Shown here one piece after another: positions 1 through 61,094 of a stretch of DNA of 61,094 bases; within the stretch, counting starts at the first letter, position 1; each line of letters opens with the position of its first letter. The position numbers were made by a program, and so were the translations under genes. The stretch is taken from assembly GCA_964561155.1 (NCBI GenBank), contig CAZLOI010000002.1, positions 155,629 to 216,722 of the forward strand, written 5' to 3'. Below the pieces are notes generated by a model. The model was not told the origin of the DNA, ran no database searches, and worked only from the letters and a program-made list of their open reading frames with translations. This DNA comes from an uncultured Candidatus Saccharibacteria bacterium (GTDB taxonomy: Bacteria > Patescibacteriota > Dojkabacteria > J137).

Positions 1-202
1 TCATTTCTGTCATCTTTTACTAGAAATAGTAACTTCACTAATCAACTTCCTAACTAGGTTTGTTTTCTGGGGATTGAGAATGATCTGTGCTTTCTTTGCA
101 TTCGTTATGGAAATGATTCTAGATATTCTAATAGCTATAGACTTTACTGGAATACTCGCAGATCTATTCGATAAGAAGGATAAGGTGTGAGAGAAATCTT
201 GA

Positions 203-670
203 TTAGACTTCTGGTGTTATTGCAGCAACTTCTTTCCTTGAATTCCTAATCCCAATTATTGAAACAACTATAATTGCTACAAACGCTCCTAAAGACATCA
301 TTGGAATAGTTAAGAATCCAAATAGTTCCAACACAATATCGTTACATGATTGACCAAGACTACATGCTCCTAGAGAACTTGGTACTCCTGTCTGTTCAAT
401 ATATACATGATACGTAGCTACAAGACCTCCTAGGACTGAAAGAACTAGATATACTGGGTACAACTTCTTCTTGAATACAACTCCATATGCTGCAATGAAA
501 GCCATTGGGTACATGAAGTATCTTTGTACAATACACAAAGCACAAGGTGGTAGGTTTAGGTAGTACTGAAAGAACAAACTTCCAAACATAGAACCAAAAG
601 CTACAAAGAATATAAATGAGTCTGATAATATAAAAGACTTAAACATATTCATTGCTTTAGATATATTCAT
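203..670 (-). CDS. dsbB: Disulfide bond formation protein B (DsbB/BdbC family)
   Basis: Four hydrophobic segments, CxxC in PPCALCIVQR, second Cys pair in GACSLGQSC, FLTIPMMSL motif. Confidence 0.85.
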   Translation of the reverse strand: MNISKAMNMFKSFILSDSFIFFVAFGSMFGSLFFQYYLNLPPCALCIVQRYFMYPMAFIAAYGVVFKKKLYPVYLVLSVLGGLVATYHVYIEQTGVPSSLGACSLGQSCNDIVLELFGFLTIPMMSLGAFVAIIVVSIIGIRNSRKEVAAITPEV

Positions 671-671
671 A

Positions 672-2120
672 CTATTCTTCTAACTTTGGAAATAGGATAA
701 TAACTTCTCGTCTCTCAAGGGCATTCTTTGCTTTCTCTGTAGTTTCAGGAAGTATTGGAGTATATAAATCATTAACTACACTTAAAAGGTAGCTTAGGTT
801 ATTAAGCACCAATTCAACCTTAGCATTATCAGTTTCTAACCATGGCTTATGATCATCAATATACTTATTACCAAAAGTAGATAGCTCATTAATAACATCT
901 GCAGCTAGCTTAATTTCATAATGATTAAAGTTCTCTTCAACAGATGCCTTAAACTTGTCTACCTGAGATTTAAACTCAGATTCAACCTTGTCCCAGTTAT
1001 TAATTTCAACACCTTTCTTGTTAGACAAATGTATTACTCTGTTCAACAAGTTACCGTAATTGTTTCCTAAAGTTCCATTGTACAAAGCTTCTAGTCTTGC
1101 AATATTAAAGTCTCCATCGTTTCCAAACTGGAATTCAGTAAGGAGTGCGTATCTAATTGCATCAACTGGATACTTCTTCTTAAGCTCCAAAGGGTTAATA
1201 GCATTCCCGTTACTCTTTCCAAGCTTAACTCCATCAACTGTAAAGTGACCGTGAACTAATATCTGTGCAGGTAATGGAAGTCCTGCTGACTTTAGCATTG
1301 CAGGCCATAGTATTGCATGGAACTTAATAATATCCTTTCCAACTAAATGCCTTGCTTCACTCCAGAATGCATCATTGAAACCTTTTGCTTTGACTTCTGG
1401 AATTTCAAATACAGATCTGTAATTTGGAAGAGCGTCATACCACACATATATAGTTTGTGATTCATCAAAAGGAACTGGTATTCCCCATTTAACAGATTCT
1501 CTAGAAATCGAAATATCTTGTAAGCCTTCCTTCACAAGACCAACAATATAGTCATACCATTTCGATGGGAAAACAAATTCTTTGTTTTCCTCTAGATACT
1601 CAAGTAGCCAATCCTGATACTTCGATAGTCTAAAGAAATAGTTCTTCTCAGAAAGTTGTAGAAGAGTCTTCGTTGGATGATCTGGACACTTTCCGTTAAC
1701 TAATTCAGATTCAGTCTTAAATGATTCACAGCCTTCGCAGTATAGTCCTTCGTAACTTTTTTCGTAGATATCTCCATTGTCGTATGACTTCTGAAGAAGT
1801 TCCTGTGCGAATTTTGTGTGAACAGGATTTGTAGTTCGAATAAAGTAGTCATGTGTTGCTCCAAGCTCCTTCCAAGTATCGTCATATAGCTTTGAAAGCT
1901 CATCAACAAACTCTTGAGGTTCCTTTCCTGAAGCTGCAGCAGCCTTTGCAAGTTTGGATCCATGTTCATCTGTTCCTGTTAGAAAGAATACGTTCTCATT
2001 TCCAAGTTTGTTTCTGAAGTACCGAGCAAGCGTATCTGCTACGAAAACCGTGTAAGCAGTACCTATATGAGGTTCACTCGTAGGGTAGAAAATTGGTGTT
2101 GTTATATAAAACTTGTTCAT
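672..2120 (-). CDS. metG: Methionine--tRNA ligase (short form)
   Basis: YITTPIFYP, HIGT, GTDEHG, Zn knuckle CEGCE...CPDH, YVWYDAL, GKDIIKFH, KLGKS; start placed at ATG 2120 (MNKFYITT). Confidence 0.96.
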   Translation of the reverse strand: MNKFYITTPIFYPTSEPHIGTAYTVFVADTLARYFRNKLGNENVFFLTGTDEHGSKLAKAAAASGKEPQEFVDELSKLYDDTWKELGATHDYFIRTTNPVHTKFAQELLQKSYDNGDIYEKSYEGLYCEGCESFKTESELVNGKCPDHPTKTLLQLSEKNYFFRLSKYQDWLLEYLEENKEFVFPSKWYDYIVGLVKEGLQDISISRESVKWGIPVPFDESQTIYVWYDALPNYRSVFEIPEVKAKGFNDAFWSEARHLVGKDIIKFHAILWPAMLKSAGLPLPAQILVHGHFTVDGVKLGKSNGNAINPLELKKKYPVDAIRYALLTEFQFGNDGDFNIARLEALYNGTLGNNYGNLLNRVIHLSNKKGVEINNWDKVESEFKSQVDKFKASVEENFNHYEIKLAADVINELSTFGNKYIDDHKPWLETDNAKVELVLNNLSYLLSVVNDLYTPILPETTEKAKNALERREVIILFPKLEE

Positions 2121-2174
2121 GATTCTAATACTCCAAATAGTTAACAATATTTCAGCAATTATATCACTAATAGC

Positions 2175-2780
2175 CTAAGGTGAAACGCGATCGATTAATG
2201 AGCGCTCTAGCTCTGGAACTATGAATCTATATATTTCAACCAAATCTTCTAGTGCTTGAATATCATTTTTAGTTGCACAGTCTACTGGATATATACCAAT
2301 TAGATTTTTTTCAATAAACTCTACACCAGAAAGCTCAAGATTATACTTCCCTGGGTATAAGTACTTGTTCTTACTCAAATTCACTTCTAAGGTAAGGTAG
2401 TTATTCTCTCCATCATAGGTTGAGATAATCTTCGGACCATTTAATCCCTGGTAGTATTCAGTAACATCGGCTGTAAAGAAGCAGTAGTTCATATCTGATA
2501 CAACTTTGATATCAATTAATGACTTTCCTGATACGCTCTCAATGACAAACTCTTCATCACCAACTGTAACCTTGCTAATTGGTTTACCTACAAACTCTGC
2601 AGAATCGTAGAGTAGAAGAGTGGTATCGTTTGCTGTTACTTCTTCATTCTTCAGATTATATACAACCAAGGTGTGCATATTCTCTATTTGGAATATAGTT
2701 CTTGAGAAGCTATACATTACAAATATCGCAATGATAATAAGAATAGGGATCCACCAGAAGAGAACTGTTTTTTTATGCAT
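2175..2780 (-). CDS. Hypothetical protein with N-terminal membrane anchor
   Basis: 201-aa ORF co-oriented in the gene run, hydrophobic N-terminus. Confidence 0.7.
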   Translation of the reverse strand: MHKKTVLFWWIPILIIIAIFVMYSFSRTIFQIENMHTLVVYNLKNEEVTANDTTLLLYDSAEFVGKPISKVTVGDEEFVIESVSGKSLIDIKVVSDMNYCFFTADVTEYYQGLNGPKIISTYDGENNYLTLEVNLSKNKYLYPGKYNLELSGVEFIEKNLIGIYPVDCATKNDIQALEDLVEIYRFIVPELERSLIDRVSP

Positions 2781-2797
2781 AATTCAAATTTAAGAAG

Positions 2798-3106
2798 TTA
2801 TTCCTCCTTTGAAACGATTTTGCTTGTCTTAACAAAGCTTCCCTTTCTTCTTCCATCAGTAGCGTTTAGAAGAGACTGATCGGTAGTTAAGGATGGAACA
2901 ACAATATCTTCCTGCAATATCTTTCCGCTAAAGTCTTTAATGTGATGCTCTTCTGTAATTCCAGAAACATCTACATTTTGAATAGAGGAAACATATTCCA
3001 AGATACTATTGAACTCATTGGAATATTTCTCAAGCTCAGCTTCGCTAAGCGTTAGCTTCGCAAGCTTTGCTATATGTAGTATTTCTTCTTTTGATAGTTT
3101 AGACAT
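2798..3106 (-). CDS. gatC: Asp/Glu-tRNA amidotransferase subunit C
   Basis: EEILHIAKLAKL...ILEYVSSIQNVDVSG pattern and size typical of GatC. Confidence 0.9.
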   Translation of the reverse strand: MSKLSKEEILHIAKLAKLTLSEAELEKYSNEFNSILEYVSSIQNVDVSGITEEHHIKDFSGKILQEDIVVPSLTTDQSLLNATDGRRKGSFVKTSKIVSKEE

Positions 3107-3115
3107 ATAAAAAAC

Positions 3116-4483
3116 TTAAGTTAGAACTATTTCTTCCTGAAGAACAGGTCTATGTGTATTATTTAAACCAATCTCAGCAAGATCTTTTTGGAATGCCTCA
3201 GCTCTGTCTGGTTCTGCATGAATTAGGAATACCTTCTTTAGTTTCTCTGAAGTTAATCTCTTTAACCATGCAATATAGTCATTAGAATCTCCGTGAGCAG
3301 AGAAACCTTTGATTAGATATATCTTTGCTTTAACTTTAAGAACCTTTGAACCAATAGTCACTTCCTTTGCTCCTTCTGTTAATTCCCTACCAAGAGTACC
3401 TTCTGCCTGAAATCCAACAAAGATAACTGAGTGCTTTGGATTCTCTAGAGCATGAGTTAAATGACCCATAATTCTTCCTCCATCAGCCATTCCGCTACCT
3501 GCGATAATAACCTGACCTCCTCTTCTAGATATTTTCTGTGATTCCTTAAACTTCTTTATATAGTGTAACCCTGGGAAATCAAAAAGACTCTCTGCTGTAT
3601 TTTGTAGAGCAGAAGTATAAATTCTAGTTACCCTTTGTGCCAATGGACTATCCAACCATACATTCAAATCTTCTTTCAAAACGTTATTCTGCTTTGCAGT
3701 TTTAAAGTCATTCAAAAGCTCCTGTGTTCTTTGTACAGCGAAACATGGAATATATGCAGTTCCATTTCTATTTACAGTTTCATTTATTATATTGAAAAGT
3801 ATTTGAACAGCTTCGTCTCTGTCTGGATGAGTTTCCCCTCCGTAAAGAGATTCTGTTAATACATAGTCAGGAATAGCTTTAAAGTCTTGATCAAAAGTAT
3901 CAATAACATGACTCTCTCTTCTTCCAATGTCTCCTGAGAAGAATATAGTTTTCTCGACACCTTCATCCATAATCTTTACTTCGATACTTGCAGCTCCTAA
4001 GATATGACCTGCTATATGGAATGTAACCTTGATTCCTTCAACTGGTTCGAATTCTTCTTCAAAATCTACTGGCTTAAACATATCGATAGTCTTTTCAGCG
4101 TCTCTAGTGTTGTATACCATAGCCTTTGTCTTTGTATACTTTCCATAGTTTTCTCCTGCCTTAAAGTTTAATTCCTGAATCTTTGCAGAGTCTAATAGCA
4201 ATTCAGTACTTATCCTAATTGTATTGTTTGTAGCGTATATAGGACCCACGAACCCTTCGTTATGTAGTTTAGGTAGCATTCCAGAGTGGTCTATATGTGA
4301 GTGGGTAAGCATAGTAAAGTCTACCTGTTCGCAGTCGTAAGAGAGTTCCTCTAGATTTAAATGCTCAACATCTGGACCTTGGAACATTCCGCAGTCAACA
4401 ACAAAGTTTCCATTGTCAGTTGTTACTAGGTAGTTTGAACCTGTAACAGTACCCGCAGCACCACAAAATTTAATCTTAATCAT
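3116..4483 (-). CDS. MBL-fold beta-CASP RNA-processing hydrolase
   Basis: GAAGTVTGS, VDCGMFQG, HSHIDHSG, AGHILG, FSGDIG, ESLYG, SAHGD, IHAE. Confidence 0.9.
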   Translation of the reverse strand: MIKIKFCGAAGTVTGSNYLVTTDNGNFVVDCGMFQGPDVEHLNLEELSYDCEQVDFTMLTHSHIDHSGMLPKLHNEGFVGPIYATNNTIRISTELLLDSAKIQELNFKAGENYGKYTKTKAMVYNTRDAEKTIDMFKPVDFEEEFEPVEGIKVTFHIAGHILGAASIEVKIMDEGVEKTIFFSGDIGRRESHVIDTFDQDFKAIPDYVLTESLYGGETHPDRDEAVQILFNIINETVNRNGTAYIPCFAVQRTQELLNDFKTAKQNNVLKEDLNVWLDSPLAQRVTRIYTSALQNTAESLFDFPGLHYIKKFKESQKISRRGGQVIIAGSGMADGGRIMGHLTHALENPKHSVIFVGFQAEGTLGRELTEGAKEVTIGSKVLKVKAKIYLIKGFSAHGDSNDYIAWLKRLTSEKLKKVFLIHAEPDRAEAFQKDLAEIGLNNTHRPVLQEEIVLT

Positions 4484-4578
4484 ATTTTTCTTTTAATTTC
4501 TATTTCTAATTTGCTATACAGCATAAAGGTAATAATACCAGAAAAATGGTAAAATTTCTTTATACATCTGGTATTCCA

Positions 4579-4914
4579 ATGCTCAAGAGACAATTTAGAC
4601 TTAAAACAGAAAAGATTAAAATAGTAGCTTTCAAGGGAAAGAAGTTTTCTAACCGTCTTTTTGATCTTCGAGTAACGAAAGACGATACGCTTTCAAACCC
4701 AGTTATGACAGTCTCTATTTCTACAAAGATATCAAAGAGAGCAGTGGTACGAAATAGAATTAAGAGGTTATTCAGGGAAGCATTTAGTCAATTGATTAAA
4801 GAGAACAAGCTTGAGAATGCAATGTATCTAGTAATAGCAAGGGATGCAAAGGTTGAAGAAATGAAGAGTTACGATGTAAAGGATATGATTACTTCAACCT
4901 TAGGTTTAGTTTAG
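4579..4914 (+). CDS. rnpA: Ribonuclease P protein component
   Basis: RNR motif KRAVVRNRIKRLFREAF; start placed at ATG 4579 (MLKRQFRL). Confidence 0.9.
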   Translation: MLKRQFRLKTEKIKIVAFKGKKFSNRLFDLRVTKDDTLSNPVMTVSISTKISKRAVVRNRIKRLFREAFSQLIKENKLENAMYLVIARDAKVEEMKSYDVKDMITSTLGLV

Positions 4915-4936
4915 CCTTTGCTTCAGTTTCTGGAAG

Positions 4937-7492
4937 CTAATCCGCTATAGTCTGAGCTGCCTGCTTTATCCTATCTACTTCCTCAGCCAAGATTTCCATA
5001 TATAGAGCGTATCCAATAGATGCAATATGACCACTTTGTTGTTCACCTAGAATATTACCTGCACCTCTAATCTCTAAATCTCGACTAGCGATTCTAAAGC
5101 CAGCTCCCAAATCTTGGTTATCAATTAACGATTCTAGTCTAGATTCATATGTCTTCTTCTTGTTCTTCTTTTAAGACTCATCGTTTTCTAAATGATCTCC
5201 CCATCCTTCTTGTTCATTGGAATTCAGATCTCTACCTTTGTATATTAAGTAGCAGTATCCTTGTCTTGAAGATCTACCAACCCTCCCTCTTAGTTGATAC
5301 AACTGAGATAGTCCAAAGTTCTGTGCTTGGTTAATAACAATAGTATTAACGTTTGGAAGATCTAGACCATTTTCAATAATAGTTGTAGCTATTAAACAAT
5401 CATATTTGTGATGATAGAACTCTGTCATAATTCTATCCAGTTCATTTGGTGCCATCTGACCATGAGCAAAGCAGAACTTAACTCCAGGCAAGATATCGGA
5501 AAACTTCTTGTAGATTGATTGAATAGTTCTAACTTCGTTATGAATAATAAAGACCTGACCACCTCTTTCAATCTCTTTCATTACAACTTCCCTAACCTTG
5601 TTGATAGCATGATCCTTAACTAGTTCTGTTTTAACTGACTTTCGTTCAACTGGAGGTGTAGATATAATAGATATATCTTGAATAGAAGAGAGCGCCATTC
5701 CCAAAGTTCTTGGTATTGGTGTGGCACTAACTGAAAGTACATGAACTCCATAGTTTAACTGCTTTATCTTTTCTTTCTGTTTAACTCCAAACTTCTGTTC
5801 TTCGTCAACAACAACCAGCTGAAGATTCTTAAACTTAACATCGGAACTTAATATCCTATGCGTCCCTATTACAATATCTATCTTTCCTTCATTAAGTTGA
5901 TCAATAACTTTGTTGTTCTGCTGTGTTGAGTTGTATCTAGAAAGAAATCCAAAGCGTATAGGGAAGTTCTTAAATCTTTCGGTGAATACTTCCATATGCT
6001 GTGCTGTAAGTACTGTTGTAGGAGCAAGAACAGCTACCTGACCTCCATCTTCTACAATCTTAAAACAAGCTCTCATCATAACCTCTGTCTTCCCAAAACC
6101 CACATCTCCTACAAGCAATCTATTCATAGGAACATCCTTCTCTAGATCAGCTACTATTTCATTTGTTGAACGTAGTTGATCTTCTGTTTCTACAAATTTA
6201 AAGTCTTCTACGAATTCTCTATATAGATCTGAGTCTGTATTCGCAATTGGCTTTGCCTTAGATAGTTCTCGCTTTGCGAAGTGTTCAACGAGCTCCCTGG
6301 CAAGCAAGCCAGTGGACTTTTTAATCTTTGCCTTAACTTCCTGCCAGTTTCTCTTTCCCATTCTGCTAAGTCTTGGAGCCATTCCTTCTTGTCCAATATA
6401 CTTTGTTATCTTCTCAATCTGACTGATTGGAACAAGTAGCTCATCACCTCCATCGTATTGAAGAAATAGATATTCCATTTCAAGCTCTCCAACCTTTTCT
6501 TGCTTTAATCCGTTATACAAAGCAATACCATAGTCTTCATGAACGACATAGTCTCCAATTTCTATATTGCCTTCAAACTGTCTAAGTAGTTTTTGAATAT
6601 TTCCATTAAACTTCTTTGTTCGTTCAGGTCTAGTTAGGAATATCGTTCCAAAGATTTCTCTGTCTGTGAAGTATGCAAACTTAAACCATTTAGATTCGAA
6701 GCCAGCAGCTGGTAGTTTTTCTGATATATTTTCAAAGAATGTTTTAATCCAGTAGTTATTCGCATCTGGAATATCGAAATTTTTTACTACAGATTCTTTT
6801 TTAACTGAAGCTTCTTTTTCATCTGAGTAGCTCTCAGAATTTATTACAACTTGATATCCATTCTTCCTATACTTTTCAACTTCCCTATCAAACATTTCGT
6901 TATTGGAGTAGAAGAGTTGAGGTAGTACAAAATCTGTATTTATATATTCAACGTTACTAACTCCAGTAACAGTTGAGACTGTATATATTACTTTCTTTAG
7001 TATGTGTGAAGAATTAACAGCTCCTTTATTCGAAGTATCTTTAGAATCCTTTGTAACATTTCCTTCCTGTATTGTTATTCCTTCTACGTCACTTCTGTCT
7101 GCAAGTGGTGCATATCCTAGAACTACTGAAGATATATCCATAACTTTCTTCTTGAAGAGATAGTCAATTGTATATGCTTTCTCGACACTTTCTCCGAAGA
7201 ACTCTATTCTAGTTGGATTCTTGTATCCAACAGGCCAGAAGGTTAATACATCTCCTTTTAGAGCATATTCCATTCTTTCTGTTACTTCTTCAACACGTTT
7301 AAAGGAGTATAGTGCTATGTATTCTTGGATCTTGCTGAAGGTTATTTCATCCAAACTTAGATTCCTTGCAGACTCGATATAGTTATAAACTTCTTGAGAG
7401 AAGTATGAACTTGATATTATTAGATCTGAAGAACTTCCGAAAAATTCGGATAGGTGGGGTAATGTTTTTATAATCGTGACTTTAGAATTCAT
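4937..7492 (-). pseudogene. mfd: Transcription-repair coupling factor interrupted by an in-frame TAA at 5171-5173 (pseudogene or base-call error)
   Basis: CarD/RID-like GDYVVHEDYGIA, GDVGFGKTEV, DEEQKFG, SATPIPRT, QLRGRVGR in 5171-7492. The same frame continues past the stop with the TRG motif [30 protein letters not shown] to a TAG at 4937-4939. Confidence 0.9.
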
Positions 7493-7571
7493 GATTGAAG
7501 CCTAATTATATCACCAAAGGCTATATCATGAAACTATAGGACATTAATTCATGTATCAGTTAGGTATAGAA

Positions 7572-7606
7572 AATCCCGATACTAATCAAATGACTTTCTC
7601 GGGATT
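7572..7606 (-). terminator. Probable intrinsic terminator downstream of typA
   Basis: Inverted repeat AATCCCGA/TCGGGATT followed by a T-run on the minus strand. Confidence 0.5.
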
Positions 7607-7619
7607 ACAAATTTAAGTT

Positions 7620-9521
7620 TTAGCTGGCACCCATCTGCTTCTTAGCAAAATCAGTTAAGCTACCTCTTTTGCTCCAGTTTCTTTCATTCTTAGTTAAGTA
7701 TGTCTTTCTAAGTCTTAAGTTCTGTGGAGTAACTTCAAGAATTTCATCTTTACCAATAAACACCAAAGCGAATTCTAGAGTTAGAGTCTTAATAGATTTA
7801 AGAGTTGTTTGTGTAATTTCATCGTGCTTCATTCTAACTGCTGACTTCTGTCTTTCTTTAACTGGATTAACATCTAGGTCATCATCATACTTGTTAATTC
7901 CTAGAATCATACCTTCGTATACAGCAGATCCTGGTTCAACAATTAGTTCTCCTCTTTCCTGAATAGTATTCAACGAATATCCCATAGCTACACCTGCATC
8001 TGTAGAGATTAGAACACCTTTTCTATACATCTCTGGCTGCTCTGTATATGGAACATATCCTGTCATAAAACTGTTCATAACAAGGTTTCCTTTTGTAAGG
8101 TTGATTAGAACGTTTCGTAGACCTAACAAGTTTCTTGTTAGAATCTTGTATGTAAATCTAGATTGTCCATTCTCAATTTCCATATTAAGCATTTCTCCTC
8201 TTCGTTCAGACAATGTTGAAGTAACAGCACCGTTATAGCTTTCAGGAACGTCTATTGTTAACTCCTCCATAGGCTCCATTTTCTTTCCTTCCTCTTCAAT
8301 CATTAATACTTCTGGTCTTCGAATTTGGAACTCGAATCCTTCTCTTCTTAAAGTTTCAATTAGGATTGTTAACTGAAGTTCTCCTCTTCCAGCAACATAG
8401 TATGCTCCTCCGTCTCCTTTTGTAATCTTTAGAGAAATATTTGTTTCAGCTTCTTTGTCTAGTCTCTGTTGTAACTGTTTTGCAGTAACAAACTTTCCTT
8501 CCTTTCCAACAAGTGGAGAAGTATTTGCTTCGAATTTAATCTGAACAGTAGGTTCTGAGATTTTAATCTTTGGTAGAGCCTCTGGTTTAGAAGAGATACA
8601 TAAAGTACCACCGATTGCAGTTGAATCAATTCCAACAACAATAGCGATATCTCCAGCTACAATTTCATTAACAGGAACAAGAGTTAAACCTTCTCTAGTG
8701 TATAGGTTCTTAACTCGACCCGATTCTGTCTTGTCTCCATTTAATACAACAACTGAGTCTCCAACCTTTACTGTTCCTCTCTTAACTTTTCCAACAAGCA
8801 TTCTTCCTTGATATGTATCATATTCCAAAGATGAAATTAACATCTGGAATGGTTCTGTTCTGTCTCCTGTTGGGTGTGGAATATATTCAACAATTGAATC
8901 AAGAAGTGGTTGAATAGTTGCTTCTGGAGCTACAAATTGATCTGTCATACCTCTATCAAGCTCATCCTGAACTTCCTGAGGCATTTCTGCCCAAACCTTT
9001 CCTTCTCTTGCGATAGCGTAGAATACAGGAAATTCTAATTGATAGTCCTCTGTAGCTAGATTTAAGAATAAATCAGTTACTAGGTTAACAACCTTCTTTG
9101 GATTAGCGAATTTCTTATCAATCTTATTTATAACAACGATTGGTTTTAATCCTAATTCAAAAGCTTTCTTTAAAACAAATTTTGTCTGAGGCATTGGTCC
9201 TTCCTGAGCATCTACTAGTAGCAAACAACCGTCTGCCATATTCAATGTTCTTTCTACTTCTCCTCCAAAGTCTGCGTGTCCTGGTGTATCAACAATATTA
9301 ATCTTGTATTCACCGTATGTGATAGATATATTCTTAGCTTTAATTGTAATTCCCTTCTCTCGTTCCAAGTCTCCTGAGTCTAGAATCATTTGCTGACTCA
9401 TTTCATCTTGATTATCTCTGAAAATGTGGCTCTGCTTTAAAAACCCATCAACAAGAGTCGTTTTACCGTGGTCAACGTGTGCAATTATCGCTATATTTCG
9501 AATTTTCTTCTGATCTATCAT
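7620..9521 (-). CDS. typA: Translational GTPase TypA/BipA
   Basis: AHVDHGKTTLVD, RGITI-like KGITI, DTPGHADFGGEVER, NKID, GRGELQL, C-terminal EILEVTPQNLRLRK. Confidence 0.96.
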   Translation of the reverse strand: MIDQKKIRNIAIIAHVDHGKTTLVDGFLKQSHIFRDNQDEMSQQMILDSGDLEREKGITIKAKNISITYGEYKINIVDTPGHADFGGEVERTLNMADGCLLLVDAQEGPMPQTKFVLKKAFELGLKPIVVINKIDKKFANPKKVVNLVTDLFLNLATEDYQLEFPVFYAIAREGKVWAEMPQEVQDELDRGMTDQFVAPEATIQPLLDSIVEYIPHPTGDRTEPFQMLISSLEYDTYQGRMLVGKVKRGTVKVGDSVVVLNGDKTESGRVKNLYTREGLTLVPVNEIVAGDIAIVVGIDSTAIGGTLCISSKPEALPKIKISEPTVQIKFEANTSPLVGKEGKFVTAKQLQQRLDKEAETNISLKITKGDGGAYYVAGRGELQLTILIETLRREGFEFQIRRPEVLMIEEEGKKMEPMEELTIDVPESYNGAVTSTLSERRGEMLNMEIENGQSRFTYKILTRNLLGLRNVLINLTKGNLVMNSFMTGYVPYTEQPEMYRKGVLISTDAGVAMGYSLNTIQERGELIVEPGSAVYEGMILGINKYDDDLDVNPVKERQKSAVRMKHDEITQTTLKSIKTLTLEFALVFIGKDEILEVTPQNLRLRKTYLTKNERNWSKRGSLTDFAKKQMGAS

Positions 9522-9666
9522 GTGTGAATTTAAACTTGGAATTATACCAATAAAAGGCTCTTTTGGCCATCTTATAGTATCTGAAACGCCAAACCAGAGT
9601 TAAATTGATATAAATGTTGCCAAGTATAGATATCTGGGGATATAATCGGGCATTTAATAAAAAACA

Positions 9667-10698
9667 ATGGATAATGCTTTCGTACAATCAAGTGAACTCC
9701 CATCTAAATCTCCTGAGCAGATTCTTACAGAACTTAGTTCAAGAATAGGCAATGCAATGGAATCATATACAAAACTAATGGGCCTCGAATCCTTCCCAGA
9801 AGCATTAAGATCAAACCTTAGAGCAAGAGTTGCTCAGATGAGTCCTGCATCAACAGCAGCACTTGAGGAAACTATTCTAGCTACAGACGATGCACTAGTT
9901 ACAGCAGCTAATGAGATAGTAGAAAAAATACAAGACATCCTATCTAAAGAACTTGAAGAATCAAAGGGTAGAGTATCTATTGGTACAGAGGAAGAAATAT
10001 TAAGAAAAATCAGAACACACCTGACAAGAGCTAACGTATTGGAATTCCCTAGATGGAGAGTTAGTAACTGCATATCTTTGGAGCTAATTCAGATGTTAAT
10101 CCAGGGTTCAGATACTGGTGTTGATACCAAACCAAAGAATGTATCAGAATCTCATCCTGATACTATTTCAGATACCGAGCAAAAAAAAAGTCTAGAGGAG
10201 AGCAATAACGATCTTCTGATTAGTAGAGTGGATATAGAAAACGCTTTGAATAATATGTATAGTGTTGCTCTATCACTTGCAGAGAGAGGTAATAGGTTAG
10301 CTAACTACGCAACCATCTTCAGACACAAGCTATTGTCTGCAGAAGAATCTGCTCCACAATATCTAAAGAGAAGTTATGCAAAGGCTCTAGAATGCGACGA
10401 AGAGGATCTATTGTCTACATTGAACTCAATTACCGTTAGTGCAAGAGCGTTTCTAGATACAATGTACTCTACAGAGAGTGTTACACTGGAAGCATTTCTT
10501 CAAGAGTTTATTTCATTTCTTGGAGGAAAAATAAATAATACCAATACGGCTATTCTAAGAGAATATTTAAAAGTTCTTGCTTCAGATGGTAGACTATTTA
10601 TGTTCAATCAATTGCCTGAAGAAGAATATGAAAAATATGAAGGTAGGCTAGTAACAGTAGACGAGGTCCTTTTTAAAGAATTACAGATTGAAATTTAA
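9667..10698 (+). CDS. Hypothetical protein (helical, acidic)
   Basis: 343-aa ORF with no recognisable motif. Confidence 0.65.
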   Translation: MDNAFVQSSELPSKSPEQILTELSSRIGNAMESYTKLMGLESFPEALRSNLRARVAQMSPASTAALEETILATDDALVTAANEIVEKIQDILSKELEESKGRVSIGTEEEILRKIRTHLTRANVLEFPRWRVSNCISLELIQMLIQGSDTGVDTKPKNVSESHPDTISDTEQKKSLEESNNDLLISRVDIENALNNMYSVALSLAERGNRLANYATIFRHKLLSAEESAPQYLKRSYAKALECDEEDLLSTLNSITVSARAFLDTMYSTESVTLEAFLQEFISFLGGKINNTNTAILREYLKVLASDGRLFMFNQLPEEEYEKYEGRLVTVDEVLFKELQIEI

Positions 10699-11189
10699 TG
10701 GAAGTAGTCAAATCAGGGATTGAATATAGAAGTATTTTGCTTGAGAAACTTAATGAACTCGAGTGCAAAACAACAGCTGCATCTATCAGACAGCAAAATC
10801 CAATAACGCAAGATCAGCTTAGGCAAGGACTGATCAACTTAGATGCTATTCGTTATGAATTACAAAACGAAGCCTGTGCTGAAAAGATCGATAAAGATTT
10901 TGATCTAATCTTTAAGGTAATATCACTTGTAAAGAAAGGTCTTCACAAATCTAAACCATTCACTTACGAAAGTTTTATAGCTTCCGCATCGAAGTATGTT
11001 AATGGTATACGAAATTCTCTTGTATTTAATTTTCTAAGATTCTTCATCGATTTCTGCTTAGAGATATGTGATCTCGATAACGATATAGAAGATGAAGCAA
11101 GACGTGCATTCGAAGACATACTCGTATATTTAAATGTAGAGTCTGTTACTGGAATGAGGTTGCCTGATGGATATCAACCAGAATGCTAA
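10698..11189 (+). CDS. Hypothetical protein
   Basis: 163-aa ORF overlapping the previous stop (TAATG). Confidence 0.6.
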   Translation: MEVVKSGIEYRSILLEKLNELECKTTAASIRQQNPITQDQLRQGLINLDAIRYELQNEACAEKIDKDFDLIFKVISLVKKGLHKSKPFTYESFIASASKYVNGIRNSLVFNFLRFFIDFCLEICDLDNDIEDEARRAFEDILVYLNVESVTGMRLPDGYQPEC

Positions 11190-11221
11190 AAATTAATCTT
11201 CAGATTTCAAAGTATCTAGTA

Positions 11222-11227
11222 TATAAT
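11222..11227 (+). promoter_or_regulatory. -10 box (TATAAT) for a leaderless transcript starting at the uORF ATG
   Basis: TATAAT + 6 nt + ATG at 11234. Confidence 0.65.
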
Positions 11228-11233
11228 CCATTA

Positions 11234-11281
11234 ATGACAAGAGAAATAAACTCAACAAACTTCATATGCTGTTGCTGTTAA
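11234..11281 (+). CDS. Leader peptide MTREINSTNFICCCC (polycysteine uORF, candidate attenuator)
   Basis: ATG ACA AGA GAA ATA AAC TCA ACA AAC TTC ATA TGC TGT TGC TGT TAA read directly from sequence; lies upstream of the PIG-L-cysS operon; too short for the ORF track. Confidence 0.7.
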   Translation: MTREINSTNFICCCC

Positions 11282-11321
11282 AGGAAGATTCTTCATTTCC
11301 TTTATATATTACCTTTAAATC

Positions 11322-12134
11322 ATGTTAACTCTAATAATCTTAATAACAATAATCCTTAGTATATCTGTATACCTGTATCTCATATTTAAATACCAAGACT
11401 TTAAAACAAAGAAGGTTAACGTTGGATACTTCAAAGTAAACAAGTACGAAGTAACAAACATACTATTCATATACCCTCATCCAGATGATGAAACAATGGG
11501 TTCTGGAGGATTAATACAAAAGCTTTCCAGAAACAAAAAGTTCGATGTACATGTAATATCCTTAACTAGAGGCGAGAAAGGAAAAGAACTAAAAAACCTT
11601 CCAGATTCAGAGCTAGCAGAAATACGAACCAAGGAATTTACTAATGCTGTAACAATTTTAGGTGCCAAACAATTTGAAATCTGGAACTATCCAGATGGAA
11701 AGATTGAAGCTTCTGAACAAGAAATAAAGAAGCAGCTTCTTCAATACATCGAAGAACATGAAATCGATACAGTAGTAACGTATGAAAGAACTGGAATATA
11801 TGGTCACAAAGATCATGTTGCACTCTCAAGATATGTTCATGATATTTCAAAACGAAACAAACAACTTAAGGTATTCTATGCAACAATAGCTCCAAAGGTT
11901 GAAGAACTATATAACTTCCCAAAACACATAGTTGGATTAAAGCTAACAAAGAATACATTGTGCGAGAAACCAGAGGTACGTATCAATAAACTGCTCAATA
12001 GCTATCGACAGTATAAAGCTGCAAAAGCACATCGATCACAAAGACTAAATCATATAATGCCTTTGTGGCTAGCTCTTTTATTACAGCCATATGAGTACTA
12101 TACTACTATATACACAGATTCAACTAAATCTTAA
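11322..12134 (+). CDS. PIG-L/LmbE family deacetylase with N-terminal TM helix
   Basis: YPHPDDE, LTRGEKG, YPDGKI, YGHKDH motifs. Confidence 0.88.
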   Translation: MLTLIILITIILSISVYLYLIFKYQDFKTKKVNVGYFKVNKYEVTNILFIYPHPDDETMGSGGLIQKLSRNKKFDVHVISLTRGEKGKELKNLPDSELAEIRTKEFTNAVTILGAKQFEIWNYPDGKIEASEQEIKKQLLQYIEEHEIDTVVTYERTGIYGHKDHVALSRYVHDISKRNKQLKVFYATIAPKVEELYNFPKHIVGLKLTKNTLCEKPEVRINKLLNSYRQYKAAKAHRSQRLNHIMPLWLALLLQPYEYYTTIYTDSTKS

Positions 12135-12143
12135 AACTAGCCT

Positions 12144-13523
12144 ATGAAACTATACGATTCATTACAAAGAGATATTAGAGAATTCACCCCTAGAATTGAA
12201 GGCAAAGTTAGTATGTATACTTGCGGTCCTACGGTATATGACTACCAGCACATTGGAAACCTAAGAACATCAACACTCATGGATACTCTACGAAGAGCAT
12301 TACTATATAGTGGATACGAAGTTGTATCTGTAATGAACGTTACCGATGTAGAAGACAAAATAGAAAACAGAGCGAAGAGAGACAACGTTAAAGTTGATGA
12401 TATAACAAAACAGTTCGAAGCTATATACTTTGAGAACCTTGCAAGCATGAATATTCAAGTGGATCTTGTACCTCATGCAAGTGAACATATTCAAGAACAG
12501 ATTCAGATAATACAGAAACTAATTGAGCAAGGTTACGCATACCAGAATGAGTTTGGAATATATTTCGATATAACAAAAGATACAGACTACGGAAAACTTG
12601 GTAACACATTCAAATCAAACAGAGAGCAGAGTAGGATCGGATTCACAGAAGGAAAGAGAAATCAGGAAGACTTCGCACTATGGAAGTTTCCAATAGAAAA
12701 TGAAGAGAGACAGAAGCTCTGGGAAAGTCCATGGGGGAAAGGTTTTCCAGGATGGCATATAGAATGTAGTGCAATGAGTATGAAGGCTCTTTCAGATGCT
12801 TTTGACAATGCAATATTTGAACCAACTAAATTTGAAACAATAGATATTCATGTTGGAGGAGATGATTTGAAAGAAGTACATCATGAAAATGAAATAGCTC
12901 AGAGTGAATCTGCTACTGGGAAACAGTTTGTAAACTTCTGGGTACACGGAGCTATGCTTAACATTGGAGCTGAAAAGATGAGCAAGAGTCTAGGAAATTT
13001 TTCAACATTAAAGACAGTAATTGACGAAGGTTACGATCCAATACATCTTAGATACCTATACTACAACACTCATTACAGAAAAAATCTAACATTCACATAT
13101 GAATCTCTAGACGCAGCACGAACTGCATACCAAAGACTTGTAGAGAACCTTAGAAACCTTTCACAACAGGTACAAGATATTCCAACACCTGCATTCGTTG
13201 TCGATGAGGAATCAAAGATGCGATTCAAGCAGGCCTTGGAAGATGATCTAAACATGCCTCAAGCACTTTCAGTACTGTGGGAAGTATCGAAGAATCCAAA
13301 TCTAACTGCAGATGTTAAGTTAACTACAATTCTTGATTTCGATAGAGCATTGGGACTAAAGCTAGAAGAAAAGATGTCTGAACCTGTTGAATATTCATCT
13401 GAAATTCAAGAGTTAATTAAGGAAAGAGAAACTGCAAGGAATGAAAAGAACTGGAGCAGAGCAGATGAGATACGAGATATTCTAAAACAGAAGCATAACG
13501 TAGAGGTTAAGGATCGAAGCTAG
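12144..13523 (+). CDS. cysS: Cysteine--tRNA ligase
   Basis: YTCGPTVYDYQHIGN, DFALWK, PGWHIECSAM, DIHVGGDDL..HHENE, KMSKSLGN, C-terminal anticodon-binding region. Confidence 0.97.
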   Translation: MKLYDSLQRDIREFTPRIEGKVSMYTCGPTVYDYQHIGNLRTSTLMDTLRRALLYSGYEVVSVMNVTDVEDKIENRAKRDNVKVDDITKQFEAIYFENLASMNIQVDLVPHASEHIQEQIQIIQKLIEQGYAYQNEFGIYFDITKDTDYGKLGNTFKSNREQSRIGFTEGKRNQEDFALWKFPIENEERQKLWESPWGKGFPGWHIECSAMSMKALSDAFDNAIFEPTKFETIDIHVGGDDLKEVHHENEIAQSESATGKQFVNFWVHGAMLNIGAEKMSKSLGNFSTLKTVIDEGYDPIHLRYLYYNTHYRKNLTFTYESLDAARTAYQRLVENLRNLSQQVQDIPTPAFVVDEESKMRFKQALEDDLNMPQALSVLWEVSKNPNLTADVKLTTILDFDRALGLKLEEKMSEPVEYSSEIQELIKERETARNEKNWSRADEIRDILKQKHNVEVKDRS

Positions 13524-13556
13524 CTAATATTCTATTCTTGGGTATATAATCCAAGA

Positions 13557-14471
13557 ATGGAGAGTATACCCGTTCGCTCTGGGTTGAAAAACAAAAGACT
13601 GTTACTAGTTTTCTATTCCATGCTCACGGCTTTAACTGTCGATGCACAATCCGTTAATACACTACCAACACTCCTGCCACCAATACCGCACAACCTCGAT
13701 ATCACTTTAAACAATATTCGTACAACAGACCTTGGAATATCTTTTGGGTACACCAATCCCTCACATCACGAAATACTAGGTAACATTGATCTCGATGCTA
13801 TTTGGAACTATATAAATGAAAACTATGAATGTGAAGGTGTAGCTCCGGAGATTGTCGTATATGACAACTTAACGAATAGGAATATACGCTTTATTTTGTT
13901 TGGAGGTTTGTTTAAGTATAGCGATGTAGAAACAAACGCAGGTAAATTAAAGATTGAAGTACTAGAAGCAGGAGAGGAATCTAATCCTATAGGGGTAATT
14001 GTAATCAACACAGGAAGTATTCTTCCACTACTTAAAATGTCTGAACGTCCTAGACACCTTTTCTATACAACGCTCTTCGCGCTCCTTTTCCACGAAATGC
14101 TTCATGCATGTCAGATAACTAAGGAAGGTATGAACGATACAGCCCTTAGACAAAATTCAGAGCAGGAAGCATATAGCCTAACACTAGCTGTTAATAACTT
14201 AATGGAAGACATACGAATTCGGGAAGATAAATCGAGTCGATTAGAAAACAACAATAATGTTTATGTAAAACCCATTGCTACCAAGAAAACTAATGCACTT
14301 CAAAAGTATGAATATCAAAAAGCATTTAAGGAACTGTATGCATCTATTCAGGACTACAAAATATATATTAGCTATGGATTTGAAATAACTATCCCTAGGC
14401 TTTCAAGAGATAGATACGATTCTCTTCGAGAAGTATTACAGGAGCTATCTGCTGGTATTGAGGAGCAGTAG
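13557..14471 (+). CDS. Hypothetical protein with HExxH motif (possible zincin-like peptidase)
   Basis: LFHEMLHACQ followed by SEQEAY; possible N-terminal signal. Confidence 0.55.
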   Translation: MESIPVRSGLKNKRLLLVFYSMLTALTVDAQSVNTLPTLLPPIPHNLDITLNNIRTTDLGISFGYTNPSHHEILGNIDLDAIWNYINENYECEGVAPEIVVYDNLTNRNIRFILFGGLFKYSDVETNAGKLKIEVLEAGEESNPIGVIVINTGSILPLLKMSERPRHLFYTTLFALLFHEMLHACQITKEGMNDTALRQNSEQEAYSLTLAVNNLMEDIRIREDKSSRLENNNNVYVKPIATKKTNALQKYEYQKAFKELYASIQDYKIYISYGFEITIPRLSRDRYDSLREVLQELSAGIEEQ

Positions 14472-17400
14472 TTATAGCAAGCAGTATTCACATTCGTTAC
14501 ACAAAGGATTGTTCTCCGTTCCATTAAACTCAAGATTTAGAATACTCTTGTATGCAGATAATATCTTTGTCTTTAGTTCCTCTACATCTTCATTCGTAAT
14601 TTGAAGTGATATCTTTGAGAACTTGTTGTCCTTCTTCTTTAAGAAATCTACACAAGCTTCTTGAATAATATATTTGTGCCCCTTTGAACTTGCGAAACTA
14701 GAATCTAAATCTCCAAGTAGCTTGTAGAATACTAACTGATTAAATATCTCACCTTTAGAATCCTTTGTACTGCCACGTATCTGGCCTTCAGTCTTTGGAG
14801 AAGATGTTTTGTAGTCAATAACTCGTACAATATGATTCCCTACCTCATCTTTAGATATCTCTTCAATCTTGTCTACCTTTCCACTAAGTGGAATATTAAT
14901 TCCATCTAACTCTAGATTAATATTCCTTAATCCAAAATTGTATTCAACCTCTAACGGTGCTACAAAGGAAGCTTCATACTCCTTGAAATACTCAGTTAGA
15001 ATCATAGTACCCTCATCAAGTATCTCTTGATACAGATCCTTGTATACAAGCTGACGCTTCAAGCTTCGCTCCAGCTCCGAAATTAAATATGAAGCCTCCA
15101 TCTTCTCTCCATTCTTGAGCATCCTGAAATAGCTTTCCAGACAACTATGTACACCAGTACCAAGAACCAAAGCCTTCTCAAATGGTTCAGGTATTTGAAG
15201 TATACGTCTATAGAAGAACTTCTTTGGACACTCGATATACTCGTTTAACGCAGAAGCAGACATCTTGAATCTCTGTAGCTCATTTCGAATAAAGTCCTGA
15301 GCTTTTTCTGATTCCAAAATGATTCGTTCCTTCTTCACAGTGTTAAGTAATGTTTCTTTTGTAATCTCTACCAAATCATTTGTAGGAACCTTCTTAACTA
15401 AACTGCTGTCTATTTCTGAAATAAATTGAGAAGGAAGTTTCTCCTTTCCTTCCATATCATCAGATTGCATTCTTGCGTAGGATATATACACATTCGTCTT
15501 TGCTCTAGTTAAAGCTACAAAGAACAAACGTCTTTCATCTTCAATACTTGTTTCTTCAACTTCCTTTGTTAAAGCATCGTCTGATCTAAAATATATTTCC
15601 TTAGGTAGCTTGATAATCTTTCGATCTGTTTGGTTCCCCCACTTCTTGTCTACACAGTTAATAATAAATACATGTTCGAATTCCAAACCCTTGGATGAGT
15701 GTGCTGTTCTAAGAACAACTGCTTCCTGCTTTGTTTCAAGACCAGGTTCCGATATCCCAATATTGCTTTCTTTCATGAGCTCTAGATCTTGTAATAGATC
15801 ATCAACAGTCATTTCTGAATCAGCACGATTTAGTGAACGCACATATTTAAGAAGAGCAGAGAAAGCGTTAATATCTTCTAACGAGAATTCATCGGTACGC
15901 AAAAGATAATCACTAAACCCAATGTCCTTAGCATACCATTGAAGAACGTTATATAAAGTATCGTTCTTAACTTCTTTACCAAACTTAAATACTTTTTCAA
16001 GAAAGGTTTCGATCTTTTCTAGGGAACTGAACCTTGCTCTTTGTTCTTCTGTTAATTCCTTAATCAATTCAAGGAAAGGCATTCTTGTTTCTTTCCTCAG
16101 TTTGTTTAATAGGAACAAATCATATTCAGCTATCTCCAAGAAATTGTAGTTTAGGGCTGTGAATAGTTGATTGTCATATCCAGAAGTGCTGTCTACATTT
16201 AATAGCTTTATAAGTTGAATGAACTGTTTAACCACCTTTTCATCCAATGCGTTTCCTCCTCTGTGCATATCAAATGGAATCTTGTACTTCTCTAGTTGCT
16301 CTATGATTGAAACAGAATCCTTGTTGTTTCTAAACATAACAGAAACTTCTGATGGGTTAACACCTTTATCAAGCAAAGCTTTAATCTTCTTAACTACCCA
16401 TGCAGTTTCCATATCGCTATTATCAAATTCATAGAGTTCGATAGGGTATGAATCTACTTGCGTTCCAGCTTTCAAATCTTTATTTAATTCCTTAATATGG
16501 TTTGAAAGCCTATTAACATTCTTGCTTATAACATTCGAAGCTGCATCCAAAATGAGTTGAGTAGAGCGATAGTTAATTGCTACAGATATTGGTTTAACGT
16601 TTTCAAACATAGTGGTAAAGTCCAAAAGATTCTGAACATTTGCACCTTGAAAACGATATATAGCCTGATCATCATCTCCTACTGCGAATATATTAGGAGA
16701 CTTATCAAATGATCCAAGTAGCTTTATGATTTGATTCTGGGATCCATTTGTATCTTGATATTCATCTACAAGCATATACAAGAATTTCTCTTGATAGTGT
16801 GAGAGCAGAGAATCGTCATCGCGGAAAGCTTTAATCACAAACAATATCATGTCTTCGTAGTCGTACAGTCCTTCCATCTCTAGTTTCTCTACATATCTTT
16901 TGTATACGGTAGCGAGCTCTGTATTTTTTTGCGCTGATTCCAATTCCTTGAACCAATCACTCGTAGGTTTACCAGTCTTCTTGTTAAGCTTTGGATTGGC
17001 TTCAATCTCTGAATATATTTCTGAAGTTAAAGAAATGAAGTCATCTGGAAATATTCCTTCCATCTTCAATGTTTTGAATGAATCAAGTAACGATCCTTGA
17101 TATTTATATTTCTCATAGAATGGTCGTATCTTGTATCCATTTTCTTTTTCAGGTAGTTCATCGATTATCTGCTTTATGATCTTTACTCTTGTTAAATCAT
17201 CCAACCTATTTAGTTCTTTAACTTTTATGAACTTCTCAGGAAACGTTCCTATTACTTCGTTACAGAAGCTATGAAATGTATGTATCTTTACGCTGTATGC
17301 AGCAGATCCAATAAAGGATGAGAGTCTCTTTTTCATTGCAGCTACTCCTGCCTCCGAGTATGTCAAACAAAGTATGTTCTGGGGTGTTACGTCTCTATTT

Positions 17401-17546
17401 TGGAGTATGTTTGCTATACGTAGTGTTAGCATTTGTGTCTTTCCAGTACCTGGTCCTGCTATTACCAACACTGGTCCTTCAAGTGTTTCTACTGCTAGTT
17501 TCTGTTGAGGATTTAGTTTTGATATTGCTACTTCTAGTTCTGTCAT
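14472..17546 (-). CDS. UvrD/PcrA-like SF1 helicase fused to a C-terminal PD-(D/E)xK nuclease
   Basis: LNPQQ, AGPGTGKT, VDEYQD, VGDDDQAIY, NYRS, HSSKGLEF, EERR-like DERRLFFVALTRAK; nuclease SGKVDKIE...IDYKT; Cys ligands ECP and CNECEYC; start placed at ATG 17546. Confidence 0.92.
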   Translation of the reverse strand: MTELEVAISKLNPQQKLAVETLEGPVLVIAGPGTGKTQMLTLRIANILQNRDVTPQNILCLTYSEAGVAAMKKRLSSFIGSAAYSVKIHTFHSFCNEVIGTFPEKFIKVKELNRLDDLTRVKIIKQIIDELPEKENGYKIRPFYEKYKYQGSLLDSFKTLKMEGIFPDDFISLTSEIYSEIEANPKLNKKTGKPTSDWFKELESAQKNTELATVYKRYVEKLEMEGLYDYEDMILFVIKAFRDDDSLLSHYQEKFLYMLVDEYQDTNGSQNQIIKLLGSFDKSPNIFAVGDDDQAIYRFQGANVQNLLDFTTMFENVKPISVAINYRSTQLILDAASNVISKNVNRLSNHIKELNKDLKAGTQVDSYPIELYEFDNSDMETAWVVKKIKALLDKGVNPSEVSVMFRNNKDSVSIIEQLEKYKIPFDMHRGGNALDEKVVKQFIQLIKLLNVDSTSGYDNQLFTALNYNFLEIAEYDLFLLNKLRKETRMPFLELIKELTEEQRARFSSLEKIETFLEKVFKFGKEVKNDTLYNVLQWYAKDIGFSDYLLRTDEFSLEDINAFSALLKYVRSLNRADSEMTVDDLLQDLELMKESNIGISEPGLETKQEAVVLRTAHSSKGLEFEHVFIINCVDKKWGNQTDRKIIKLPKEIYFRSDDALTKEVEETSIEDERRLFFVALTRAKTNVYISYARMQSDDMEGKEKLPSQFISEIDSSLVKKVPTNDLVEITKETLLNTVKKERIILESEKAQDFIRNELQRFKMSASALNEYIECPKKFFYRRILQIPEPFEKALVLGTGVHSCLESYFRMLKNGEKMEASYLISELERSLKRQLVYKDLYQEILDEGTMILTEYFKEYEASFVAPLEVEYNFGLRNINLELDGINIPLSGKVDKIEEISKDEVGNHIVRVIDYKTSSPKTEGQIRGSTKDSKGEIFNQLVFYKLLGDLDSSFASSKGHKYIIQEACVDFLKKKDNKFSKISLQITNEDVEELKTKILSAYKSILNLEFNGTENNPLCNECEYCLL

Positions 17547-17553
17547 TAGGTTA

Positions 17554-18009
17554 TTATACCGCACTCTGGGAGTATAATTTCCATCCTTGTCCTCCAAAAA
17601 CTGCTTTTAAATTCTCTTCTTCACTGTTGTTTTCACTAACACTCTTAACCAGGATACTTGAAGTTCCTACTGTCGTTTGTCCAGCTGTACCATCAAAAAC
17701 AAAAGCTTCTTCTTCACTCTTCACTACACCTACTATATGTTCCATTATAAATTCTTTGTTCCTAAGGTTGGGGTATGGAGAGCATACCCAAAGTTGTGCT
17801 TTAGAAGTGGTATGAGTGTTTATCCAATCTACTATTTCTCCGTTTATTTTCTTACAAAGTTTAGAGTCTCCATTTCTAAGGTCAATGAAGTTACGTCCCC
17901 GTATATATTCTGCAATAGCTATGATTTGTTCTACATGAGATATCTCTCTAAAGTCTGGTTCTTTAAGAGACTCCTGTAATCTCCTGTTTCTTAGAAATAT
18001 GTTGTCCAT
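17554..18009 (-). CDS. Hypothetical protein
   Basis: 151-aa ORF preceded by TGATATAAT + 6 nt + ATG. Confidence 0.6.
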   Translation of the reverse strand: MDNIFLRNRRLQESLKEPDFREISHVEQIIAIAEYIRGRNFIDLRNGDSKLCKKINGEIVDWINTHTTSKAQLWVCSPYPNLRNKEFIMEHIVGVVKSEEEAFVFDGTAGQTTVGTSSILVKSVSENNSEEENLKAVFGGQGWKLYSQSAV

Positions 18010-18091
18010 TCTCTTATTATATCATTTTAATTACGTAACAATATGTGATACGTTTTATTTGTAGAGGTTATATATTAGCGATATAACGTTA

Positions 18092-18157
18092 CCAGATGTC
18101 GGCAACGGTATCTGGGTGATGGCAATTGTGCCTCACTCGAAACTTAACAACGTGAGG
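18092..18157 (+). promoter_or_regulatory. Structured 5' leader (GNRA hairpin plus mutually exclusive hairpin/anti-SD)
   Basis: CCAGATGTCG-GCAA-CGGTATCTGG; GTGA(T)GGCA-ATTG-TGCCTCAC; CCTCAC (18131-36) complementary to GTGAGG (18152-57). Confidence 0.45.
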
Positions 18158-18167
18158 AAAGTTAGAA

Positions 18168-18350
18168 ATGGGTGATACCCAGAAGAAAATGCAAGAGATG
18201 GGTGTTACATTTGGAAAAGAATTGGGTGGAATGGTACTGATCACTCTACCTGCCGGGTGGTATTTTCGATATGAATCCGGTGTAAAGCGTGTATATGATC
18301 AGTACGGAAACGTTAAGATCAGCCATCAAGATGGGAAAAGATCATCTTAA
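18168..18350 (+). CDS. Small hypothetical protein (60 aa)
   Basis: ATG with upstream GAGGA SD; protein-like composition. Confidence 0.45.
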   Translation: MGDTQKKMQEMGVTFGKELGGMVLITLPAGWYFRYESGVKRVYDQYGNVKISHQDGKRSS

Positions 18351-18539
18351 TAACCGAGGTAAGTCAAAGCAAACCCATCAAGTCTCCATGCGTTCCAAGA
18401 CAGGAGTATTTCATTTCTGGACCGCAATCTAACAATTAACTCACGCGCCCCGTGGTAAAAATCTGGGGACAATCGCTCCTTTCGGAGCAGAGGCCACCTT
18501 AAACAAGTGGCCTCAACCATATATACCTCTTAATCCTAT

Positions 18540-18563
18540 AAAAAATCCCACATTTCTGTGGGA
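18540..18563 (-). terminator. Intrinsic terminator of the fusA transcript
   Basis: TCCCACA-GAAA-TGTGGGA followed by TTTTT on the minus strand. Confidence 0.75.
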
Positions 18564-18584
18564 CTTCCTATACCTTTTATTAAC

Positions 18585-18851
18585 TTATCGTACTCTTTCA
18601 AATAGACCTTCTGTACTTAATTCCTGAGTAATCTTTTCTGCTTTTGCAGTACCCCAGTGACCTCTAACCAAACTCTCTAATTGACTATCTGATTCACCCA
18701 AAGACGCTAGCTCCATTTTAACCAAGGGCAAAACATTCTCCTTAACCCAATTCCAATCGTGATTAGCTAGGCTGTCGAATCCTACTTGAAAATTTCTTGC
18801 TAGAACAAGACGCAGAGCTCTTCTTGTTGCAACATTAAGATCATACTCCAT
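18585..18851 (-). CDS. Small hypothetical protein (88 aa) coupled to fusA
   Basis: ATG at 18851, 2 nt from the fusA stop; MEYDLNVATRR... Confidence 0.6.
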   Translation of the reverse strand: MEYDLNVATRRALRLVLARNFQVGFDSLANHDWNWVKENVLPLVKMELASLGESDSQLESLVRGHWGTAKAEKITQELSTEGLFERVR

Positions 18852-18852
18852 A

Positions 18853-21003
18853 TTATTTAGCTGCTCCCAATACCTTCTCCATAATGTTTCTCGGAACTTC
18901 AGCATAGTGACTAGGTTCCATATTACCTGCAGCTGTACCAGATGTTAAGTTTCTTAGATCTCCAATGTATCCAAACAACTCAGCTAGTGGTGCTTCAGCG
19001 ATAATTTCCTTAATCTTTCCTCTTTGTAGAAGATTCTTGATAATACCTCTTCTAGATGAAAGATAACCAGTAACAGCTCCAACGTGTTCTTCAGGTGCAT
19101 TAATAGTAACCTTCATGATAGGTTCTAGTAACACTGGGTTACAAACCTTCATAGCATTCTTGATACCATAATATGCACAAGTCTTGAATGTATCTGTATT
19201 TGAGTCAACATCATGATATGTTCCATCTGTAATTTCAGCTTCAACATCTACAACAGGATAACCACCTAATGGTCCTGCAGTTAGAGAATCCTGGAAACCC
19301 TTGTCGATTGCAGGAATATATTCTCTAGGAATAGCTCCTCCACGAACTGAGTCTAGGAATCTGTAACCTTCTCCTCTTTCTCTTGGTCTTAGAGTCATAT
19401 CAATATCTGCATACTGACCTGCTCCTCCAGACTGCTTCTTTAGTAACTCTCTATGTCTACCTTCACTAGTAATTGTTTCTCTGTATGCAACCTGTGGCTT
19501 ACCTACATTAACTTCAATTCCATATTCTCTCTTTAGAATATCAATCTTGATATCCAGGTGAAGTTCTCCAACTCCAGCAATGATAACTTGACCAGTTTCC
19601 TTGTCAGTTTCAAATTTGAAAGTAGGGTCTTCAGATGCAAGTTTTGATAATGCCTCAGCTAATTTCTCTTGATCAGACTTTGTCTTTGGTTCAATAGCAA
19701 ATCTAACAACTGGCTCTGGGAAGTCGATACCTTCCAAAACCATTGGGAACTTCTCATCAGAGATTGTTTCTCCAGTTCTTGTTTCCTTGAATCCAACAAT
19801 AGCAGCAATGTCTCCAGCCTTAACCTCCTTAACTTCTTCTCTGTGATTTGCATGCATTAAGATAATTCTACCAACTCTTTCCTTGATCTCTTTAGTACTG
19901 TTGTAAACATAAGTTCCTGCTTGTAGCTTACCTGAGTAAACTCTAAAGAATGCTAAGTTTCCAACATGTGGGTCTACAGCTAATTTGAATACTAAACCAA
20001 CAAATGGTTCGTTTTCACTTAAACCTCTTTCCATCATTTCACCCGTATCTGGATTCATTCCAGGAATCTTTCCCTTCAATGCAATCTCATCATGAGTCTC
20101 TGGGTTTTCATAAGTATTGTACTTATCCAAAGGTGATGGAAGATACTTACACACATTATCCAACATAGCCTGAACTCCCTTGTTCTTAAGAGATGATCCT
20201 GCCATAACTGGGAACAACTTTGCTTCAAGTACTGCAGCTCTAACTCCTGCTTCTAATTCGTCTCCAGAAATTTCTTGTCCTTCAAGATACTTAGTAGCAA
20301 TATTGTCGTCAACATCTGCAACAACTTCGATAAGTCTTGTTCTCCATTCCAGAGCTTTTTCTTTGTATGCATCTGTAACTGGGTGAACATCGATATCCTT
20401 TCCTTCGTCATCTCTATGTACTCTTTCTTCCATTCGTACAAGGTCAACAATACCCTTGAACTCATTTTCAACTCCAACAGGAATTGAGATAGGAACTGCT
20501 TTGTCTGTTAAGTGCTCTGTAATTGAAGCATATGATTTATAGAAGTCTGCTCCGATATTGTCTAGTTTGTTGATGTAACACATTCTTGGAACCTTGTATT
20601 TGTCTGCTTGGAACCAAACCTTTGAAGACTGTGGTTCAACCCCCATCTTTCCGTCGAATACAACAATAGCTCCGTCTAGAACTCTTAAAGATCTCTCTAC
20701 CTCAGCTGTAAAGTCAACATGACCTGGTGTATCAATGATGTTGAATCTATATAATTGAGAGTTGTAATCCCAGAAAGCAGTAGTAGCTGCTGACTGAATA
20801 GTAATCCCTCTTTCTCTTTCCTGATCCATGAAGTCCATCTCTGCAGCTCCTTCGTGTACTTCTCCTAGCTTATGTTTTCTTCCAGTAAAGAAAAGAATTC
20901 TCTCTGTTGTTGTAGTTTTACCTGCATCAACGTGTGCAATAATACCTATATTTCTATAGAACTTTGTGTCTTTAACCTTGGTATAGTCAATAATTCCTGC
21001 CAT
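18853..21003 (-). CDS. fusA: Elongation factor G
   Basis: AHVDAGKTTTTE, RGITIQSAAT, DTPGHVDF, NKLD, GELHL, QVAYRETI, KQSGGAGQY, LLEPIM. Confidence 0.97.
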   Translation of the reverse strand: MAGIIDYTKVKDTKFYRNIGIIAHVDAGKTTTTERILFFTGRKHKLGEVHEGAAEMDFMDQERERGITIQSAATTAFWDYNSQLYRFNIIDTPGHVDFTAEVERSLRVLDGAIVVFDGKMGVEPQSSKVWFQADKYKVPRMCYINKLDNIGADFYKSYASITEHLTDKAVPISIPVGVENEFKGIVDLVRMEERVHRDDEGKDIDVHPVTDAYKEKALEWRTRLIEVVADVDDNIATKYLEGQEISGDELEAGVRAAVLEAKLFPVMAGSSLKNKGVQAMLDNVCKYLPSPLDKYNTYENPETHDEIALKGKIPGMNPDTGEMMERGLSENEPFVGLVFKLAVDPHVGNLAFFRVYSGKLQAGTYVYNSTKEIKERVGRIILMHANHREEVKEVKAGDIAAIVGFKETRTGETISDEKFPMVLEGIDFPEPVVRFAIEPKTKSDQEKLAEALSKLASEDPTFKFETDKETGQVIIAGVGELHLDIKIDILKREYGIEVNVGKPQVAYRETITSEGRHRELLKKQSGGAGQYADIDMTLRPRERGEGYRFLDSVRGGAIPREYIPAIDKGFQDSLTAGPLGGYPVVDVEAEITDGTYHDVDSNTDTFKTCAYYGIKNAMKVCNPVLLEPIMKVTINAPEEHVGAVTGYLSSRRGIIKNLLQRGKIKEIIAEAPLAELFGYIGDLRNLTSGTAAGNMEPSHYAEVPRNIMEKVLGAAK

Positions 21004-21101
21004 AGTAAGTTAGTTAAATTTGTATATAGTTATTGAAATCGTTATTTAAACGCCCTAATTATATTGTATGTAACGGTATTAGGCAAGAATTAAGGGGTAA
21101 A

Positions 21102-21482
21102 TTAGACGAATCTAATCTCGAATCCATACATCCCCATACTACACGAACCTGCAATAGTTGTACCTGCCTTTTGCGGAAGTATTTGAATATCTGTTTCACC
21201 TGTTGTTGGAAGGAAATCCTGGAACTTAAGATCCTTAATGAATAACGCTGCAGAACAGTCTAGGGTATTGTTTGTCTTAATACGCAGAATAGTAGCTGTA
21301 TCTGCCTTTGCTTGGGTTACTGCAGGAGAATATCCATTTTTTGCTGTTACTTCAACGATTTGAAACCCACCTTCTGCACTCGATTTAGCAAACTCAGATG
21401 TTGTGTTCTTTGATACCAGAAGAAATCCAGCCACAAGAACTAGCACAACTGGAACAAGGTATATTAGATTGGATTTCTTCAT
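21102..21482 (-). CDS. Cupredoxin-domain protein (membrane anchored)
   Basis: GYSPAVTQAKAD, DCSAAL, GSCSMGMY. Confidence 0.8.
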   Translation of the reverse strand: MKKSNLIYLVPVVLVLVAGFLLVSKNTTSEFAKSSAEGGFQIVEVTAKNGYSPAVTQAKADTATILRIKTNNTLDCSAALFIKDLKFQDFLPTTGETDIQILPQKAGTTIAGSCSMGMYGFEIRFV

Positions 21483-21597
21483 ATTTTTGACTTTTATTAC
21501 CCTTTAATACTCGATAAACACTTCTATGTTACATATTCTATCACGTTCTTTACGAAACAGAAGTTGGGAGTATAATGTGGCAGATTACAACTAAAAT

Positions 21598-22188
21598 ATG
21601 AACGATCAATTCCCAAATACCTACGATGTAGAATCATTAGCAGCAGAGCTTTCTTCAGTTATTAGGCTAGAAGAATGCAATCCAACACCAGCAAGAATGG
21701 AGAGTGTTTCTGATTATGAAGTTAATGCTCTTTTTGTTGAGCTTCTAAAAGAGTTCCCAGATCTACTAAACACAGTACTGCAAGGGCAAAGGAGAGCAAG
21801 GGAGATAAAAACATATAGTCCACCATCTGGAATTCTCGATTACGAAACAACAGGACATGCTTCTTTTCTACGAACGGCTATGCGTTCTATACAAAGTCTT
21901 TTGGAGTTCAAAATATACTTGGACGATCGAACAAGATACGTTAACCCAGTTAACTTAGGAATCTTTCTATTCAACTATCGGAAAGTATTGCAGAACACTG
22001 GGGCAGAAGCTGACGAGGAAAATACGCTTTGGTTAAAAATAGCAGAGAGAATTGGAGTTACAGATACAACAATTAGTCAAATGCAGGAGTATATTAAAAA
22101 ATCTCATAGGAATTCAGCACTTCAAGAAGGTTCTGCATTTGAAAGGCAGGACAGAGCTCTTGCTGCAGAACCTAAATACGAAGCATAA
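21598..22188 (+). CDS. Hypothetical protein
   Basis: 196-aa ORF whose stop abuts tRNA-Thr. Confidence 0.6.
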   Translation: MNDQFPNTYDVESLAAELSSVIRLEECNPTPARMESVSDYEVNALFVELLKEFPDLLNTVLQGQRRAREIKTYSPPSGILDYETTGHASFLRTAMRSIQSLLEFKIYLDDRTRYVNPVNLGIFLFNYRKVLQNTGAEADEENTLWLKIAERIGVTDTTISQMQEYIKKSHRNSALQEGSAFERQDRALAAEPKYEA

Positions 22189-22261
22189 GCCAACGTAGCT
22201 CAATTGGTAGAGCAGCTGTATCGTAAACAGCAGGTTGTGAGTTCGATCCTCACCTTTGGCT
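22189..22261 (+). tRNA. tRNA-Thr(CGT)
   Basis: Cloverleaf: GCCAACG acceptor, AGCTCAATTGGTAGAGC D-arm, GCTGT-ATCGTAA-ACAGC anticodon arm, GTGAG-TTCGATC-CTCAC T-arm; CCA not encoded. Confidence 0.93.
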
Positions 22262-22323
22262 ATTTTCATTGACGCAAATATTATCTGGTGATATAACTTC
22301 TCGATTAATTTTAGAAGAAACCT

Positions 22324-22821
22324 ATGTCAACTCTAGACACTCATATAGCTGATTCCTCCTTTGTAGATACAACGCCTAGACCTGAAGGGAGAGTAGACAA
22401 ACTACTTAATCATTACGCAAACGAGCTTACACATAGCGTTAACGAAATAAGATTCTCACAAACGAAATTTCAAATTGAGAATGTTGCTTGGGCAACTAAA
22501 AGAACCTTGAGAACACTCGTAGGATTACACAGATTTATACAAAAAGAACTTGTAGAAGAGCATATCTATAATCTAAGAAATGATACAACCCAAAGAACTA
22601 TAGCTGTATTACAGGAGATAGAAAGGGAGCTAAACAAGATAGTGGAGTTTAAACACAGCCTTGGATGTTCGATATCAGGTACAGTTCTAAGACTCAGATT
22701 ATTCACAGTGCTTACTATGGTAAATGAATGCTTGGGTTACATTAATGGGGGAGATGATGTTAATGTATCAATATATATGAAAACAAACAACTCATTCATA
22801 CGGATATCAAGGACTCATTGA
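22324..22821 (+). CDS. Hypothetical protein
   Basis: 165-aa helical ORF. Confidence 0.55.
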   Translation: MSTLDTHIADSSFVDTTPRPEGRVDKLLNHYANELTHSVNEIRFSQTKFQIENVAWATKRTLRTLVGLHRFIQKELVEEHIYNLRNDTTQRTIAVLQEIERELNKIVEFKHSLGCSISGTVLRLRLFTVLTMVNECLGYINGGDDVNVSIYMKTNNSFIRISRTH

Positions 22822-22915
22822 AGAGCTTTCTTCATTTGGTAGCAACACATCCCAAGTAGAATTCATGGAACTCTAGTCAGATTCAAGGAATGCTAATCCA
22901 TGATAAGATATAGTC

Positions 22916-23983
22916 ATGGCAGAAAACTCAATCAATAAATATTCTCTTCCATATTTCCGAGAATACATCACAACACTTAGAAACAACAACTATTCCAGAG
23001 AAACCTTGGACAACTATTCACGAGACCTAGAAATCTTCACTTCATACCTATACTACGTTGAAACTCCATTTGAAAAGGTAGACAAGATGACAATCGCTGA
23101 CTACAAAGGTTTCTTGCGAGATCAAAACTATCTTCCAATACTACATAAATTCCAGTCTCAAGAAGAAATAACAGACAAAGATGTAAAGAAAAGTCAGGAA
23201 GACGTTTCAGAACTTAAGAAAGCGATGTACAAGGGACAGCTTTCAGACAACTCAGTAAACAGAATGCTTTCGTCACTGCGATCCTACATGAATTTCTTGG
23301 TAGATATGGACAAACCAGTACCAATACCACCAAGTGCTATTAAGATGATTAAAGCAGAAAAGAAAGAGAAACAAGTAGCTGAACTAAATGAGCTTGTTTC
23401 ATTAATCGAATGTCCTCTTCAATTCGAAGATGACTTAATTGTTAGACATAGAAACAGAGCTATATTGGAACTAATATTCTCTACAGGAATGAGAATTTCA
23501 GAAGTAGTGAATCTAAATAGGGAACATTTCAAGATAGAAGATAACAAGGTAGTTGATAATAAGATATACATTGAAGGTAAAGGAAAGAAACAGCGATTTG
23601 TATACCTTACAGAGCGATCTATCCACTATCTAAACGAATATCTACCAAATAGAGTAGATGAATATCCTGCTATGTTTGTGCCAACAAAAGGAACAAGGAA
23701 AGCAACTAACAATCCATATCTTGTTAGATTGTCTCAAAACTATATTCAAATGAAGATAGCAGAGTATAGAAGGAAACTTGGAATAGTTGTTCCAACATCT
23801 GCACATAGTCTAAGACACGGGTTTGCAACATACATTGCAGAAGAAGGAGCTAATCCTGCTGCTATACAGAAGCTTCTTGGACATTCATCATTACAAACTA
23901 CATCTAAATACGTTCATGCCTCCGACAAGTTTGCAGAGAAAGCTCACAGAGATTTCCACCCATTAAAGGATGACGTTGAATAG
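22916..23983 (+). CDS. Tyrosine recombinase, XerC/XerD-like
   Basis: RNRAILELIFSTGMRISE, GKGKKQR, HSLRHGFAT, LLGHSSLQTTSKY (full R-K-H-R-H-Y set), C-terminal HRDFHP. Confidence 0.9.
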   Translation: MAENSINKYSLPYFREYITTLRNNNYSRETLDNYSRDLEIFTSYLYYVETPFEKVDKMTIADYKGFLRDQNYLPILHKFQSQEEITDKDVKKSQEDVSELKKAMYKGQLSDNSVNRMLSSLRSYMNFLVDMDKPVPIPPSAIKMIKAEKKEKQVAELNELVSLIECPLQFEDDLIVRHRNRAILELIFSTGMRISEVVNLNREHFKIEDNKVVDNKIYIEGKGKKQRFVYLTERSIHYLNEYLPNRVDEYPAMFVPTKGTRKATNNPYLVRLSQNYIQMKIAEYRRKLGIVVPTSAHSLRHGFATYIAEEGANPAAIQKLLGHSSLQTTSKYVHASDKFAEKAHRDFHPLKDDVE

Positions 23984-24049
23984 CTTCAACAGATGGAATA
24001 GCTTGCCTACACACTCTTCAGTGCTATAATCTCTCAAATTTATTACTCT

Positions 24050-24664
24050 ATGGACACATTAGAAGCAGATCAAATACGAGCATCTGATTATGGAGACGAC
24101 TTCACACAAAGGGCTGTTGTAATCCCTTTTGCTACTATTGAAAAAATAATAGATCATACCGAACAGATACTACGCATAACCGATCCACATACTAGATTTT
24201 TTACCATATTAAAACTGACTGGCTTTTCTTTCAAAGAGATAGCATATAATACCTCCTATGCACAAAGAACTGTTATAAACTGGTATCACAAATACAACAA
24301 TATAACTGTAAGAAACATGATTCAGGTGGCACATCATTTAGGATTACCAATCGAGCTATTTGCAAATGGATTAGATCTTGGGCAAGGACCAACAACACTT
24401 GTAAACCCAATCAACATGGCATCTACTGAATTCATTATGGGCCATAGAATCTTTAGAGAACGAATTGCAATGCTAAAGGAATATACAAATACTAGCGACA
24501 TCGACTTACGAAGAGTTGGGTTTGATTTCCTATACCTAAGTAAACGAGATTATATTTACAGACTTCCTAATCTTAGTAAACTTGGAGCTCTTTCCAAATT
24601 ATTCAATGTTCCAATGAGTTTTCTAATCAAAGGAGTTGAAATTCAAATGCCTCTAGATTTATAA
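24050..24664 (+). CDS. Protein with two XRE/Cro-C1-like HTH domains
   Basis: FSFKEIAYNTSYAQRTVINW...IQVAHHLGLPIELF and a second ...PNLSKLGALSKLFNVPMSFL. Confidence 0.55.
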   Translation: MDTLEADQIRASDYGDDFTQRAVVIPFATIEKIIDHTEQILRITDPHTRFFTILKLTGFSFKEIAYNTSYAQRTVINWYHKYNNITVRNMIQVAHHLGLPIELFANGLDLGQGPTTLVNPINMASTEFIMGHRIFRERIAMLKEYTNTSDIDLRRVGFDFLYLSKRDYIYRLPNLSKLGALSKLFNVPMSFLIKGVEIQMPLDL

Positions 24665-24723
24665 CCTTGCATCGCTCTGTTTGATATAATAGAGTAATTA
24701 ATAACAACTGTTAATACCTAAAT

Positions 24724-25440
24724 ATGGATACACAAATCGCTTCTACTGAATTACACACTACATTTAATATGTTCTTGGCTAGAGTTTATGGATGGATGGC
24801 TGTTGCTTTAAGCATATCCTTTGGAGTAGCTTTGGTAGTTACATACCTAATTGAAAGTAGCGTTGCATTCGCAAGCTTCATATTTGGAATATATCCATTT
24901 ATTCTCTTTGGTCAGTTAATTATAGTATTGGTTCTTTCCTTGCTAGTGAATAGAATAAACATAATACTGTCTTCCTTAATGTTTATGTTCTACGCACTAA
25001 CAATGGGAGTATTCCTAGGCGTTATCATCACAGCATATACAGCAAGTAGCGTAATCGTTTCTATTCTAGCTGCTGTTCTTGTATTTGCAGTAGCATCCCT
25101 ATATGGACTCTTTACAAAGAGTGATCTAAGTGGATGGAGAGGTTTTGTATTCTTTGGAATCTTTGGATTGATAATTGGAACACTTATCAACTTCGTTATG
25201 TTCTTTGTATCTCCAGCCTTCGCTCAAGGTTTCTACTGGGTACTAACATATGTAGGAATAGGTATATTCATAATTGCTACAGCATACGATACTCAAAGAC
25301 TTAAGGAACTAGCATACGAAGGAGAGCGAACAGGAGTAAGTACATCATCGCTTGCTATACAAGGAGCCTTGATACTTTACCTCGACTTCATTAATATTTT
25401 CATAAGAGTGCTTGCAATCTTTGGTAAGGGCAAGAACTAA
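24724..25440 (+). CDS. Bax inhibitor-1/YccA family membrane protein
   Basis: RVYGWM, KSDLSGW, AYDTQRLK, ALILYLDFINIF. Confidence 0.9.
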   Translation: MDTQIASTELHTTFNMFLARVYGWMAVALSISFGVALVVTYLIESSVAFASFIFGIYPFILFGQLIIVLVLSLLVNRINIILSSLMFMFYALTMGVFLGVIITAYTASSVIVSILAAVLVFAVASLYGLFTKSDLSGWRGFVFFGIFGLIIGTLINFVMFFVSPAFAQGFYWVLTYVGIGIFIIATAYDTQRLKELAYEGERTGVSTSSLAIQGALILYLDFINIFIRVLAIFGKGKN

Positions 25441-25498
25441 CTGAAATATTCAAATAGAACTAACGTATAATATTAGTTGTAACTATTATTATTTATCT

Positions 25499-26668
25499 AT
25501 GAACAAAGTAGCGATATCTTTTTTTGCACTAACTTTAATAGTTTGTTCCTTTGGAACAGGCTTAATAGGAGGATACATTGGTACAAGACTTTCCTTAAAT
25601 AACGGGAATCTAGGTCAAACATTAAACAGCATTGGTAACAATGTCGAAGTTCTTAACGAAGAATCTGCAGTAATTAGCGTTGCAGAGAATTCAAAAGACT
25701 CAGTAGTAAGTATAGTAATAACAAAGGATGTTCCTTTGTATGAAAATTCATACGACCCATACGATTTCTTCAACTTTGAAAGACAGCAGATTGGAAGCGA
25801 AGAAAGACAAGTTGGAGCAGGAACAGGATTTATCATATCTGAAGATGGCCTCGTCATAACCAACAGGCATGTCGTAGAGGATGAAGAAGCTTCATACACA
25901 GTAATATTCTCCGATGGAACAAAGAAAGAAGCTACAGTACTTTCAAAGGATACTATCCTAGATATAGCCTTTGTAAAGCTAGAAGGAAATGGATACAAAG
26001 CTTTAAACCTTGGATCATCTAACGGTATAAAGGTTGGACAAAGCGTAATAGCAATCGGAAATGCACTAGGTGAATTCTCAAACACTGTTAGTACCGGAAT
26101 AATATCTGGCCTTCAAAGAGACATTGTAGCAACAGACAGCCAAGGACTTTCTGCAGAAGAACTAAACGGAGTAATACAAACAGATGCGAGTATTAACCAA
26201 GGTAACTCTGGAGGACCTTTGCTTGATATTAAAGGAAACGTAATTGGAGTTAATGTAGCAGTAGCAGGTGAAGCTGAAAACATAGGCTTCGCAATCCCTA
26301 TAGACCTAGTTAAAGATCTAATACAACGACTTAATACAGATGGAACAATAGAGAGACCAGTTCTTGGTGTTCGGTACATTCTAATCGATTCCGATGTACA
26401 AGAACGAAACGATCTAAGTGTAGACTATGGAGCATTGATTGCTAGAGGAGATACATCTGCAGATCTTGCAGTGATTCCAGGAAGCCCAGCTGACAAAGCA
26501 GGATTAAGAGAAAATGATATAATCCTCGAGATTGATGGAGTAAAGGTATCAACCGAAAACTCTCTTCAATTCATAATACAAAACTATAAAATAAACGATA
26601 CAGTTACACTAAAGATACTAAGACAAGGAACAGAGTCAAGCGTAGCTGTAAAATTAGAAAAGTTTTAA
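25499..26668 (+). CDS. htrA: HtrA/DegP-family serine protease with PDZ domain
   Basis: GTGFII, TNRHV, LDIAF, IQTDASINQGNSGGPL, PDZ GSPADKAGL. Confidence 0.93.
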   Translation: MNKVAISFFALTLIVCSFGTGLIGGYIGTRLSLNNGNLGQTLNSIGNNVEVLNEESAVISVAENSKDSVVSIVITKDVPLYENSYDPYDFFNFERQQIGSEERQVGAGTGFIISEDGLVITNRHVVEDEEASYTVIFSDGTKKEATVLSKDTILDIAFVKLEGNGYKALNLGSSNGIKVGQSVIAIGNALGEFSNTVSTGIISGLQRDIVATDSQGLSAEELNGVIQTDASINQGNSGGPLLDIKGNVIGVNVAVAGEAENIGFAIPIDLVKDLIQRLNTDGTIERPVLGVRYILIDSDVQERNDLSVDYGALIARGDTSADLAVIPGSPADKAGLRENDIILEIDGVKVSTENSLQFIIQNYKINDTVTLKILRQGTESSVAVKLEKF

Positions 26669-27531
26669 TGATCAATTGCAAAGAGCTATCAAAAGAAATA
26701 TTTGAGAGAGCCAAAGAGCTCTCTCTTAAGTTTGGTACACACGACAAGAAGGTTCTAATCATAGTTGCAGGAAACGACTTGGCTAGCAAGAAATATGTAG
26801 AACTTAAGGAAAAGAAGTTTGTTGAATTAGGAATAACACCTGTAATAGAGGAGCTTAAGGAGTTGGAAGATATTAAAAAAAGCATTAGTTCTGCGAATAA
26901 AGATACGAATACCGTTGGAATAATGGTACAGCTACCCTTGTACCCAGAACTTGATAAATATAAAACAGAGATCCTTCATTTAATAGATCCAAAGAAGGAT
27001 ATAGATGGTTTAACAGGTATTAATTTAAGTAACATTGGAAAGAACGAAGAGTTAATACTTCCAGCTACAGTTGAAGGTATTATCATCCTCCTTGAACGCA
27101 TTGCAAAGCTAGACACAGAGATACCAACGACAACACTTAAAGACTTCGTAACTGGTTTAAACATAGTTGTAATAAATGATTCGAAGCTAATTGGAATACC
27201 TCTTTCTAGGAAACTAAAAGCCCTAGGAGCCCTTGTTACTACCCTAAACAAGTACACAGAAGATGTAAGTTCATATACAAGAAACGCAGACATTGTAGTA
27301 ACAGCAACGGGGAATATTGAGATATTTGATGAAAGTTTCTTTAAAAAGGATTCGATCCTAATTGATGTAACAAGTATTCAAACAGAAGATGGAGTTAAAG
27401 GAGATATAAAGGTTACAAAGAAGCTTTTGGATAAGGTTAAGTTCATAACACCAGTTCCTGGTGGAGTAGGGCCATTAACTGTTTCTAGTTTAATGCTAAA
27501 TACAATTAAGCTCGCTATTGCTCAAACTTAA
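26668..27531 (+). CDS. folD: Bifunctional methylenetetrahydrofolate dehydrogenase/cyclohydrolase
   Basis: YVELK, GIMVQLPL, KDIDG, PATVEG, ITPVPGGVGPLT. Confidence 0.9.
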   Translation: MINCKELSKEIFERAKELSLKFGTHDKKVLIIVAGNDLASKKYVELKEKKFVELGITPVIEELKELEDIKKSISSANKDTNTVGIMVQLPLYPELDKYKTEILHLIDPKKDIDGLTGINLSNIGKNEELILPATVEGIIILLERIAKLDTEIPTTTLKDFVTGLNIVVINDSKLIGIPLSRKLKALGALVTTLNKYTEDVSSYTRNADIVVTATGNIEIFDESFFKKDSILIDVTSIQTEDGVKGDIKVTKKLLDKVKFITPVPGGVGPLTVSSLMLNTIKLAIAQT

Positions 27532-28315
27532 TTAAGTTTGGAAGAATCTTGCTTGTACCAAAAGAATTCAAGCTACTGCCTCTAAAGTATACCGATACTG
27601 AAGAACCACCATCCAAGTTCATAACGGTAATGTCACTTCCTAATATTCGTTTAAGATCCATTCCTAGCGTTTCTAAACCAACTTGCTTTGTTGTTACACC
27701 TATAAAGATTTCATCATTTGCATTAATACCAATAAAGGATCTAAATGTTAATAGGCTACCATTAGGAGATGCATTAATTAGTTCTTCTCTAACATCACCA
27801 TTCTCTACAAAGAGAGGACCTGATTGGAATTCAAATGAAGAAGAGTCATCAAAGACATATTGATTATTTGGAACAAAGCTTAACTCGTTATTCTTAAGTC
27901 TTGTTACATGAGTTAACTGATTGTCATTTGGAGCAAGAGGCACAAATCTAAATCCATTTACAGTTAACAAACCTGCATGACTACCGTCTTCTAGAAAGTA
28001 TCCTGAATTTATACAAGCAAGACTTCCTCTACAAACATCGGTAACATTCTGCGCATTGTCTGCATCATGAAAATAGCTGATTCGACTTTGTTCAGTCATT
28101 GTCCTAACAATATATCCATCTGAAACAATAATGCTGGTATCTGTATTCTCAAAACCTTCGAATATATCTCCCAAAGAGAAGCTTTCAGGTAATCTATTAA
28201 AGTCTTCGAATAGATCGGTAACCCTTTGTTTAACAGAGTTAAAGTTAATTAAGACAAGGATAAAGGCTATACCAAGAAGCAGTCCGATTATTACAGTTCT
28301 GAAAGTTCTAAACAT
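27515..28315 (-). CDS. Phosphodiester glycosidase (NAGPA-like) family protein
   Basis: INSGYF, QSGPLFV, RSFIGI, MNLDGGSS; N-terminal TM helix. Confidence 0.8.
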   Translation of the reverse strand: MFRTFRTVIIGLLLGIAFILVLINFNSVKQRVTDLFEDFNRLPESFSLGDIFEGFENTDTSIIVSDGYIVRTMTEQSRISYFHDADNAQNVTDVCRGSLACINSGYFLEDGSHAGLLTVNGFRFVPLAPNDNQLTHVTRLKNNELSFVPNNQYVFDDSSSFEFQSGPLFVENGDVREELINASPNGSLLTFRSFIGINANDEIFIGVTTKQVGLETLGMDLKRILGSDITVMNLDGGSSVSVYFRGSSLNSFGTSKILPNLIKFEQ

Positions 28316-28850
28316 TTAACTCCTTACTTAAGAAATCAATATACCTTGTCAAGAAGACTTCAAGTTTCTGCTTCGTTTCAGCATCTGTTAGTTCTCCTTT
28401 GTCATTGAACTTGTCTTGAGCTCTTGATACTGGGAATCTAAATCTACCCATAGTTTTCATATTAACAACCAAAGCTAGATTCATAAGCTGGAGCTGTGCT
28501 CTAACTGTTCCAAAACCTCCATCTGAACAACCAACAATTGCCAGCCACTTTCCATCCAATACATTACCTGAATCTCTAGTTAACCATTCAATAACGTTCT
28601 TCAAAGCTCCTGGAACCATGTGATTGTATTCAGGTGTTGCGATAATCAAAGCATCGCAGTCCTTTGCTTTCTGTTTTAGTTCAACTACAGCTGATGGTAG
28701 GTTACTTTCTAAATCCTGATTAAACATAGGAATATGATTGATAGTCACAACTTCTACGTCGTGCTCTGGAAGCATATCCTTGATAACATGAAGGATTTTG
28801 GTATTAAATGATTCAGCTCTTGTACTACCCGATATAGCAAGTATTTTCAT
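28308..28850 (-). CDS. NADPH-dependent FMN reductase
   Basis: SGSTRAESFN, TPEYNHMVPGALKNVIEW. Confidence 0.92.
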   Translation of the reverse strand: MKILAISGSTRAESFNTKILHVIKDMLPEHDVEVVTINHIPMFNQDLESNLPSAVVELKQKAKDCDALIIATPEYNHMVPGALKNVIEWLTRDSGNVLDGKWLAIVGCSDGGFGTVRAQLQLMNLALVVNMKTMGRFRFPVSRAQDKFNDKGELTDAETKQKLEVFLTRYIDFLSKELNV

Positions 28851-28978
28851 AGGTTGTGTGTAATTAAAGTTATTATATCAGAATAGAAGCTATATTCTTT
28901 ATAAAGTTAGAACAATATACACGAAGCAATAATGATTTTGTGTGATATTAGAGGATATATTAGTGAAGAACTATAAAA

Positions 28979-29050
28979 TGAAGCGGGGGGGGCTCGAACC
29001 CCCAACCAATAGCTTAAAAGGCTACTGCTCTACCATTGAGCTACCGCTCC
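28979..29050 (-). tRNA. tRNA-Lys(TTT)
   Basis: GGAGCGG acceptor, GTAGC-CTTTTAA-GCTAT anticodon arm, GGGGG-TTCGAGC-CCCCC T-arm. Confidence 0.93.
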
Positions 29051-29073
29051 ATTTCGTGTTGAATTATATCAAA

Positions 29074-31125
29074 CTACTTAAGCTTTGTAACTAACTTGAC
29101 TGGTCCTTCTTTCTCGAAGCTTTTAATCAACCTTAACGTCTTTACATCAGGAGCTTCAGTTAATAGGAACCCTTCTGGATCAAGCTTAAACATATTCTCA
29201 AGTATAGTTTCATCTATAGAAGAAACAAACAATATAGTCTCGAAATCCTTCTCCTTTAGAATCGATAACTTCTGAACAAGCTTCTTTAATTGAGCCTCCT
29301 TAACGTTCCTTACATTCTTTACCGTAAAGAACTCCTGAAGAAGTTTTGAAATATTCACAACAACACCATCCACAAGCTTCTCATCAATATCTTCAAGCTC
29401 AAGAAGAATAGAAGGGTACGATACTTCTAGAAAGAATCTTCTTTTATTCTTCTTTGGAAAATGAACAGACCTAAACTGTTTAAGTAACGCTTCAAAGTTT
29501 TCAATAGACCTAATACCACTTAAGATAAAGTCTTCAACAACAACGCCATACTCATTCTCAGCTAACTGTAATCCAAGAAGCTCGGTATAGAAGATCTTCT
29601 GATCCTCTAACAACCTTAAATCCCCATCGTTGTCGGTCTTCTCTGAATATAGATTAGAGAAATAATAGAAAAGACGATTATTCTTAAACGACTTACCAAA
29701 CGTTAAGATTTCCTGAGAATATTTCTCTGATAGTTCTCTTAACTTCTTTGCACTACCTAAAACATCATCTGGTAGATTCTCAAACTTCTTTAATATCGAT
29801 GTACCATTAATAACAACACCATCAAATTCTCTACCTAGTATCAATTCCGAAGGTTTGCTGCTTTGCATCAATATATTAATCTTCGTTCTTAACTTGTTCT
29901 TCTCCTCCTTTAAATTGAAACTCTCAGGTTTTAAATCCTTGTTCTCAATTTCTCTCTCAGCTTCTTTAGATTTAACATCTTCAAATACTTCACTAGCAAT
30001 AGCATCTAGATCAACATCAGATTCACTATTTCCAAACGTGTTTAGATTTGATGAACTGTAATTTGTAGAATTGTTAGCTGGCTTTGAATTTGAACCCGAA
30101 TTAGAACCTGTTGTTTCTCTAGAACCTGATCCAAAACCATCTCCCAACTTCTTTCCTTTTGTTATCTTAATCTCTTCAACTTGTTCGGAATAAATGATGT
30201 CCGTATAGAATATTTGACCAGCTTCAACTGCATAGCCTACCGCAAAATCTTTCTCTACTAACTCATATAAATCTTCTAGATCTTCAGAAATCGTTATTAG
30301 AAGATCGTCGGATAATTTCTGAACACTTCGTTGATCCTTAGAAACATTAACTGGTAGATAGAATTTCTCTGTATCAGTTAAATTAATATTTCTAATGAAC
30401 ATCTTGTTCTGGTTGTGAACAACCTTTGATTTAATCTTTGAATCGGCATAATCAAGAATATATACGTCTGAACTCTCTTCTACATTTTCTAAAGCTTCAT
30501 CGATACCAAAACACGCAGATACTTCCGCAAGTTTCTTAGACAATGTTATTCGTCCACTAACTTCTGGGTGCAATACTTCTTGAACAATAACTGCACAGGT
30601 TAGATCTCCTTTGTAAGCAGTTCGTACCCGGTTCTCAAGTTCTTCGGCAATAAATAGAGTAGTCCAAGCAAGCTTTATGGTATTAAGTAGAGTTTCGAAG
30701 CCAGAAACATATGTATGTGAAATTCTTTTATAACTTTCTGACTGGTTCTTTAAAGGAACAATAGTTGAAGGTTTTACTTTAATGAGTGGAGATGCGTTTC
30801 CCTTTATTAGATTCCTATATGTTTGTTCAAGTGGTCTCGAAATAATCTGTGGAATATCTTGGGACATTATTAGCTCAGAAATCGCATTGGCAATCTTTAC
30901 ATTTTCATCATATGAATTAAGCCTTACCTTGCTTAACAGTTCCTGGATATCTTCTGCTATTTGAGTAGCAAGCAGGAAGGTATCGAAAGCTACCGTTGTT
31001 ACAAAGAAAGTATTAGGACTACTAAACAACTCAGCGTACTTAACACCAAGTTCCCCCAACATATCGCTATCTGCCTTTTTAATCTTCTTTGAATGAAGAA
31101 TGAATTCTTGGTTCTTTCCGTTCAT
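29074..31125 (-). CDS. Degenerate PEP synthase/PPDK-like protein lacking the phospho-His domain
   Basis: N-terminal PPDK_N-like region (FFVTTVAF, VIVQEVLHPEVSG, VSACFGI) and degenerate C-terminal barrel; centre is a low-complexity S/N/G linker. Confidence 0.65.
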   Translation of the reverse strand: MNGKNQEFILHSKKIKKADSDMLGELGVKYAELFSSPNTFFVTTVAFDTFLLATQIAEDIQELLSKVRLNSYDENVKIANAISELIMSQDIPQIISRPLEQTYRNLIKGNASPLIKVKPSTIVPLKNQSESYKRISHTYVSGFETLLNTIKLAWTTLFIAEELENRVRTAYKGDLTCAVIVQEVLHPEVSGRITLSKKLAEVSACFGIDEALENVEESSDVYILDYADSKIKSKVVHNQNKMFIRNINLTDTEKFYLPVNVSKDQRSVQKLSDDLLITISEDLEDLYELVEKDFAVGYAVEAGQIFYTDIIYSEQVEEIKITKGKKLGDGFGSGSRETTGSNSGSNSKPANNSTNYSSSNLNTFGNSESDVDLDAIASEVFEDVKSKEAEREIENKDLKPESFNLKEEKNKLRTKINILMQSSKPSELILGREFDGVVINGTSILKKFENLPDDVLGSAKKLRELSEKYSQEILTFGKSFKNNRLFYYFSNLYSEKTDNDGDLRLLEDQKIFYTELLGLQLAENEYGVVVEDFILSGIRSIENFEALLKQFRSVHFPKKNKRRFFLEVSYPSILLELEDIDEKLVDGVVVNISKLLQEFFTVKNVRNVKEAQLKKLVQKLSILKEKDFETILFVSSIDETILENMFKLDPEGFLLTEAPDVKTLRLIKSFEKEGPVKLVTKLK

Positions 31126-31180
31126 TGTTTTACCTCTTAGAATTGATATAATAGCAATAATATTATTCTATATTGTTTCT

Positions 31181-31927
31181 ATGGCGATTTCCAGAGAAGA
31201 TCAAAATACATTCATTATGATCATCGCAGTGATGATTGTATGTATTATAGCCCTGTGCGCTGTAACAAACACTATTTGGCAGGTAATACGTTTACCAGTT
31301 AATAACATCATAACTGGAATCACTACAGCAATCCACCTACAAACTCTTAACTATAATTTCGATATTCCAGAAGTCGAAGGTCTACCAGAAACTGTACCAG
31401 TAATACCAGATCCAGAAAACCCAAGTACACAGCCAGAATTCCCTGGAGAAATCCAAAGCTATTCTGGTGCACTCTATACAGTTGATGAAATAAATGATCT
31501 ATCACTTTCTAATCAAGAAGTAACTCAGAAAGATCTAGCTATAACCATTAGCAAAGCAGGTGTTAATGCAACAATATACCAAGGGGAACCTTCAGAAGAA
31601 TACCTAAAGCAAGGATTCTGGGTAAGTCCTACACAAAGTGAACTAGGGGAGGGAGAAGTAGTATTCTTTTGTAATAGAAGATACTTTGGTCCATCGGATT
31701 CTAAAGGTTGTTGGAATATTGATAAGATAGCAGTATCCGACACCATAACAATTAGATTTGAAAATACACTGCTTGAATACACAGTAATTGGGGCCAACAT
31801 TTTCGAAGCAAATGACTCAGTAATATATCAACTTAATCCAGATGACGATCTACTTAAGATCATAACTACTCATCCACTTGAAGGAAATACTCAAAGATAC
31901 GTAATTCTAGCTGAAAGAACTAGATAA
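31181..31927 (+). CDS. Sortase-fold membrane protein, catalytic residues apparently lost
   Basis: TM anchor, KAGVNATIYQG, VGD-like VSDTITI, YTV, LKIITTHP...QRYVILAE; start placed at ATG 31181. Confidence 0.65.
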   Translation: MAISREDQNTFIMIIAVMIVCIIALCAVTNTIWQVIRLPVNNIITGITTAIHLQTLNYNFDIPEVEGLPETVPVIPDPENPSTQPEFPGEIQSYSGALYTVDEINDLSLSNQEVTQKDLAITISKAGVNATIYQGEPSEEYLKQGFWVSPTQSELGEGEVVFFCNRRYFGPSDSKGCWNIDKIAVSDTITIRFENTLLEYTVIGANIFEANDSVIYQLNPDDDLLKIITTHPLEGNTQRYVILAERTR

Positions 31928-32030
31928 CAAAAATCAATCTTTAAGAAATCATTCCAGAATCAATCTTCCTCGCGCTTAATTGTAGATAAAGTCCATTTCA
32001 TATAGAATGAATAGGAATTAAAAATAAACT

Positions 32031-33587
32031 ATGGCAGATTTTTTCAAAAGACCAAAACCACTAGTACTAATCTCTATGGACGGTGTTGGAATAGCTCCAC
32101 AAAGCCCTGGAAACGCTGTTATGCTTGCAGACACAAAGAACTTAGATAAATATTGGCCACTATACCCACACACAACTCTAGAGGCTTCACAGCTTAACGT
32201 TGGACTACCTTCTGGAACTGATGGAAATAGCGAAGTTGGACATATGGCTATGGGAGCAGGAAGAGTTATCTTCCAGAACTTACCTCGAATTGATAACTCT
32301 ATTGCAATGGGAGATTTCTTTAGAAATCCAACCATTATTGAAGCCTTTGAACATGCAAAATCAAATGAAGGTAACGTTCATTTTATGGGACTAATTGGAT
32401 CAGGTTCCGTTCATGCATCCGTTCCTCATTTAAAAGCATTACTTAAATTCGCTCTGGAACAGAAAGTAGATGGAGACCGAGTATACCTACATGCATTTAC
32501 AGATGGACGAGACTCCGCACCTACTGAATCGATAGAGCTTCTGGACGATATTGAATCTTTTATGTATCAAAAGAAAGTAGGAAAGCTTGCCTCAATCATG
32601 GGAAGAGCATTCGCTATGGATAGAAATAGGAACTGGAAGAGAACAAAGATTGCATATGACGCTTTAGTTGAAGGAGTTGGAACAAAGACCAAGAACTGGA
32701 AGAAATCAATTCAGGAATCACACAAGAAAGAAGTTCTTGATGAATATATCGATCCTCTTCTTATCGAAATTGATGGAAAGGATATTATTAAGATTAAAGA
32801 AAACGATACTGTTATATTCTTTAACTTTAGACCAGATAGAGCGGTTCAGCTAACAATGGCATTCGAAGACAAGAACTTTAGAGGATTTGATAGACCACTA
32901 ATCAAGAAGTTGTATTTTGCTGGTATGAACGATTACGAAAATGGTTTCCCAACACACCAGATGTTCCCTCCAGAAAAGGTTTTAACACCATTAGGAAGAG
33001 CGTTATCCGATGCAGAACTAAAGCAGCTTCGAATTGCTGAATCTGAGAAGTTTCCTCATGTTACGTATTTCTTTAATGGTCAGAACAAAGAAATTATGCC
33101 AGGAGAAACGTGGATGGAAATACCTTCTCCAAAAGATGTTGCTACATACGATGAAAAACCAGAGATGAGTCAGAAATGGGTAGCAAAGACTGTTGTTGAA
33201 AAAATTGAAGAAGGGAAGTTTGATTTTATCTTGGTTAACTTTGCAGGACCAGATATGGTTGCACATACAGGAAATATTCCAGCCACTGTTATTGCTATGA
33301 ATGCATGCGACGAAGCTATTGGTATGATTGTAGATGCAGCATTAGAAAAAGATGGAGCTGTTATTATTACAGCTGACCATGGAAATGCAGAAGAGATGTT
33401 GGATTTAAGATCTGGAAAGATGGATACAAAGCATTCAACAAATCCAGTTCCTGCAGTTATCATAAAAAAGGGGTTGGAACCTAAAGAAATACCAGTAGGA
33501 GGTTTAGCAGATGTTGCTCCAACAATCTTAGGGTTACTTGGTATTCCACAACCAGCTGAAATGACAGGTAGAAATCTATTGAGCTAG
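32031..33587 (+). CDS. gpmI: 2,3-bisphosphoglycerate-independent phosphoglycerate mutase
   Basis: LISMDGVG, GNSEVGH, FTDGRD, MGRAFAMDR, FNFRPDRA, ESEKFPHVTYFF, DMVAHTG, TADHGNAE. Confidence 0.96.
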   Translation: MADFFKRPKPLVLISMDGVGIAPQSPGNAVMLADTKNLDKYWPLYPHTTLEASQLNVGLPSGTDGNSEVGHMAMGAGRVIFQNLPRIDNSIAMGDFFRNPTIIEAFEHAKSNEGNVHFMGLIGSGSVHASVPHLKALLKFALEQKVDGDRVYLHAFTDGRDSAPTESIELLDDIESFMYQKKVGKLASIMGRAFAMDRNRNWKRTKIAYDALVEGVGTKTKNWKKSIQESHKKEVLDEYIDPLLIEIDGKDIIKIKENDTVIFFNFRPDRAVQLTMAFEDKNFRGFDRPLIKKLYFAGMNDYENGFPTHQMFPPEKVLTPLGRALSDAELKQLRIAESEKFPHVTYFFNGQNKEIMPGETWMEIPSPKDVATYDEKPEMSQKWVAKTVVEKIEEGKFDFILVNFAGPDMVAHTGNIPATVIAMNACDEAIGMIVDAALEKDGAVIITADHGNAEEMLDLRSGKMDTKHSTNPVPAVIIKKGLEPKEIPVGGLADVAPTILGLLGIPQPAEMTGRNLLS

Positions 33588-34054
33588 TCTCCCATCTCAA
33601 CCTTTCCAGCTTCTTGAGGTTCCATATTGGCATCTAGCCATTCGAAGATTTCACTCCAGTCATCACGATGTTTATGGCTAAATATCTTAACGGTATACTT
33701 GTTCTTAAGTCCTGTTATATTCATTCCATAAGCAACTATTGGTATGAATTTCTGTGCTAGAGATGTTTCTTTAGGCAATATTACTGCATATACTCCCCAC
33801 TTTATTTCTTCTACAGGTCTTTGAACAAAAGAGAGAAGAGCTGACAATGGAGGGCTCTTGTCTGCAATGAATATAGCTCTTGTTCTACCCAATGAATCTA
33901 GTCTTTCAATTAATCCAAAATCAAACTTACGTCCTTCATCAAGAAACTCATTAGGATTCTCCGTATTAATCCTTAGGATATTTGTGTTGTGAAAGTTGTA
34001 TATAACATCAATACCTTCTTTATCATCGAACTTCGGAGCCATTATCTTTTTCAT
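33584..34054 (-). CDS. Hypothetical protein
   Basis: 156-aa ORF. Confidence 0.55.
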   Translation of the reverse strand: MKKIMAPKFDDKEGIDVIYNFHNTNILRINTENPNEFLDEGRKFDFGLIERLDSLGRTRAIFIADKSPPLSALLSFVQRPVEEIKWGVYAVILPKETSLAQKFIPIVAYGMNITGLKNKYTVKIFSHKHRDDWSEIFEWLDANMEPQEAGKVEMGD

Positions 34055-34186
34055 ATATTGTGCTTAAAGATATAGATACTATAAATCAAGTTATGAAAAA
34101 AAAGAAGAGGATATACCTTCATTGCAGGTATTAGATATAAATATAAAGAGAATGTATAATACTTAAATTAACGTTAACTCAAAGAT

Positions 34187-34690
34187 ATGGCTATATTTGG
34201 ATTGTTCGGAGGAAGTAAGTCTCAAGGTTCACCAGCACCCGTACAAAAAGATCATCGACCTTTTGCAAAGAGAGAAAGAGGTGAAGTAGTAGATGAATCT
34301 CCTTTAATCTCAAATGAACAGAGAAATCTACAGAATCATGTTAAGAATTTAATTGCCGAAGCCAATGTAAGTACAAACTACAAAGATGTTACTTCAGAAT
34401 ACAGTTTCCTTGAGACCTTTGTACCGTACCACATTCGACAAGACTACGGACTAACACCAAATTCTATAGAACCATTAAGAGAAATCTATTCATTACTCTT
34501 AAGAAGTTTGAGTGATACATCCCTTGAAACATATATTGAAAAGATGAGCGTGGAAACAAGATTCAAAGTTCTCGAGGTAATACTATGTATGATGAATATA
34601 GATAATCCAGAAACTATCAAATTCTTGAATGCATACCCGGATACATTCCAGAAGTTTGGCAAATACTTTCCTAATGCAAGTATTGATTAA
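34187..34690 (+). CDS. Hypothetical protein
   Basis: 167-aa ORF. Confidence 0.6.
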   Translation: MAIFGLFGGSKSQGSPAPVQKDHRPFAKRERGEVVDESPLISNEQRNLQNHVKNLIAEANVSTNYKDVTSEYSFLETFVPYHIRQDYGLTPNSIEPLREIYSLLLRSLSDTSLETYIEKMSVETRFKVLEVILCMMNIDNPETIKFLNAYPDTFQKFGKYFPNASID

Positions 34691-34721
34691 GGATAGAGTA
34701 GTTTAATAGGACTGATATAAC

Positions 34722-34988
34722 CTATAACTCTTCGTCTCCAATCATTCCCTCATCTTCTTCAATAAGACAGTACATATCTTCATCTGCACTCGCTTCTTTG
34801 GTACCTTCTATATCGTTACAGAATCTAAGAAACCTTACATTAGGATATTGCTTACTTCGAAATATCATTTCGTGACTATCAATTTCCTTAAACCCTAATG
34901 CTTTAAGTTCTGACTTTCGTAATACATCTGAAAAAGGACGCAAAGAATTTGAAGAGAAATGCTCTGTAGAATATGGAATATTAAGCAT
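34722..34988 (-). CDS. Hypothetical protein
   Basis: 88-aa ORF downstream of ligD. Confidence 0.5.
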   Translation of the reverse strand: MLNIPYSTEHFSSNSLRPFSDVLRKSELKALGFKEIDSHEMIFRSKQYPNVRFLRFCNDIEGTKEASADEDMYCLIEEDEGMIGDEEL

Positions 34989-35029
34989 ACTAATTTAATA
35001 ATTGCTTGATTCTAACAAGAGAAAGCCTT

Positions 35030-37621
35030 TTAACTCAAGCTTTTTAACACCTTTTCTATATCAATACCTTCACCCAACACACCTTCCCACAAGTCTCCAA
35101 CGGCATCTATTCTTTCCCTCATATTCTTTATATGAAACTTCTTTGGATCCAATCCCGGCTTAACCTCCTCCCATTTAAGTGGAGTAGAGACGGTGGCTCC
35201 TTCTGTAGGACGAACAGAGTATGCACAAGCAGTTGTTTGCCCTTTTCGATTCTGTATATAGTCGATATATACCTTGCCTTTTCTGTCTTCTGGAGATCTC
35301 TCCAGACTAACAATCTTAGGTAACCTATTTTGTATCTTAACCGCAATCAGTTCAGCAAAAATCTTAACCTGTTCAAAATCATACTTCGCATCGAGTGGCA
35401 GATATACATGCAAACCTCTCTTTCCAGAAGTCTTGCAATAGCTTGGAATCTTTAATTCCTCACACAACTCATATATTTCCCTAGCCACCTTCACAACATC
35501 CTTGAAATCAACCTCCACAGGGTCTAGATCGAACAGAACATAGTCAGGGTTCTCTAGAGTATCAATCTTTGAATTCCATGGATTAATCTCAATACAACCA
35601 AGATTAGCCATGAAAAGAAGAGTCTCTTTGTTTTGACAAAGAATATAGTCCACATATTTCTTTGTAGAAGATGAATATATCTTCTTTGTAGATACATATT
35701 CCGGATGTTCATTGTCGTAGTCTTTTTGAAAGAAACTTTCTCCATTAATACCATTTGGATGCCTATTCATATTCTGTGGTCGATCTACTAGATATGGCAT
35801 CATTACATCTCCAATATCGTTGTAGTATTCCAACAAATCTCTCTTTGTATACTTCTCCTTTGGCCAATATATCTTGTCGAGGTTACTAAACTCAAGGTTA
35901 GGTAAACCATTTGTACCACTAGCACCATTTCCAGAGCTATTCGAATCTTCATTCTCAATTTGAGATGCATCTACAATCTTCACTCCAACAACATCTTTTG
36001 CTTTCTTGTCCTTCCTAATTCCTAAATATACTGGGTGTCGTAGTACTTGATCCTCTGTCCATTCACTAAACTTAACCTGAACAACAATCTTTGGTTTAAT
36101 CCATTTCTCTACATTATTACTTGGAACAAAATCGGTATTCTTGAACGGATTCTCCTTAACCTCATATTCATCCATCAATTCCTGAAGTTCCTTCATATTC
36201 TCCGAATTGAATCCAGTACCAACATGTCCTCGATATACAAAGTCTCCATTCACATATTCCCCAATTAGAATGGAACCAAAACGTTTCCTTTCTCCTTTTG
36301 GTTTAGTGTATCCACCAATTACAAATTCCTGCTCATTAACCGCCTTAACCTTCAACCAATCCTTGCTTCGATCAGAACTGTAGGTAGAATCCTTTCTCTT
36401 TGCAACAACTCCTTCCATTCCCAAATGTTTTGCACTTTCAAACAATTCAATCCCATCCTTAAAGGTTTCACTTAAACGAACAACGTTGTTTGGTTTAACC
36501 ACTTCTTTTAATATCTCAAGTCTTTTTTCCAAACTCATTCCCCTTAAATCAAACTTGTCGAAATACAAAATATCAAAAACGTAGTACAGTAGTTTCTGGT
36601 TAGAATCTTTGTTCTTCTTTTTGTTTTGAAGTAACTGAAATCTAGAAACACCATCTTCATCTACAGCTACAACCTCTCCATCAAGTACCATGTTCCCTGG
36701 AATCTTTTCAAGCTCAGTAACAATCTCTGGGAAATCTTTGTTAAAGTCCTGATCGTTTCTAGAGTATAGACGTACCTTTCCATTCTTGATTTGAGCCAAA
36801 GCTCTGTATCCGTCCCACTTTAATTCATATATCCAATCAGAATTAGTGAATGGTTCATCGGCAAGGGATGCAAGCATTGGAGATATGGATTCAGGTAGAG
36901 GAGCTTTCTTTGGTTCTTCCGAACTATCGCTTATCAATTCTTTTGTATCAAAGTTACTTTCATTCTCTTTCTTTTTCTCTTTATCTTTAGAACTTTGTAT
37001 ATCAACTTCTTCAAACTCCACTTTCTCTTTTGGTTTACCTTCAGATATTTCCTTTAATGTTCTTCCTGAAACTACAGAAACATCTTCATGAGATATGGCT
37101 TTGTTTGCATATTCATCGTTGTGTTTTATAAGGAGCCAGACGTTTTTGTCTTTGCTTCCAAACTTGTCCTTTGGCTTTATCTTGAATATAGCGAATTCAC
37201 CATTTAGCTTCTTTCCAAATAGCTTAAATTTTAAGTGCCCATCTTTTAAGTGTCTTGATACTGCATCTTCATCTGATTCCTTTTCATCTTTAATTATTGG
37301 TTCAAAGAAACCATTGTCCCAAATCATAACGGTACCTGCACCATAGTTACCTTCAGGAATTGTTCCTTCAAACTTGTTGTATTCGATAGGGTGATCTTCA
37401 ACTTCCATAGCAAGTCTTCGCTCCTTCGGATTAAGTGTTGGACCTTTTGGAACTGCCCAACTTCTCATAACACCTTCGTTTTCTAGTCGAAGATCGAAGT
37501 GTAGTTGAGATGCATGGTGTTTTTGAATAACGAAACGAAGCTTGGAACCAGGCTTTTCAACCTTTCCTTCAGGTTCTGGTGTCTCTTTAAAGTTTCTTTT
37601 CTGATTGTATTTATTAAGCAT
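35030..37621 (-). CDS. ligD: NHEJ DNA ligase D (phosphoesterase-ligase-polymerase)
   Basis: PE: FVIQKHHASQLHFDLRLE; ligase: YELKWDGYR, EGVVAK, WLKVK; polymerase: FDLDP, KTSGKRGLH, YSVRP. Confidence 0.96.
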   Translation of the reverse strand: MLNKYNQKRNFKETPEPEGKVEKPGSKLRFVIQKHHASQLHFDLRLENEGVMRSWAVPKGPTLNPKERRLAMEVEDHPIEYNKFEGTIPEGNYGAGTVMIWDNGFFEPIIKDEKESDEDAVSRHLKDGHLKFKLFGKKLNGEFAIFKIKPKDKFGSKDKNVWLLIKHNDEYANKAISHEDVSVVSGRTLKEISEGKPKEKVEFEEVDIQSSKDKEKKKENESNFDTKELISDSSEEPKKAPLPESISPMLASLADEPFTNSDWIYELKWDGYRALAQIKNGKVRLYSRNDQDFNKDFPEIVTELEKIPGNMVLDGEVVAVDEDGVSRFQLLQNKKKNKDSNQKLLYYVFDILYFDKFDLRGMSLEKRLEILKEVVKPNNVVRLSETFKDGIELFESAKHLGMEGVVAKRKDSTYSSDRSKDWLKVKAVNEQEFVIGGYTKPKGERKRFGSILIGEYVNGDFVYRGHVGTGFNSENMKELQELMDEYEVKENPFKNTDFVPSNNVEKWIKPKIVVQVKFSEWTEDQVLRHPVYLGIRKDKKAKDVVGVKIVDASQIENEDSNSSGNGASGTNGLPNLEFSNLDKIYWPKEKYTKRDLLEYYNDIGDVMMPYLVDRPQNMNRHPNGINGESFFQKDYDNEHPEYVSTKKIYSSSTKKYVDYILCQNKETLLFMANLGCIEINPWNSKIDTLENPDYVLFDLDPVEVDFKDVVKVAREIYELCEELKIPSYCKTSGKRGLHVYLPLDAKYDFEQVKIFAELIAVKIQNRLPKIVSLERSPEDRKGKVYIDYIQNRKGQTTACAYSVRPTEGATVSTPLKWEEVKPGLDPKKFHIKNMRERIDAVGDLWEGVLGEGIDIEKVLKSLS

Positions 37622-38402
37622 TTGCTTCTACTTCTTTAAACTTAATTAAACTCTCCTGCAACAGTTTGGTTAAGTTAGATTCCGAAGCATCGACTCTTTT
37701 CTTTGGTTGTTCAACCTTTACAGTCTTCTTCTTAGACTTTGCATCTATTAGTTTCTTAAGCTTTGCAATATAGTCATCTTTGTATTCTCCAATATCGAAT
37801 TTCTCAGACATCTTTTCTATTAGTTCTGTAGCCATATCAAGTTCCTTGTCATTAACTTCAATCTTCCCTGGAACCTCTAGTTCTTCTGAGTCCTTAATTT
37901 CAGCTTCATACCTTAGTTGATTTAGTACTAGCATATTTCCTCTTGGAGCAATTGTACAAAGTCGTTCTCTGTTTCTCATAACGAATTCAGCAACACCAAC
38001 ACTCTTTGTTTTCTTTAATGCCTTTACCAAAAGAGCGTAGAGCTTCTTTGCCTTAGGATCTGGTTCTATATAGTATGGTGTTTCGAAGTATATCGGATCT
38101 ATTTCATCTTCTTCAACAAACGATGTTAGTTCTATATTCTCACTTTTTTCAAGATCTACATTTTCAAAATCATCTGGTTCCAATACAACGTAGTCTCCTT
38201 TCTTAATTTCATATCCTTTAACTACATCTTTCCATGCTACTTCTTTTCCTGTTCTAACATCTATTCTTGCGTATCTAATTGGAGATTTATCTTTCTTTGA
38301 AAGGAGGTCTAGATCTATTTCGATGGCCTTGGTTGCGCTGTATAGCTTGATTGGAATGTATACTAATCCAAATGTTATTCCGCCTGTCCAGATTGGCCTC
38401 AT
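37614..38402 (-). CDS. ku: NHEJ protein Ku
   Basis: MRPIWTGGITFGLVYIP, VKGYE, IDPIYFETPYY, YKDDY. Confidence 0.96.
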   Translation of the reverse strand: MRPIWTGGITFGLVYIPIKLYSATKAIEIDLDLLSKKDKSPIRYARIDVRTGKEVAWKDVVKGYEIKKGDYVVLEPDDFENVDLEKSENIELTSFVEEDEIDPIYFETPYYIEPDPKAKKLYALLVKALKKTKSVGVAEFVMRNRERLCTIAPRGNMLVLNQLRYEAEIKDSEELEVPGKIEVNDKELDMATELIEKMSEKFDIGEYKDDYIAKLKKLIDAKSKKKTVKVEQPKKRVDASESNLTKLLQESLIKFKEVEANA

Positions 38403-38557
38403 ATTACGAGTTTAAGAATTACAAGTTAAAGTATTTATATATTCCACCATCAATATTAATGATATCTATAATCAAGAAACTAGTTGTATAGATAGAGCTT
38501 CAGTAGAGATTTGTTTGTAGTTTAGGTAATATATTGTATTAACGTTAATTAATAATT

Positions 38558-38941
38558 ATGGATGAGAGAGGTCTAGAACAAGGAAAGGTTAATTTTGATT
38601 CTGAGAAGGGCATAAAAGTATTGGAGAGTTTGAAGGAAGTTATGAAAGCAGCTGTAGTAACAGCAGATACGGATGAAGCGTGGGAATATATTAAAGACAG
38701 AATAGTATCTCAGGGAGCAATTGATGAGGCACAATTAGGTACTTTTATTTTTAACTGTGTTGCAGATTTTATTAAATTCAAACCTAAAGGTTTAGATAAT
38801 CCAAGATTTAGATTGGAACAAGATTTCTCGCTTATAGCATTCAAACTGGGAGCTAAAAGTTTTAATCTGTTTGATGGCAATGTTCAACTGCAAGCTTGTA
38901 ACTATATAGCTGCCAAGTTGATTGAAAGATTAAGAGCTTAA
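38558..38941 (+). CDS. Hypothetical protein
   Basis: 127-aa ORF. Confidence 0.55.
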   Translation: MDERGLEQGKVNFDSEKGIKVLESLKEVMKAAVVTADTDEAWEYIKDRIVSQGAIDEAQLGTFIFNCVADFIKFKPKGLDNPRFRLEQDFSLIAFKLGAKSFNLFDGNVQLQACNYIAAKLIERLRA

Positions 38942-39002
38942 GTTGATATTTATTTCTGTTTTTAAAGTCACTCTTTATAGTATAATTCGGTTGCTATGCT
39001 AA

Positions 39003-39093
39003 GGAGAGGTACTCAAGTGGTTAAGAGGGCACATTGCTAACGTGTTAGTAGACCAAAAGTCTAGCGCGGGTTCGAATCCCGCTCTCTCCGCCA
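39003..39093 (+). tRNA. tRNA-Ser(GCT), long variable arm, CCA encoded
   Basis: GGAGAGG acceptor, loop TTGCTAA, V-arm TAGAC-CAAAA-GTCTA, GCGGG-TTCGAAT-CCCGC, ends CTCTCCGCCA. Confidence 0.93.
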
Positions 39094-39297
39094 TTTTCAA
39101 ATGGTTTCGCAAGACTCGTCTACTTATCTTTGGCACGCTTAACCCCCTTGTACATTGGTGATCGAATATCGCTAATTTTGCAAAAGACTACAATTTTGCC
39201 TCAAAAGTCCCCAAAATCATAATTTATGAAAGTTGTTTGGTTCTAAGCTTTTTTGTTGTGGGTGTTGTATATTCTTGATCGATAATTCTCGTTCTAA

Positions 39298-39990
39298 TTC
39301 CGTCCCTCTCTTTTAGAGATAACAAACTGGAGACTTACACCCGATGGTACTTCATATAGATTAGGATATATATCTGGAAGATTAAAAGGTTATGAACGTG
39401 ATGAAGATCTACATGAATTATTTGGGAAAAAGAAAGAAGAACCTAAAGCAGAATTAGATCCCGAGAAACTTTCAAAGTATTCAAATACTGCAGAAATAGC
39501 AAGACTGTTTGCCAAGGTAGAAATAACAGATCGGTTAAGAAAGAAGAGATTGGAAAAGGAACCTGAAGGTTTCTTTTTAGAAGATAGAGAATCTGGTTAT
39601 TCATGTAATCTTTGTTATAAAGGTCTTAGAGGTAGTGAAGCTTGGTGGAACTTAGACGGTATTCAATGTGTTGATTGTAGAAGAAATGTAAAAGATGGGA
39701 TAATCCCTGCTGAAATTATTAAGAATCATGATCTTTGGATTGCAAATTGGCAATTTAAAAGTGAATTTCGATTACATTCTGCTACAGTTAGCAAAATGAA
39801 ACGAAATGGTGAACTCATCGGTCGAGAATTAAAAGATTTAGAAGGTAAGACTTACTTTACTGTTTACATGGTTGAAGATAATAAAAAGTTCTTTAAGAAG
39901 CATAGAAAGACTTCAAGCAATAATAGAAAATGGGAGTTTGTTGATAAGGATGGAATTGAGATATTACTTCGATTGATTCAAAATTTGTAA
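39298..39990 (+). pseudogene. 5'-damaged gene for a CxxC...CxxC protein
   Basis: Frame is open from 39298 with no ATG, GTG or TTG before the TTG at 39550; an in-frame ATG at 39226 is followed by three TAA stops; YSCNLC and IQCVDC motifs. Confidence 0.5.
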
Positions 39991-40018
39991 TGTAATACAA
40001 AGCTACTGAATATCTATA

Positions 40019-40028
40019 GGTGATATAA
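40019..40028 (+). promoter_or_regulatory. Extended -10 promoter (TGATATAAT) for the island operon
   Basis: gTGATATAAT about 37 nt upstream of ATG 40066; same motif precedes many host genes. Confidence 0.5.
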
Positions 40029-40065
40029 TCTTAAACATCTATTTCAGAACGAGCTTAATTCTACT

Positions 40066-41115
40066 ATGGTGAATGTAAATTTTGATAGGGAGTACTATAA
40101 AAATTTAATAGCGAAACATGGGTATCAAGAGCTAAATATTTCTGCAATTGACTTCAATCTTGGCAATATTAACAAAGATATACTTCAGAGAAAATGGTTA
40201 TGCCATAGTAAAGGAAACATATTTGCTAAAGAACTTCTAAACACAAAATCAATTGTAACAACTGGTATAGGAATAAGTGGTGCTCCACATATGGGCACTT
40301 TAGGACAAATTTTTAATTCTATATTCCTTCAAAATCACGGTATCAATACGCAATTTGTATTGGGAGATTTAGATGCTTATAACGGTAAAAAGCTTTCATT
40401 ATCTTACGTAAGAGAACTTTCAGAGCAGTATAAATCATTTATTACTAACTTAGGCTACTCTACAACGAATGGAAATATATTAAGGAATCAGTTTGATGCA
40501 AATGAAGTTACTAGGACCATGTACCTAATTGCAAAGTTTATAGAAGATAAAGATTTTGATAATGTAGAAGAAGATCTTCACAACTTTTATTCTGATAAAG
40601 GAAAAGTAGATAAGGATATGTCCTTTAGACGTAAGACTTCTCTTACTCTTATGACTGCAGATTTTATAGATCTTGTTATCAATCACAGTTTTACTAACGT
40701 GTTAGTTACATTAGGAGTAGATGAACATAGGTATGTTTTGTTTTCAGAAAAGATTCTCGAAAGAGTTATAGAATCCGGTGAAATATTACCGAGCGACAGT
40801 AATATAAATTTTGGAGCAATGTACACTCACATAATCAGAGGTTTTAATAACTATCCTAAAATGTCGAAATCATTCCCTGATTCTTCCATAAATATTGAAA
40901 TGAATTCAGATGACATAAGAAATAGAATCTTGAATGAAAAAACAAACAAAATTCCAGAAGAAGACACTGTATATCAAATGATGTGTCTAGTAAGTAAATT
41001 TAATAGTGAGGACCTGTCTGAAAGATATATTGCATGCAAAGAAGATAAAGCATTATGGAAGAAATATAAAAGTGACTATATAGAATACTTGATAGATATT
41101 TTTAAACTGTGGTGA
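40066..41115 (+). CDS. Divergent class Ic aminoacyl-tRNA-synthetase-like protein (archaeal/eukaryal TrpRS-like)
   Basis: TTGIGISGAPHMGT (HIGH equivalent), LGDLDAY, LGVDEH (AIDQ equivalent), PKMSKSFPDSSI; N-terminal YKNLIAKHG..LQRKWLCH resembling eukaryal/archaeal TrpRS. Confidence 0.75.
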   Translation: MVNVNFDREYYKNLIAKHGYQELNISAIDFNLGNINKDILQRKWLCHSKGNIFAKELLNTKSIVTTGIGISGAPHMGTLGQIFNSIFLQNHGINTQFVLGDLDAYNGKKLSLSYVRELSEQYKSFITNLGYSTTNGNILRNQFDANEVTRTMYLIAKFIEDKDFDNVEEDLHNFYSDKGKVDKDMSFRRKTSLTLMTADFIDLVINHSFTNVLVTLGVDEHRYVLFSEKILERVIESGEILPSDSNINFGAMYTHIIRGFNNYPKMSKSFPDSSINIEMNSDDIRNRILNEKTNKIPEEDTVYQMMCLVSKFNSEDLSERYIACKEDKALWKKYKSDYIEYLIDIFKLW

Positions 41116-41116
41116 A

Positions 41117-42244
41117 ATGAAAAAATTTGCAAATGGCATACAATTTAATAACCCCTTACACGAAGCAATATATCGAATAAACGTAGGGCAAGATATAACG
41201 GAAGAGATGGCATACAATGCTTTCACCTACACACTTAATATTGAGGATGAAATCAATCGTGGAGTCTGCTTAGGAGTATTACTGAATGGGATAGTTTCCA
41301 AAAGACCTCAAATACATGAAATCCTCGGTATATTAAAAGCAACGCTTGATTATGACGGGATAGATATCACAAATCAAAAGAGATTGGAGATGCCTAACAA
41401 TGCACGAGTAATAGGTTATGCAGGGAGTGGTAAAAAAGGTATAAAAACTATTAATGTATCCTCTTGTGCCGCCATTGTAGCTGCCACAGCCGGTACTTAT
41501 GTGGCAAAATCATGTTCTGGTTCTACATCATCTGTATCAGGATCTGCAGATTTCATTGAAATTTTAGGTGCTAATATTAGCCAAACCAATGAAGAGATGA
41601 TAGATATAATGAAAAAGACTGGTTTAGGTTTCTTTAAGATTGAAAAAATGATCCCTAAGTTTGATAAGGTGTATGGAGGCCATTTTTATGCACCTAATGC
41701 TTTAAGCTTTGGATTAGCAGGAATTCTGTTACCTTTTAGACCTGATAATTTATTTTACGGTTTAGCTCATCCTAATATCCATTTACTTATCAACGTGCTA
41801 AAAGAATTAAATTATCGTTATGCATTCGTTGCATCAACAACTGATGATGGAGTGCACTTTCTTGATGAGATTGGAATATTTGGTATGACTTCAGTTATTG
41901 GTATTCAGGAGCATAAGATAGGTCATACTCTTACTTTTTCTCCAGCAGAAGATTTGAAATTACAAGGATATAATAGAAGCTCAATTGAACCTGGTAAGTC
42001 TAGATTGGAGAATGTGAAAATGGGTGTCGATGTATTAAGAGGGAAAGGCCAAATAGCTCATGAAGATTTGATTTGTGTAAATGCAGGAACCTTACTATGT
42101 TTAGACAAAAAAGCTAAAGATTTAACAGAAGGTTACACTATATCAAAAGAAATTATTAAATCAGGGAAAGCAATAGAAAAATTAATTGAATTTATTATTG
42201 CTACTGATGGTGATCTCAATACTTTAAATCAGTTTTTAGACTAA
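41117..42244 (+). CDS. Anthranilate phosphoribosyltransferase (TrpD)-like, glycosyltransferase family 3, altered motifs
   Basis: GSGKKGIKTINVSSCAAIVAA, VAKSCSGSTSSVSGSADFIEILG, GLGFF, FLDEI. Confidence 0.8.
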   Translation: MKKFANGIQFNNPLHEAIYRINVGQDITEEMAYNAFTYTLNIEDEINRGVCLGVLLNGIVSKRPQIHEILGILKATLDYDGIDITNQKRLEMPNNARVIGYAGSGKKGIKTINVSSCAAIVAATAGTYVAKSCSGSTSSVSGSADFIEILGANISQTNEEMIDIMKKTGLGFFKIEKMIPKFDKVYGGHFYAPNALSFGLAGILLPFRPDNLFYGLAHPNIHLLINVLKELNYRYAFVASTTDDGVHFLDEIGIFGMTSVIGIQEHKIGHTLTFSPAEDLKLQGYNRSSIEPGKSRLENVKMGVDVLRGKGQIAHEDLICVNAGTLLCLDKKAKDLTEGYTISKEIIKSGKAIEKLIEFIIATDGDLNTLNQFLD

Positions 42245-43264
42245 TTGAAAGCAATAAAAAATTATAAAAATAAAATAGAATATACAGATATACCTGAACC
42301 AAAAGTTGATGAAAAGTTTAATGTATTAGTAAGAGTAATGTCAGTTGGTTTATGTGGAAGCGATGTACAAAGAATAGATTTTATTAATTCAAGTAATCAA
42401 GAAATAAATCATCCAGTTTTAGGTCATGAAATTTCTGGAATTATCGAAGAAATAAAAGGAGATCAAGCTACTTTTAAAGTAGGAGACAGGGTGGCAATCG
42501 AGCCAATTATTTACTGTACTGATTGTAAATATTGTAAAGATGGGAATTTCCAGTTTTGTGAGAATATTATTGCACTAGGTAAAACAATTAATGGTGGGTT
42601 TGCTCAAAAAGTGGCTGTCCCAGTACAAAATATACATAAATTACACGATGACATAGACTTCGACAGAGGAACCTTGCTTGATCTATGCTCTGTTTGTGTC
42701 CATATTCATAATTTAGCAGGTGATTTTTCAGGAAAAAATATCGCAATAATCGGCGACGGTGCAGTAGGGCTAATGACAGCCTTATTTGTAGAAATATACG
42801 ATGGCAATGCAACTGTTATTGGAAAAAGAACAAGTGGTGATTATAATTTTATAAATTATTTGGATGATAAGAAACTAGAAGAAATTGAGTCTACTTTTGA
42901 CATAGTTATAGAAACTGTTGGTAGAAAAAATCTCACTTCCCTTAATCAGGCAATATCACTAAGTAAGATAAAAGGAAAAATTGTTGTAGCAGGTGTATTT
43001 GCTCCAGAGTTTATGCTGCCAATAACTGCACGAACACTTTTTTATAAAGAAATTAGCCTTGTTGGAGCTAATTCATATAGTTACGATCATAATAAATCAA
43101 GAAGTGAGACTTTAGCTGCAATTGAAATATTAAACAAACATTATAAGAAGCTGAGTAGTCTTATAACTCACAAGTACCCTCTTCAGAAATTTGAGGATGG
43201 ACTTAATGCATTTAGAAATAAGGATACAAGCCATGCAATAAAAATAGTATTTAATCCAAATTAA
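42245..43264 (+). CDS. Zinc-dependent medium-chain dehydrogenase (sorbitol/threonine DH-like)
   Basis: GLCGSD, LGHEISG, CTDCKYCKDGNFQFC, GDGAVG, KIVFNP; TTG start abutting the previous stop. Confidence 0.9.
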   Translation: MKAIKNYKNKIEYTDIPEPKVDEKFNVLVRVMSVGLCGSDVQRIDFINSSNQEINHPVLGHEISGIIEEIKGDQATFKVGDRVAIEPIIYCTDCKYCKDGNFQFCENIIALGKTINGGFAQKVAVPVQNIHKLHDDIDFDRGTLLDLCSVCVHIHNLAGDFSGKNIAIIGDGAVGLMTALFVEIYDGNATVIGKRTSGDYNFINYLDDKKLEEIESTFDIVIETVGRKNLTSLNQAISLSKIKGKIVVAGVFAPEFMLPITARTLFYKEISLVGANSYSYDHNKSRSETLAAIEILNKHYKKLSSLITHKYPLQKFEDGLNAFRNKDTSHAIKIVFNPN

Positions 43265-43285
43265 TTTAACTTTTATTAAAAATTT

Positions 43286-44182
43286 ATGAGTACAAAAGAA
43301 GAATTATATAAAAAGTATCCTTGGTTAGAAGTAACAACTACAATGGTTGATTATGTAAAGCCAAGTTACTACGATAAGATTATTAAGGAATATGAATATA
43401 AAGGAAAGAGTGATTTAGATTATACAATTGATTTTCTAAAAGATCAGACAGGAAAGGGATTAAATGTTGTTGAATTTGGAGCAGGTACAGGTAGAGGTAC
43501 AAAACTTATAATGGAAAACATCGATTTTAATAAGCTAACTCTTGTGGATTTAAGTCCTCAAATGATGGAGACCCTAAAGGAATTATTCAGTAAGGATTCA
43601 CGGGTACAGTTTGCACAAAGTGATCACCTAAACTTTATGGAATCTACAGAAGATGCCTTCGATGTAATGATAACACTATGGAGTTTATCTCACTCTATCC
43701 ATCAACATTTTGGAAGAAATAAAGGAGATGATACTAAGATGGTTCAAATACTAAAAAAGTTCTTCACTAATAATATATCTAAGGAAGGAAAAGCATTCAT
43801 TATCCACTTCGATACACTATCAGATGAGCAAAGAATTTTAACTAAACAATGGGCAAAAGTTTATCCTACCTTTGCTGATTATTACCACAACAAAATTCAA
43901 TCTCCTTCTAAACAAATCGTTGATAAAGTATTAAACGAACTAAAGGAAAACAATACTATTTCATACAATTCTGACCATATAATAGGAGATGAAATCATTT
44001 ATAAAGACATGAATGAGGCACTAGAGGTATTTATGAATTTTCATTTAGAATCACATTTCAATCAATTGGATATTGTCCAAGAAGTTGTAGAAGATTTAAC
44101 AAATGAACTAAATAAATATAAAGCCGAAGATGGAACAATCAGAGTTAAGCCAGGCTTTTTCCTATACACTATAACAAGATAA
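43286..44182 (+). CDS. Class I SAM-dependent methyltransferase
   Basis: VVEFGAGTG, LVDLSPQMM, FDVMIT. Confidence 0.82.
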   Translation: MSTKEELYKKYPWLEVTTTMVDYVKPSYYDKIIKEYEYKGKSDLDYTIDFLKDQTGKGLNVVEFGAGTGRGTKLIMENIDFNKLTLVDLSPQMMETLKELFSKDSRVQFAQSDHLNFMESTEDAFDVMITLWSLSHSIHQHFGRNKGDDTKMVQILKKFFTNNISKEGKAFIIHFDTLSDEQRILTKQWAKVYPTFADYYHNKIQSPSKQIVDKVLNELKENNTISYNSDHIIGDEIIYKDMNEALEVFMNFHLESHFNQLDIVQEVVEDLTNELNKYKAEDGTIRVKPGFFLYTITR

Positions 44183-44187
44183 TTGAA

Positions 44188-45042
44188 ATGACTAAACCCG
44201 AGAATTCTAAACTAATCGTATTAGATATTGACAACACTATAAATACTAAAAATCTAAATGGAGAAATTCAATTAGTTAAAGAATTTATAGAATTACACAC
44301 TAAGATCGATTTAAAGAAGAATATTAAAATTGCTTATAATACAACTAGGGGAATCTCTCGTGTTTTGGAAATGCTAAAAGGTGAACAGGAATATTTCGGT
44401 AATGGAGTAATATCAGCATTGAATGGCTCATTGATCTACGATCTTAAAAGTATGCAACAACTTGAAGGTTATACAATCTCTGCAGAAACTAGGAAAATGT
44501 TATCTGAATGGTTTGTAGAAAGTACGGATATAACTTTTATGGCATTTTATACCAATAATGATATATATGGTCATGTATATTTGAAAGATGCTAATACTGT
44601 TGATGAATTCTATAAATTGCATGAATCTTCTTTTAATCATGGGAAATATAGATGTATATCTGATCCTAAGATCTATGCTTCATGGATTGAACAAAAAGAT
44701 ATCAATATGATTGAATTCAAAACAGCTAATGAAAATAAAACAAATAAATTCCTAATTAATAATCCCACGATAAACGTCTCATTTGATGGGCATTTTTATA
44801 TTAATCCTAAAGGTATAAATAAAGGATCAGGGTTAAGAGATCTAATAAAGTTTCTTTATAAAGATGAAAGCAATTTAGACACTATAGTTGCTGGTGATTC
44901 TAAAACAGATTTAGCTATGTTTTCGGATTCAAATTATATGAATATCATTGTAGGAGAAAGATTACAAGAAATTAGAAATGATAATTATACAAGAGTAAGG
45001 GATCCAAAAGAATTGTGTAGTATTTTAAGTAAGTTATTATGA
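44188..45042 (+). CDS. HAD-superfamily (IIB/Cof-like) phosphatase
   Basis: DIDNT motif I, NTTR, KGINKG, GDSKTD. Confidence 0.85.
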   Translation: MTKPENSKLIVLDIDNTINTKNLNGEIQLVKEFIELHTKIDLKKNIKIAYNTTRGISRVLEMLKGEQEYFGNGVISALNGSLIYDLKSMQQLEGYTISAETRKMLSEWFVESTDITFMAFYTNNDIYGHVYLKDANTVDEFYKLHESSFNHGKYRCISDPKIYASWIEQKDINMIEFKTANENKTNKFLINNPTINVSFDGHFYINPKGINKGSGLRDLIKFLYKDESNLDTIVAGDSKTDLAMFSDSNYMNIIVGERLQEIRNDNYTRVRDPKELCSILSKLL

Positions 45043-45959
45043 ACATATCAAGCAAAACAAAAGTTAACAGTGTATACCAATTACCCGCTAATAAAAATCA
45101 ATTATTAAAATTATCTGATATAACTACTTTGGGAAGTAAATATAGCCGGATGAAATATGGCTCTCAGTTAGCAATCAGAGATTTTGCAGAGATGGTATAT
45201 AGTCAATACGAGAAGGACTTTGATTATAAAAATGGTGATTTGTACATAACATCCACACTAACCTCAGACATTGATTCTAGCTCACATTTTATTGCAAGAG
45301 AACTTCAGGAAATTATCAATAGAAAAAGATTAAAACTTAACCTCAAGTCTTGTAAATATATTGTGCTTCTTGCACGAAAGAAAATACTTATTAGCAGTGA
45401 TTACGGAAAAGTACAGAATAAAAAAGATAGAATTCAATCACAAGGTAATATGGAACTTATAACATATCCAAATCTTAAGTCTGATGATTTACTACTTGTT
45501 ATTAATGATTGTTTCGTGACCGGTGCTCAATGGGAACTACAAGAAGAATTATTGAGAAGTAATAGGTTAACCTCTCTTATTAATTATTACTATATTATTA
45601 AATTTACTGAATCAAACGGTAACTTTGATATTAGTGTAGAAGACTTAATGAACAACTATGAAGTTAATAATGATTTAGATTTCTTAAATTTAATTATTAA
45701 GCTTTCGAAAGACAAACAGTTAACTTGGAATAAAAGAACATTATTAAGGTCACTAAATCTTAATCAAAAACATTTTGTACTATTTATAGATGGGTTGAGA
45801 GTCGAAGATTTAGAGACTCTTTGTAATAATTCAGTATTATCAGATACACATCTTGTAAATAATGGAGAGTTTGCAAACAAAATTGATTACATGTTCAACG
45901 TGTTGAAGGATAAATCCAGAGAGAAGGATTCGAACCTCCGAAGCCCTAAGGACGCCTGA
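45039..45959 (+). CDS. ComF-related type I phosphoribosyltransferase (PRTase_3-like)
   Basis: YSRMKYG..AIRDFA, SSDYG, PRPP-loop-like VINDCFVTGAQ; last about 15 codons are tRNA-Tyr antisense. Confidence 0.6.
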   Translation: MNISSKTKVNSVYQLPANKNQLLKLSDITTLGSKYSRMKYGSQLAIRDFAEMVYSQYEKDFDYKNGDLYITSTLTSDIDSSSHFIARELQEIINRKRLKLNLKSCKYIVLLARKKILISSDYGKVQNKKDRIQSQGNMELITYPNLKSDDLLLVINDCFVTGAQWELQEELLRSNRLTSLINYYYIIKFTESNGNFDISVEDLMNNYEVNNDLDFLNLIIKLSKDKQLTWNKRTLLRSLNLNQKHFVLFIDGLRVEDLETLCNNSVLSDTHLVNNGEFANKIDYMFNVLKDKSREKDSNLRSPKDA

Positions 45960-45998
45960 TTTACAGTCAGGTGCGATTGACCGCTCCGCCATCTCTGG
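45915..45998 (-). tRNA. tRNA-Tyr(GTA) with C1:G72, A73 and long variable arm
   Basis: CCAGAGA...TCTCTGG-A acceptor, CCTGA-CTGTAAA-TCAGG, V-arm GTCC-TTA-GGGC, GGAGG-TTCGAAT-CCTTC; upstream TGTTATACT promoter. Confidence 0.92.
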
Positions 45999-46128
45999 AT
46001 ATGAGAAAGTATAACAAAAAGTGGGCTATTTTAGTATGTGATGTTACGATAATACAAGACTTTTTGATGAAAAAAGTTTAAAATTAGGCCAAATAAAATT
46101 AAGAATACTATTTATTCATAAAGAACGT

Positions 46129-47253
46129 ATGTTAGACAATCTAAAAAATATAACAGAAGAAATTCTAGGAGAAGAAAGACTCGTAGAGCTATTAAATTCT
46201 AATATACAACCAGTACACTATATTGGATTTGAAATATCAGGAAAACCTCATATCGGTTCAGGTATTGTTACCATGATGGTTATAAAGGAGCTATTGAAGC
46301 TAAATGTTAAATGTAAGATATTTTTAGCTGATTGGCATTCATGGATTAATAACAAACTAGGAGGAGACATCGATTTTATAAGGGAGGTAGGCATCCCTTA
46401 TTTTAAAGAAAACATGTTAGCTGCAGCAAAATGCGTAGGCGTTGACCCATCTAATATCGAATTCGTAAACGGTTCAGACCTTGCAAAAGATATGCAATAC
46501 TGGGCTACAGTAGTAGATGTTGGTAGAAATACTAGTCTATCTAGAATTCAAAGAAGTATTACCATTATGGGAAGAAAAGAAGGAGATAGTGTAGATTTTG
46601 CAAAATTAATGTACCCAGCTATGCAAGCAGCAGATATTTTCTACATGGGTGTTCATATTGCTCATGCTGGTATGGATCAACGTAAGGCACATGTTATTGC
46701 TATCGATGATGCAAATCATATGGACATAAATCCGATAATAGTAAACGATAAAAAATTTAAACCAGTAGCAGTTCATCAGCATTTACTAATGGGTCTTACC
46801 CCTCCTTCAAAAGAAATATTAGAACGGATTGAGAAAGGAGAAATTTCTCCAAAGGATGTTTTAGGTGAATTGAAGATGAGTAAAAGTAAGCCAGATAGTG
46901 CTATCTTTATGAATGATTCAGAAGAAGAGGTAATTAGAAAGATTAATAAAGCTTATTGCCCCGAGGGAATTACTATATTAAATCCAGTTTTAGACTGGGT
47001 AGAAAACCTATGTTTCAAATTCCCAAATCCTGAGATTAAAATTGAAAGAGATGAGAAATGGGGTGGAAATATTACATACAAAACATACGAAGAACTAAAG
47101 AATGATTTTGAACAAAAAAAATTACATCCTAGTGATTTAAAAAAAGCAGTAGCGTTATTTATAAATGATTTACTTAGACCTGCCAGGGAACATTTATCTA
47201 AACAAGAGATTGTGGAAATGGCAAAGAAGATAGAAGAAAAGGTAACTAGGTAA
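46129..47253 (+). CDS. tyrS: Tyrosine--tRNA ligase, archaeal/eukaryal type
   Basis: YIGFEISGKPHIGSG, LADWHSWIN, MYPAMQAADI, GMDQRKAH, KMSKS, KKLHPSDLK; no S4 domain. Confidence 0.93.
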   Translation: MLDNLKNITEEILGEERLVELLNSNIQPVHYIGFEISGKPHIGSGIVTMMVIKELLKLNVKCKIFLADWHSWINNKLGGDIDFIREVGIPYFKENMLAAAKCVGVDPSNIEFVNGSDLAKDMQYWATVVDVGRNTSLSRIQRSITIMGRKEGDSVDFAKLMYPAMQAADIFYMGVHIAHAGMDQRKAHVIAIDDANHMDINPIIVNDKKFKPVAVHQHLLMGLTPPSKEILERIEKGEISPKDVLGELKMSKSKPDSAIFMNDSEEEVIRKINKAYCPEGITILNPVLDWVENLCFKFPNPEIKIERDEKWGGNITYKTYEELKNDFEQKKLHPSDLKKAVALFINDLLRPAREHLSKQEIVEMAKKIEEKVTR

Positions 47254-47886
47254 ATGAATAATTCTCAAATAGATAAAAAACAATTTACTTTTAAATACAA
47301 CAATAAGACTTCAAAAGTTCTTATAATCACAGGACCAAGATCAGTAGGAAAAACTACCCTTGCAAAACAATTTTGCGAATCTATAGGTACAGATTTTCTG
47401 GATCTCGATGATTTAGTTAACGATGAGTTAAGCAAATCATTTGCGACTGGCTCAAAAACGCCTTTAGAGCAAGCTATGGAAGCAAAGAATTACGACTTAA
47501 TAGAAAGTATAGTTCGAGATATTGTTCAAAGTTTTGGTAATATAAATCAAGCTACTGCCATTGCTTTTGCTGGAGGAGCCTACACAGGCTATAAAGGGTT
47601 ATCAGAAGATTTGAAATCAAAATTTATTACAACTGCACTAATCCCCTATGATAATGACGACGAACTATCAATTAAATTATTAATCGAGAGAGAATCTAAT
47701 CGAGAGCATTTCAAAAAACTTATTAATGAAGGGAAGATAGATATGGAAACTTTGTCTAACCGTGTACGTAATGATTACATTAAAGTAAATACTTATCTAA
47801 GAACAAGTACAATAGATAAATTAATTTTTATCCAACAAAAAACTCCTATCGAAATAATGAGTGAGATGCTGGATTTATTAAAGTAG
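47254..47886 (+). CDS. P-loop kinase, shikimate-kinase-like
   Basis: GPRSVGKTT Walker A, DLDD, FAGGA, RESNR lid-like segment. Confidence 0.6.
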   Translation: MNNSQIDKKQFTFKYNNKTSKVLIITGPRSVGKTTLAKQFCESIGTDFLDLDDLVNDELSKSFATGSKTPLEQAMEAKNYDLIESIVRDIVQSFGNINQATAIAFAGGAYTGYKGLSEDLKSKFITTALIPYDNDDELSIKLLIERESNREHFKKLINEGKIDMETLSNRVRNDYIKVNTYLRTSTIDKLIFIQQKTPIEIMSEMLDLLK

Positions 47887-47889
47887 AAT

Positions 47890-48636
47890 ATGAGATATTT
47901 AGAATATAAATTTGATAATTTCAAAATATTAGTTAGAAATATTGAAGAAGCTCAACGAATTGTAAACGAGAAGTTTGAGAAAGAGGAATATAAATTCGAA
48001 CTAAGGACAGAAACACCATTCATTATTGATTGTGGTGCACACATAGGAATAACCAGTCTATATTTCAAAAAACTTTTTCCTGAAAGCAAGATTCTTGCTT
48101 TTGAACCTGATGCAGAAAATCATAAACTCTATAACGAAAATATGAAATTAAATGGATTACACAATGTAGAATGTGTAAATGCAGCTTTAATGGATAAAGA
48201 AGGAGAAGGAAGTATGTTTATTCGAAGTGAAACTGAATCACCTTGGACATGGGCAAACTCAATTGTGAAAAATATTTGGGGTCCTAATAATCCCTATAAT
48301 AAAGAAGTTAAAATCAACACTAAAAGACTTTCCGAATATATTACAAAAAAGGTTGATCTCTTGAAATTAGATATTGAAGGAGCTGAAGAAACAGTTTTAA
48401 AAGAAATAGAAGACAAGTTGATTAATATTGAAAACATTGTCCTAGAGTTTCATGGTACTAAGTACAATAGAGAAACTAATGACATTCTAAGAATAGCAAA
48501 TTTATTGCTTTCGAATGACTTTCAGATAACTATAACACCAGTGGATCTAACTCAGAATCCATCTGAGCACTTTAAACAATATGTTAAAGAAGTAGAACTA
48601 AGACACTTTATTGTAAAGGCGACTAGGTCTTTTTAA
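47890..48636 (+). CDS. FkbM-family methyltransferase
   Basis: IDCGAHIG, AFEPD, LLKLDIEGAE, LEFH. Confidence 0.88.
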   Translation: MRYLEYKFDNFKILVRNIEEAQRIVNEKFEKEEYKFELRTETPFIIDCGAHIGITSLYFKKLFPESKILAFEPDAENHKLYNENMKLNGLHNVECVNAALMDKEGEGSMFIRSETESPWTWANSIVKNIWGPNNPYNKEVKINTKRLSEYITKKVDLLKLDIEGAEETVLKEIEDKLINIENIVLEFHGTKYNRETNDILRIANLLLSNDFQITITPVDLTQNPSEHFKQYVKEVELRHFIVKATRSF

Positions 48637-48844
48637 TACTGTTCACTAATTAAGTATAAGTTTTGATACTCCTTTTTTATGTGTATCATTTGTCTCATTT
48701 TTGGATATAATCTAAAAAGTGACTACGGTTCCAGACCCGTGTGTCCCGTATTTACCCCAGAACAAACAGTTCCCAATTTTGACATCAAAAAGTAATGAAA
48801 TGATAGAATTATCAGGTAGTTAACTTATATATTACTTCCTAACT

Positions 48845-49306
48845 ATGATGCGAAAACTACATTTCTCAATCAAAATAAACGCTCCTGCTGAAAAAGTATG
48901 GAATACAATGCTTGGTCAAGAAACATACAAAGACTGGACTGGTGTATTTAATTCTGGAGGTTCAACTTTTAGGGGTAACTGGGAGAAGGGTTCTAAAATG
49001 CTATTCATTGGACCAGACCCAGAAACAGGAATAGAGGGTGGTATGGTAAGTAGAATTGCTGAGAATATTCCTAATGAATTTGTTTCTATAGAACACTTGG
49101 GTATTTGGAATAACGGAGTAGAGGATACAACAAGTGAAGAAGCAAAGAAATGGGCTCCTGCTTTTGAAAACTACAGGCTTACTGAAGAAAATGGAGTAAC
49201 AGAAGTACAGGTAGAATTGGATATGCTCGAGGAACATGCAGCAATGTTCGAAGAGATGTGGCCTAAATCACTGGAAAGATTAAAAGAGATTGTTGAATCT
49301 GAATAG
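48845..49306 (+). CDS. SRPBCC/AHSA1-domain protein
   Basis: INAPAEKVW, PAFENY, WPKSLERLKEIVE. Confidence 0.85.
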   Translation: MMRKLHFSIKINAPAEKVWNTMLGQETYKDWTGVFNSGGSTFRGNWEKGSKMLFIGPDPETGIEGGMVSRIAENIPNEFVSIEHLGIWNNGVEDTTSEEAKKWAPAFENYRLTEENGVTEVQVELDMLEEHAAMFEEMWPKSLERLKEIVESE

Positions 49307-49333
49307 GATTCTGTTTGAATCAGCAGAGAAAAT

Positions 49334-49483
49334 ATGAGTAAAGTAATTATCTTCCATGGTACTCATGCTACTCCTGATGTAGCGTGGTATCCATGGCTTG
49401 CAGAAAAGTTAACAGAAGAAGGTCACTTTGGATCTGAGTTTCAGGATTATCCTACATTTGAATTTCTAAGTAAATTAATTTAA
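49334..49483 (+). pseudogene. Internally deleted YdeN/RBBP9-like alpha/beta hydrolase remnant (49 aa)
   Basis: MSKVIIFHG...WYPWLAEKLTEEG joined directly to HFGSEFQDYPTF; nucleophile elbow absent; not in the ORF track. Confidence 0.65.
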
Positions 49484-49487
49484 TACT

Positions 49488-49514
49488 CCAAGAGCAACGA
49501 TGTGTTGCTCTTGG
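49488..49514. terminator. Hairpin between convergent genes (probable bidirectional terminator)
   Basis: CCAAGAGCAAC-GATGT-GTTGCTCTTGG, 11-bp perfect stem. Confidence 0.65.
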
Positions 49515-49533
49515 TATCTTCCAGTATTTATCC

Positions 49534-52044
49534 TTAGTTTTGAGTTGTAAAAGAGCGTACAGTACTCCAAACACTCATTCCACCTTGATTAATACTTCTA
49601 ACTCTCCAGTAGTATTTCGTTGATTTTGATAGGCTCATACTAGAAACACCCGTTGAAAGAACAGAACCATTGTAGGTTAGTGTACTAAATGTTGAAGATG
49701 TAGATACTTGTAGATTGTATCCAACTGCTCCAGTACTACTATTCCAAGATATCTTAGGCCTTGTATTAGATATACCTGTAGCTGAGTTAGCTGGCTTATA
49801 CAAAGTTGGTACACTAGGTACAGCAGGAGCTACAGTTGTTGGTATATTTAATCCCATAGCTACCAAAGGTAGTGTATGAGTAGACGAAGCAAATGCTGCG
49901 TTATAGCTTAGGTTAAAGTTAGTAGCTCCGTATAGTTCTACTTCCTTTCCTACCAAACTACCCTTCAATGTTAATCCTGTAGCCCTTATCTTAACTACGC
50001 CATTTGGAGCATACATTAATCCTAGGTTTCTATTTCCTGTACTATTAACTTCTATATTTGTTCCAGCATATAGCAGTACTCCATTGTTTGGATCTCCTGT
50101 TTGGAAGGTACTGTCTGTAGTTACATCGTTAATGGATCCAGTAGCTACGATACTTACAGGACCGCTTAATCCAACATCTACCATCTTCACATTACCTTCT
50201 ACATACAATATTCCCTTTAACTGAGAACTTACAGAATCTAAGTACAAATCAGATGGGAATACTACAGTAGCAAGAGATTTGTATAGACTTAATGGATATG
50301 AAAGCATTGGAACAGAGGATACTCCAGTTACTATACTTGGTACTTGTATGTTTGTATTTGTATTCTTAATTAGGTTTGATGTTCCAACAGTTTTAAATGT
50401 AGTTCCAAATATTCCACCAGTGTTTCCACCAAATGTTGTTGTTCCTCCAGAATATATATCTCCTGTAATATTGACTCCTGTGGTGTTTGTAAATCGCAAG
50501 CTATCCGCAGTACCGTTTGAATATATTACATACTTATTTATGATGATTGGACCTGAGTCTTTAAAGAGCTCTTGATTTCCTGCATTATCTGTTGCTCTAA
50601 ATACGAATCTAGATACTCCGTTACCTGTTATTTGGAAAGTGTTGTTGGAACCATTCATTGTTATCCAATTAGTTCCACCATCCATACTTCTTTGTTGGGA
50701 TTCAACTCCAGACAGATTGTCTGTAGAAGAGAGTCCTGCGGTAACGTTGTCTCTAAATATTCCATTGGTATCTCTTGGTCCAGTAGCGTTTCCCGAAGTA
50801 ACAGGAGGAGTCCAGTCTATCTTTACTTGAACAGATTTACTTGACTCTGTGTTACCAACTCCATCTACAGAGTAATATGTGATGTTGTGAATACCTTCTT
50901 GATTGATTGTGAAAGAACCTGAGTATTGTTGCTGTGATCCTCCATTAATAGAATAGTAGGTTTTTAGGTCTTCAGATCCACAAGGGGCACTTGCGAATAA
51001 ATTTACCTGAACCGCTGATCTCCACCAACTATTGTTACCAGGCGTTTCTCCACTGATATTTGCCGTACTGGAAGGTGGGGTTGTACATGCTGGTGGATTC
51101 TCTCCTGGAGGAGTTCCAGAGCCTCCACCAGAATCAGAAATAAATGGTACTACGCTGCAGGTAGATTGAGCCGATACGCTTTTTATAAATGGGGATCTAA
51201 ATGATGAACCGCTATCATTTTTTAAAGCTTGAGCCCCTTCAACACATTGATTGTTAAGTGTAATATTAAAATATCTAGTTGTATGGGCAGGTACATTTAC
51301 GTTTCCTATATTTGCATTATTAAAACTGTCATTCGCTCTTAGAGTTACGAGTCCGGCAGGAACTTCAGGAAAGTAATATGTCCCATTGGTTGATTTCTGT
51401 GAATAGAAGTTTCCATTCGCAGCTTCTAGGGTGACTATGGTGGGATTTACATTTACTTGACCGTTCGTATTCTTGATATATCCGCCAATCCCTCCAGTAT
51501 CAACATCAGGGACATTAAAGTGAATATATCTAGTTGCAGGAGCTAAATTAAACCGCTCTCCAAAGTTTCCATCAAAACCCACATTATATTCCGAAACATC
51601 AATGTTCCCATTAGGGTGTACATATTCGACATATGCAACATGCCCGTGACCCCACTCAGCAACAGAACCAATTACTGGAACATTATTTACAGTAAACGAA
51701 GTGTCTGTAGCGTTAGCAATAGCAGTAGCCCAATGACCTGCGCTTCCAAACCTACTTTCTTGACTAGACCCATACATAGTATTGTGGAAAAAATATGGTG
51801 CGCTAGCAGTACCTCTATCCTGATTGATCTTCCAGGCTACGTATGATGTGCATTCTCTCTTGTAAAACCCCCACTCATCGCCATCATAGTAACTGCCTTC
51901 TATTCTACCTGATGGTCCGTCACTATGTGGGTACCCTGTAGGATCATTATTTACAGCCAACACATCACCTATGAAACTAAATATTCCACCTAACGGAGAG
52001 AACAGCATTAATAGGGATAAAAAAGTAAACAAAAAAAGCCGCAT
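49534..52044 (-). CDS. Secreted multidomain CHAP peptidoglycan hydrolase (CHAP, beta-sandwich repeats, FN3)
   Basis: Signal peptide from ATG 52044 with AAGGAG SD; YKRECTSYV and WGHGHVAYV..VSEYN; two repeats YYSINGG...YYSVDGVGNTE and RSMDGG...FRATDNAGNQE; C-terminal WNSSTGAVGY...YYWRVRS. Confidence 0.82.
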   Translation of the reverse strand: MRLFLFTFLSLLMLFSPLGGIFSFIGDVLAVNNDPTGYPHSDGPSGRIEGSYYDGDEWGFYKRECTSYVAWKINQDRGTASAPYFFHNTMYGSSQESRFGSAGHWATAIANATDTSFTVNNVPVIGSVAEWGHGHVAYVEYVHPNGNIDVSEYNVGFDGNFGERFNLAPATRYIHFNVPDVDTGGIGGYIKNTNGQVNVNPTIVTLEAANGNFYSQKSTNGTYYFPEVPAGLVTLRANDSFNNANIGNVNVPAHTTRYFNITLNNQCVEGAQALKNDSGSSFRSPFIKSVSAQSTCSVVPFISDSGGGSGTPPGENPPACTTPPSSTANISGETPGNNSWWRSAVQVNLFASAPCGSEDLKTYYSINGGSQQQYSGSFTINQEGIHNITYYSVDGVGNTESSKSVQVKIDWTPPVTSGNATGPRDTNGIFRDNVTAGLSSTDNLSGVESQQRSMDGGTNWITMNGSNNTFQITGNGVSRFVFRATDNAGNQELFKDSGPIIINKYVIYSNGTADSLRFTNTTGVNITGDIYSGGTTTFGGNTGGIFGTTFKTVGTSNLIKNTNTNIQVPSIVTGVSSVPMLSYPLSLYKSLATVVFPSDLYLDSVSSQLKGILYVEGNVKMVDVGLSGPVSIVATGSINDVTTDSTFQTGDPNNGVLLYAGTNIEVNSTGNRNLGLMYAPNGVVKIRATGLTLKGSLVGKEVELYGATNFNLSYNAAFASSTHTLPLVAMGLNIPTTVAPAVPSVPTLYKPANSATGISNTRPKISWNSSTGAVGYNLQVSTSSTFSTLTYNGSVLSTGVSSMSLSKSTKYYWRVRSINQGGMSVWSTVRSFTTQN

Positions 52045-52251
52045 AGGGCTCCTTACGAGATAAAAATGTTGAGGAGACATATCCGGTTTCCTCGGCAGGG
52101 GTATAAGGCGGGGGACTATCTGCCTTAAAGAAGTATTCATAAGTACAAGATAATAAATATTGATTATATCCTAGCATTCGTCAACTAGAATACAACAAAT
52201 GACACATGGAATAATGTAGTGACACATGTGAAGGAGGATTATAATTATATA

Positions 52252-52283
52252 TTCACAATTCCTCCACAATTTCGTTGTATACT
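52252..52283 (+). promoter_or_regulatory. OmpR-type tandem repeat plus -10 upstream of the two-component operon
   Basis: TTCACAATT-CC-TCCACAATT (11-bp period), 6 nt, TATACT. Confidence 0.6.
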
Positions 52284-52310
52284 TACACGATTAAAAAGGG
52301 ACAACATTTA

Positions 52311-52997
52311 ATGAACAAGATCTTGATAATAGAGGATGACAAAGAGATATCTCAGATAGAGAAGGACTTTCTAATGCAGGAAGGATATGAAATCTTCCAA
52401 GCATATAGTGGGAAGAGTGGATTAGAAGACTTCTTAAGAATAAAGCCAGATCTTGTAATACTAGATATCAACCTCCCAGAGATGGATGGCATTTCTGTAT
52501 GCAAAACAATTAGACAATCCTCTGGTGTACCTATTGTTATGGTTACCGCAAAAACAAAAGAAATAGATGAACTTTTAGGTTTAGATGTAGGAGCAGATGA
52601 TTATATTAAGAAACCATTTAGTCCTAGAATACTAGTAACCAGAGTAAAGTCGTTACTTAGAAGACCAGCAATACTAGTAGATAACAGTAGCATAGTGTAT
52701 GGAGACATATCATTAGATACTGAGAAAAGAACATTAATGAAACAAGGGAAGCAGATAGAAATAACAACAATACAATTTGATATCCTACAAACTCTAATGC
52801 AAAGCCGTGGCAAAGTCTTTGCTCGTGATGAATTAATGGATAGAGTATATACTGAAGGTGATATGGTAGATATCTTTGATAGAACAATCGATTCTCATAT
52901 AAAAAACATAAGAAAACTAATCGAAGAGGATCCGCATAATCCAAAAATTATATTAACTATTCGAGGAATTGGATACAAGTTCAATGAAAATATTTAA
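52311..52997 (+). CDS. OmpR-family response regulator
   Basis: ILIIEDD, LDINLP, GADDYIKKPFS, winged helix RTIDSHIKNIR...TIRGIGY; start placed at ATG 52311. Confidence 0.93.
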   Translation: MNKILIIEDDKEISQIEKDFLMQEGYEIFQAYSGKSGLEDFLRIKPDLVILDINLPEMDGISVCKTIRQSSGVPIVMVTAKTKEIDELLGLDVGADDYIKKPFSPRILVTRVKSLLRRPAILVDNSSIVYGDISLDTEKRTLMKQGKQIEITTIQFDILQTLMQSRGKVFARDELMDRVYTEGDMVDIFDRTIDSHIKNIRKLIEEDPHNPKIILTIRGIGYKFNENI

Positions 52998-54078
52998 CTC
53001 AATACTATCAAAAATCATACTAGCCATACTCTTCACAGTTACTATCAGTATTGCAATCATTTCATTCATAACCTCCCAGAAAATAGAACAATCATTCGAT
53101 CGCTTCTTGGAACAACAGACAACAGAAGTATACGGTCAAGGATATGGACGAATTCAAAACAGCGATGACAAAGAATTGAAGCATCAGCAACTTGTGACTG
53201 AGTTCCAAAATAGTATTAATCAATCCATTCTAATCGCATCGATAGCAGGAATCTCTGGTTCAATTGTTCTTGGCTTAATTCTTTCTAGACAAATAAGTAA
53301 CCCAATAAAGCTATTAAATAAACAGTTAACAAAGACTAGAAACAATAGCTACGAATCTCTAGATATAGTAACCGATACCACAGAACTAAATGACCTTGTG
53401 GTTAGTTTCAACGAATTAATAAGTGAACTAAAAAGAATAGAAACACTAAGAGAAGACCTAGTTTCAGATGTTACCCATGAATTAAAAACTCCTTTAACCA
53501 AAGTTATAGGTCAAATAGAAGGATGTATCGATGGAGTATATAAATGTGATAACGAGAAGCTAGAGCAGATATTGGCAAACGCAAGGCAACTAGAAGCATT
53601 AACTTCAAGACTACAGGAACTTGTAGAGATACGAGCAGGCAAGGTTAAGCTATCGCTTCAAGAATTTCAAGTAAAGGATCTTGTTGATAGTATATTTGCA
53701 GGACATACTCCGCAAGATGTTCTCTTAATTAATGAAGTCGATACACAAGCTACAATCAATGCAGACCCAACAAGGCTTCGTGAAATATTAGAGAACCTAA
53801 TAAGTAACGCTCTAAGGCATACAAAGAAAGGTTCTGTAACCCTTAGCTATTCAAACAAAACGATTGTAGTAAAAGATACAGGGGAAGGTATTCCTGCAGA
53901 AGATCTTCCATATATCTTCGAGCGATTCTATAGATCGGATAAATCTAGAAACAAAGAAACAGGAGGCCTAGGCCTTGGGCTTTCAATAGTTAAGGAGCTA
54001 GTTAATCTACATGACTGGAATATAGAAGTTACGAGTGAAGTTAATAAAGGTACAACCTTCAATATAAGTTTAAATTAG
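52984..54078 (+). CDS. Sensor histidine kinase (BaeS-like, HAMP)
   Basis: Two TM helices, HAMP, VTHELKTP, ENLISNA, DTGEGI, FERFYR, GLGLGL. Confidence 0.93.
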   Translation: MKIFNSILSKIILAILFTVTISIAIISFITSQKIEQSFDRFLEQQTTEVYGQGYGRIQNSDDKELKHQQLVTEFQNSINQSILIASIAGISGSIVLGLILSRQISNPIKLLNKQLTKTRNNSYESLDIVTDTTELNDLVVSFNELISELKRIETLREDLVSDVTHELKTPLTKVIGQIEGCIDGVYKCDNEKLEQILANARQLEALTSRLQELVEIRAGKVKLSLQEFQVKDLVDSIFAGHTPQDVLLINEVDTQATINADPTRLREILENLISNALRHTKKGSVTLSYSNKTIVVKDTGEGIPAEDLPYIFERFYRSDKSRNKETGGLGLGLSIVKELVNLHDWNIEVTSEVNKGTTFNISLN

Positions 54079-54091
54079 AAAATCTCAACCC

Positions 54092-54123
54092 TCCATAATC
54101 CTTCCATAATTAAATCATATTAT
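54092..54123 (+). promoter_or_regulatory. Second OmpR-type tandem repeat plus -10
   Basis: TCCATAATC-CT-TCCATAATT (11-bp period), 6 nt, TATTAT; same geometry as the site at 52252. Confidence 0.6.
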
Positions 54124-54295
54124 TAAGCAGATTTAATAGCAGTTGCTTAACAAACATAACTCATCTGCAGTTAGCAGAAACAAAGTGTTTGAAGATAAGA
54201 CAAGTCTATTAAATCGATTCGAGAATAAACTCGAATTAAAACATAAATTCCCTTTTGGGTATTTTACTTATTATTTTATTTTTTATAAATATAGT

Positions 54296-54793
54296 ATGAA
54301 GAACGTAACAATGCTCGCTTTAGGTTCTATTACAGTGTTAGGGTTAGGAATCTTGGCTGTGCCAAGTGTCTTTGCTGCACAAAACGTAGGAACTGTAACT
54401 GGAAGAGATGGAGATATTAAAGACAAGGTAGCTGTAGAGGCAAAGATTCAAGAAATTAATGGATCTCATGTTAGCTTTTCTGATGTAGAAACAGGTACTG
54501 AGTATACTGGAAGCTTTGGTCCTGCCAGAGAATCTTCACAATATACAGTTGGACAAGAATTAGAAGTTGTAGGTGTAGAAACAGAGAGTGAAAACAATAG
54601 AAACAATCATAACTTTCAAGTTATGGAACTAGATGGTGAAGTTATAAGAGAAGCCTTTGAAGGGAAACCAACTTGGGCTGGATCTCAAGAAGGAAATGGA
54701 TCTGCTCATGGTGGAATGAATAGAGGTGGATCAAAGGGAGGTTCTTTCATTGATGCAAATGGTGATGGTGTCTGTGATAATTCTTTGGAATAA
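54296..54793 (+). CDS. Secreted hypothetical protein with C-terminal EF-hand-like DANGDGVCD
   Basis: Signal peptide MKNVTMLALG...VFA; start placed at ATG 54296. Confidence 0.65.
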   Translation: MKNVTMLALGSITVLGLGILAVPSVFAAQNVGTVTGRDGDIKDKVAVEAKIQEINGSHVSFSDVETGTEYTGSFGPARESSQYTVGQELEVVGVETESENNRNNHNFQVMELDGEVIREAFEGKPTWAGSQEGNGSAHGGMNRGGSKGGSFIDANGDGVCDNSLE

Positions 54794-54800
54794 GTTATGT

Positions 54801-54827
54801 ATAGAGGAGGGAAACCTCCTCTATTTG
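54801..54827 (+). terminator. Intrinsic terminator
   Basis: ATAGAGGAGG-GAAA-CCTCCTCTAT-TT. Confidence 0.7.
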
Positions 54828-54877
54828 AATGTAAAGAAATTGTTGGAGCTTTCCCTTGGAATTGATAAAATAAGGAT

Positions 54878-55186
54878 ATGAATAAGAAAGTATCAAGCGG
54901 AGTAGCACATAATGTACCATCAGACTTAAAGCAAGCTTTGCTATCTGACTCAAAAGCATATACTCTCTGGGAAGGATTAACACCATTAGCTCGTAATGAA
55001 TGGATATGTTGGGTAGTATCTGTTAAAAGAGAGGAGACAAGAACAGAACATATTGAAAGAGTAGTATCAGAACTTAAAGATGGAATGAGAAGACCATGTT
55101 GTTGGTTAGGTTGTATACATAGAAAAGACAAAGCTATTAGTCCTTCGGTACAGGGGATATTAAATAAGAGGACTAAGAAAAAGTAA
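54878..55186 (+). CDS. YdeI/OmpD-associated family protein
   Basis: VPSDLKQAL...LTPLARNEWICWV..KREETR..RRPCCWLGC. Confidence 0.85.
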   Translation: MNKKVSSGVAHNVPSDLKQALLSDSKAYTLWEGLTPLARNEWICWVVSVKREETRTEHIERVVSELKDGMRRPCCWLGCIHRKDKAISPSVQGILNKRTKKK

Positions 55187-55344
55187 ATCTTCAAAATCAT
55201 TCTCAACGAGAAAAAGCAGCAGTAAAGATAGTATATAACGTTAAATATTAATGGTTACATTTAATATATTTCTCCTATATCAATTCCACTTCTTATAGTA
55301 TTTATATTTTTGGGATTTGTGCACCTAAATATATAATAATTTAT

Positions 55345-56265
55345 ATGGCTAACATAGAAAGTTGGATAGAACACAAACCATTTATAGGAGAACAAGGATA
55401 CCTAGATCTTTTGAGACTCATAACGGATCAAGGAGTTGATCACTCAACAAAACGTACAGGAGAAATGACAAGAGGAGTATATAGTCAGCAACTCCATTTC
55501 TATCTTAATAATGGATTACCTCTTATTACTACAAAGAAGGTGCCTTGGGGATTAGTTGCTGGAGAACTCCTCTGGTTTATAGAAGGAGGATACAAGACTG
55601 GTGGTAGAATGGATGACAATAGATTGCTAGAACTCTCTAACTCCTTTGGAGGAAAACCTAAAGAAGATACTATCTGGACTGCAAATGGAGAAGCACCTTC
55701 TTGGCAGCCGAAAGCAGAATTCGAAGGAGATCTAGGAAGAATATATGGTTCCCAGTGGAGATCGTGGAAAACACAAGATGGTAGAGAAATAGATCAACTA
55801 AAGAATATGTTGGATAGATTGAAAAGAGATCCTTCAGATAGACGAGCATTTGTATCTGCATGGAATCCAGGAGAGTTCGATCAAATGTCCCTACCTCCTT
55901 GCCATGTCTCTTTTCAAGTTAAGATTCTAGAAGAACAGCTTGGACTTATGATGTATCAAAGAAGTGCAGATATGTTCCTTGGAGTACCATTCAACATTGC
56001 TTCATACTCGTTACTTGCACATATGATAGGGCAGGTTGTTGGTGCTGTACCAACTCTTTTAACTATCAATCTTGGAGATGCACATATCTACAAGAATCAT
56101 TTCGATCAAGTAGAGGAACAGCTAAGTAGAGAAATTCTTCCACCTCCAAAGTTGGAACTAGATTCTTCGGTTAAAGATATTGATAGCTTCAAACCAGAAC
56201 ATATCAGACTAGTTGACTATAAGTCACACGCTGCTATCAAAGCTCCAATGGCTGTAGACAAGTAG
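55345..56265 (+). CDS. thyA: Thymidylate synthase
   Basis: YLDLLR, ELLWFI, LGRIYGSQWR, SAWNP, LPPCH, YQRSADMFLGVPFNIASY, GDAHIYKNH. Confidence 0.96.
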   Translation: MANIESWIEHKPFIGEQGYLDLLRLITDQGVDHSTKRTGEMTRGVYSQQLHFYLNNGLPLITTKKVPWGLVAGELLWFIEGGYKTGGRMDDNRLLELSNSFGGKPKEDTIWTANGEAPSWQPKAEFEGDLGRIYGSQWRSWKTQDGREIDQLKNMLDRLKRDPSDRRAFVSAWNPGEFDQMSLPPCHVSFQVKILEEQLGLMMYQRSADMFLGVPFNIASYSLLAHMIGQVVGAVPTLLTINLGDAHIYKNHFDQVEEQLSREILPPPKLELDSSVKDIDSFKPEHIRLVDYKSHAAIKAPMAVDK

Positions 56266-56323
56266 TCTATTGCTTTCCAAAAAACCCAGGCGTATTGTTA
56301 TGTATACATATTACATTCACCAT

Positions 56324-56797
56324 ATGAACTCCTTAGTTATATACGACTCCATGTTTGGTAACACAGAAAAGATTGCTTTGGCTGTAGCCGAAGGAATGGG
56401 TGTGAATACCAAAGTAACAAGAGCTACAGAGCTAAATTCGAACGATTTAGTAGATTTAGATGTATTGGTAATAGGTTCTCCTGTACACGGTGGAAGAGCC
56501 TCAGAGAGCCTCCTTAAATTCTTTGAAACATTAAAGAAGGATACTCTTAAGGATATTAAAGTAGCAGCATTTGATACAAGGTTTGAGAAGAATACACATG
56601 GACTTGGATTAAAGATGTTAATGAACGTAATTGGTTTCGCAGCAGGAAAGATATTAAATACTCTAGAGAGCAAAGGAGCAAAACATATAGTAGAACCAGA
56701 AGGTTTCTTTGTTATGGACAAAGAAGGACCATTGAAGGAAGGAGAGTTGGATAGAGCGAAAGCCTGGGGAAAAACAATTCTAAACAGTGCAGTTTAG
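56324..56797 (+). CDS. Flavodoxin-family protein
   Basis: YDSMFGNTEKIA, GSPVHGG, AAFDTR, GELDRAKAWG; start placed at ATG 56324. Confidence 0.88.
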   Translation: MNSLVIYDSMFGNTEKIALAVAEGMGVNTKVTRATELNSNDLVDLDVLVIGSPVHGGRASESLLKFFETLKKDTLKDIKVAAFDTRFEKNTHGLGLKMLMNVIGFAAGKILNTLESKGAKHIVEPEGFFVMDKEGPLKEGELDRAKAWGKTILNSAV

Positions 56798-56825
56798 ATA
56801 TATTTAAAGCATATTAAATAAACAT

Positions 56826-56936
56826 ATGTCATTTCAAGCATATCTAGATAACGTAGAACTTAAGACAGGAAAGACTCCTAACGACTTTATCCAGCTTTCA
56901 AAAGAAAAAGGATTTACTCCAGAAACGAAAACTAAA
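56826..56936 (+). pseudogene. Truncated DUF4287-like gene
   Basis: MSFQAYLDNVELKTGKTPNDFIQLSKEKGF matches the family N-terminus as I recall it; similarity stops at TPETKT and the LGHGHA-type end is missing. Confidence 0.6.
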
Positions 56937-57391
56937 GAACTGTTTGAATATCCGATAATCTTTCTACTTAAGAAATTTATTAACCCAATCGATCTTTCCT
57001 TATGCGGTTCATCATCTACATTCCCAACCTCTTTAATAACCTCATTAACCAAACTCTCTGGGAACAAACTATCCGCTTTACTAATTTGAATAAAATTGTT
57101 TGGAAGATTATCTATAAAGCTATCATCTTCGTGTAAAAGAATAATAGGAGTAACTCTAAAGTTCTCGTTAGTAGAAATAAAATCAACAAGTTCTCGTCCT
57201 GAATATTTAGGTAGAGTAGAGTCGATTACAATTAAATCTGGTTTTAATACAAAAGCATATCCAACGCCTTGAACACCATCTTCTGAAGAAAAGATATCGA
57301 CATTAGACAACTGTCTTGAAAGAATCTTCTTTAAGACAAACCTTATAGACAGGTCATCATCTATTATTAATATCTTCTTTAAATTCGCCAT
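56834..57391 (-). CDS. Response-regulator receiver protein, probably 3'-truncated
   Basis: ILIIDDD, PDLIVID, PIILL; last about 35 codons are antisense of the DUF4287 fragment. Confidence 0.65.
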   Translation of the reverse strand: MANLKKILIIDDDLSIRFVLKKILSRQLSNVDIFSSEDGVQGVGYAFVLKPDLIVIDSTLPKYSGRELVDFISTNENFRVTPIILLHEDDSFIDNLPNNFIQISKADSLFPESLVNEVIKEVGNVDDEPHKERSIGLINFLSRKIIGYSNSSLVFVSGVNPFSFESWIKSLGVFPVLSSTLSRYA

Positions 57392-57592
57392 AGAAAATTA
57401 AAGCCACGATATTTTCTATTATATATAAAATCAGTTGTGATAGGTGTATTTATACCCTAAAAAATGATAACCACAGTAACAAAAACTAGATTTATTCAAG
57501 ACTATCGGGAGCAGTATTTTTCTTCCCTTCATTTGTATATAATTTAATAAACAAATTGCACATATTATATTTTATCTATTCTTAAATAAACT

Positions 57593-58453
57593 ATGGAAAC
57601 CCAAGTATCAAATACTGAAGTACAAGAAGTTAAGCCTACAAATAGCAGGAGCAAAGCATTCTATGCAGCAATAGCTGCCTTTATCGTTCTAATAGCGGTA
57701 CTCCTGTTCTTTATCGTATCCCAGCTAAATAATCAGAATGCAAATACGAATACAAATACAGGAAACGAAACTCAGAATAATGGTAATCAAACAGAGGAAG
57801 AGAGTGAAGCAAACTCCGATGTTAATCCAGATATACTTTTAATTAAACATATCGGAATAGATCTAGGGGAATTTGATCCCGTTACAAACAAGGCAGGGGA
57901 CATCGCATTCACACAAGAGAAGCTAGGGGAATATGATATGCCATACTTTGACTATGGATTCCAGGTAGCAGCAAATAGTGCAGCTCCAGCAAGAAGAAAT
58001 CCTCAACCAACATTCATAGTTCCATTAGGAACAAAAGTTAGATCGTTGGTAGATGGAGTAGTAATTGGAGTACCAAAACTATATAGCAATGACTACAGTA
58101 TTCATGTAGCTGCAAATATGGAAAGCCAGTACATATACGAAACTGAGCACGTAATTAATCCTCTTGTAGAAGTTGGAGATGAAGTTAAAGCAGGAGACAT
58201 TATAGCTGAAGTAAGTGACTATGATGCTCACAACTACGCAGGTTACGGATTATATGAAATAGGAATCTTGGTAGGAGGAAATCCTCCATCACATATTTGT
58301 CCTTTCCAATACTTGGATGAAAGTATCAAAGAAACTACATACTCACAGCTAAGATCTTTGTATAGTTCTTGGAATGAATTTAGAGGAGAGAGTGTATATG
58401 ATGAAACCTTAGAAGTACCGGGATGCATTGTTACAGAAGCAGTTGAAGGTTAA
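57593..58453 (+). CDS. Membrane-anchored M23/LytM-fold protein, Zn ligands apparently absent
   Basis: TM helix, N/T/E linker, PLGTKVRSLVDGVV, EHV..LVEVGDEVKAGDIIA. Confidence 0.6.
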   Translation: METQVSNTEVQEVKPTNSRSKAFYAAIAAFIVLIAVLLFFIVSQLNNQNANTNTNTGNETQNNGNQTEEESEANSDVNPDILLIKHIGIDLGEFDPVTNKAGDIAFTQEKLGEYDMPYFDYGFQVAANSAAPARRNPQPTFIVPLGTKVRSLVDGVVIGVPKLYSNDYSIHVAANMESQYIYETEHVINPLVEVGDEVKAGDIIAEVSDYDAHNYAGYGLYEIGILVGGNPPSHICPFQYLDESIKETTYSQLRSLYSSWNEFRGESVYDETLEVPGCIVTEAVEG

Positions 58454-58552
58454 TAAGCAACTAGATACAGATACTTGTAAAGATATAAAGAATACAATAA
58501 ACTTACTATAGGTTCGCTCTTATCGCTTTATTTTATTTCTTATATTATATGT

Positions 58553-58774
58553 ATGGGATCTAAATTAAATCTAAGCGCTGTTGATTGGCTGTTTATGGTA
58601 TTGCTCATTGTAGGAGGAATAAATTGGGGATTGGTAGGATTGTTCCAGTATGACTTAGTTGCAACACTATTCGGTGCAGCAAGTACACTAGCTAATGTAG
58701 TATACATACTAGTTGGAGTATCAGCTCTATATTTCCTAGGAAGATCGTTAATGAGTCTAGGTAGAGCAATGTAA
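58553..58774 (+). CDS. DUF378 family membrane protein
   Basis: LLIVGGINWGLVGLFQYDLVATLFG...VYILVGVSALY. Confidence 0.9.
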   Translation: MGSKLNLSAVDWLFMVLLIVGGINWGLVGLFQYDLVATLFGAASTLANVVYILVGVSALYFLGRSLMSLGRAM

Positions 58775-58800
58775 TTAAAGGAACTTAATAGAAGGAATTC

Positions 58801-58824
58801 AAGACCCAGGAAACTGGGTCTTTC
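58801..58824 (+). terminator. Intrinsic terminator
   Basis: AAGACCCAG-GAAA-CTGGGTCTT-TC. Confidence 0.7.
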
Positions 58825-58927
58825 TACAGAGTAGATGTGTGACAATATCTCCAAAAACTATTACTCGTAATATCAATCCAATAACAACTCAAACATGTAT
58901 AATATCTAATATATTTAAGCAGCCTTT

Positions 58928-59299
58928 ATGAAAGACGAAATAGAAAGTCAGGAGAAAGAAATTACTGAGATAATATCTAAGCTTCAGCCAGAACAGAAGA
59001 AACTGCTGGAACGGTTGAGACAAATAATAAAGACACAAGCTCCAGAAGCTATAGAAGTAATAACATACGGAACACCTGGATTTAAATACAAAGGAAAGTC
59101 ATTTGTATCATACGGTGCTGCAAAGCAACATTGCGCATTCTACGTTCAAAGTCCAAAAGTAATGGAAGGATTTGAAAAAGAACTATCTTCTATGGATACA
59201 TCTAAAGGAACTATTAGATTCACTCCATCTGAACCACTTCCAGAAGGACTGATACAAAGAATAATAAGAGCTAGAATGAAAGAAGTAGAAAATGTGTAA
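58928..59299 (+). CDS. DUF1801/YdhG-like protein
   Basis: APEAIEVITYGTPGFK, SKGTIRF..PLPEGLI. Confidence 0.85.
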   Translation: MKDEIESQEKEITEIISKLQPEQKKLLERLRQIIKTQAPEAIEVITYGTPGFKYKGKSFVSYGAAKQHCAFYVQSPKVMEGFEKELSSMDTSKGTIRFTPSEPLPEGLIQRIIRARMKEVENV

Positions 59300-59352
59300 G
59301 GTATATAACAATTACACTTGTCTAGAAAGGATAAGTCATATATTCTAATAAT

Positions 59353-59562
59353 ATGAGTGAAAGCAAAGAAACAAGTCTCCCTAAAACTAGTGTCCCTGCA
59401 ACTACTGCACTTGCACATATAGGTATTACAAACCTTACGCAGCTATCCAAACATACAAAGAAAGAAATAGCATCATTACATGGAGTTGGTCCAAAAGCTT
59501 TACGAATATGGGAAGAGGAAATGAAGAAACTTGGTCTTAACTTTAAATCTAGCAATACTTAA
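59353..59562 (+). CDS. Small helix-hairpin-helix protein
   Basis: ALAHIGITNLTQL...LHGVGPKAL. Confidence 0.75.
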   Translation: MSESKETSLPKTSVPATTALAHIGITNLTQLSKHTKKEIASLHGVGPKALRIWEEEMKKLGLNFKSSNT

Positions 59563-59575
59563 TTCTAAATGTAAT

Positions 59576-59944
59576 ATGAGCAAAAACAAAACAGCAGAAG
59601 TAGATGCATTCATGAAAGATCTAAAGCATCCATTAAAGACAGAAGTAGAGGAGATACGATCTACTATCAAAGCTATAAATCCAGAAATAACAGAGGAAAT
59701 ACTAAGAGAAGCACCGTCCTTTAGCTACAAAGATCTAATGCTAACGTTTAACTTGAAAAGAGAAGACACCATACATCTAATATTTCTTAATCCACGCATT
59801 GTTAATATAGATAACGATCTATTGGAAGGTGACTACCAAGATAGAAGAATGATGTATATAAACGACAAGGCTGATTTAAAGGTTAAGAAACCGGAGTTAG
59901 AAAGAATCGTTCGAGAGTTAATTGAATTAATAGATAGCAAGTAA
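59576..59944 (+). CDS. DUF1801/YdhG-like protein
   Basis: EVDAFMKDLKHPLK...APSFSY...LLEGDYQDRR; start placed at ATG 59576. Confidence 0.8.
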   Translation: MSKNKTAEVDAFMKDLKHPLKTEVEEIRSTIKAINPEITEEILREAPSFSYKDLMLTFNLKREDTIHLIFLNPRIVNIDNDLLEGDYQDRRMMYINDKADLKVKKPELERIVRELIELIDSK

Positions 59945-59965
59945 CGTTTCTTTTTAAACTTTAAT

Positions 59966-60223
59966 ATGGAATGGGAAATAAATGATAATGGAAAACTAGA
60001 AAGAAAGTTTCAATTTGAAAACTTCTCAGATGCAATGGTATTTGTGAATAAGGTTGCAGAGATAGCAGAAGAAAGAAATCATCATCCAGATATTCTTATA
60101 CATGATTACAAGAATGTATCAGTTACTTTGTTTACACACGACAAGAATGAAATATCAGATAAAGATCGGAAGCTTGCAGAACTGATTAATGATTTGGATA
60201 AGCAGTATGTTTTAAATCAATGA
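59966..60223 (+). CDS. Pterin-4-alpha-carbinolamine dehydratase
   Basis: FENFSDAMVFVNKVAEIAEERNHHPDI..THD..ISDKD. Confidence 0.9.
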   Translation: MEWEINDNGKLERKFQFENFSDAMVFVNKVAEIAEERNHHPDILIHDYKNVSVTLFTHDKNEISDKDRKLAELINDLDKQYVLNQ

Positions 60224-60543
60224 AAAAATTCCTCTTCATTTGTGGTAAAAATAAACACAGAAGTCCAACTGCTGAGAATATATTCTCTGAATACCAGAAC
60301 CTAGAAGTACGTTCTGCAGGTATAGATAACGATGCGGAATATGTAGTAAGTACTGAAGATATTGAATGGGCTACACATATCTTTGTAATGGAAGAAAAAC
60401 ATAAAGAGAAGTTAGCAAATAAATATAAAGATATAATTAAAGACCTGAAGGTAGTTTCCTTAAATATTGCAGATAAGTATAAATATATGGATGAAGAACT
60501 GGTGTTAGAATTAAAGAACAAAGTAGAAAAATTCTTACACTAA
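60220..60543 (+). CDS. Low-molecular-weight protein tyrosine phosphatase-like protein
   Basis: CGKNKHRSPTAE (CX5R), VRSAG, WATHIFVME. Confidence 0.88.
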   Translation: MKKFLFICGKNKHRSPTAENIFSEYQNLEVRSAGIDNDAEYVVSTEDIEWATHIFVMEEKHKEKLANKYKDIIKDLKVVSLNIADKYKYMDEELVLELKNKVEKFLH

Positions 60544-60547
60544 ACAT

Positions 60548-61094
60548 ATGCCAGATAAACTGCAAGTATTGATAGATCCAGAAGAAAGAATTAAATTCAT
60601 GGAGAATTATTTAAACACTTTAGGACTTTTTGGTATTCAGGAAGATATAAATGCTGCGTATTGTGCATTGCCATTAACATCCGCTCCAGTTAATGCACAG
60701 CAAATGATTAAGAATTATCAAACAGCTATATGCGATATGCTTTCATCCTGCGGTATAACTCCGTACGATCCTGGAACCGCACCTTTTTCACCTGACCTAA
60801 ACCTTACAACTAGACCAGATCAAATCTATGCTACTGATTTAGGAAGAATTGCTAGTTCTAAATATTTCATCACAGTTGCAAGCATACCTTCAACTGGTGT
60901 AGGAATTGAATGGCAGAATGCAATTAACTTAATCAAGGTTCCTATTGTATTAACTAGCGAACATGTTCGTATATCACGAATGCAACCTCCAAGAACTATC
61001 AAACTTGCTCTAAAGAACCTACCTTCGGATATACCTGGATTAAGTAGAGTATTAGAGTTTCTAAAACCTTTTAATATAGGAATGGGTTTCGAAG
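60548..61094 (+). CDS. Nucleoside 2-deoxyribosyltransferase/DNPH1-like protein (partial, runs off the window)
   Basis: Manual translation: AAYCALPLT...YDPG...IYATDL...PSTGVGIE; no stop before the window end. Confidence 0.6.
   Translation, partial: MPDKLQVLIDPEERIKFMENYLNTLGLFGIQEDINAAYCALPLTSAPVNAQQMIKNYQTAICDMLSSCGITPYDPGTAPFSPDLNLTTRPDQIYATDLGRIASSKYFITVASIPSTGVGIEWQNAINLIKVPIVLTSEHVRISRMQPPRTIKLALKNLPSDIPGLSRVLEFLKPFNIGMGFE

Follow-up and report, generated by a model that had tools for sequence, protein, structure and literature searches.

A short upstream open reading frame (uORF) ending in four consecutive cysteine codons precedes a PIG-L-cysS gene pair in the window (the whole 61,094-nt stretch of DNA analyzed here), raising the question of whether a translating ribosome could sense cysteine supply at this locus and, if so, by which step the signal would reach the downstream genes. 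To our knowledge, gene regulation in CPR/Patescibacteria has hardly been characterized; CPR bacteria have tiny genomes with few transcription factors and, as far as we know, no amino-acid biosynthesis. Based on the sequence comparisons described below, the best explanation of this region is likely a ribosome-mediated cysteine-sensing leader of the PIG-L-cysS operon. The leader ORF itself is very probably the sensor, and a translational output step at the window locus is proposed tentatively, with doubt slightly prevailing.

Leader ORF, promoter and downstream genes

The elements of the promoter, the leader ORF and the two genes are as follows:

11199 to 11204, forward strand: TTCAGA, a -35-like hexamer (promoter scan)
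11222 to 11227, forward strand: TATAAT, the -10 hexamer, read directly from the sequence
11234 to 11281, forward strand: leader ORF MTREINSTNFICCCC-stop, 15 codons, from the sequence and the ORF list; predicted leaderless
11267 to 11278, forward strand: Cys codons TGC TGT TGC TGT (codons 12-15), the proposed sensing codons
11322 to 12134, forward strand: PIG-L/LmbE-family de-N-acetylase with an N-terminal hydrophobic segment (Pfam PF02585, E 4.9e-32), first regulated gene
12144 to 13523, forward strand: cysS, cysteine--tRNA ligase (PF01406, E 1.8e-98), second regulated gene

The earlier note had described a TATAAT hexamer followed after 6 nt by the ATG of a uORF that closes with TGC TGT TGC TGT TAA, and a cysS gene 9 nt downstream of PIG-L, and all of these were recovered at the positions listed. 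The hexamer is separated by CCATTA from the uORF ATG at 11234-11236, the stop TAA occupies 11279-11281, and the PIG-L ATG lies 40 nt further on along the same strand; cysS starts at 12144, after the PIG-L stop. With its 17-nt spacing, the TTCAGA-TATAAT pair reaches 10 of 12 promoter matches in total in the promoter scan, and the uORF is without an upstream Shine-Dalgarno sequence. An in-frame ATG at 11183 would yield a 32-aa version of the uORF; this version was rejected as its start codon is missing in relatives. Two further candidates were set aside: a short AUU-initiated ORF within the leader is not kept (L184 has UAU there), and TATATATTAC, considered as a promoter-like motif common to the leader and gene 48845, occurs at chance frequency (15 vs. 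11.3 expected).

The window cysS is a true CysRS, scoring 433.6 bits against NCBIfam TIGR00435 (cut-off 340) and 199.7 against the MshC model (cut-off 485). For metG (672-2147), the other synthetase gene of the window, inspection of the upstream sequence revealed no leader ORF.

Translated in all six frames, the window contains a single CCCC run, at 11267, and cysteine represents 0.65% of the residues in the window's long ORFs. Second-order Markov simulations gave an expectation of approximately 2e-4 CCCC runs in the 130-nt sense-strand intergenic region; somewhere in the window such a run is not rare, 0.195 being expected per 61 kb in six frames and 18% of the simulations containing at least one. 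Five further CCC runs are present in the window, each within or antisense to a long ORF. Together with the ordinary hairpin that follows the uORF, these whole-window frequencies would be compatible with a functionless chance ORF in an A+T-rich promoter-proximal spacer, a reading to which the comparative data below leave next to no probability.

Conservation of the leader and its association with cysS

The best PIG-L match in metagenome contigs was 43% identical, and nearer relatives were obtained by protein search together with contig look-ups. PIG-L-cysS adjacency was kept in 35 non-redundant CPR loci. Looking for Cys-rich uORFs ahead of cysS operons in relatives, the check suggested in the earlier note, gave a clearly positive outcome: a Cys-cluster uORF precedes PIG-L in 19 of the 35 non-redundant PIG-L-cysS operons vs. 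2 of 59 PIG-L genes that have no cysS next to them (Fisher p = 1.5e-8, in a test that ignores shared ancestry among the loci). Matches to the Cys cluster came from the sense strand of 17-20 of 36 loci, whereas the antisense strand gave a match in none of the 36; random 250-nt windows contained CC in 3.1% and CCC in 0.1% of cases. Additionally, 15 of the 19 leaders have a -10 box (at least 5 of 6 matches) placed 5-9 nt ahead of the uORF start codon, compared with 2.75% of all ATGs. Because of this recurring spacing, a leaderless mRNA, with its transcription start predicted at A11234 or an adjacent base, is well supported, and the leaderless uORF start put forward originally appears to be correct.

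The Cys cluster was the sole peptide feature common to the family, the remainder differing between clades. The leader peptides range from 6 to 27 residues and display the patterns CC, CCC, CCCC, CNC and CPYC, and Cys clusters were accompanied by otherwise unrelated peptides in more than 20 loci. The region 3' of the uORF stop was more structured than random segments (median -15.3 vs. -8.6 kcal/mol, p = 5e-7).

In the subclade to which the window belongs, with PIG-L identities of 64-68%, uORFs homologous to that of the window (MEKNARPQSLLCPYC-stop and the like) occupy the same position; the start codon and the -10 box are kept there, as are TGTTAAAGGAA and TTCCTTTATATATTACCTTTAA. An alignment of five sequences (alignment A3: the window plus L184, L187, L189 and L190) showed the leader of these nearest relatives to be far better conserved than its flanks. 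In this alignment, TCTTnnGATTT around the -35-like hexamer is unchanged across the four nearest relatives, and TATCTAGTATATAATCC at the -10 region is kept in L184, L187 and L190, with L189 one hexamer base short.

These comparisons appear effectively to refute the chance-ORF reading: more than 20 independent loci show a Cys cluster at this position, on this strand and with this start geometry, in association with cysS, the conservation stands out from the flanks in the nearest relatives, and sequence divergence rules out that the related loci are assembly duplicates of one lineage. The leader ORF belongs to a conserved family that most likely lets the ribosome sense charged tRNA-Cys.

The peptide sequences also bear on whether the uORF product could itself be functional, as a Cys-rich micropeptide (redox-active or metal-binding and CPYC-like, or a substrate of PIG-L or CysRS) that is co-expressed with the operon and senses nothing. 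A C-P-[YF]-C(C) C-terminus is indeed common to several clades (L184-L193, L001, L002, L195 and L044), and CPYC is the classical glutaredoxin active-site motif. We nevertheless regard a functional micropeptide as very improbable, given that the number and spacing of the Cys residues vary along with peptide length, nothing outside the cluster is conserved, P-Y is replaced by C-C in the window, the ORF ends are tied to RNA switch elements, and sister lineages substitute a T-box-like RNA, and no other peptide, for the ORF.

This T-box-like leader replaces the uORF in 7 orthologous PIG-L-cysS operons (L006-L009, L013, L049 and L050), all of which carry the motif, an invariant UGC and a terminator, with scores far under the Rfam gathering score (17.6 bits in L007, none in L013). 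Because orthologous operons have a UGC T-box-like leader and terminator in the uORF's place, the sequence comparison backs a control direction in which more CysRS would be made when tRNA-Cys is uncharged. Neither leader type was found in about 7-9 PIG-L-cysS operons.

Pairing segments and the output step

Downstream of the Cys codons, the following segments are considered for the output of the proposed sensor:

11279 to 11287, forward strand: arm A, TAAAGGAAG, i.e., stop TAA plus AGGAAG, the 5' arm of the hairpin (RNAfold)
11288 to 11295, forward strand: hairpin loop, 8 nt
11296 to 11304, forward strand: arm B, TTTCCTTTA, the 3' arm of the hairpin (RNAfold)
11297 to 11318, forward strand: 22-nt G-free block TTCCTTTATATATTACCTTTAA, invariant in relatives
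11312 to 11318, forward strand: box C, CCTTTAA, at -10 to -4 of the PIG-L start, the alternative partner of arm A (TTAAAGG, 7 bp)
11266 to 11328, forward strand: overlapping ORF MLLLLKEDSSFPLYITFKSC-stop, 20 codons, from the ORF list; status doubtful

Both features on which the earlier note had built its switch are present, namely a stop-overlapping 9-bp hairpin ending at 11304 and a second CCTTTA at 11312-11317. RNAfold predicts the pairing of arm A with arm B through 8 Watson-Crick pairs and one G-U. The A:B hairpin on its own reaches -6.2 kcal/mol, with two G-C pairs in its stem, and is unremarkable alone, as 9-bp hairpin starts occur at approximately 1.5 per kb per strand; the folding of the 64-nt hairpin segment falls at the 54th percentile of random window segments, and the whole-leader folding z-score is +0.16. 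The Cys codons lie outside any stem in the centroid fold of the window leader. Rfam returned only noise for the leader region (11100-11400) at E <= 10 and, at the gathering threshold, four tRNAs only in the whole window.

The nearest relatives show no change in arm A, arm B or box C, nor in the 40-nt distance from stop to ATG, with CTGTTAAAGGAA at arm A unchanged across the five sequences of alignment A3 and TTCCTTTA at arm B likewise; from the uORF stop to the PIG-L start, variation is confined to the loop, in which CTTC is nevertheless invariant. The block TTCCTTTATATATTACCTTTAA, which occurs once in the window, is identical in the window, L184, L187, L189 and L190 despite a diverged uORF N-terminus and PIG-L. 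Since the arms are invariant within the window's subclade, no covariation occurs there.

The proposed exchange of partners between TAAAGG and the two CCTTTA copies fared unevenly. Both boxes are invariant in the four nearest relatives and the A:C pairing is the minimum-energy fold in L190, but A:B wins in the window, where A:C is 3.7 kcal/mol less stable; over these relatives and the window, the energies of the two pairings lie 0.7-3.7 kcal/mol apart. Folding with and without ribosome occlusion, also suggested in the earlier note, did not bear the switch out in the window: in partition-function calculations, access to the PIG-L start was alike with and without a stalled ribosome (0.79 vs. 0.84). 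Masking of the PIG-L start by the leader was likewise not predicted in the window, the calculated access being equal for the leader alone, for ribosomes placed at the first or last Cys codon or at the stop, and for a disome. If A:B is the ground state, box C stays unpaired whether or not a ribosome stalls, and the model therefore gives no reason for repression by re-pairing. The position of box C matches that of the start-site-sequestering arm of a sister clade.

Folding models of the relatives show working switch designs of two kinds, based either on a terminator/antiterminator pair or on a helix over the PIG-L start. An attenuator of the trp type, made up of four segments that pair and a terminator with a U-tail, is present in many relatives; a copy of the terminator 3' arm lies 4-8 nt past the uORF stop and a copy of the terminator 5' arm lies 12 nt before it. 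Folding under constraints switches L003, L016, L063 and L068 from the antiterminator to the terminator. A helix of the sister clade L191-L193 connects UGUUGUUGA with CAACAA directly before the PIG-L AUG, and the Cys and stop codons are predicted to pair with the sequence directly upstream of that AUG. With the last Cys codon in the A site, the unpaired probability of positions -18 to -1 in this clade rises from 0.19-0.30 to 0.73-0.83.

For the window locus, the following series of events is proposed. Judging from the conserved spacing, transcription would start approximately 7 nt past TATAAT, at the A of the ATG at 11234, and the mRNA would open with the uORF start codon; a ribosome would then load on the leaderless end and reach the four Cys codons (12-15) that immediately precede the stop. 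A shortage of charged tRNA-Cys would make the ribosome dwell on these codons with its footprint over the stop and AAAGGAAG (arm A). Given the usual ribosome footprint, a ribosome whose A site is on Cys codons 13-15 should cover arm A, which would be barred from pairing with arm B or with box C. The G-free leader, which has no Shine-Dalgarno sequence, would remain open, allowing initiation on PIG-L and then on cysS 9 nt on. When Cys-tRNA is plentiful, the ribosome would terminate and depart, arm A would re-pair, and expression would be lower. We infer that the window version acts on translation, not termination, and that the re-pairing of arm A is inhibitory.

Genome-wide features were consistent with this output. 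A Shine-Dalgarno-like motif was found in only 5 of the 54 genes of the window, terminator-like sites in the genome were not in excess over shuffles (10 vs. 9.7; 7 vs. 9.8), and convergent gene ends were without canonical terminators; the scarce Shine-Dalgarno motifs and the unenriched terminators are both in line with an output that works on translation through RNA structure. A role of the AAAGGAAG arm as a Shine-Dalgarno sequence in its own right was rejected on the basis of that rarity and of the lack of a start codon at a suitable distance.

The same sensor could instead control transcription, with the A:B hairpin and TATATATT forming a weak intrinsic terminator that is blocked by a ribosome stalled on the Cys codons. 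Such an arrangement would agree with the terminator that follows the uORF in most other family members and with the U/A-rich tail behind the hairpin, which is invariant in relatives; L122 has the same design with a different sequence (CCCC-stop, an 8-bp hairpin from the stop codon, a U-rich tail and 38 nt to the ATG). However, the terminator scan called no intrinsic terminator in the leader, the A:B hairpin included, and the low stability and two G-C pairs of that stem, with a tail lacking a U-run, differ from the G+C-rich terminators with U-runs that the lineage does have, such as GCCCAGAAATGGGC plus a T-run upstream of the promoter in L184-L190. The sister-clade hairpins are entirely without a U-tail, and a hairpin at the stop codon would be covered by a stalled and a terminating ribosome alike, which would provide poor discrimination. 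Transcription attenuation at the window locus is thus considered unlikely.

Strong conservation between stop and start could also reflect the overlapping 20-codon ORF, whose ATG overlaps the first Cys codon and whose stop lies 4 nt inside PIG-L. Here, with the sensor unchanged, ribosomes finishing the uORF would restart at the AUG 13 nt upstream of the uORF stop and cross the PIG-L start in another frame, blocking or relaying PIG-L initiation, and a ribosome stalled on the Cys codons would occupy this AUG and halt the traffic. The ORF, its AUG (formed where UGY follows a codon whose last base is A) and a stop in the corresponding place occur in the window and the four nearest relatives, the stop varying among TAA, TGA and TAG; a relay of this type would account for the unusually strong stop-to-start conservation and would suit a genome with scarce Shine-Dalgarno use. 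Its substitutions at codon positions 1/2/3, counted on alignment A3, nevertheless number 4/2/3, with no third-position bias and no sign of protein-level selection; the ORF is missing from the sister clade and L122; a stop at that position is expected in 3/4 of cases given a PIG-L codon 2 of UUR plus a purine; and nucleotide conservation alone gives the same picture. Output through the overlapping ORF therefore seems improbable. A hungry-codon frameshift from the uORF into this ORF was rejected, no slippery context being conserved (the preceding codon is AUA, UUA or CUA).

Relation to known leaders and significance in CPR bacteria

A Cys-sensing leader ORF is of a known kind in other phyla, and Cys leaders before cysS have already been reported in Rhodobacterales and Deinococcus. 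The mycobacterial precedent invoked in the earlier note is real and consists of polycysteine leaderless sORFs, Ms5788A and the 'Cys ribulon' (Canestrari et al., bioRxiv 10.1101/834739). The mycobacterial sORFs and the window uORF, which is predicted to be leaderless from its geometry, share an arrangement in which a cysteine-linked operon opens with a leaderless short ORF containing two or more Cys codons in a row, and the mycobacterial-type duplex has a predicted counterpart in the sister clade L191-L193, where the Cys/stop codons pair with the PIG-L start. The mycobacterial sORFs, however, belong to another phylum and control cysteine biosynthesis and mycothiol loci, whereas the CPR leaders precede PIG-L and CysRS; unlike them, the window has no predicted start-site masking, in a genome nearly without Shine-Dalgarno sequences to mask, and many CPR members have intrinsic terminators. 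As no sequence homology with the mycobacterial sORFs is expected, the origin would be independent.

The uORFC-8-2 motif before cysS in Rhodobacterales was proposed to be a ribosome-mediated attenuator that raises CysRS at low Cys-tRNA (Brewer et al. 2021, PMC8632094). Its plan is matched by the terminator-type CPR leaders (L003, L005, L018, L156 and others), and several CPR relatives thus show a layout analogous to it, although the motif is alphaproteobacterial, lies directly before cysS, is not described as leaderless and is itself a prediction only. Tandem Cys codons are present in the window, but PIG-L separates its leader from cysS, and the two conserved stems of the motif, the first holding the Cys codons, and its 3' U-run terminator contrast with a window leader that has neither a terminator-like site nor a Cys-codon stem. 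The window leader is not a member of uORFC-8-2, and the likeness is an analogy at most.

In Deinococcus deserti, the cysS mRNA carries a leaderless leader peptide of 10 residues with 2 Cys, for which the transcription start was mapped at the short-ORF AUG and a role as an attenuation leader peptide was proposed (de Groot et al. 2014, PMC4007540). The leaderless start, Cys codons and cysS are combined there as in the window, where the start is predicted from sequence only. The D. deserti case differs in being a single species of another phylum with two Cys codons and a cysS that has its own Shine-Dalgarno sequence, and no switch structure or family-wide comparison was reported for it.

Regulatory codons in a leader ORF choose between alternative RNA pairings in E. 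coli trpL, hisL, pheL and pheM of pheST, the last being a precedent for attenuator control of a synthetase gene. The four-segment layout of the E. coli type recurs in CPR relatives, with segment 1 in the ORF after the regulatory codons and segment 2 after the stop. The hallmarks of an attenuator found in the window are a same-strand leader ORF, a run of cognate codons and Cys codons that are kept while the peptide drifts. The E. coli leaders use a Shine-Dalgarno start and intrinsic termination, whereas a leaderless start is predicted for the window uORF, the stop follows immediately on its sensing codons, and the leader lacks a canonical terminator. T-boxes sense tRNA by direct RNA-RNA contact and need no translation. 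A Cys (UGC) T-box before cysS nevertheless shares the gene and the signal (uncharged tRNA-Cys) with the window leader, and T-box-like leaders occupy the same position in related CPR operons. No T-box was evident in the window, either as an Rfam match in the region given above or, by eye, as the motif GGUGGNACC / GGUGGNACCGC.

The regulatory principle itself is already known, and its probable occurrence in CPR bacteria would be the new element; the statement that no such attenuator had been reported in CPR bacteria stands as far as the literature was searched. If the cysteine-sensing leader is real, CPR organisms would monitor tRNA charging directly with the ribosome, through a cis-acting and protein-free device, and the leaders would provide sequence-level evidence for functional leaderless translation in this group. 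The operon would also constitute a natural experiment in which related lineages attach three read-outs (terminator/antiterminator, start-site masking and T-box) to the same genes.

Read jointly, the results could extend to an undescribed three-box output in the window's subclade together with a CPR cysteine-salvage regulon with swapped sensors, a combination that we regard as doubtful in its entirety. In such a scheme, the stop-overlapping arm A may pair with either of two conserved and identical sequences, one of which covers the start region of the following gene; this three-box element may operate in a G-free leader that lacks a Shine-Dalgarno sequence, and an overlapping relay ORF may contribute. 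The regulon may comprise the PIG-L amidase or deacetylase, CysRS and an M20 peptidase in one genome, and leader-peptide and T-box sensors may have been exchanged repeatedly at the PIG-L-cysS operon in evolution.

Finally, tying a PIG-L enzyme of undefined role to cysteine supply would offer a testable clue to how these symbionts acquire cysteine. The best NCBIfam matches of the window PIG-L (BshB2, MshB and Mca) all score under their own cut-offs, and its closest solved relatives are diacetylchitobiose deacetylases and MshB.

Leader anatomy in the window and in its relatives

Reading of the sequence confirmed the leader parts described in the earlier note, including the TATAAT box, the 6-nt gap to the ATG, the Cys run and its stop, both potential CCTTTA pairings, and the 9-nt spacing between PIG-L and cysS.

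Features of the PIG-L-cysS leader and operon in the window
17 nt 5' of the -10 box: -35-like hexamer TTCAGA (promoter scan)
11222-11227, + strand: -10 hexamer TATAAT, with 6 bases and then ATG (sequence reading)
11234, + strand: ATG of the leader ORF (uORF), encoding MTREINSTNFICCCC-stop
11267-11278, + strand: Cys codons TGC TGT TGC TGT (sequence reading)
11279-11281, + strand: uORF stop TAA
11279-11287, + strand: arm A, TAAAGGAAG, able to pair with arm B
11296-11304, + strand: arm B, TTTCCTTTA, able to pair with arm A
11312-11317, + strand: second CCTTTA (sequence reading)
ATG at 11322, + strand: PIG-L family gene (Pfam PF02585, E 4.9e-32)
9 bases after the PIG-L stop, + strand: cysS (PF01406; NCBIfam TIGR00435, 433.6 bits, cut-off 340)

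The NCBIfam MshC model scored far under its cut-off on the window cysS. Translated in all six frames, the window has a single CCCC, the uORF Cys run; Markov simulations predict 0.195 such runs per window and about 2e-4 for the same-strand intergenic stretch of the leader. The A:B hairpin (-6.2 kcal/mol) is by itself not remarkable: each kb of one strand holds about 1.5 starts of 9-bp hairpins, the hairpin segment ranks at the 54th percentile of folding when set against random segments from the window, and the folding z-score of the leader as a whole is +0.16.

All conclusions are based on comparative sequence analysis and thermodynamic folding. PIG-L loci were taken from genome and metagenome collections, with closer relatives obtained by protein search and contig look-ups; the relatives are metagenome-assembled genomes labelled Dojkabacteria, Saccharibacteria, WWE3 and Patescibacteria, labels that are unreliable for several assemblies. 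The best match to the window PIG-L among species-representative genomes is only 54% identical; therefore, the host belongs to the CPR bacteria and has no sequenced representative close to it.

PIG-L and cysS, which span 11322-13523 in the window, adjoin in 35 non-redundant CPR loci. A short ORF with a Cys cluster (ATG or GTG start) lies on the sense strand just 5' of PIG-L in 19 of these operons versus 2/59 PIG-L genes where cysS is not adjacent (Fisher p = 1.5e-8, loci being treated as independent and shared ancestry uncorrected), so the Cys-rich uORFs that the earlier note proposed to look for upstream of related cysS operons are indeed present. Antisense strands of the upstream regions carried a Cys-cluster ORF in 0/36 cases, and random 250-nt windows from the same loci contained a CC short ORF in 3.1% and a CCC short ORF in 0.1%. 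Between clades the peptides (MNDFNYSVCCCTPKF, MKRLLIKNSVCCCLPD, MNKFSITKFSCCSFR, MKQSQTVSCCCSLS, MSNQITKIKNKLDNCCCC, MKKDATKQVLLCPYCC, MEKNARPQSLLCPYC) are unrelated outside the Cys cluster, a hallmark of regulatory leader peptides and not of functional peptides.

Because a Cys-cluster uORF precedes PIG-L even without a neighboring cysS, at L045 (next gene M20 peptidase) and L012 (next gene RNase J), PIG-L itself may be part of a cysteine regulon. Its best family matches, each under its cut-off, are to enzymes of thiol pathways (BshB2, MshB, and Mca), so that a role in cysteine release or salvage is only a guess.

Despite differing output structures, a C-terminal C-P-[YF]-C(C) is common to the uORFs of the nearest relatives (L184-L190), the sister clade (L191-L193), and L001, L002, L195, and L044; compared with these, the window alone has CCCC instead. 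In L044 and L195, segment 1 of the switch, which is C-rich, comes from the Pro codon. The leader L060:1400-1486 shares its terminator and antiterminator with L018, but its ORF, MSKIYSEDSGCGPR-stop, contains one Cys; it may represent a family member that has decayed or been retuned.

Leaderless initiation and direction of control

In 15 of the 19 leaders, a -10 hexamer (at least 5/6 matches) ends 5-9 nt before the uORF start, a placement seen for 2.75% of all ATGs in the loci; an extended TG or a perfect -35 (TTGACA) is also present in several leaders, and no Shine-Dalgarno sequence precedes the uORF start codons in the leaders. Given this spacing and the start codons without Shine-Dalgarno, the leaderless start that had been proposed for the uORF is well supported by geometry. 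Within the window, only 5 of the 54 long ORFs have a Shine-Dalgarno-like motif, and perfect TATAAT boxes mostly lie 19-26 nt 5' of a start codon, with a 6-7 nt distance in few cases (the uORF and the genes at 55345 and 13557, the latter directly following cysS). These features point to leaders that are short and unstructured, alongside a smaller share of leaderless mRNAs. Canonical intrinsic terminators were no more frequent than in shuffled sequence.

Seven orthologous PIG-L-cysS operons in related CPR genomes have no uORF and instead carry a compact leader of ~190 nt (L006:3790-3982, L007:3787-3979, L008, L009, L013, L049, and L050), comprised of two covarying stems, an invariant UGC within an A-rich stretch, and a strong terminator. 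The motif CAGG-UGGGACC-GC ... GC-CCUG in these leaders has the architecture of a T-box antiterminator. The top Rfam match of the L007 leader is T-box at 17.6 bits (E 0.051; gathering threshold 93) and the L013 leader has no Rfam match; therefore, these leaders are labelled only as T-box-like, and standard annotation would overlook such leaders in CPR genomes. Since two unrelated devices, both reading tRNA-Cys status, sit at the same operon, it is argued that PIG-L-cysS would be induced when Cys-tRNA is scarce.

Output designs and the proposed mechanism in the window

A G+C-rich hairpin with a U-run lies at the end of many leaders. A copy of the terminator 3' arm lies 4-8 nt past the uORF stop in L003, L005, L018, L044, L063, L068, and L156 (overlapping the stop in L107), and the 5' arm is copied 12 nt ahead of the stop, right after the Cys codons, in L003, L005, L063, L068, and L156; this is the four-segment trp layout. 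With generic values for the ribosome footprints, the minimum-energy folds of L003, L016, L063, and L068 contain the antiterminator when the ribosome is on the Cys codons and the terminator when it is at the stop. Compared with random segments, the 64 nt that surround and follow the uORF stop have more structure (median -15.3 vs. -8.6 kcal/mol, p = 5e-7).

A second design, in L191-L193, L001, and L002 (53-58% PIG-L identity with the window), pairs the final Cys codons and the stop (UGUUGUUGA) with CAACAA right before the PIG-L AUG and has no U-tail. The predicted unpaired probability of positions -18 to -1 rises from 0.19-0.30 to 0.73-0.83 with the last Cys codon in the A site, matching the translational mechanism demonstrated for Ms5788A of Mycobacterium smegmatis (bioRxiv 10.1101/834739). 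At L122:1214-1320 (Dojkabacteria), codons 2-4 (AGUAAUCAAA) of the uORF, MSNQITKIKNKLDNCCCC-stop, are a perfect 10-nt complement of UUUGAUUACU just 5' of the PIG-L AUG, so the 5' end pairs long-range with the next start site; this pairing is less clear in other folded leaders, and the window fold offers just a weak counterpart of 7 bp.

Another three distinct leaders (L184/186, L187/188, and L189/190; PIG-L 64-68% identical) are homologous to that of the window. Invariant among them are TATCTAGTATATAATCC (L189 lacks one hexamer base), the uORF start codon and first Cys codon, CTGTTAAAGGAA, CTTC in the loop, the 22-nt block TTCCTTTATATATTACCTTTAA, and the 40-nt stop-to-ATG distance. Variation falls in the first two-thirds of the uORF peptide and in most of the loop; the subclade offers no covariation. 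Their uORFs end ...LLCPYC-stop, and the window has Cys codons in place of Pro and Tyr; its four Cys codons would give four stall sites whose footprints cover arm A step by step. The same plan recurs in unrelated sequence in L122 (CCCC-stop, an 8-bp hairpin from the stop, and 38 nt to the ATG).

Arm A can also pair through TTAAAGG with CCTTTAA at -10 to -4 of PIG-L (box C), the same place as the sister-clade masking helix. This A:C pairing is less stable than A:B by 3.7 (window), 2.6 (L184), and 0.7 kcal/mol (L187), and is 1.2 kcal/mol more stable in L190. In the pairing switch proposed earlier, both partners of arm A are thus conserved in the subclade, but folding with and without ribosome occlusion predicts no change in the window, where access to the PIG-L start stays at 0.79-0.84 in every ribosome state. 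It is concluded that arm A would be the element taken out of play by a stalled ribosome.

A translational output is favored for the window because the sister clade uses one and because the A:B hairpin is quite unlike the real terminators of the lineage, G+C-rich hairpins with U-runs such as those upstream of the promoter in L184-L190. Weak termination is possible, but a hairpin starting at the stop should discriminate poorly during transcription because stalled and terminating ribosomes cover it equally. Additionally, the genome rarely uses Shine-Dalgarno sequences, so initiation should need an open leader. A third option is output through a 20-codon ORF in a second reading frame (11266-11328, +), whose AUG overlaps the first Cys codon and whose stop lies 4 nt inside PIG-L (within ATGTTAA). 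All four nearest relatives keep it, ending in TAA, TGA, or TAG, but its substitutions have no codon-position bias or coding-type pattern, suggesting that it is probably a by-product of nucleotide conservation.

Relation to known systems and other features of the window

Leader-peptide control is an old principle (trpL, hisL, and pheM of pheST), and versions specific for Cys are known: the mycobacterial precedent that had been invoked is real, its leaderless polycysteine ORFs being experimentally tested and translational (bioRxiv 10.1101/834739), a terminator-based uORFC-8-2 motif is predicted upstream of cysS in Rhodobacterales (PMC8632094), and Deinococcus deserti cysS mRNA has a leaderless 10-residue leader with 2 Cys and a mapped transcription start (PMC4007540). 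Full-text literature searches turned up no leader-peptide attenuation described for CPR/Patescibacteria, in agreement with the earlier note. By comparison of the loci, this CPR-wide family appears to join a leaderless polyCys sensor to cysS control, with at least two putative output designs and a T-box-like alternative at the same operon.

Elsewhere in the window, a tyrosine recombinase (phage-integrase family) gene (22916-23983) lies ~650 nt downstream of tRNA-Thr (22188-22262), and a full three-domain LigD (phosphoesterase, ligase, and primase-polymerase) is encoded at 35030-37621, which seems much repair machinery for a small CPR genome. Downstream of fusA, an ORF-poor region (18010-18584) has 42-46% G+C versus ~35% for the genome. 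No Rfam family was found there at E <= 1 beyond noise, ARAGORN found no tmRNA, and the flanking small ORFs had no Pfam match. The folding energy of its minus strand is -181.8 kcal/mol (z = -7.1 versus shuffles; plus strand z = -4.8), and the region is a candidate large structured non-coding RNA.

Follow-up and report, generated by a model that had tools for sequence, protein, structure and literature searches.

The window analysed here, a 61,094-nucleotide stretch of DNA from an uncultured Candidatus Saccharibacteria bacterium, contains six co-oriented open reading frames (ORFs) on the + strand, listed at 40066-41115, 41117-42244, 42245-43264, 43286-44182, 44188-45042 and 45039-45959. The intergenic gaps are 1, 0, 21, 5 and -4 nt, exactly as given in an earlier sequence-only reading of the same DNA. 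That reading also placed an extended -10 promoter ahead of the operon, and this element, TGATATAAT, can indeed be read directly from the sequence at 40021..40029 on the + strand, with the first ATG of the operon ~37 nt downstream. A consensus -35/-10 scan did not pick up the element at 40021-40029 because no -35 is present. The setting is AT-rich, as had been noted, with a GC content of 0.28-0.34 between 40 and 49 kb compared to about 0.35-0.38 in most other 1-kb intervals of the sequence. Two tRNA genes flank the operon: tRNA-Ser(gct) at 39003-39093 (+ strand, from a tRNA search) and tRNA-Tyr (GTA) at 45914..45999 (- strand). One extra ORF (39550-39990) lies between tRNA-Ser and the operon, and the last ~46 nt at the 3' end of the sixth ORF are antisense to tRNA-Tyr. 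No exporter gene is encoded in the window.

Profile searches verified all six domain labels that had been proposed for these ORFs. The first gene (40066..41115, +) encodes a 349-aa paralogue of the class-Ic aminoacyl-tRNA synthetases (aaRSs), here called RSL, which was characterized by family and motif searches, an AF2 model and pocket mapping. It is followed by the gene for a TrpD-like glycosyltransferase family 3 protein (41117..42244, +), assigned to a distinct subfamily by profiles and motif comparison, and by that for a Zn-dependent medium-chain dehydrogenase/reductase (ADH; 42245..43264, +). This ADH resembles threonine and polyol-phosphate dehydrogenases in profile searches, and the catalytic and structural Zn ligands as well as the GxGxxG motif are visible in its translation. 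The remaining genes, likewise assigned by profiles, encode a class I SAM-dependent methyltransferase (43286..44182, +), a HAD-IIB (Cof-type) phosphatase (44188..45042, +) whose top NCBIfam match is a YcsE-related riboflavin-metabolism phosphatase, and a divergent ComF-like PRTase (PRTase_3; 45039..45959, +) that, at 27.8 bits, falls short of the gathering score (28.7), while its relatives reach 64-67 bits. These three families are restricted to the lineage of the window; among 60 loci the methyltransferase, a lineage-specific tailoring enzyme, is found in L004 and L005 only.

A blastn comparison revealed that the region 39982..47988 (+) is shared, at 92.5% nucleotide identity, with a Dojkabacteria metagenome-assembled genome (JAUQWV010000001.1, L005), while the flanks of this block are unrelated between the two. 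Judged from its sequence, the block is a transferable or co-inherited unit. Since the gene order of the window recurs both in L005, between these unrelated flanks, and on three metagenomic contigs, the gene set is not a chance adjacency. Besides the six ORFs, the 8-kb block takes in tRNA-Tyr, the gene for an archaeal-type TyrRS (46129..47253, +), which passes the equivalog model NF006330 with 391 bits against a cutoff of 220, and, after a 0-nt gap, a gene that profiles assign to the shikimate-kinase-like P-loop kinases (47254..47886, +). The functional unit does not end at 45959, as had been supposed, but runs on to these three genes. In the Woesearchaeota locus L033, a homologue of this kinase forms a domain fused to the cassette HAD. 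A further gene, assigned by profiles to the FkbM-family methyltransferases (47890..48636, +), is an uncertain member of the cassette since only its first ~100 nt lie within the blastn block. In a cassette-free relative (L074), the orthologous TyrRS gene has neither an adjoining tRNA-Tyr nor the kinase beside it. A single TyrRS is visible in the window. Its orthologue stands alone in relatives that lack the cassette, and the window's TyrRS is probably the resident enzyme of the lineage, embedded between cassette genes. For the window, this speaks against calling it an "immunity copy".

The sequence-only reading had described the operon as built on Trp-pathway paralogues around a TrpRS-like protein, a framing that turned out to be wrong. 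RSL is class-Ic aaRS-like by its match to PF00579 (39.8 bits), but scores only 42-45 bits against TrpRS models with cutoffs of 176-451 and 41.6 bits against a TyrRS model with a cutoff of 220. It is thus equidistant from TrpRS and TyrRS, and its genomic partner synthetase is TyrRS, never TrpRS. By these comparisons RSL is a new class-Ic aaRS paralogue, forming a separate family without a curated model; the family comprises at least 187 clusters at 40-53% identity from CPR, DPANN, Asgard, Firmicutes and actinomycetes. The P-H-x-G-T (HxGT) and KMSKS motifs are invariant across the family, so that the cassette is centred on an aaRS paralogue whose adenylation motifs are intact, in line with the earlier reading. 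The AF2 model (pLDDT 89.5; TM 0.71 to TrpRS and 0.62-0.73 to TyrRS) predicts a full-length aaRS fold in which the C-terminal helical domain is retained. In the mapped pocket, an Asp is kept at the position of MjTyrRS D158 and an invariant Glu occupies the Q173 position, whereas the counterpart of Y32 is lost and both Q155 and Q173 are changed, which makes the tyrosine specificity of RSL only a guess from genomic context. The predicted role of RSL is to activate an aromatic amino acid, probably tyrosine, at the expense of ATP and to ligate it.

The TrpD-like protein shows a comparable relation to its canonical counterpart, anthranilate phosphoribosyltransferase. The fold is the same (PF00591, 117 bits) and the D-E pair that binds Mg in TrpD is retained, but the TIGR01245 score of 147 bits is below the cutoff of 199, a fixed GSGKKG takes the place of the PRPP-binding GTGGD (GTGGDG) of TrpD, and the KHGN motif is lost. 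With both motifs gone, PRPP use and the substrates are uncertain. The two PRPP-dependent ribosylations that had been envisaged are not a general feature, as the ComF-like PRTase is confined to one lineage. The same reading was right that this is not the trp operon: both RSL and the TrpD-like protein fall below equivalog cutoffs, no other trp genes were found among the conserved cassette neighbours, and the genes form an accessory biosynthetic operon.

A locus was considered complete if its contig extended for 5 kb or more to either side (n = 38). The TrpD-like gene and ADH were each present in 35 of these, TyrRS in at least 32 and HAD phosphatases, of differing types, in at least 24; all four were found together in 23. 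RSL co-varies with the TrpD-like protein (r = 0.89) and with ADH (r = 0.90; Mantel P = 0.001). The six genes of the window are not the unit that is conserved across taxa: only the core of RSL, the TrpD-like protein, ADH and a HAD recurs elsewhere, while the methyltransferase and the ComF-like PRTase are lineage-confined. The suggested logic of a phosphoribosyl-type transferase combined with a phosphatase and redox tailoring does recur. The cassette is found in hosts such as CPR bacteria, DPANN archaea, Clostridia, Bacilli, Alphaproteobacteria and actinomycetes. Its presence in free-living Firmicutes and actinomycetes shows that it is not special to minimal CPR genomes, where it had been thought striking. 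On the Bacillus thuringiensis plasmid pBMB172, the order RSL-TrpD-like-ADH-HAD-MFS-tyrS lies between an IS6/recombinase and an IS4 element. The cassette is thus widespread and horizontally mobile, and the window holds a lineage-specific version of it. Accessory genes near cassettes encode GTP cyclohydrolase III, a nucleotide pyrophosphatase and various kinases, glycosyltransferases and methyltransferases. In some lineages the cassette is accompanied by APH-like enzymes and by an MFS pump, 14 of 58 loci (though not the window) encode HIT proteins, and a radical-SAM gene with weak viperin similarity is found in actinomycete loci. Our literature search yielded no published description of the cassette, which, as the earlier reading had it, is apparently undescribed so far.

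A TyrRS gene adjoins the cassette in most loci, and this neighbour is a genuine TyrRS in every lineage tested. Several unrelated TyrRS subtypes are involved, differing between lineages, which indicates repeated independent recruitment. Two TyrRS genes are present in 12 loci. In locus L028, a T-box(UAC) leader stands ahead of the adjacent TyrRS gene but not of the operon-internal one, which is 74% identical to it and is therefore a local duplicate. The first-shell catalytic and Tyr-binding residues of the operon-internal TyrRS of L028 and L062 are all identical to those of the housekeeping copy, and no obvious target-site resistance change was found in either. No TyrRS was detected within 8 kb in 6 of the 38 complete loci, five from high-GC actinomycetes, where antisense ORFs can mask real genes, and one (L014) from Woesearchaeota, nor within 9 kb of the Woesebacteria locus L066.

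Starting from the directly observed gene content, motif conservation, co-occurrence, mobility and TyrRS linkage, we infer substrates, step order, product and target as follows. In our preferred reading, to which we give about an even chance, the cassette makes a tyrosine-linked nucleoside-like antimetabolite, with the linked TyrRS serving as immunity or target back-up. The TrpD-like enzyme would couple a phosphorylated pentose to a base or arylamine, the dehydrogenase would oxidize or reduce the sugar (one option being conversion of ribosyl to ribityl, as in riboflavin chemistry) and the HAD would remove the phosphate. RSL would then use ATP to activate an aromatic amino acid, of which tyrosine is the most likely, and transfer it to the nucleoside-like acceptor. 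The product could mimic tyrosyl-adenylate or the 3' end of Tyr-tRNA and act on TyrRS or tyrosine use in competitors or hosts, and the TyrRS gene beside the cassette in most loci may provide immunity or a spare target. Self-protection and export would be the part of the HIT hydrolases, kinases, APH-like enzymes and MFS pump seen in some lineages; in the window, the methyltransferase, the second PRTase, the shikimate-kinase-like kinase and perhaps the FkbM methyltransferase may tailor the product. The extra TyrRS in 12 loci, the MFS gene on the Bacillus plasmid and the HIT genes fit the aminoacyl-adenylate mimic with self-immunity suggested earlier.

Known clusters for aaRS-targeting compounds encode a second copy of the target, such as AgnB2 LeuRS for agrocin 84, SerRS for albomycin, a resistant TrpRS for indolmycin and IleRS for mupirocin. 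The cassette is similar in being a compact biosynthetic operon on mobile DNA, physically tied to a further gene for one particular aaRS, with an exporter in some versions and with predicted nucleoside and aminoacyl chemistry. It differs in that TyrRS would be the target, in the lack of an obvious active-site change in the linked TyrRS, in a host range that takes in CPR and DPANN, and in that RSL, the GSGKKG TrpD-like protein and the MDR dehydrogenase are unrelated to the enzymes of those clusters. No natural-product cluster with a TyrRS linkage is known to us, and our literature searches yielded none. The Trojan-horse inhibitors among the compounds named above are reviewed in PMC8323819. Paralogues of aaRSs that ligate amino acids to non-tRNA acceptors include GluQRS/YadB and MshC, the CysRS-like ligase of mycothiol synthesis, which acts after a glycosyltransferase and a phosphatase. 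As in these, the catalytic domain of a class I aaRS, its ATP motifs intact, would be used outside translation, on a sugar-type acceptor that is built and dephosphorylated before the amino acid is added. RSL, however, belongs to a separate family in the TyrRS/TrpRS subclass (Ic), its acceptor would come from a TrpD-like rather than a GT4 enzyme, and neither MshC nor GluQRS is known to be linked to the cognate synthetase. Ter-associated operons, which reportedly combine a PRTase, a HAD and other enzymes and were predicted by Anantharaman, Iyer and Aravind in 2012 to make a nucleoside-like metabolite, share with the window a PRTase_3-type (ComF-like) PRTase and a HAD phosphatase in a small operon. 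Unlike these, the cassette lacks Ter proteins, has an aaRS paralogue and a TyrRS linkage, and carries the PRTase_3 gene only in the window's lineage, outside the conserved core. Immunity to aminoacyl-nucleotide antibiotics through HIT hydrolases is documented (PMC7157772). As in the microcin C-type peptidyl-nucleotide systems of that study, a HIT-family gene can lie beside genes predicted to make such an aaRS-acting compound, but the cassette has neither an MccB-type adenylyltransferase nor a precursor peptide, and HIT is found in only the 14 loci mentioned above.

A rather unlikely alternative is a tRNA-dependent pathway, in which the linked TyrRS (with tRNA-Tyr in the window) would supply Tyr-tRNA(Tyr) instead of immunity, and RSL would bind tRNA or Tyr-tRNA through its C-terminal domain and transfer tyrosine to the nucleoside-like acceptor. 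The cluster-encoded SerRS VlmL of valanimycin biosynthesis is a precedent. The full-length aaRS architecture of RSL with its C-terminal helical domain, the catalytically canonical operon-internal TyrRS copies and the finding that, in three lineages, the cassette adjoins the TyrRS of the host itself would all agree with such a role. A tRNA-Tyr gene is part of the shared block in the window and is also found close to L028 and L055, yet no more than about 4 of 58 loci have one nearby, and with a TyrRS already in the host an extra copy would be unnecessary for supply. Moreover, HxGT and KMSKS are invariant in RSL but lost in cyclodipeptide synthases, which are aaRS-derived, tRNA-dependent transferases (PMC2922099).

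Decidedly unlikely in our view is that the cassette makes a free tyrosine analogue or other non-proteinogenic metabolite that ordinary TyrRS would mis-charge, with the linked TyrRS as a more discriminating protector of the producer's translation and RSL in a side role in activation or detoxification. Duplicated TyrRS enzymes with higher selectivity are documented, an example being TyrZ of B. subtilis, which guards against D-Tyr (PMC9437257), and the cassette-linked copies are functional synthetases that vary in subtype; however, the conserved families include no aminotransferase, hydroxylase or mutase typical of the synthesis of aromatic amino acids, and the core enzymes indicate sugar-phosphate or nucleoside chemistry.

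The accessory, patchy and mobile nature of the cassette could also suit an anti-phage or conflict system that makes a nucleotide-like inhibitor on infection, much as prokaryotic viperins or other defences that modify nucleotides do, and not a secreted antibiotic. DndB/HEPN neighbours in L064, the restriction-modification and OLD-type genes that L072 has close to its orthologous TyrRS, and the weakly viperin-like radical-SAM gene point in this direction. We nevertheless consider it highly improbable: PADLOC matched none of the six window proteins, no phage-encoded homologues were found, the MFS transporter and plasmid/IS context in Bacillus fit export, and systematic TyrRS linkage has no known precedent in defence systems.

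Finally, although many RSL homologues are named 'tryptophanyl-tRNA synthetase' in JGI auto-annotation and CPR proteins are often divergent, it is hardly tenable that the operon consists of ordinary housekeeping genes, in which a divergent TrpRS or TyrRS would stand beside a trp-operon remnant or unrelated metabolic genes adjacent by chance, since the RSL scores against the TrpRS and TyrRS cutoffs contradict this, the TrpD-like protein is below the TrpD cutoff without GTGGD and KHGN, the conserved neighbours include no other trp genes, and the gene set is patchy, plasmid-borne and conserved across domains of life.

The island operon consists of six plus-strand ORFs (40066-41115, 41117-42244, 42245-43264, 43286-44182, 44188-45042 and 45039-45959) with inter-ORF gaps of 1, 0, 21, 5 and -4 nt, and ORF calling thus reproduced exactly the positions and spacing claimed in the sequence-only reading. 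Its extended -10 promoter element, TGATATAAT, is likewise present at 40021-40029, ~37 nt 5' of the first ATG, as read from the sequence; a generic -35/-10 scan did not list this element because it lacks a -35. The AT-richness claimed for the island was recovered as a drop in GC content to 0.28-0.34 between 40 and 49 kb, relative to ~0.35-0.38 in the majority of 1-kb windows elsewhere, and the two flanking tRNAs were located as tRNA-Ser(gct) at 39003-39093 (+) and tRNA-Tyr(gta) at 45914-45999 (-). No Rfam cis-elements were found in the island. All six domain labels proposed earlier were borne out by Pfam and NCBIfam. Besides the aaRS paralogue RSL (ORF1) and the TrpD-like protein (ORF2), these are a Zn-dependent dehydrogenase of the MDR type (ADH, ORF3), a class I SAM methyltransferase (ORF4), a Cof-type HAD-IIB phosphatase with best match to YcsE-related riboflavin-pathway phosphatases (ORF5) and a ComF-like PRTase_3 (ORF6), the latter borderline at 27.8 bits vs a Pfam gathering score of 28.7. 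This PRTase_3 protein is almost an orphan, with two close homologues and 36 relatives among 1.84 billion representatives, the relatives being bona fide PRTase_3 proteins (64-67 bits). Over its last ~46 nt (45914-45959) ORF6 is antisense to tRNA-Tyr, and its C-terminal residues are therefore encoded by the complement of the tRNA; the Dojkabacteria orthologue is 3 aa shorter.

RSL belongs to the class I aaRS superfamily with the subclass Ic fold, as indicated by PF00579 (39.8 bits vs a threshold of 21.1), by its sequence motifs and by Foldseek. A search of 5.8 billion proteins returned relatives in 187 clusters, most of them at 40-53% identity and ~350 aa long, from hosts that include Patescibacteria, Woesearchaeota, Nanoarchaeia, Heimdall-/Thorarchaeota, the Bacillus cereus group and Clostridium beijerinckii. 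These homologues are named "hypothetical" or, by JGI auto-annotation, "tryptophanyl-tRNA synthetase", and the present result corrects the latter label, which many of them carry. RSL in fact scored far below every TrpRS and TyrRS equivalog model: 42.8 bits for TIGR00233 (cutoff 176.75) and 45.3 bits for NF008925, against TrpRS cutoffs of 176-451 (320-891 for the PRK12285 models), and 41.6 bits for NF006330 (cutoff 220) and 15.5 bits for TIGR00234 (cutoff 113.8) on the TyrRS side. The earlier "TrpRS-like" framing was therefore abandoned, and RSL was rejected as a canonical TrpRS. The AlphaFold model of RSL (pLDDT 89.5, pTM 0.90) superposed over its full length on archaeal/eukaryotic TrpRS (TM 0.71) and on archaeal TyrRS (TM 0.62-0.73), at 13-17% identity and with a Foldseek probability of 1.00. 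From the equivalog scores and this full-length superposition it follows that RSL is a complete class-Ic synthetase-like enzyme that is neither TrpRS nor TyrRS.

In an alignment of 24 diverse members both ATP motifs of RSL are intact and invariant (P74-H75-x-G77-T78 and K265-M-S-K-S269), and an invariant G-[IV]-D-E-H replaces the usual GxDQ. Cyclodipeptide synthases have an aaRS-Ic-like Rossmann domain without ATP motifs and lack a tRNA-binding domain at the C-terminus, and this identity was rejected because both motifs are present in RSL and its alignment with TrpRS/TyrRS covers the entire protein. The binding pocket was mapped by profile alignment to M. jannaschii TyrRS, a mapping that is indicative only. 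D158 of MjTyrRS, which together with Y32 forms the recognition pair for the tyrosine hydroxyl, corresponded in this mapping to the near-invariant D199 of RSL, while Y32 had no conserved counterpart; the latter, together with the scores below the NF006330 and TIGR00234 cutoffs, speaks against a canonical TyrRS. Furthermore, Y151 mapped to a conserved Tyr/Phe, Q173 to an invariant Glu and Q155 to an invariant Met. This pattern fits, but does not prove, an altered aromatic-amino-acid pocket.

The TrpD-like protein is a member of glycosyltransferase family 3, the TrpD/nucleoside phosphorylase superfamily (PF00591, 117 bits vs a gathering score of 27). It reached 147 bits with TIGR01245, below the cutoff of 199.05. 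Throughout 39 members an invariant GSGKKG occupies the position where TrpD has the canonical PRPP-binding GTGGDG, and the His and Asn of the KHGN motif are lost, while two features persist, the SS..GSAD segment and the D-E pair that binds Mg. Anthranilate phosphoribosyltransferase TrpD was therefore rejected as its identity, and by its sequence the protein is a distinct subfamily. Given the exchanged loop and the lost KHGN residues on the one hand, and the retained segments on the other, use of PRPP is plausible but not established.

To define the conserved gene set, 60 genomic loci encoding RSL relatives were collected, their ORFs were searched with the window proteins, and neighbours were clustered de novo and annotated by Pfam/NCBIfam. 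The six genes had been proposed to form one set. This holds for the TrpD-like and ADH genes, which lie beside RSL almost everywhere, but not for the methyltransferase, HAD-IIB and PRTase_3 genes, for which matches in the 60 loci were confined to the window's own contig and one Dojkabacteria MAG. Instead, the recurrent set comprises RSL, TrpD-like, Zn-ADH, a full-scoring tyrosyl-tRNA synthetase, a HIT hydrolase (in 14 loci) and a HAD phosphatase of several non-orthologous types, the Cof type being present also in the Bacilli/Firmicutes cassettes L028 and L062. Within 8 kb of RSL, in the 38 loci that extend 5 kb or more to either side of it, TrpD-like and ADH were each found 35 times, TyrRS in at least 32 loci, HAD (by seeded phmmer search) in at least 24, and all four together in 23; these counts are lower bounds, since spurious antisense ORFs mask real genes in high-GC loci. 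Strong co-variation was found among the pairwise identities of RSL, TrpD-like and ADH (r = 0.89-0.90, Mantel p = 0.001), and a weaker one for TyrRS (r = 0.67). The cassette spans 4-6 genes and occurs in bacteria and archaea. Among its variable neighbours are glycosyltransferases, methyltransferases, radical-SAM enzymes, AAA_33 and APH kinases, a metallophosphoesterase, a nucleotide pyrophosphatase and GTP cyclohydrolase III. HIT hydrolases have been documented to confer immunity to aminoacyl-nucleotide antibiotics (PMC7157772).

Two loci, in a Bacteroidota MAG (L017, 2568-12126) and a Methanosarcinales MAG (L021), have one common extended layout: TyrRS, GTP cyclohydrolase III, B12-radical SAM, HIT, HAD, nucleotide pyrophosphatase, RSL, TrpD-like, ADH, HAD. 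Their likeness reflects either cross-domain transfer or mis-binning. In Bdellovibrionales (L037, 7490-13473) and Moranbacteria (L038, 7481-9902) the RSL-TyrRS pair is kept, while TrpD-like and ADH are replaced by a LuxE-like AMP-binding enzyme and an aldehyde dehydrogenase, which suggests an alternative acceptor pathway.

No trpE/G/C/F/B/A gene was found among the island's ten proteins or among the annotated recurrent neighbour families of the 60 loci (F2, F4-F8, F10 and a dozen smaller ones), in line with the earlier statement that this is not the trp operon. The comparison with Ter-associated operons, in which TerD/TerC-type genes accompany PRTase and HAD genes, did not stand: the island proteins have no Ter domains, and the borderline PRTase_3 is lineage-specific. 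A Ter-associated nucleoside-like metabolite operon was thus rejected.

The link of the cassette to TyrRS is systematic. In loci of archaea, CPR bacteria, clostridia, proteobacteria and actinomycetes, the synthetase beside RSL passed the tyrS equivalog model, and 12 loci contain two TyrRS genes. In Woesearchaeota two TyrRS genes, one of bacterial type (403 aa, S4 domain included) and one of archaeal type (337 or 374 aa), lie directly upstream of RSL, and the T. thermophilus/6BQY/6BYQ subtype occurs in cassettes of a Bacillus plasmid, a Woesearchaeon and Saccharopolyspora. TyrRS genes of different origin thus became neighbours of RSL in independent events, evidence for a functional link and against co-inheritance alone; judged from these sequences, TyrRS is recruited to the cassette repeatedly and independently. 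In L028 the operon-internal TyrRS is a duplicate of the adjacent tyrS (74% identical), and a T-box leader with UAC specifier precedes the adjacent tyrS alone, which is followed by tRNA-Tyr. Control of the cassette by a T-box was rejected: eight Firmicutes loci have none 5' of RSL, and the only T-box(UAC) leaders there belong to the second, neighbouring TyrRS gene of L028 and of L062. The operon-internal copies in these two loci keep all first-shell catalytic residues, in an indicative mapping to the G. stearothermophilus TyrRS as reference. Target-site resistance was not apparent at these residues, and TyrRS immunity, if any, would not act via an obvious active-site change. A Pyl-type cassette for genetic-code expansion was rejected, since the 58 loci scanned for tRNAs contained ordinary tRNAs only and no suppressor or unusual tRNA; tRNA-Tyr(GTA) was present in four.

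The cassette is an immediate neighbour of an apparent host TyrRS in three lineages that are unrelated: with tRNA-Tyr and an archaeal-type TyrRS in the window (45914-47253), in a T-box-tyrS-tRNA-Tyr setting in Bacilli (L028, 7551-10472), and with an archaeal-type TyrRS upstream of RSL in Woesearchaeota (L006/L008). Targeted insertion, recombination via tyrS and selection favouring co-regulation are candidate explanations.

A block at 39982-47988 is common to the window and the Dojkabacteria MAG contig JAUQWV010000001.1 at 92.5% nucleotide identity, while the flanks are unrelated. It contains the promoter, the six ORFs, tRNA-Tyr, TyrRS (46129-47253, +), the shikimate-kinase-like P-loop gene (47254-47886, +) and the start of the FkbM gene (47890-48636, +), and no integrase gene. 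Integrase-type insertion at tRNA-Tyr was rejected because no significant att-like direct repeat was found, the sole 11-nt match lying inside tRNA-Ser. The TyrRS, the only one visible in the window, is archaeal in type, a form common among CPR and DPANN. Cassette-free relatives have stand-alone orthologues of it (66% and 87% identity), with neither tRNA-Tyr nor the P-loop gene as neighbour, and it is therefore probably the resident TyrRS of the lineage, here embedded between cassette genes. The P-loop gene begins at the base directly after the TyrRS stop codon and is homologous to a shikimate-kinase-like domain that is fused to the cassette HAD in a Woesearchaeota locus (L033). There, at 13151-14320, one 389-aa chain combines both domains as a kinase-phosphatase pair. 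Dojkabacteria is the label on the closest relatives both of the island (RSL 95% identical) and of the TyrRS (66%), and the window's Candidatus Saccharibacteria label may therefore be unreliable.

The cassette is mobile. In the Bacillus cereus group its order is RSL-TrpDl-ADH-HAD-MFS transporter-tyrS and thus includes an exporter, with transposases on both sides and a MobA/MobL relaxase nearby. On the complete B. thuringiensis plasmid pBMB172 (NZ_CP021438.1) it occupies 110240-116636, between an IS6/recombinase and an IS4 element, and its first two genes are annotated "hypothetical protein". A phage origin was rejected, as tblastn found no RSL homologues in 50,697 phage records.

Taken as a proposal, the cassette would make a compound that mimics either tyrosyl-adenylate or the end of Tyr-tRNA, a reading to which we give about an even chance. 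The family-3 transferase would build a base- or arylamine-pentose-phosphate, of which the MDR dehydrogenase would oxidise or reduce the sugar; if a ribosylamine were reduced to a ribitylamine and then dephosphorylated by HAD, the route would parallel riboflavin biosynthesis. RSL would then add ATP-activated tyrosine, yielding the mimic, and the linked TyrRS would give immunity or back-up. Among known kinds, the cassette comes closest to the aaRS-inhibitor gene cluster with a copy of its target synthetase, and RSL finds its best enzymological analogy in an aaRS-paralogue ligase such as MshC. TyrRS duplicates with a specialised role in protecting translation have been documented, as for TyrZ (PMC9437257). 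An additional TyrRS is present in the two-TyrRS loci, as the tyrS of pBMB172 and as the L028 duplicate; in the window a single one is visible.

Among the rivals, we place first a tRNA-dependent pathway in which TyrRS supplies Tyr-tRNA, and second a free tyrosine analogue from which a discriminating TyrRS shields the producer. An anti-phage system comes third: PADLOC 2.0 matched none of the six proteins, so a known system of this type was rejected, and the P-loop kinase gave generic P-loop matches only. Ordinary housekeeping genes come last and are contradicted by the evidence. On a Paceibacterota contig (L064, 10619-12823), a DndB/HEPN (Swt1-type) protein follows the cassette as a defence-type neighbour.

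A reading that we consider improbable is that RSL, instead of being an antibiotic ligase, forms the centre of a hitherto unknown tRNA(Tyr)-/TyrRS-coupled pathway common to CPR, DPANN and other microbes. RSL might then, for example, charge tRNA-Tyr or modify Tyr-tRNA with a ribosylated/ribitylated tyrosine derivative made by the TrpD-like, ADH and HAD enzymes. This would represent a new layer of translation chemistry or a symbiont-host interaction, not a secreted toxin.

Judged by their defining features, TrpRS, TyrRS, TrpD, the trp operon, Ter operons, cyclodipeptide synthases, pyl-type cassettes and known defence systems were all rejected as identities. The full-text literature searched, which leaves most subscription journals outside and so gives no proof, contained no description of the cassette or of a TyrRS-linked natural-product cluster, in agreement with the initial view that this is not a described system. 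Nor did searches within the same scope on aaRS-like plus TrpD clusters, SB-219383 biosynthetic genes or resistance-guided TyrRS mining yield a description. If the antimetabolite reading is true, a natural product acting on tyrosyl-tRNA synthetase would here be linked to a gene cluster for the first time, a cluster centred on an aaRS paralogue family and a TrpD-like subfamily that are both uncharacterised. The cassette has been transferred between bacteria and archaea and is found in ultra-small CPR/DPANN episymbionts, whose dealings with hosts or competitors a diffusible antimetabolite could shape. It is also present in cultivable, tractable organisms, namely B. thuringiensis C15 (pBMB172), Clostridium beijerinckii HUN142, Saccharopolyspora spinosa NRRL 18395 and strains of Streptomyces, Nocardia and Amycolatopsis, which makes the question directly testable. 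Complete genomes with the cassette include those of S. spinosa (CP185864.1) and a Nocardia sp. (CP108798.1). Its compactness, cross-domain spread, presence in CPR/DPANN symbionts and testability in cultivable strains make the cassette of high interest.

Several genes surrounding the island deserve mention. A complete NHEJ pair at 35030-38402 (-), in an apparently small CPR genome, consists of an 863-aa LigD (3'-phosphoesterase, ATP-dependent ligase and Prim-Pol domains) and then Ku. Between Ku and the operon lie two ORFs, 38558-38941 and 39550-39990 (+), without Pfam, NCBIfam or PADLOC match, the second being Cys-rich (CxxC...CxxC) and located just outside the block common to the window and the Dojkabacteria contig. 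On the other side, an 868-aa protein at 49534-52140 (-) combines an N-terminal CHAP (peptidoglycan amidase/peptidase) domain with a C-terminal Ig-like domain, and could be a cell-wall-acting factor of an episymbiont.
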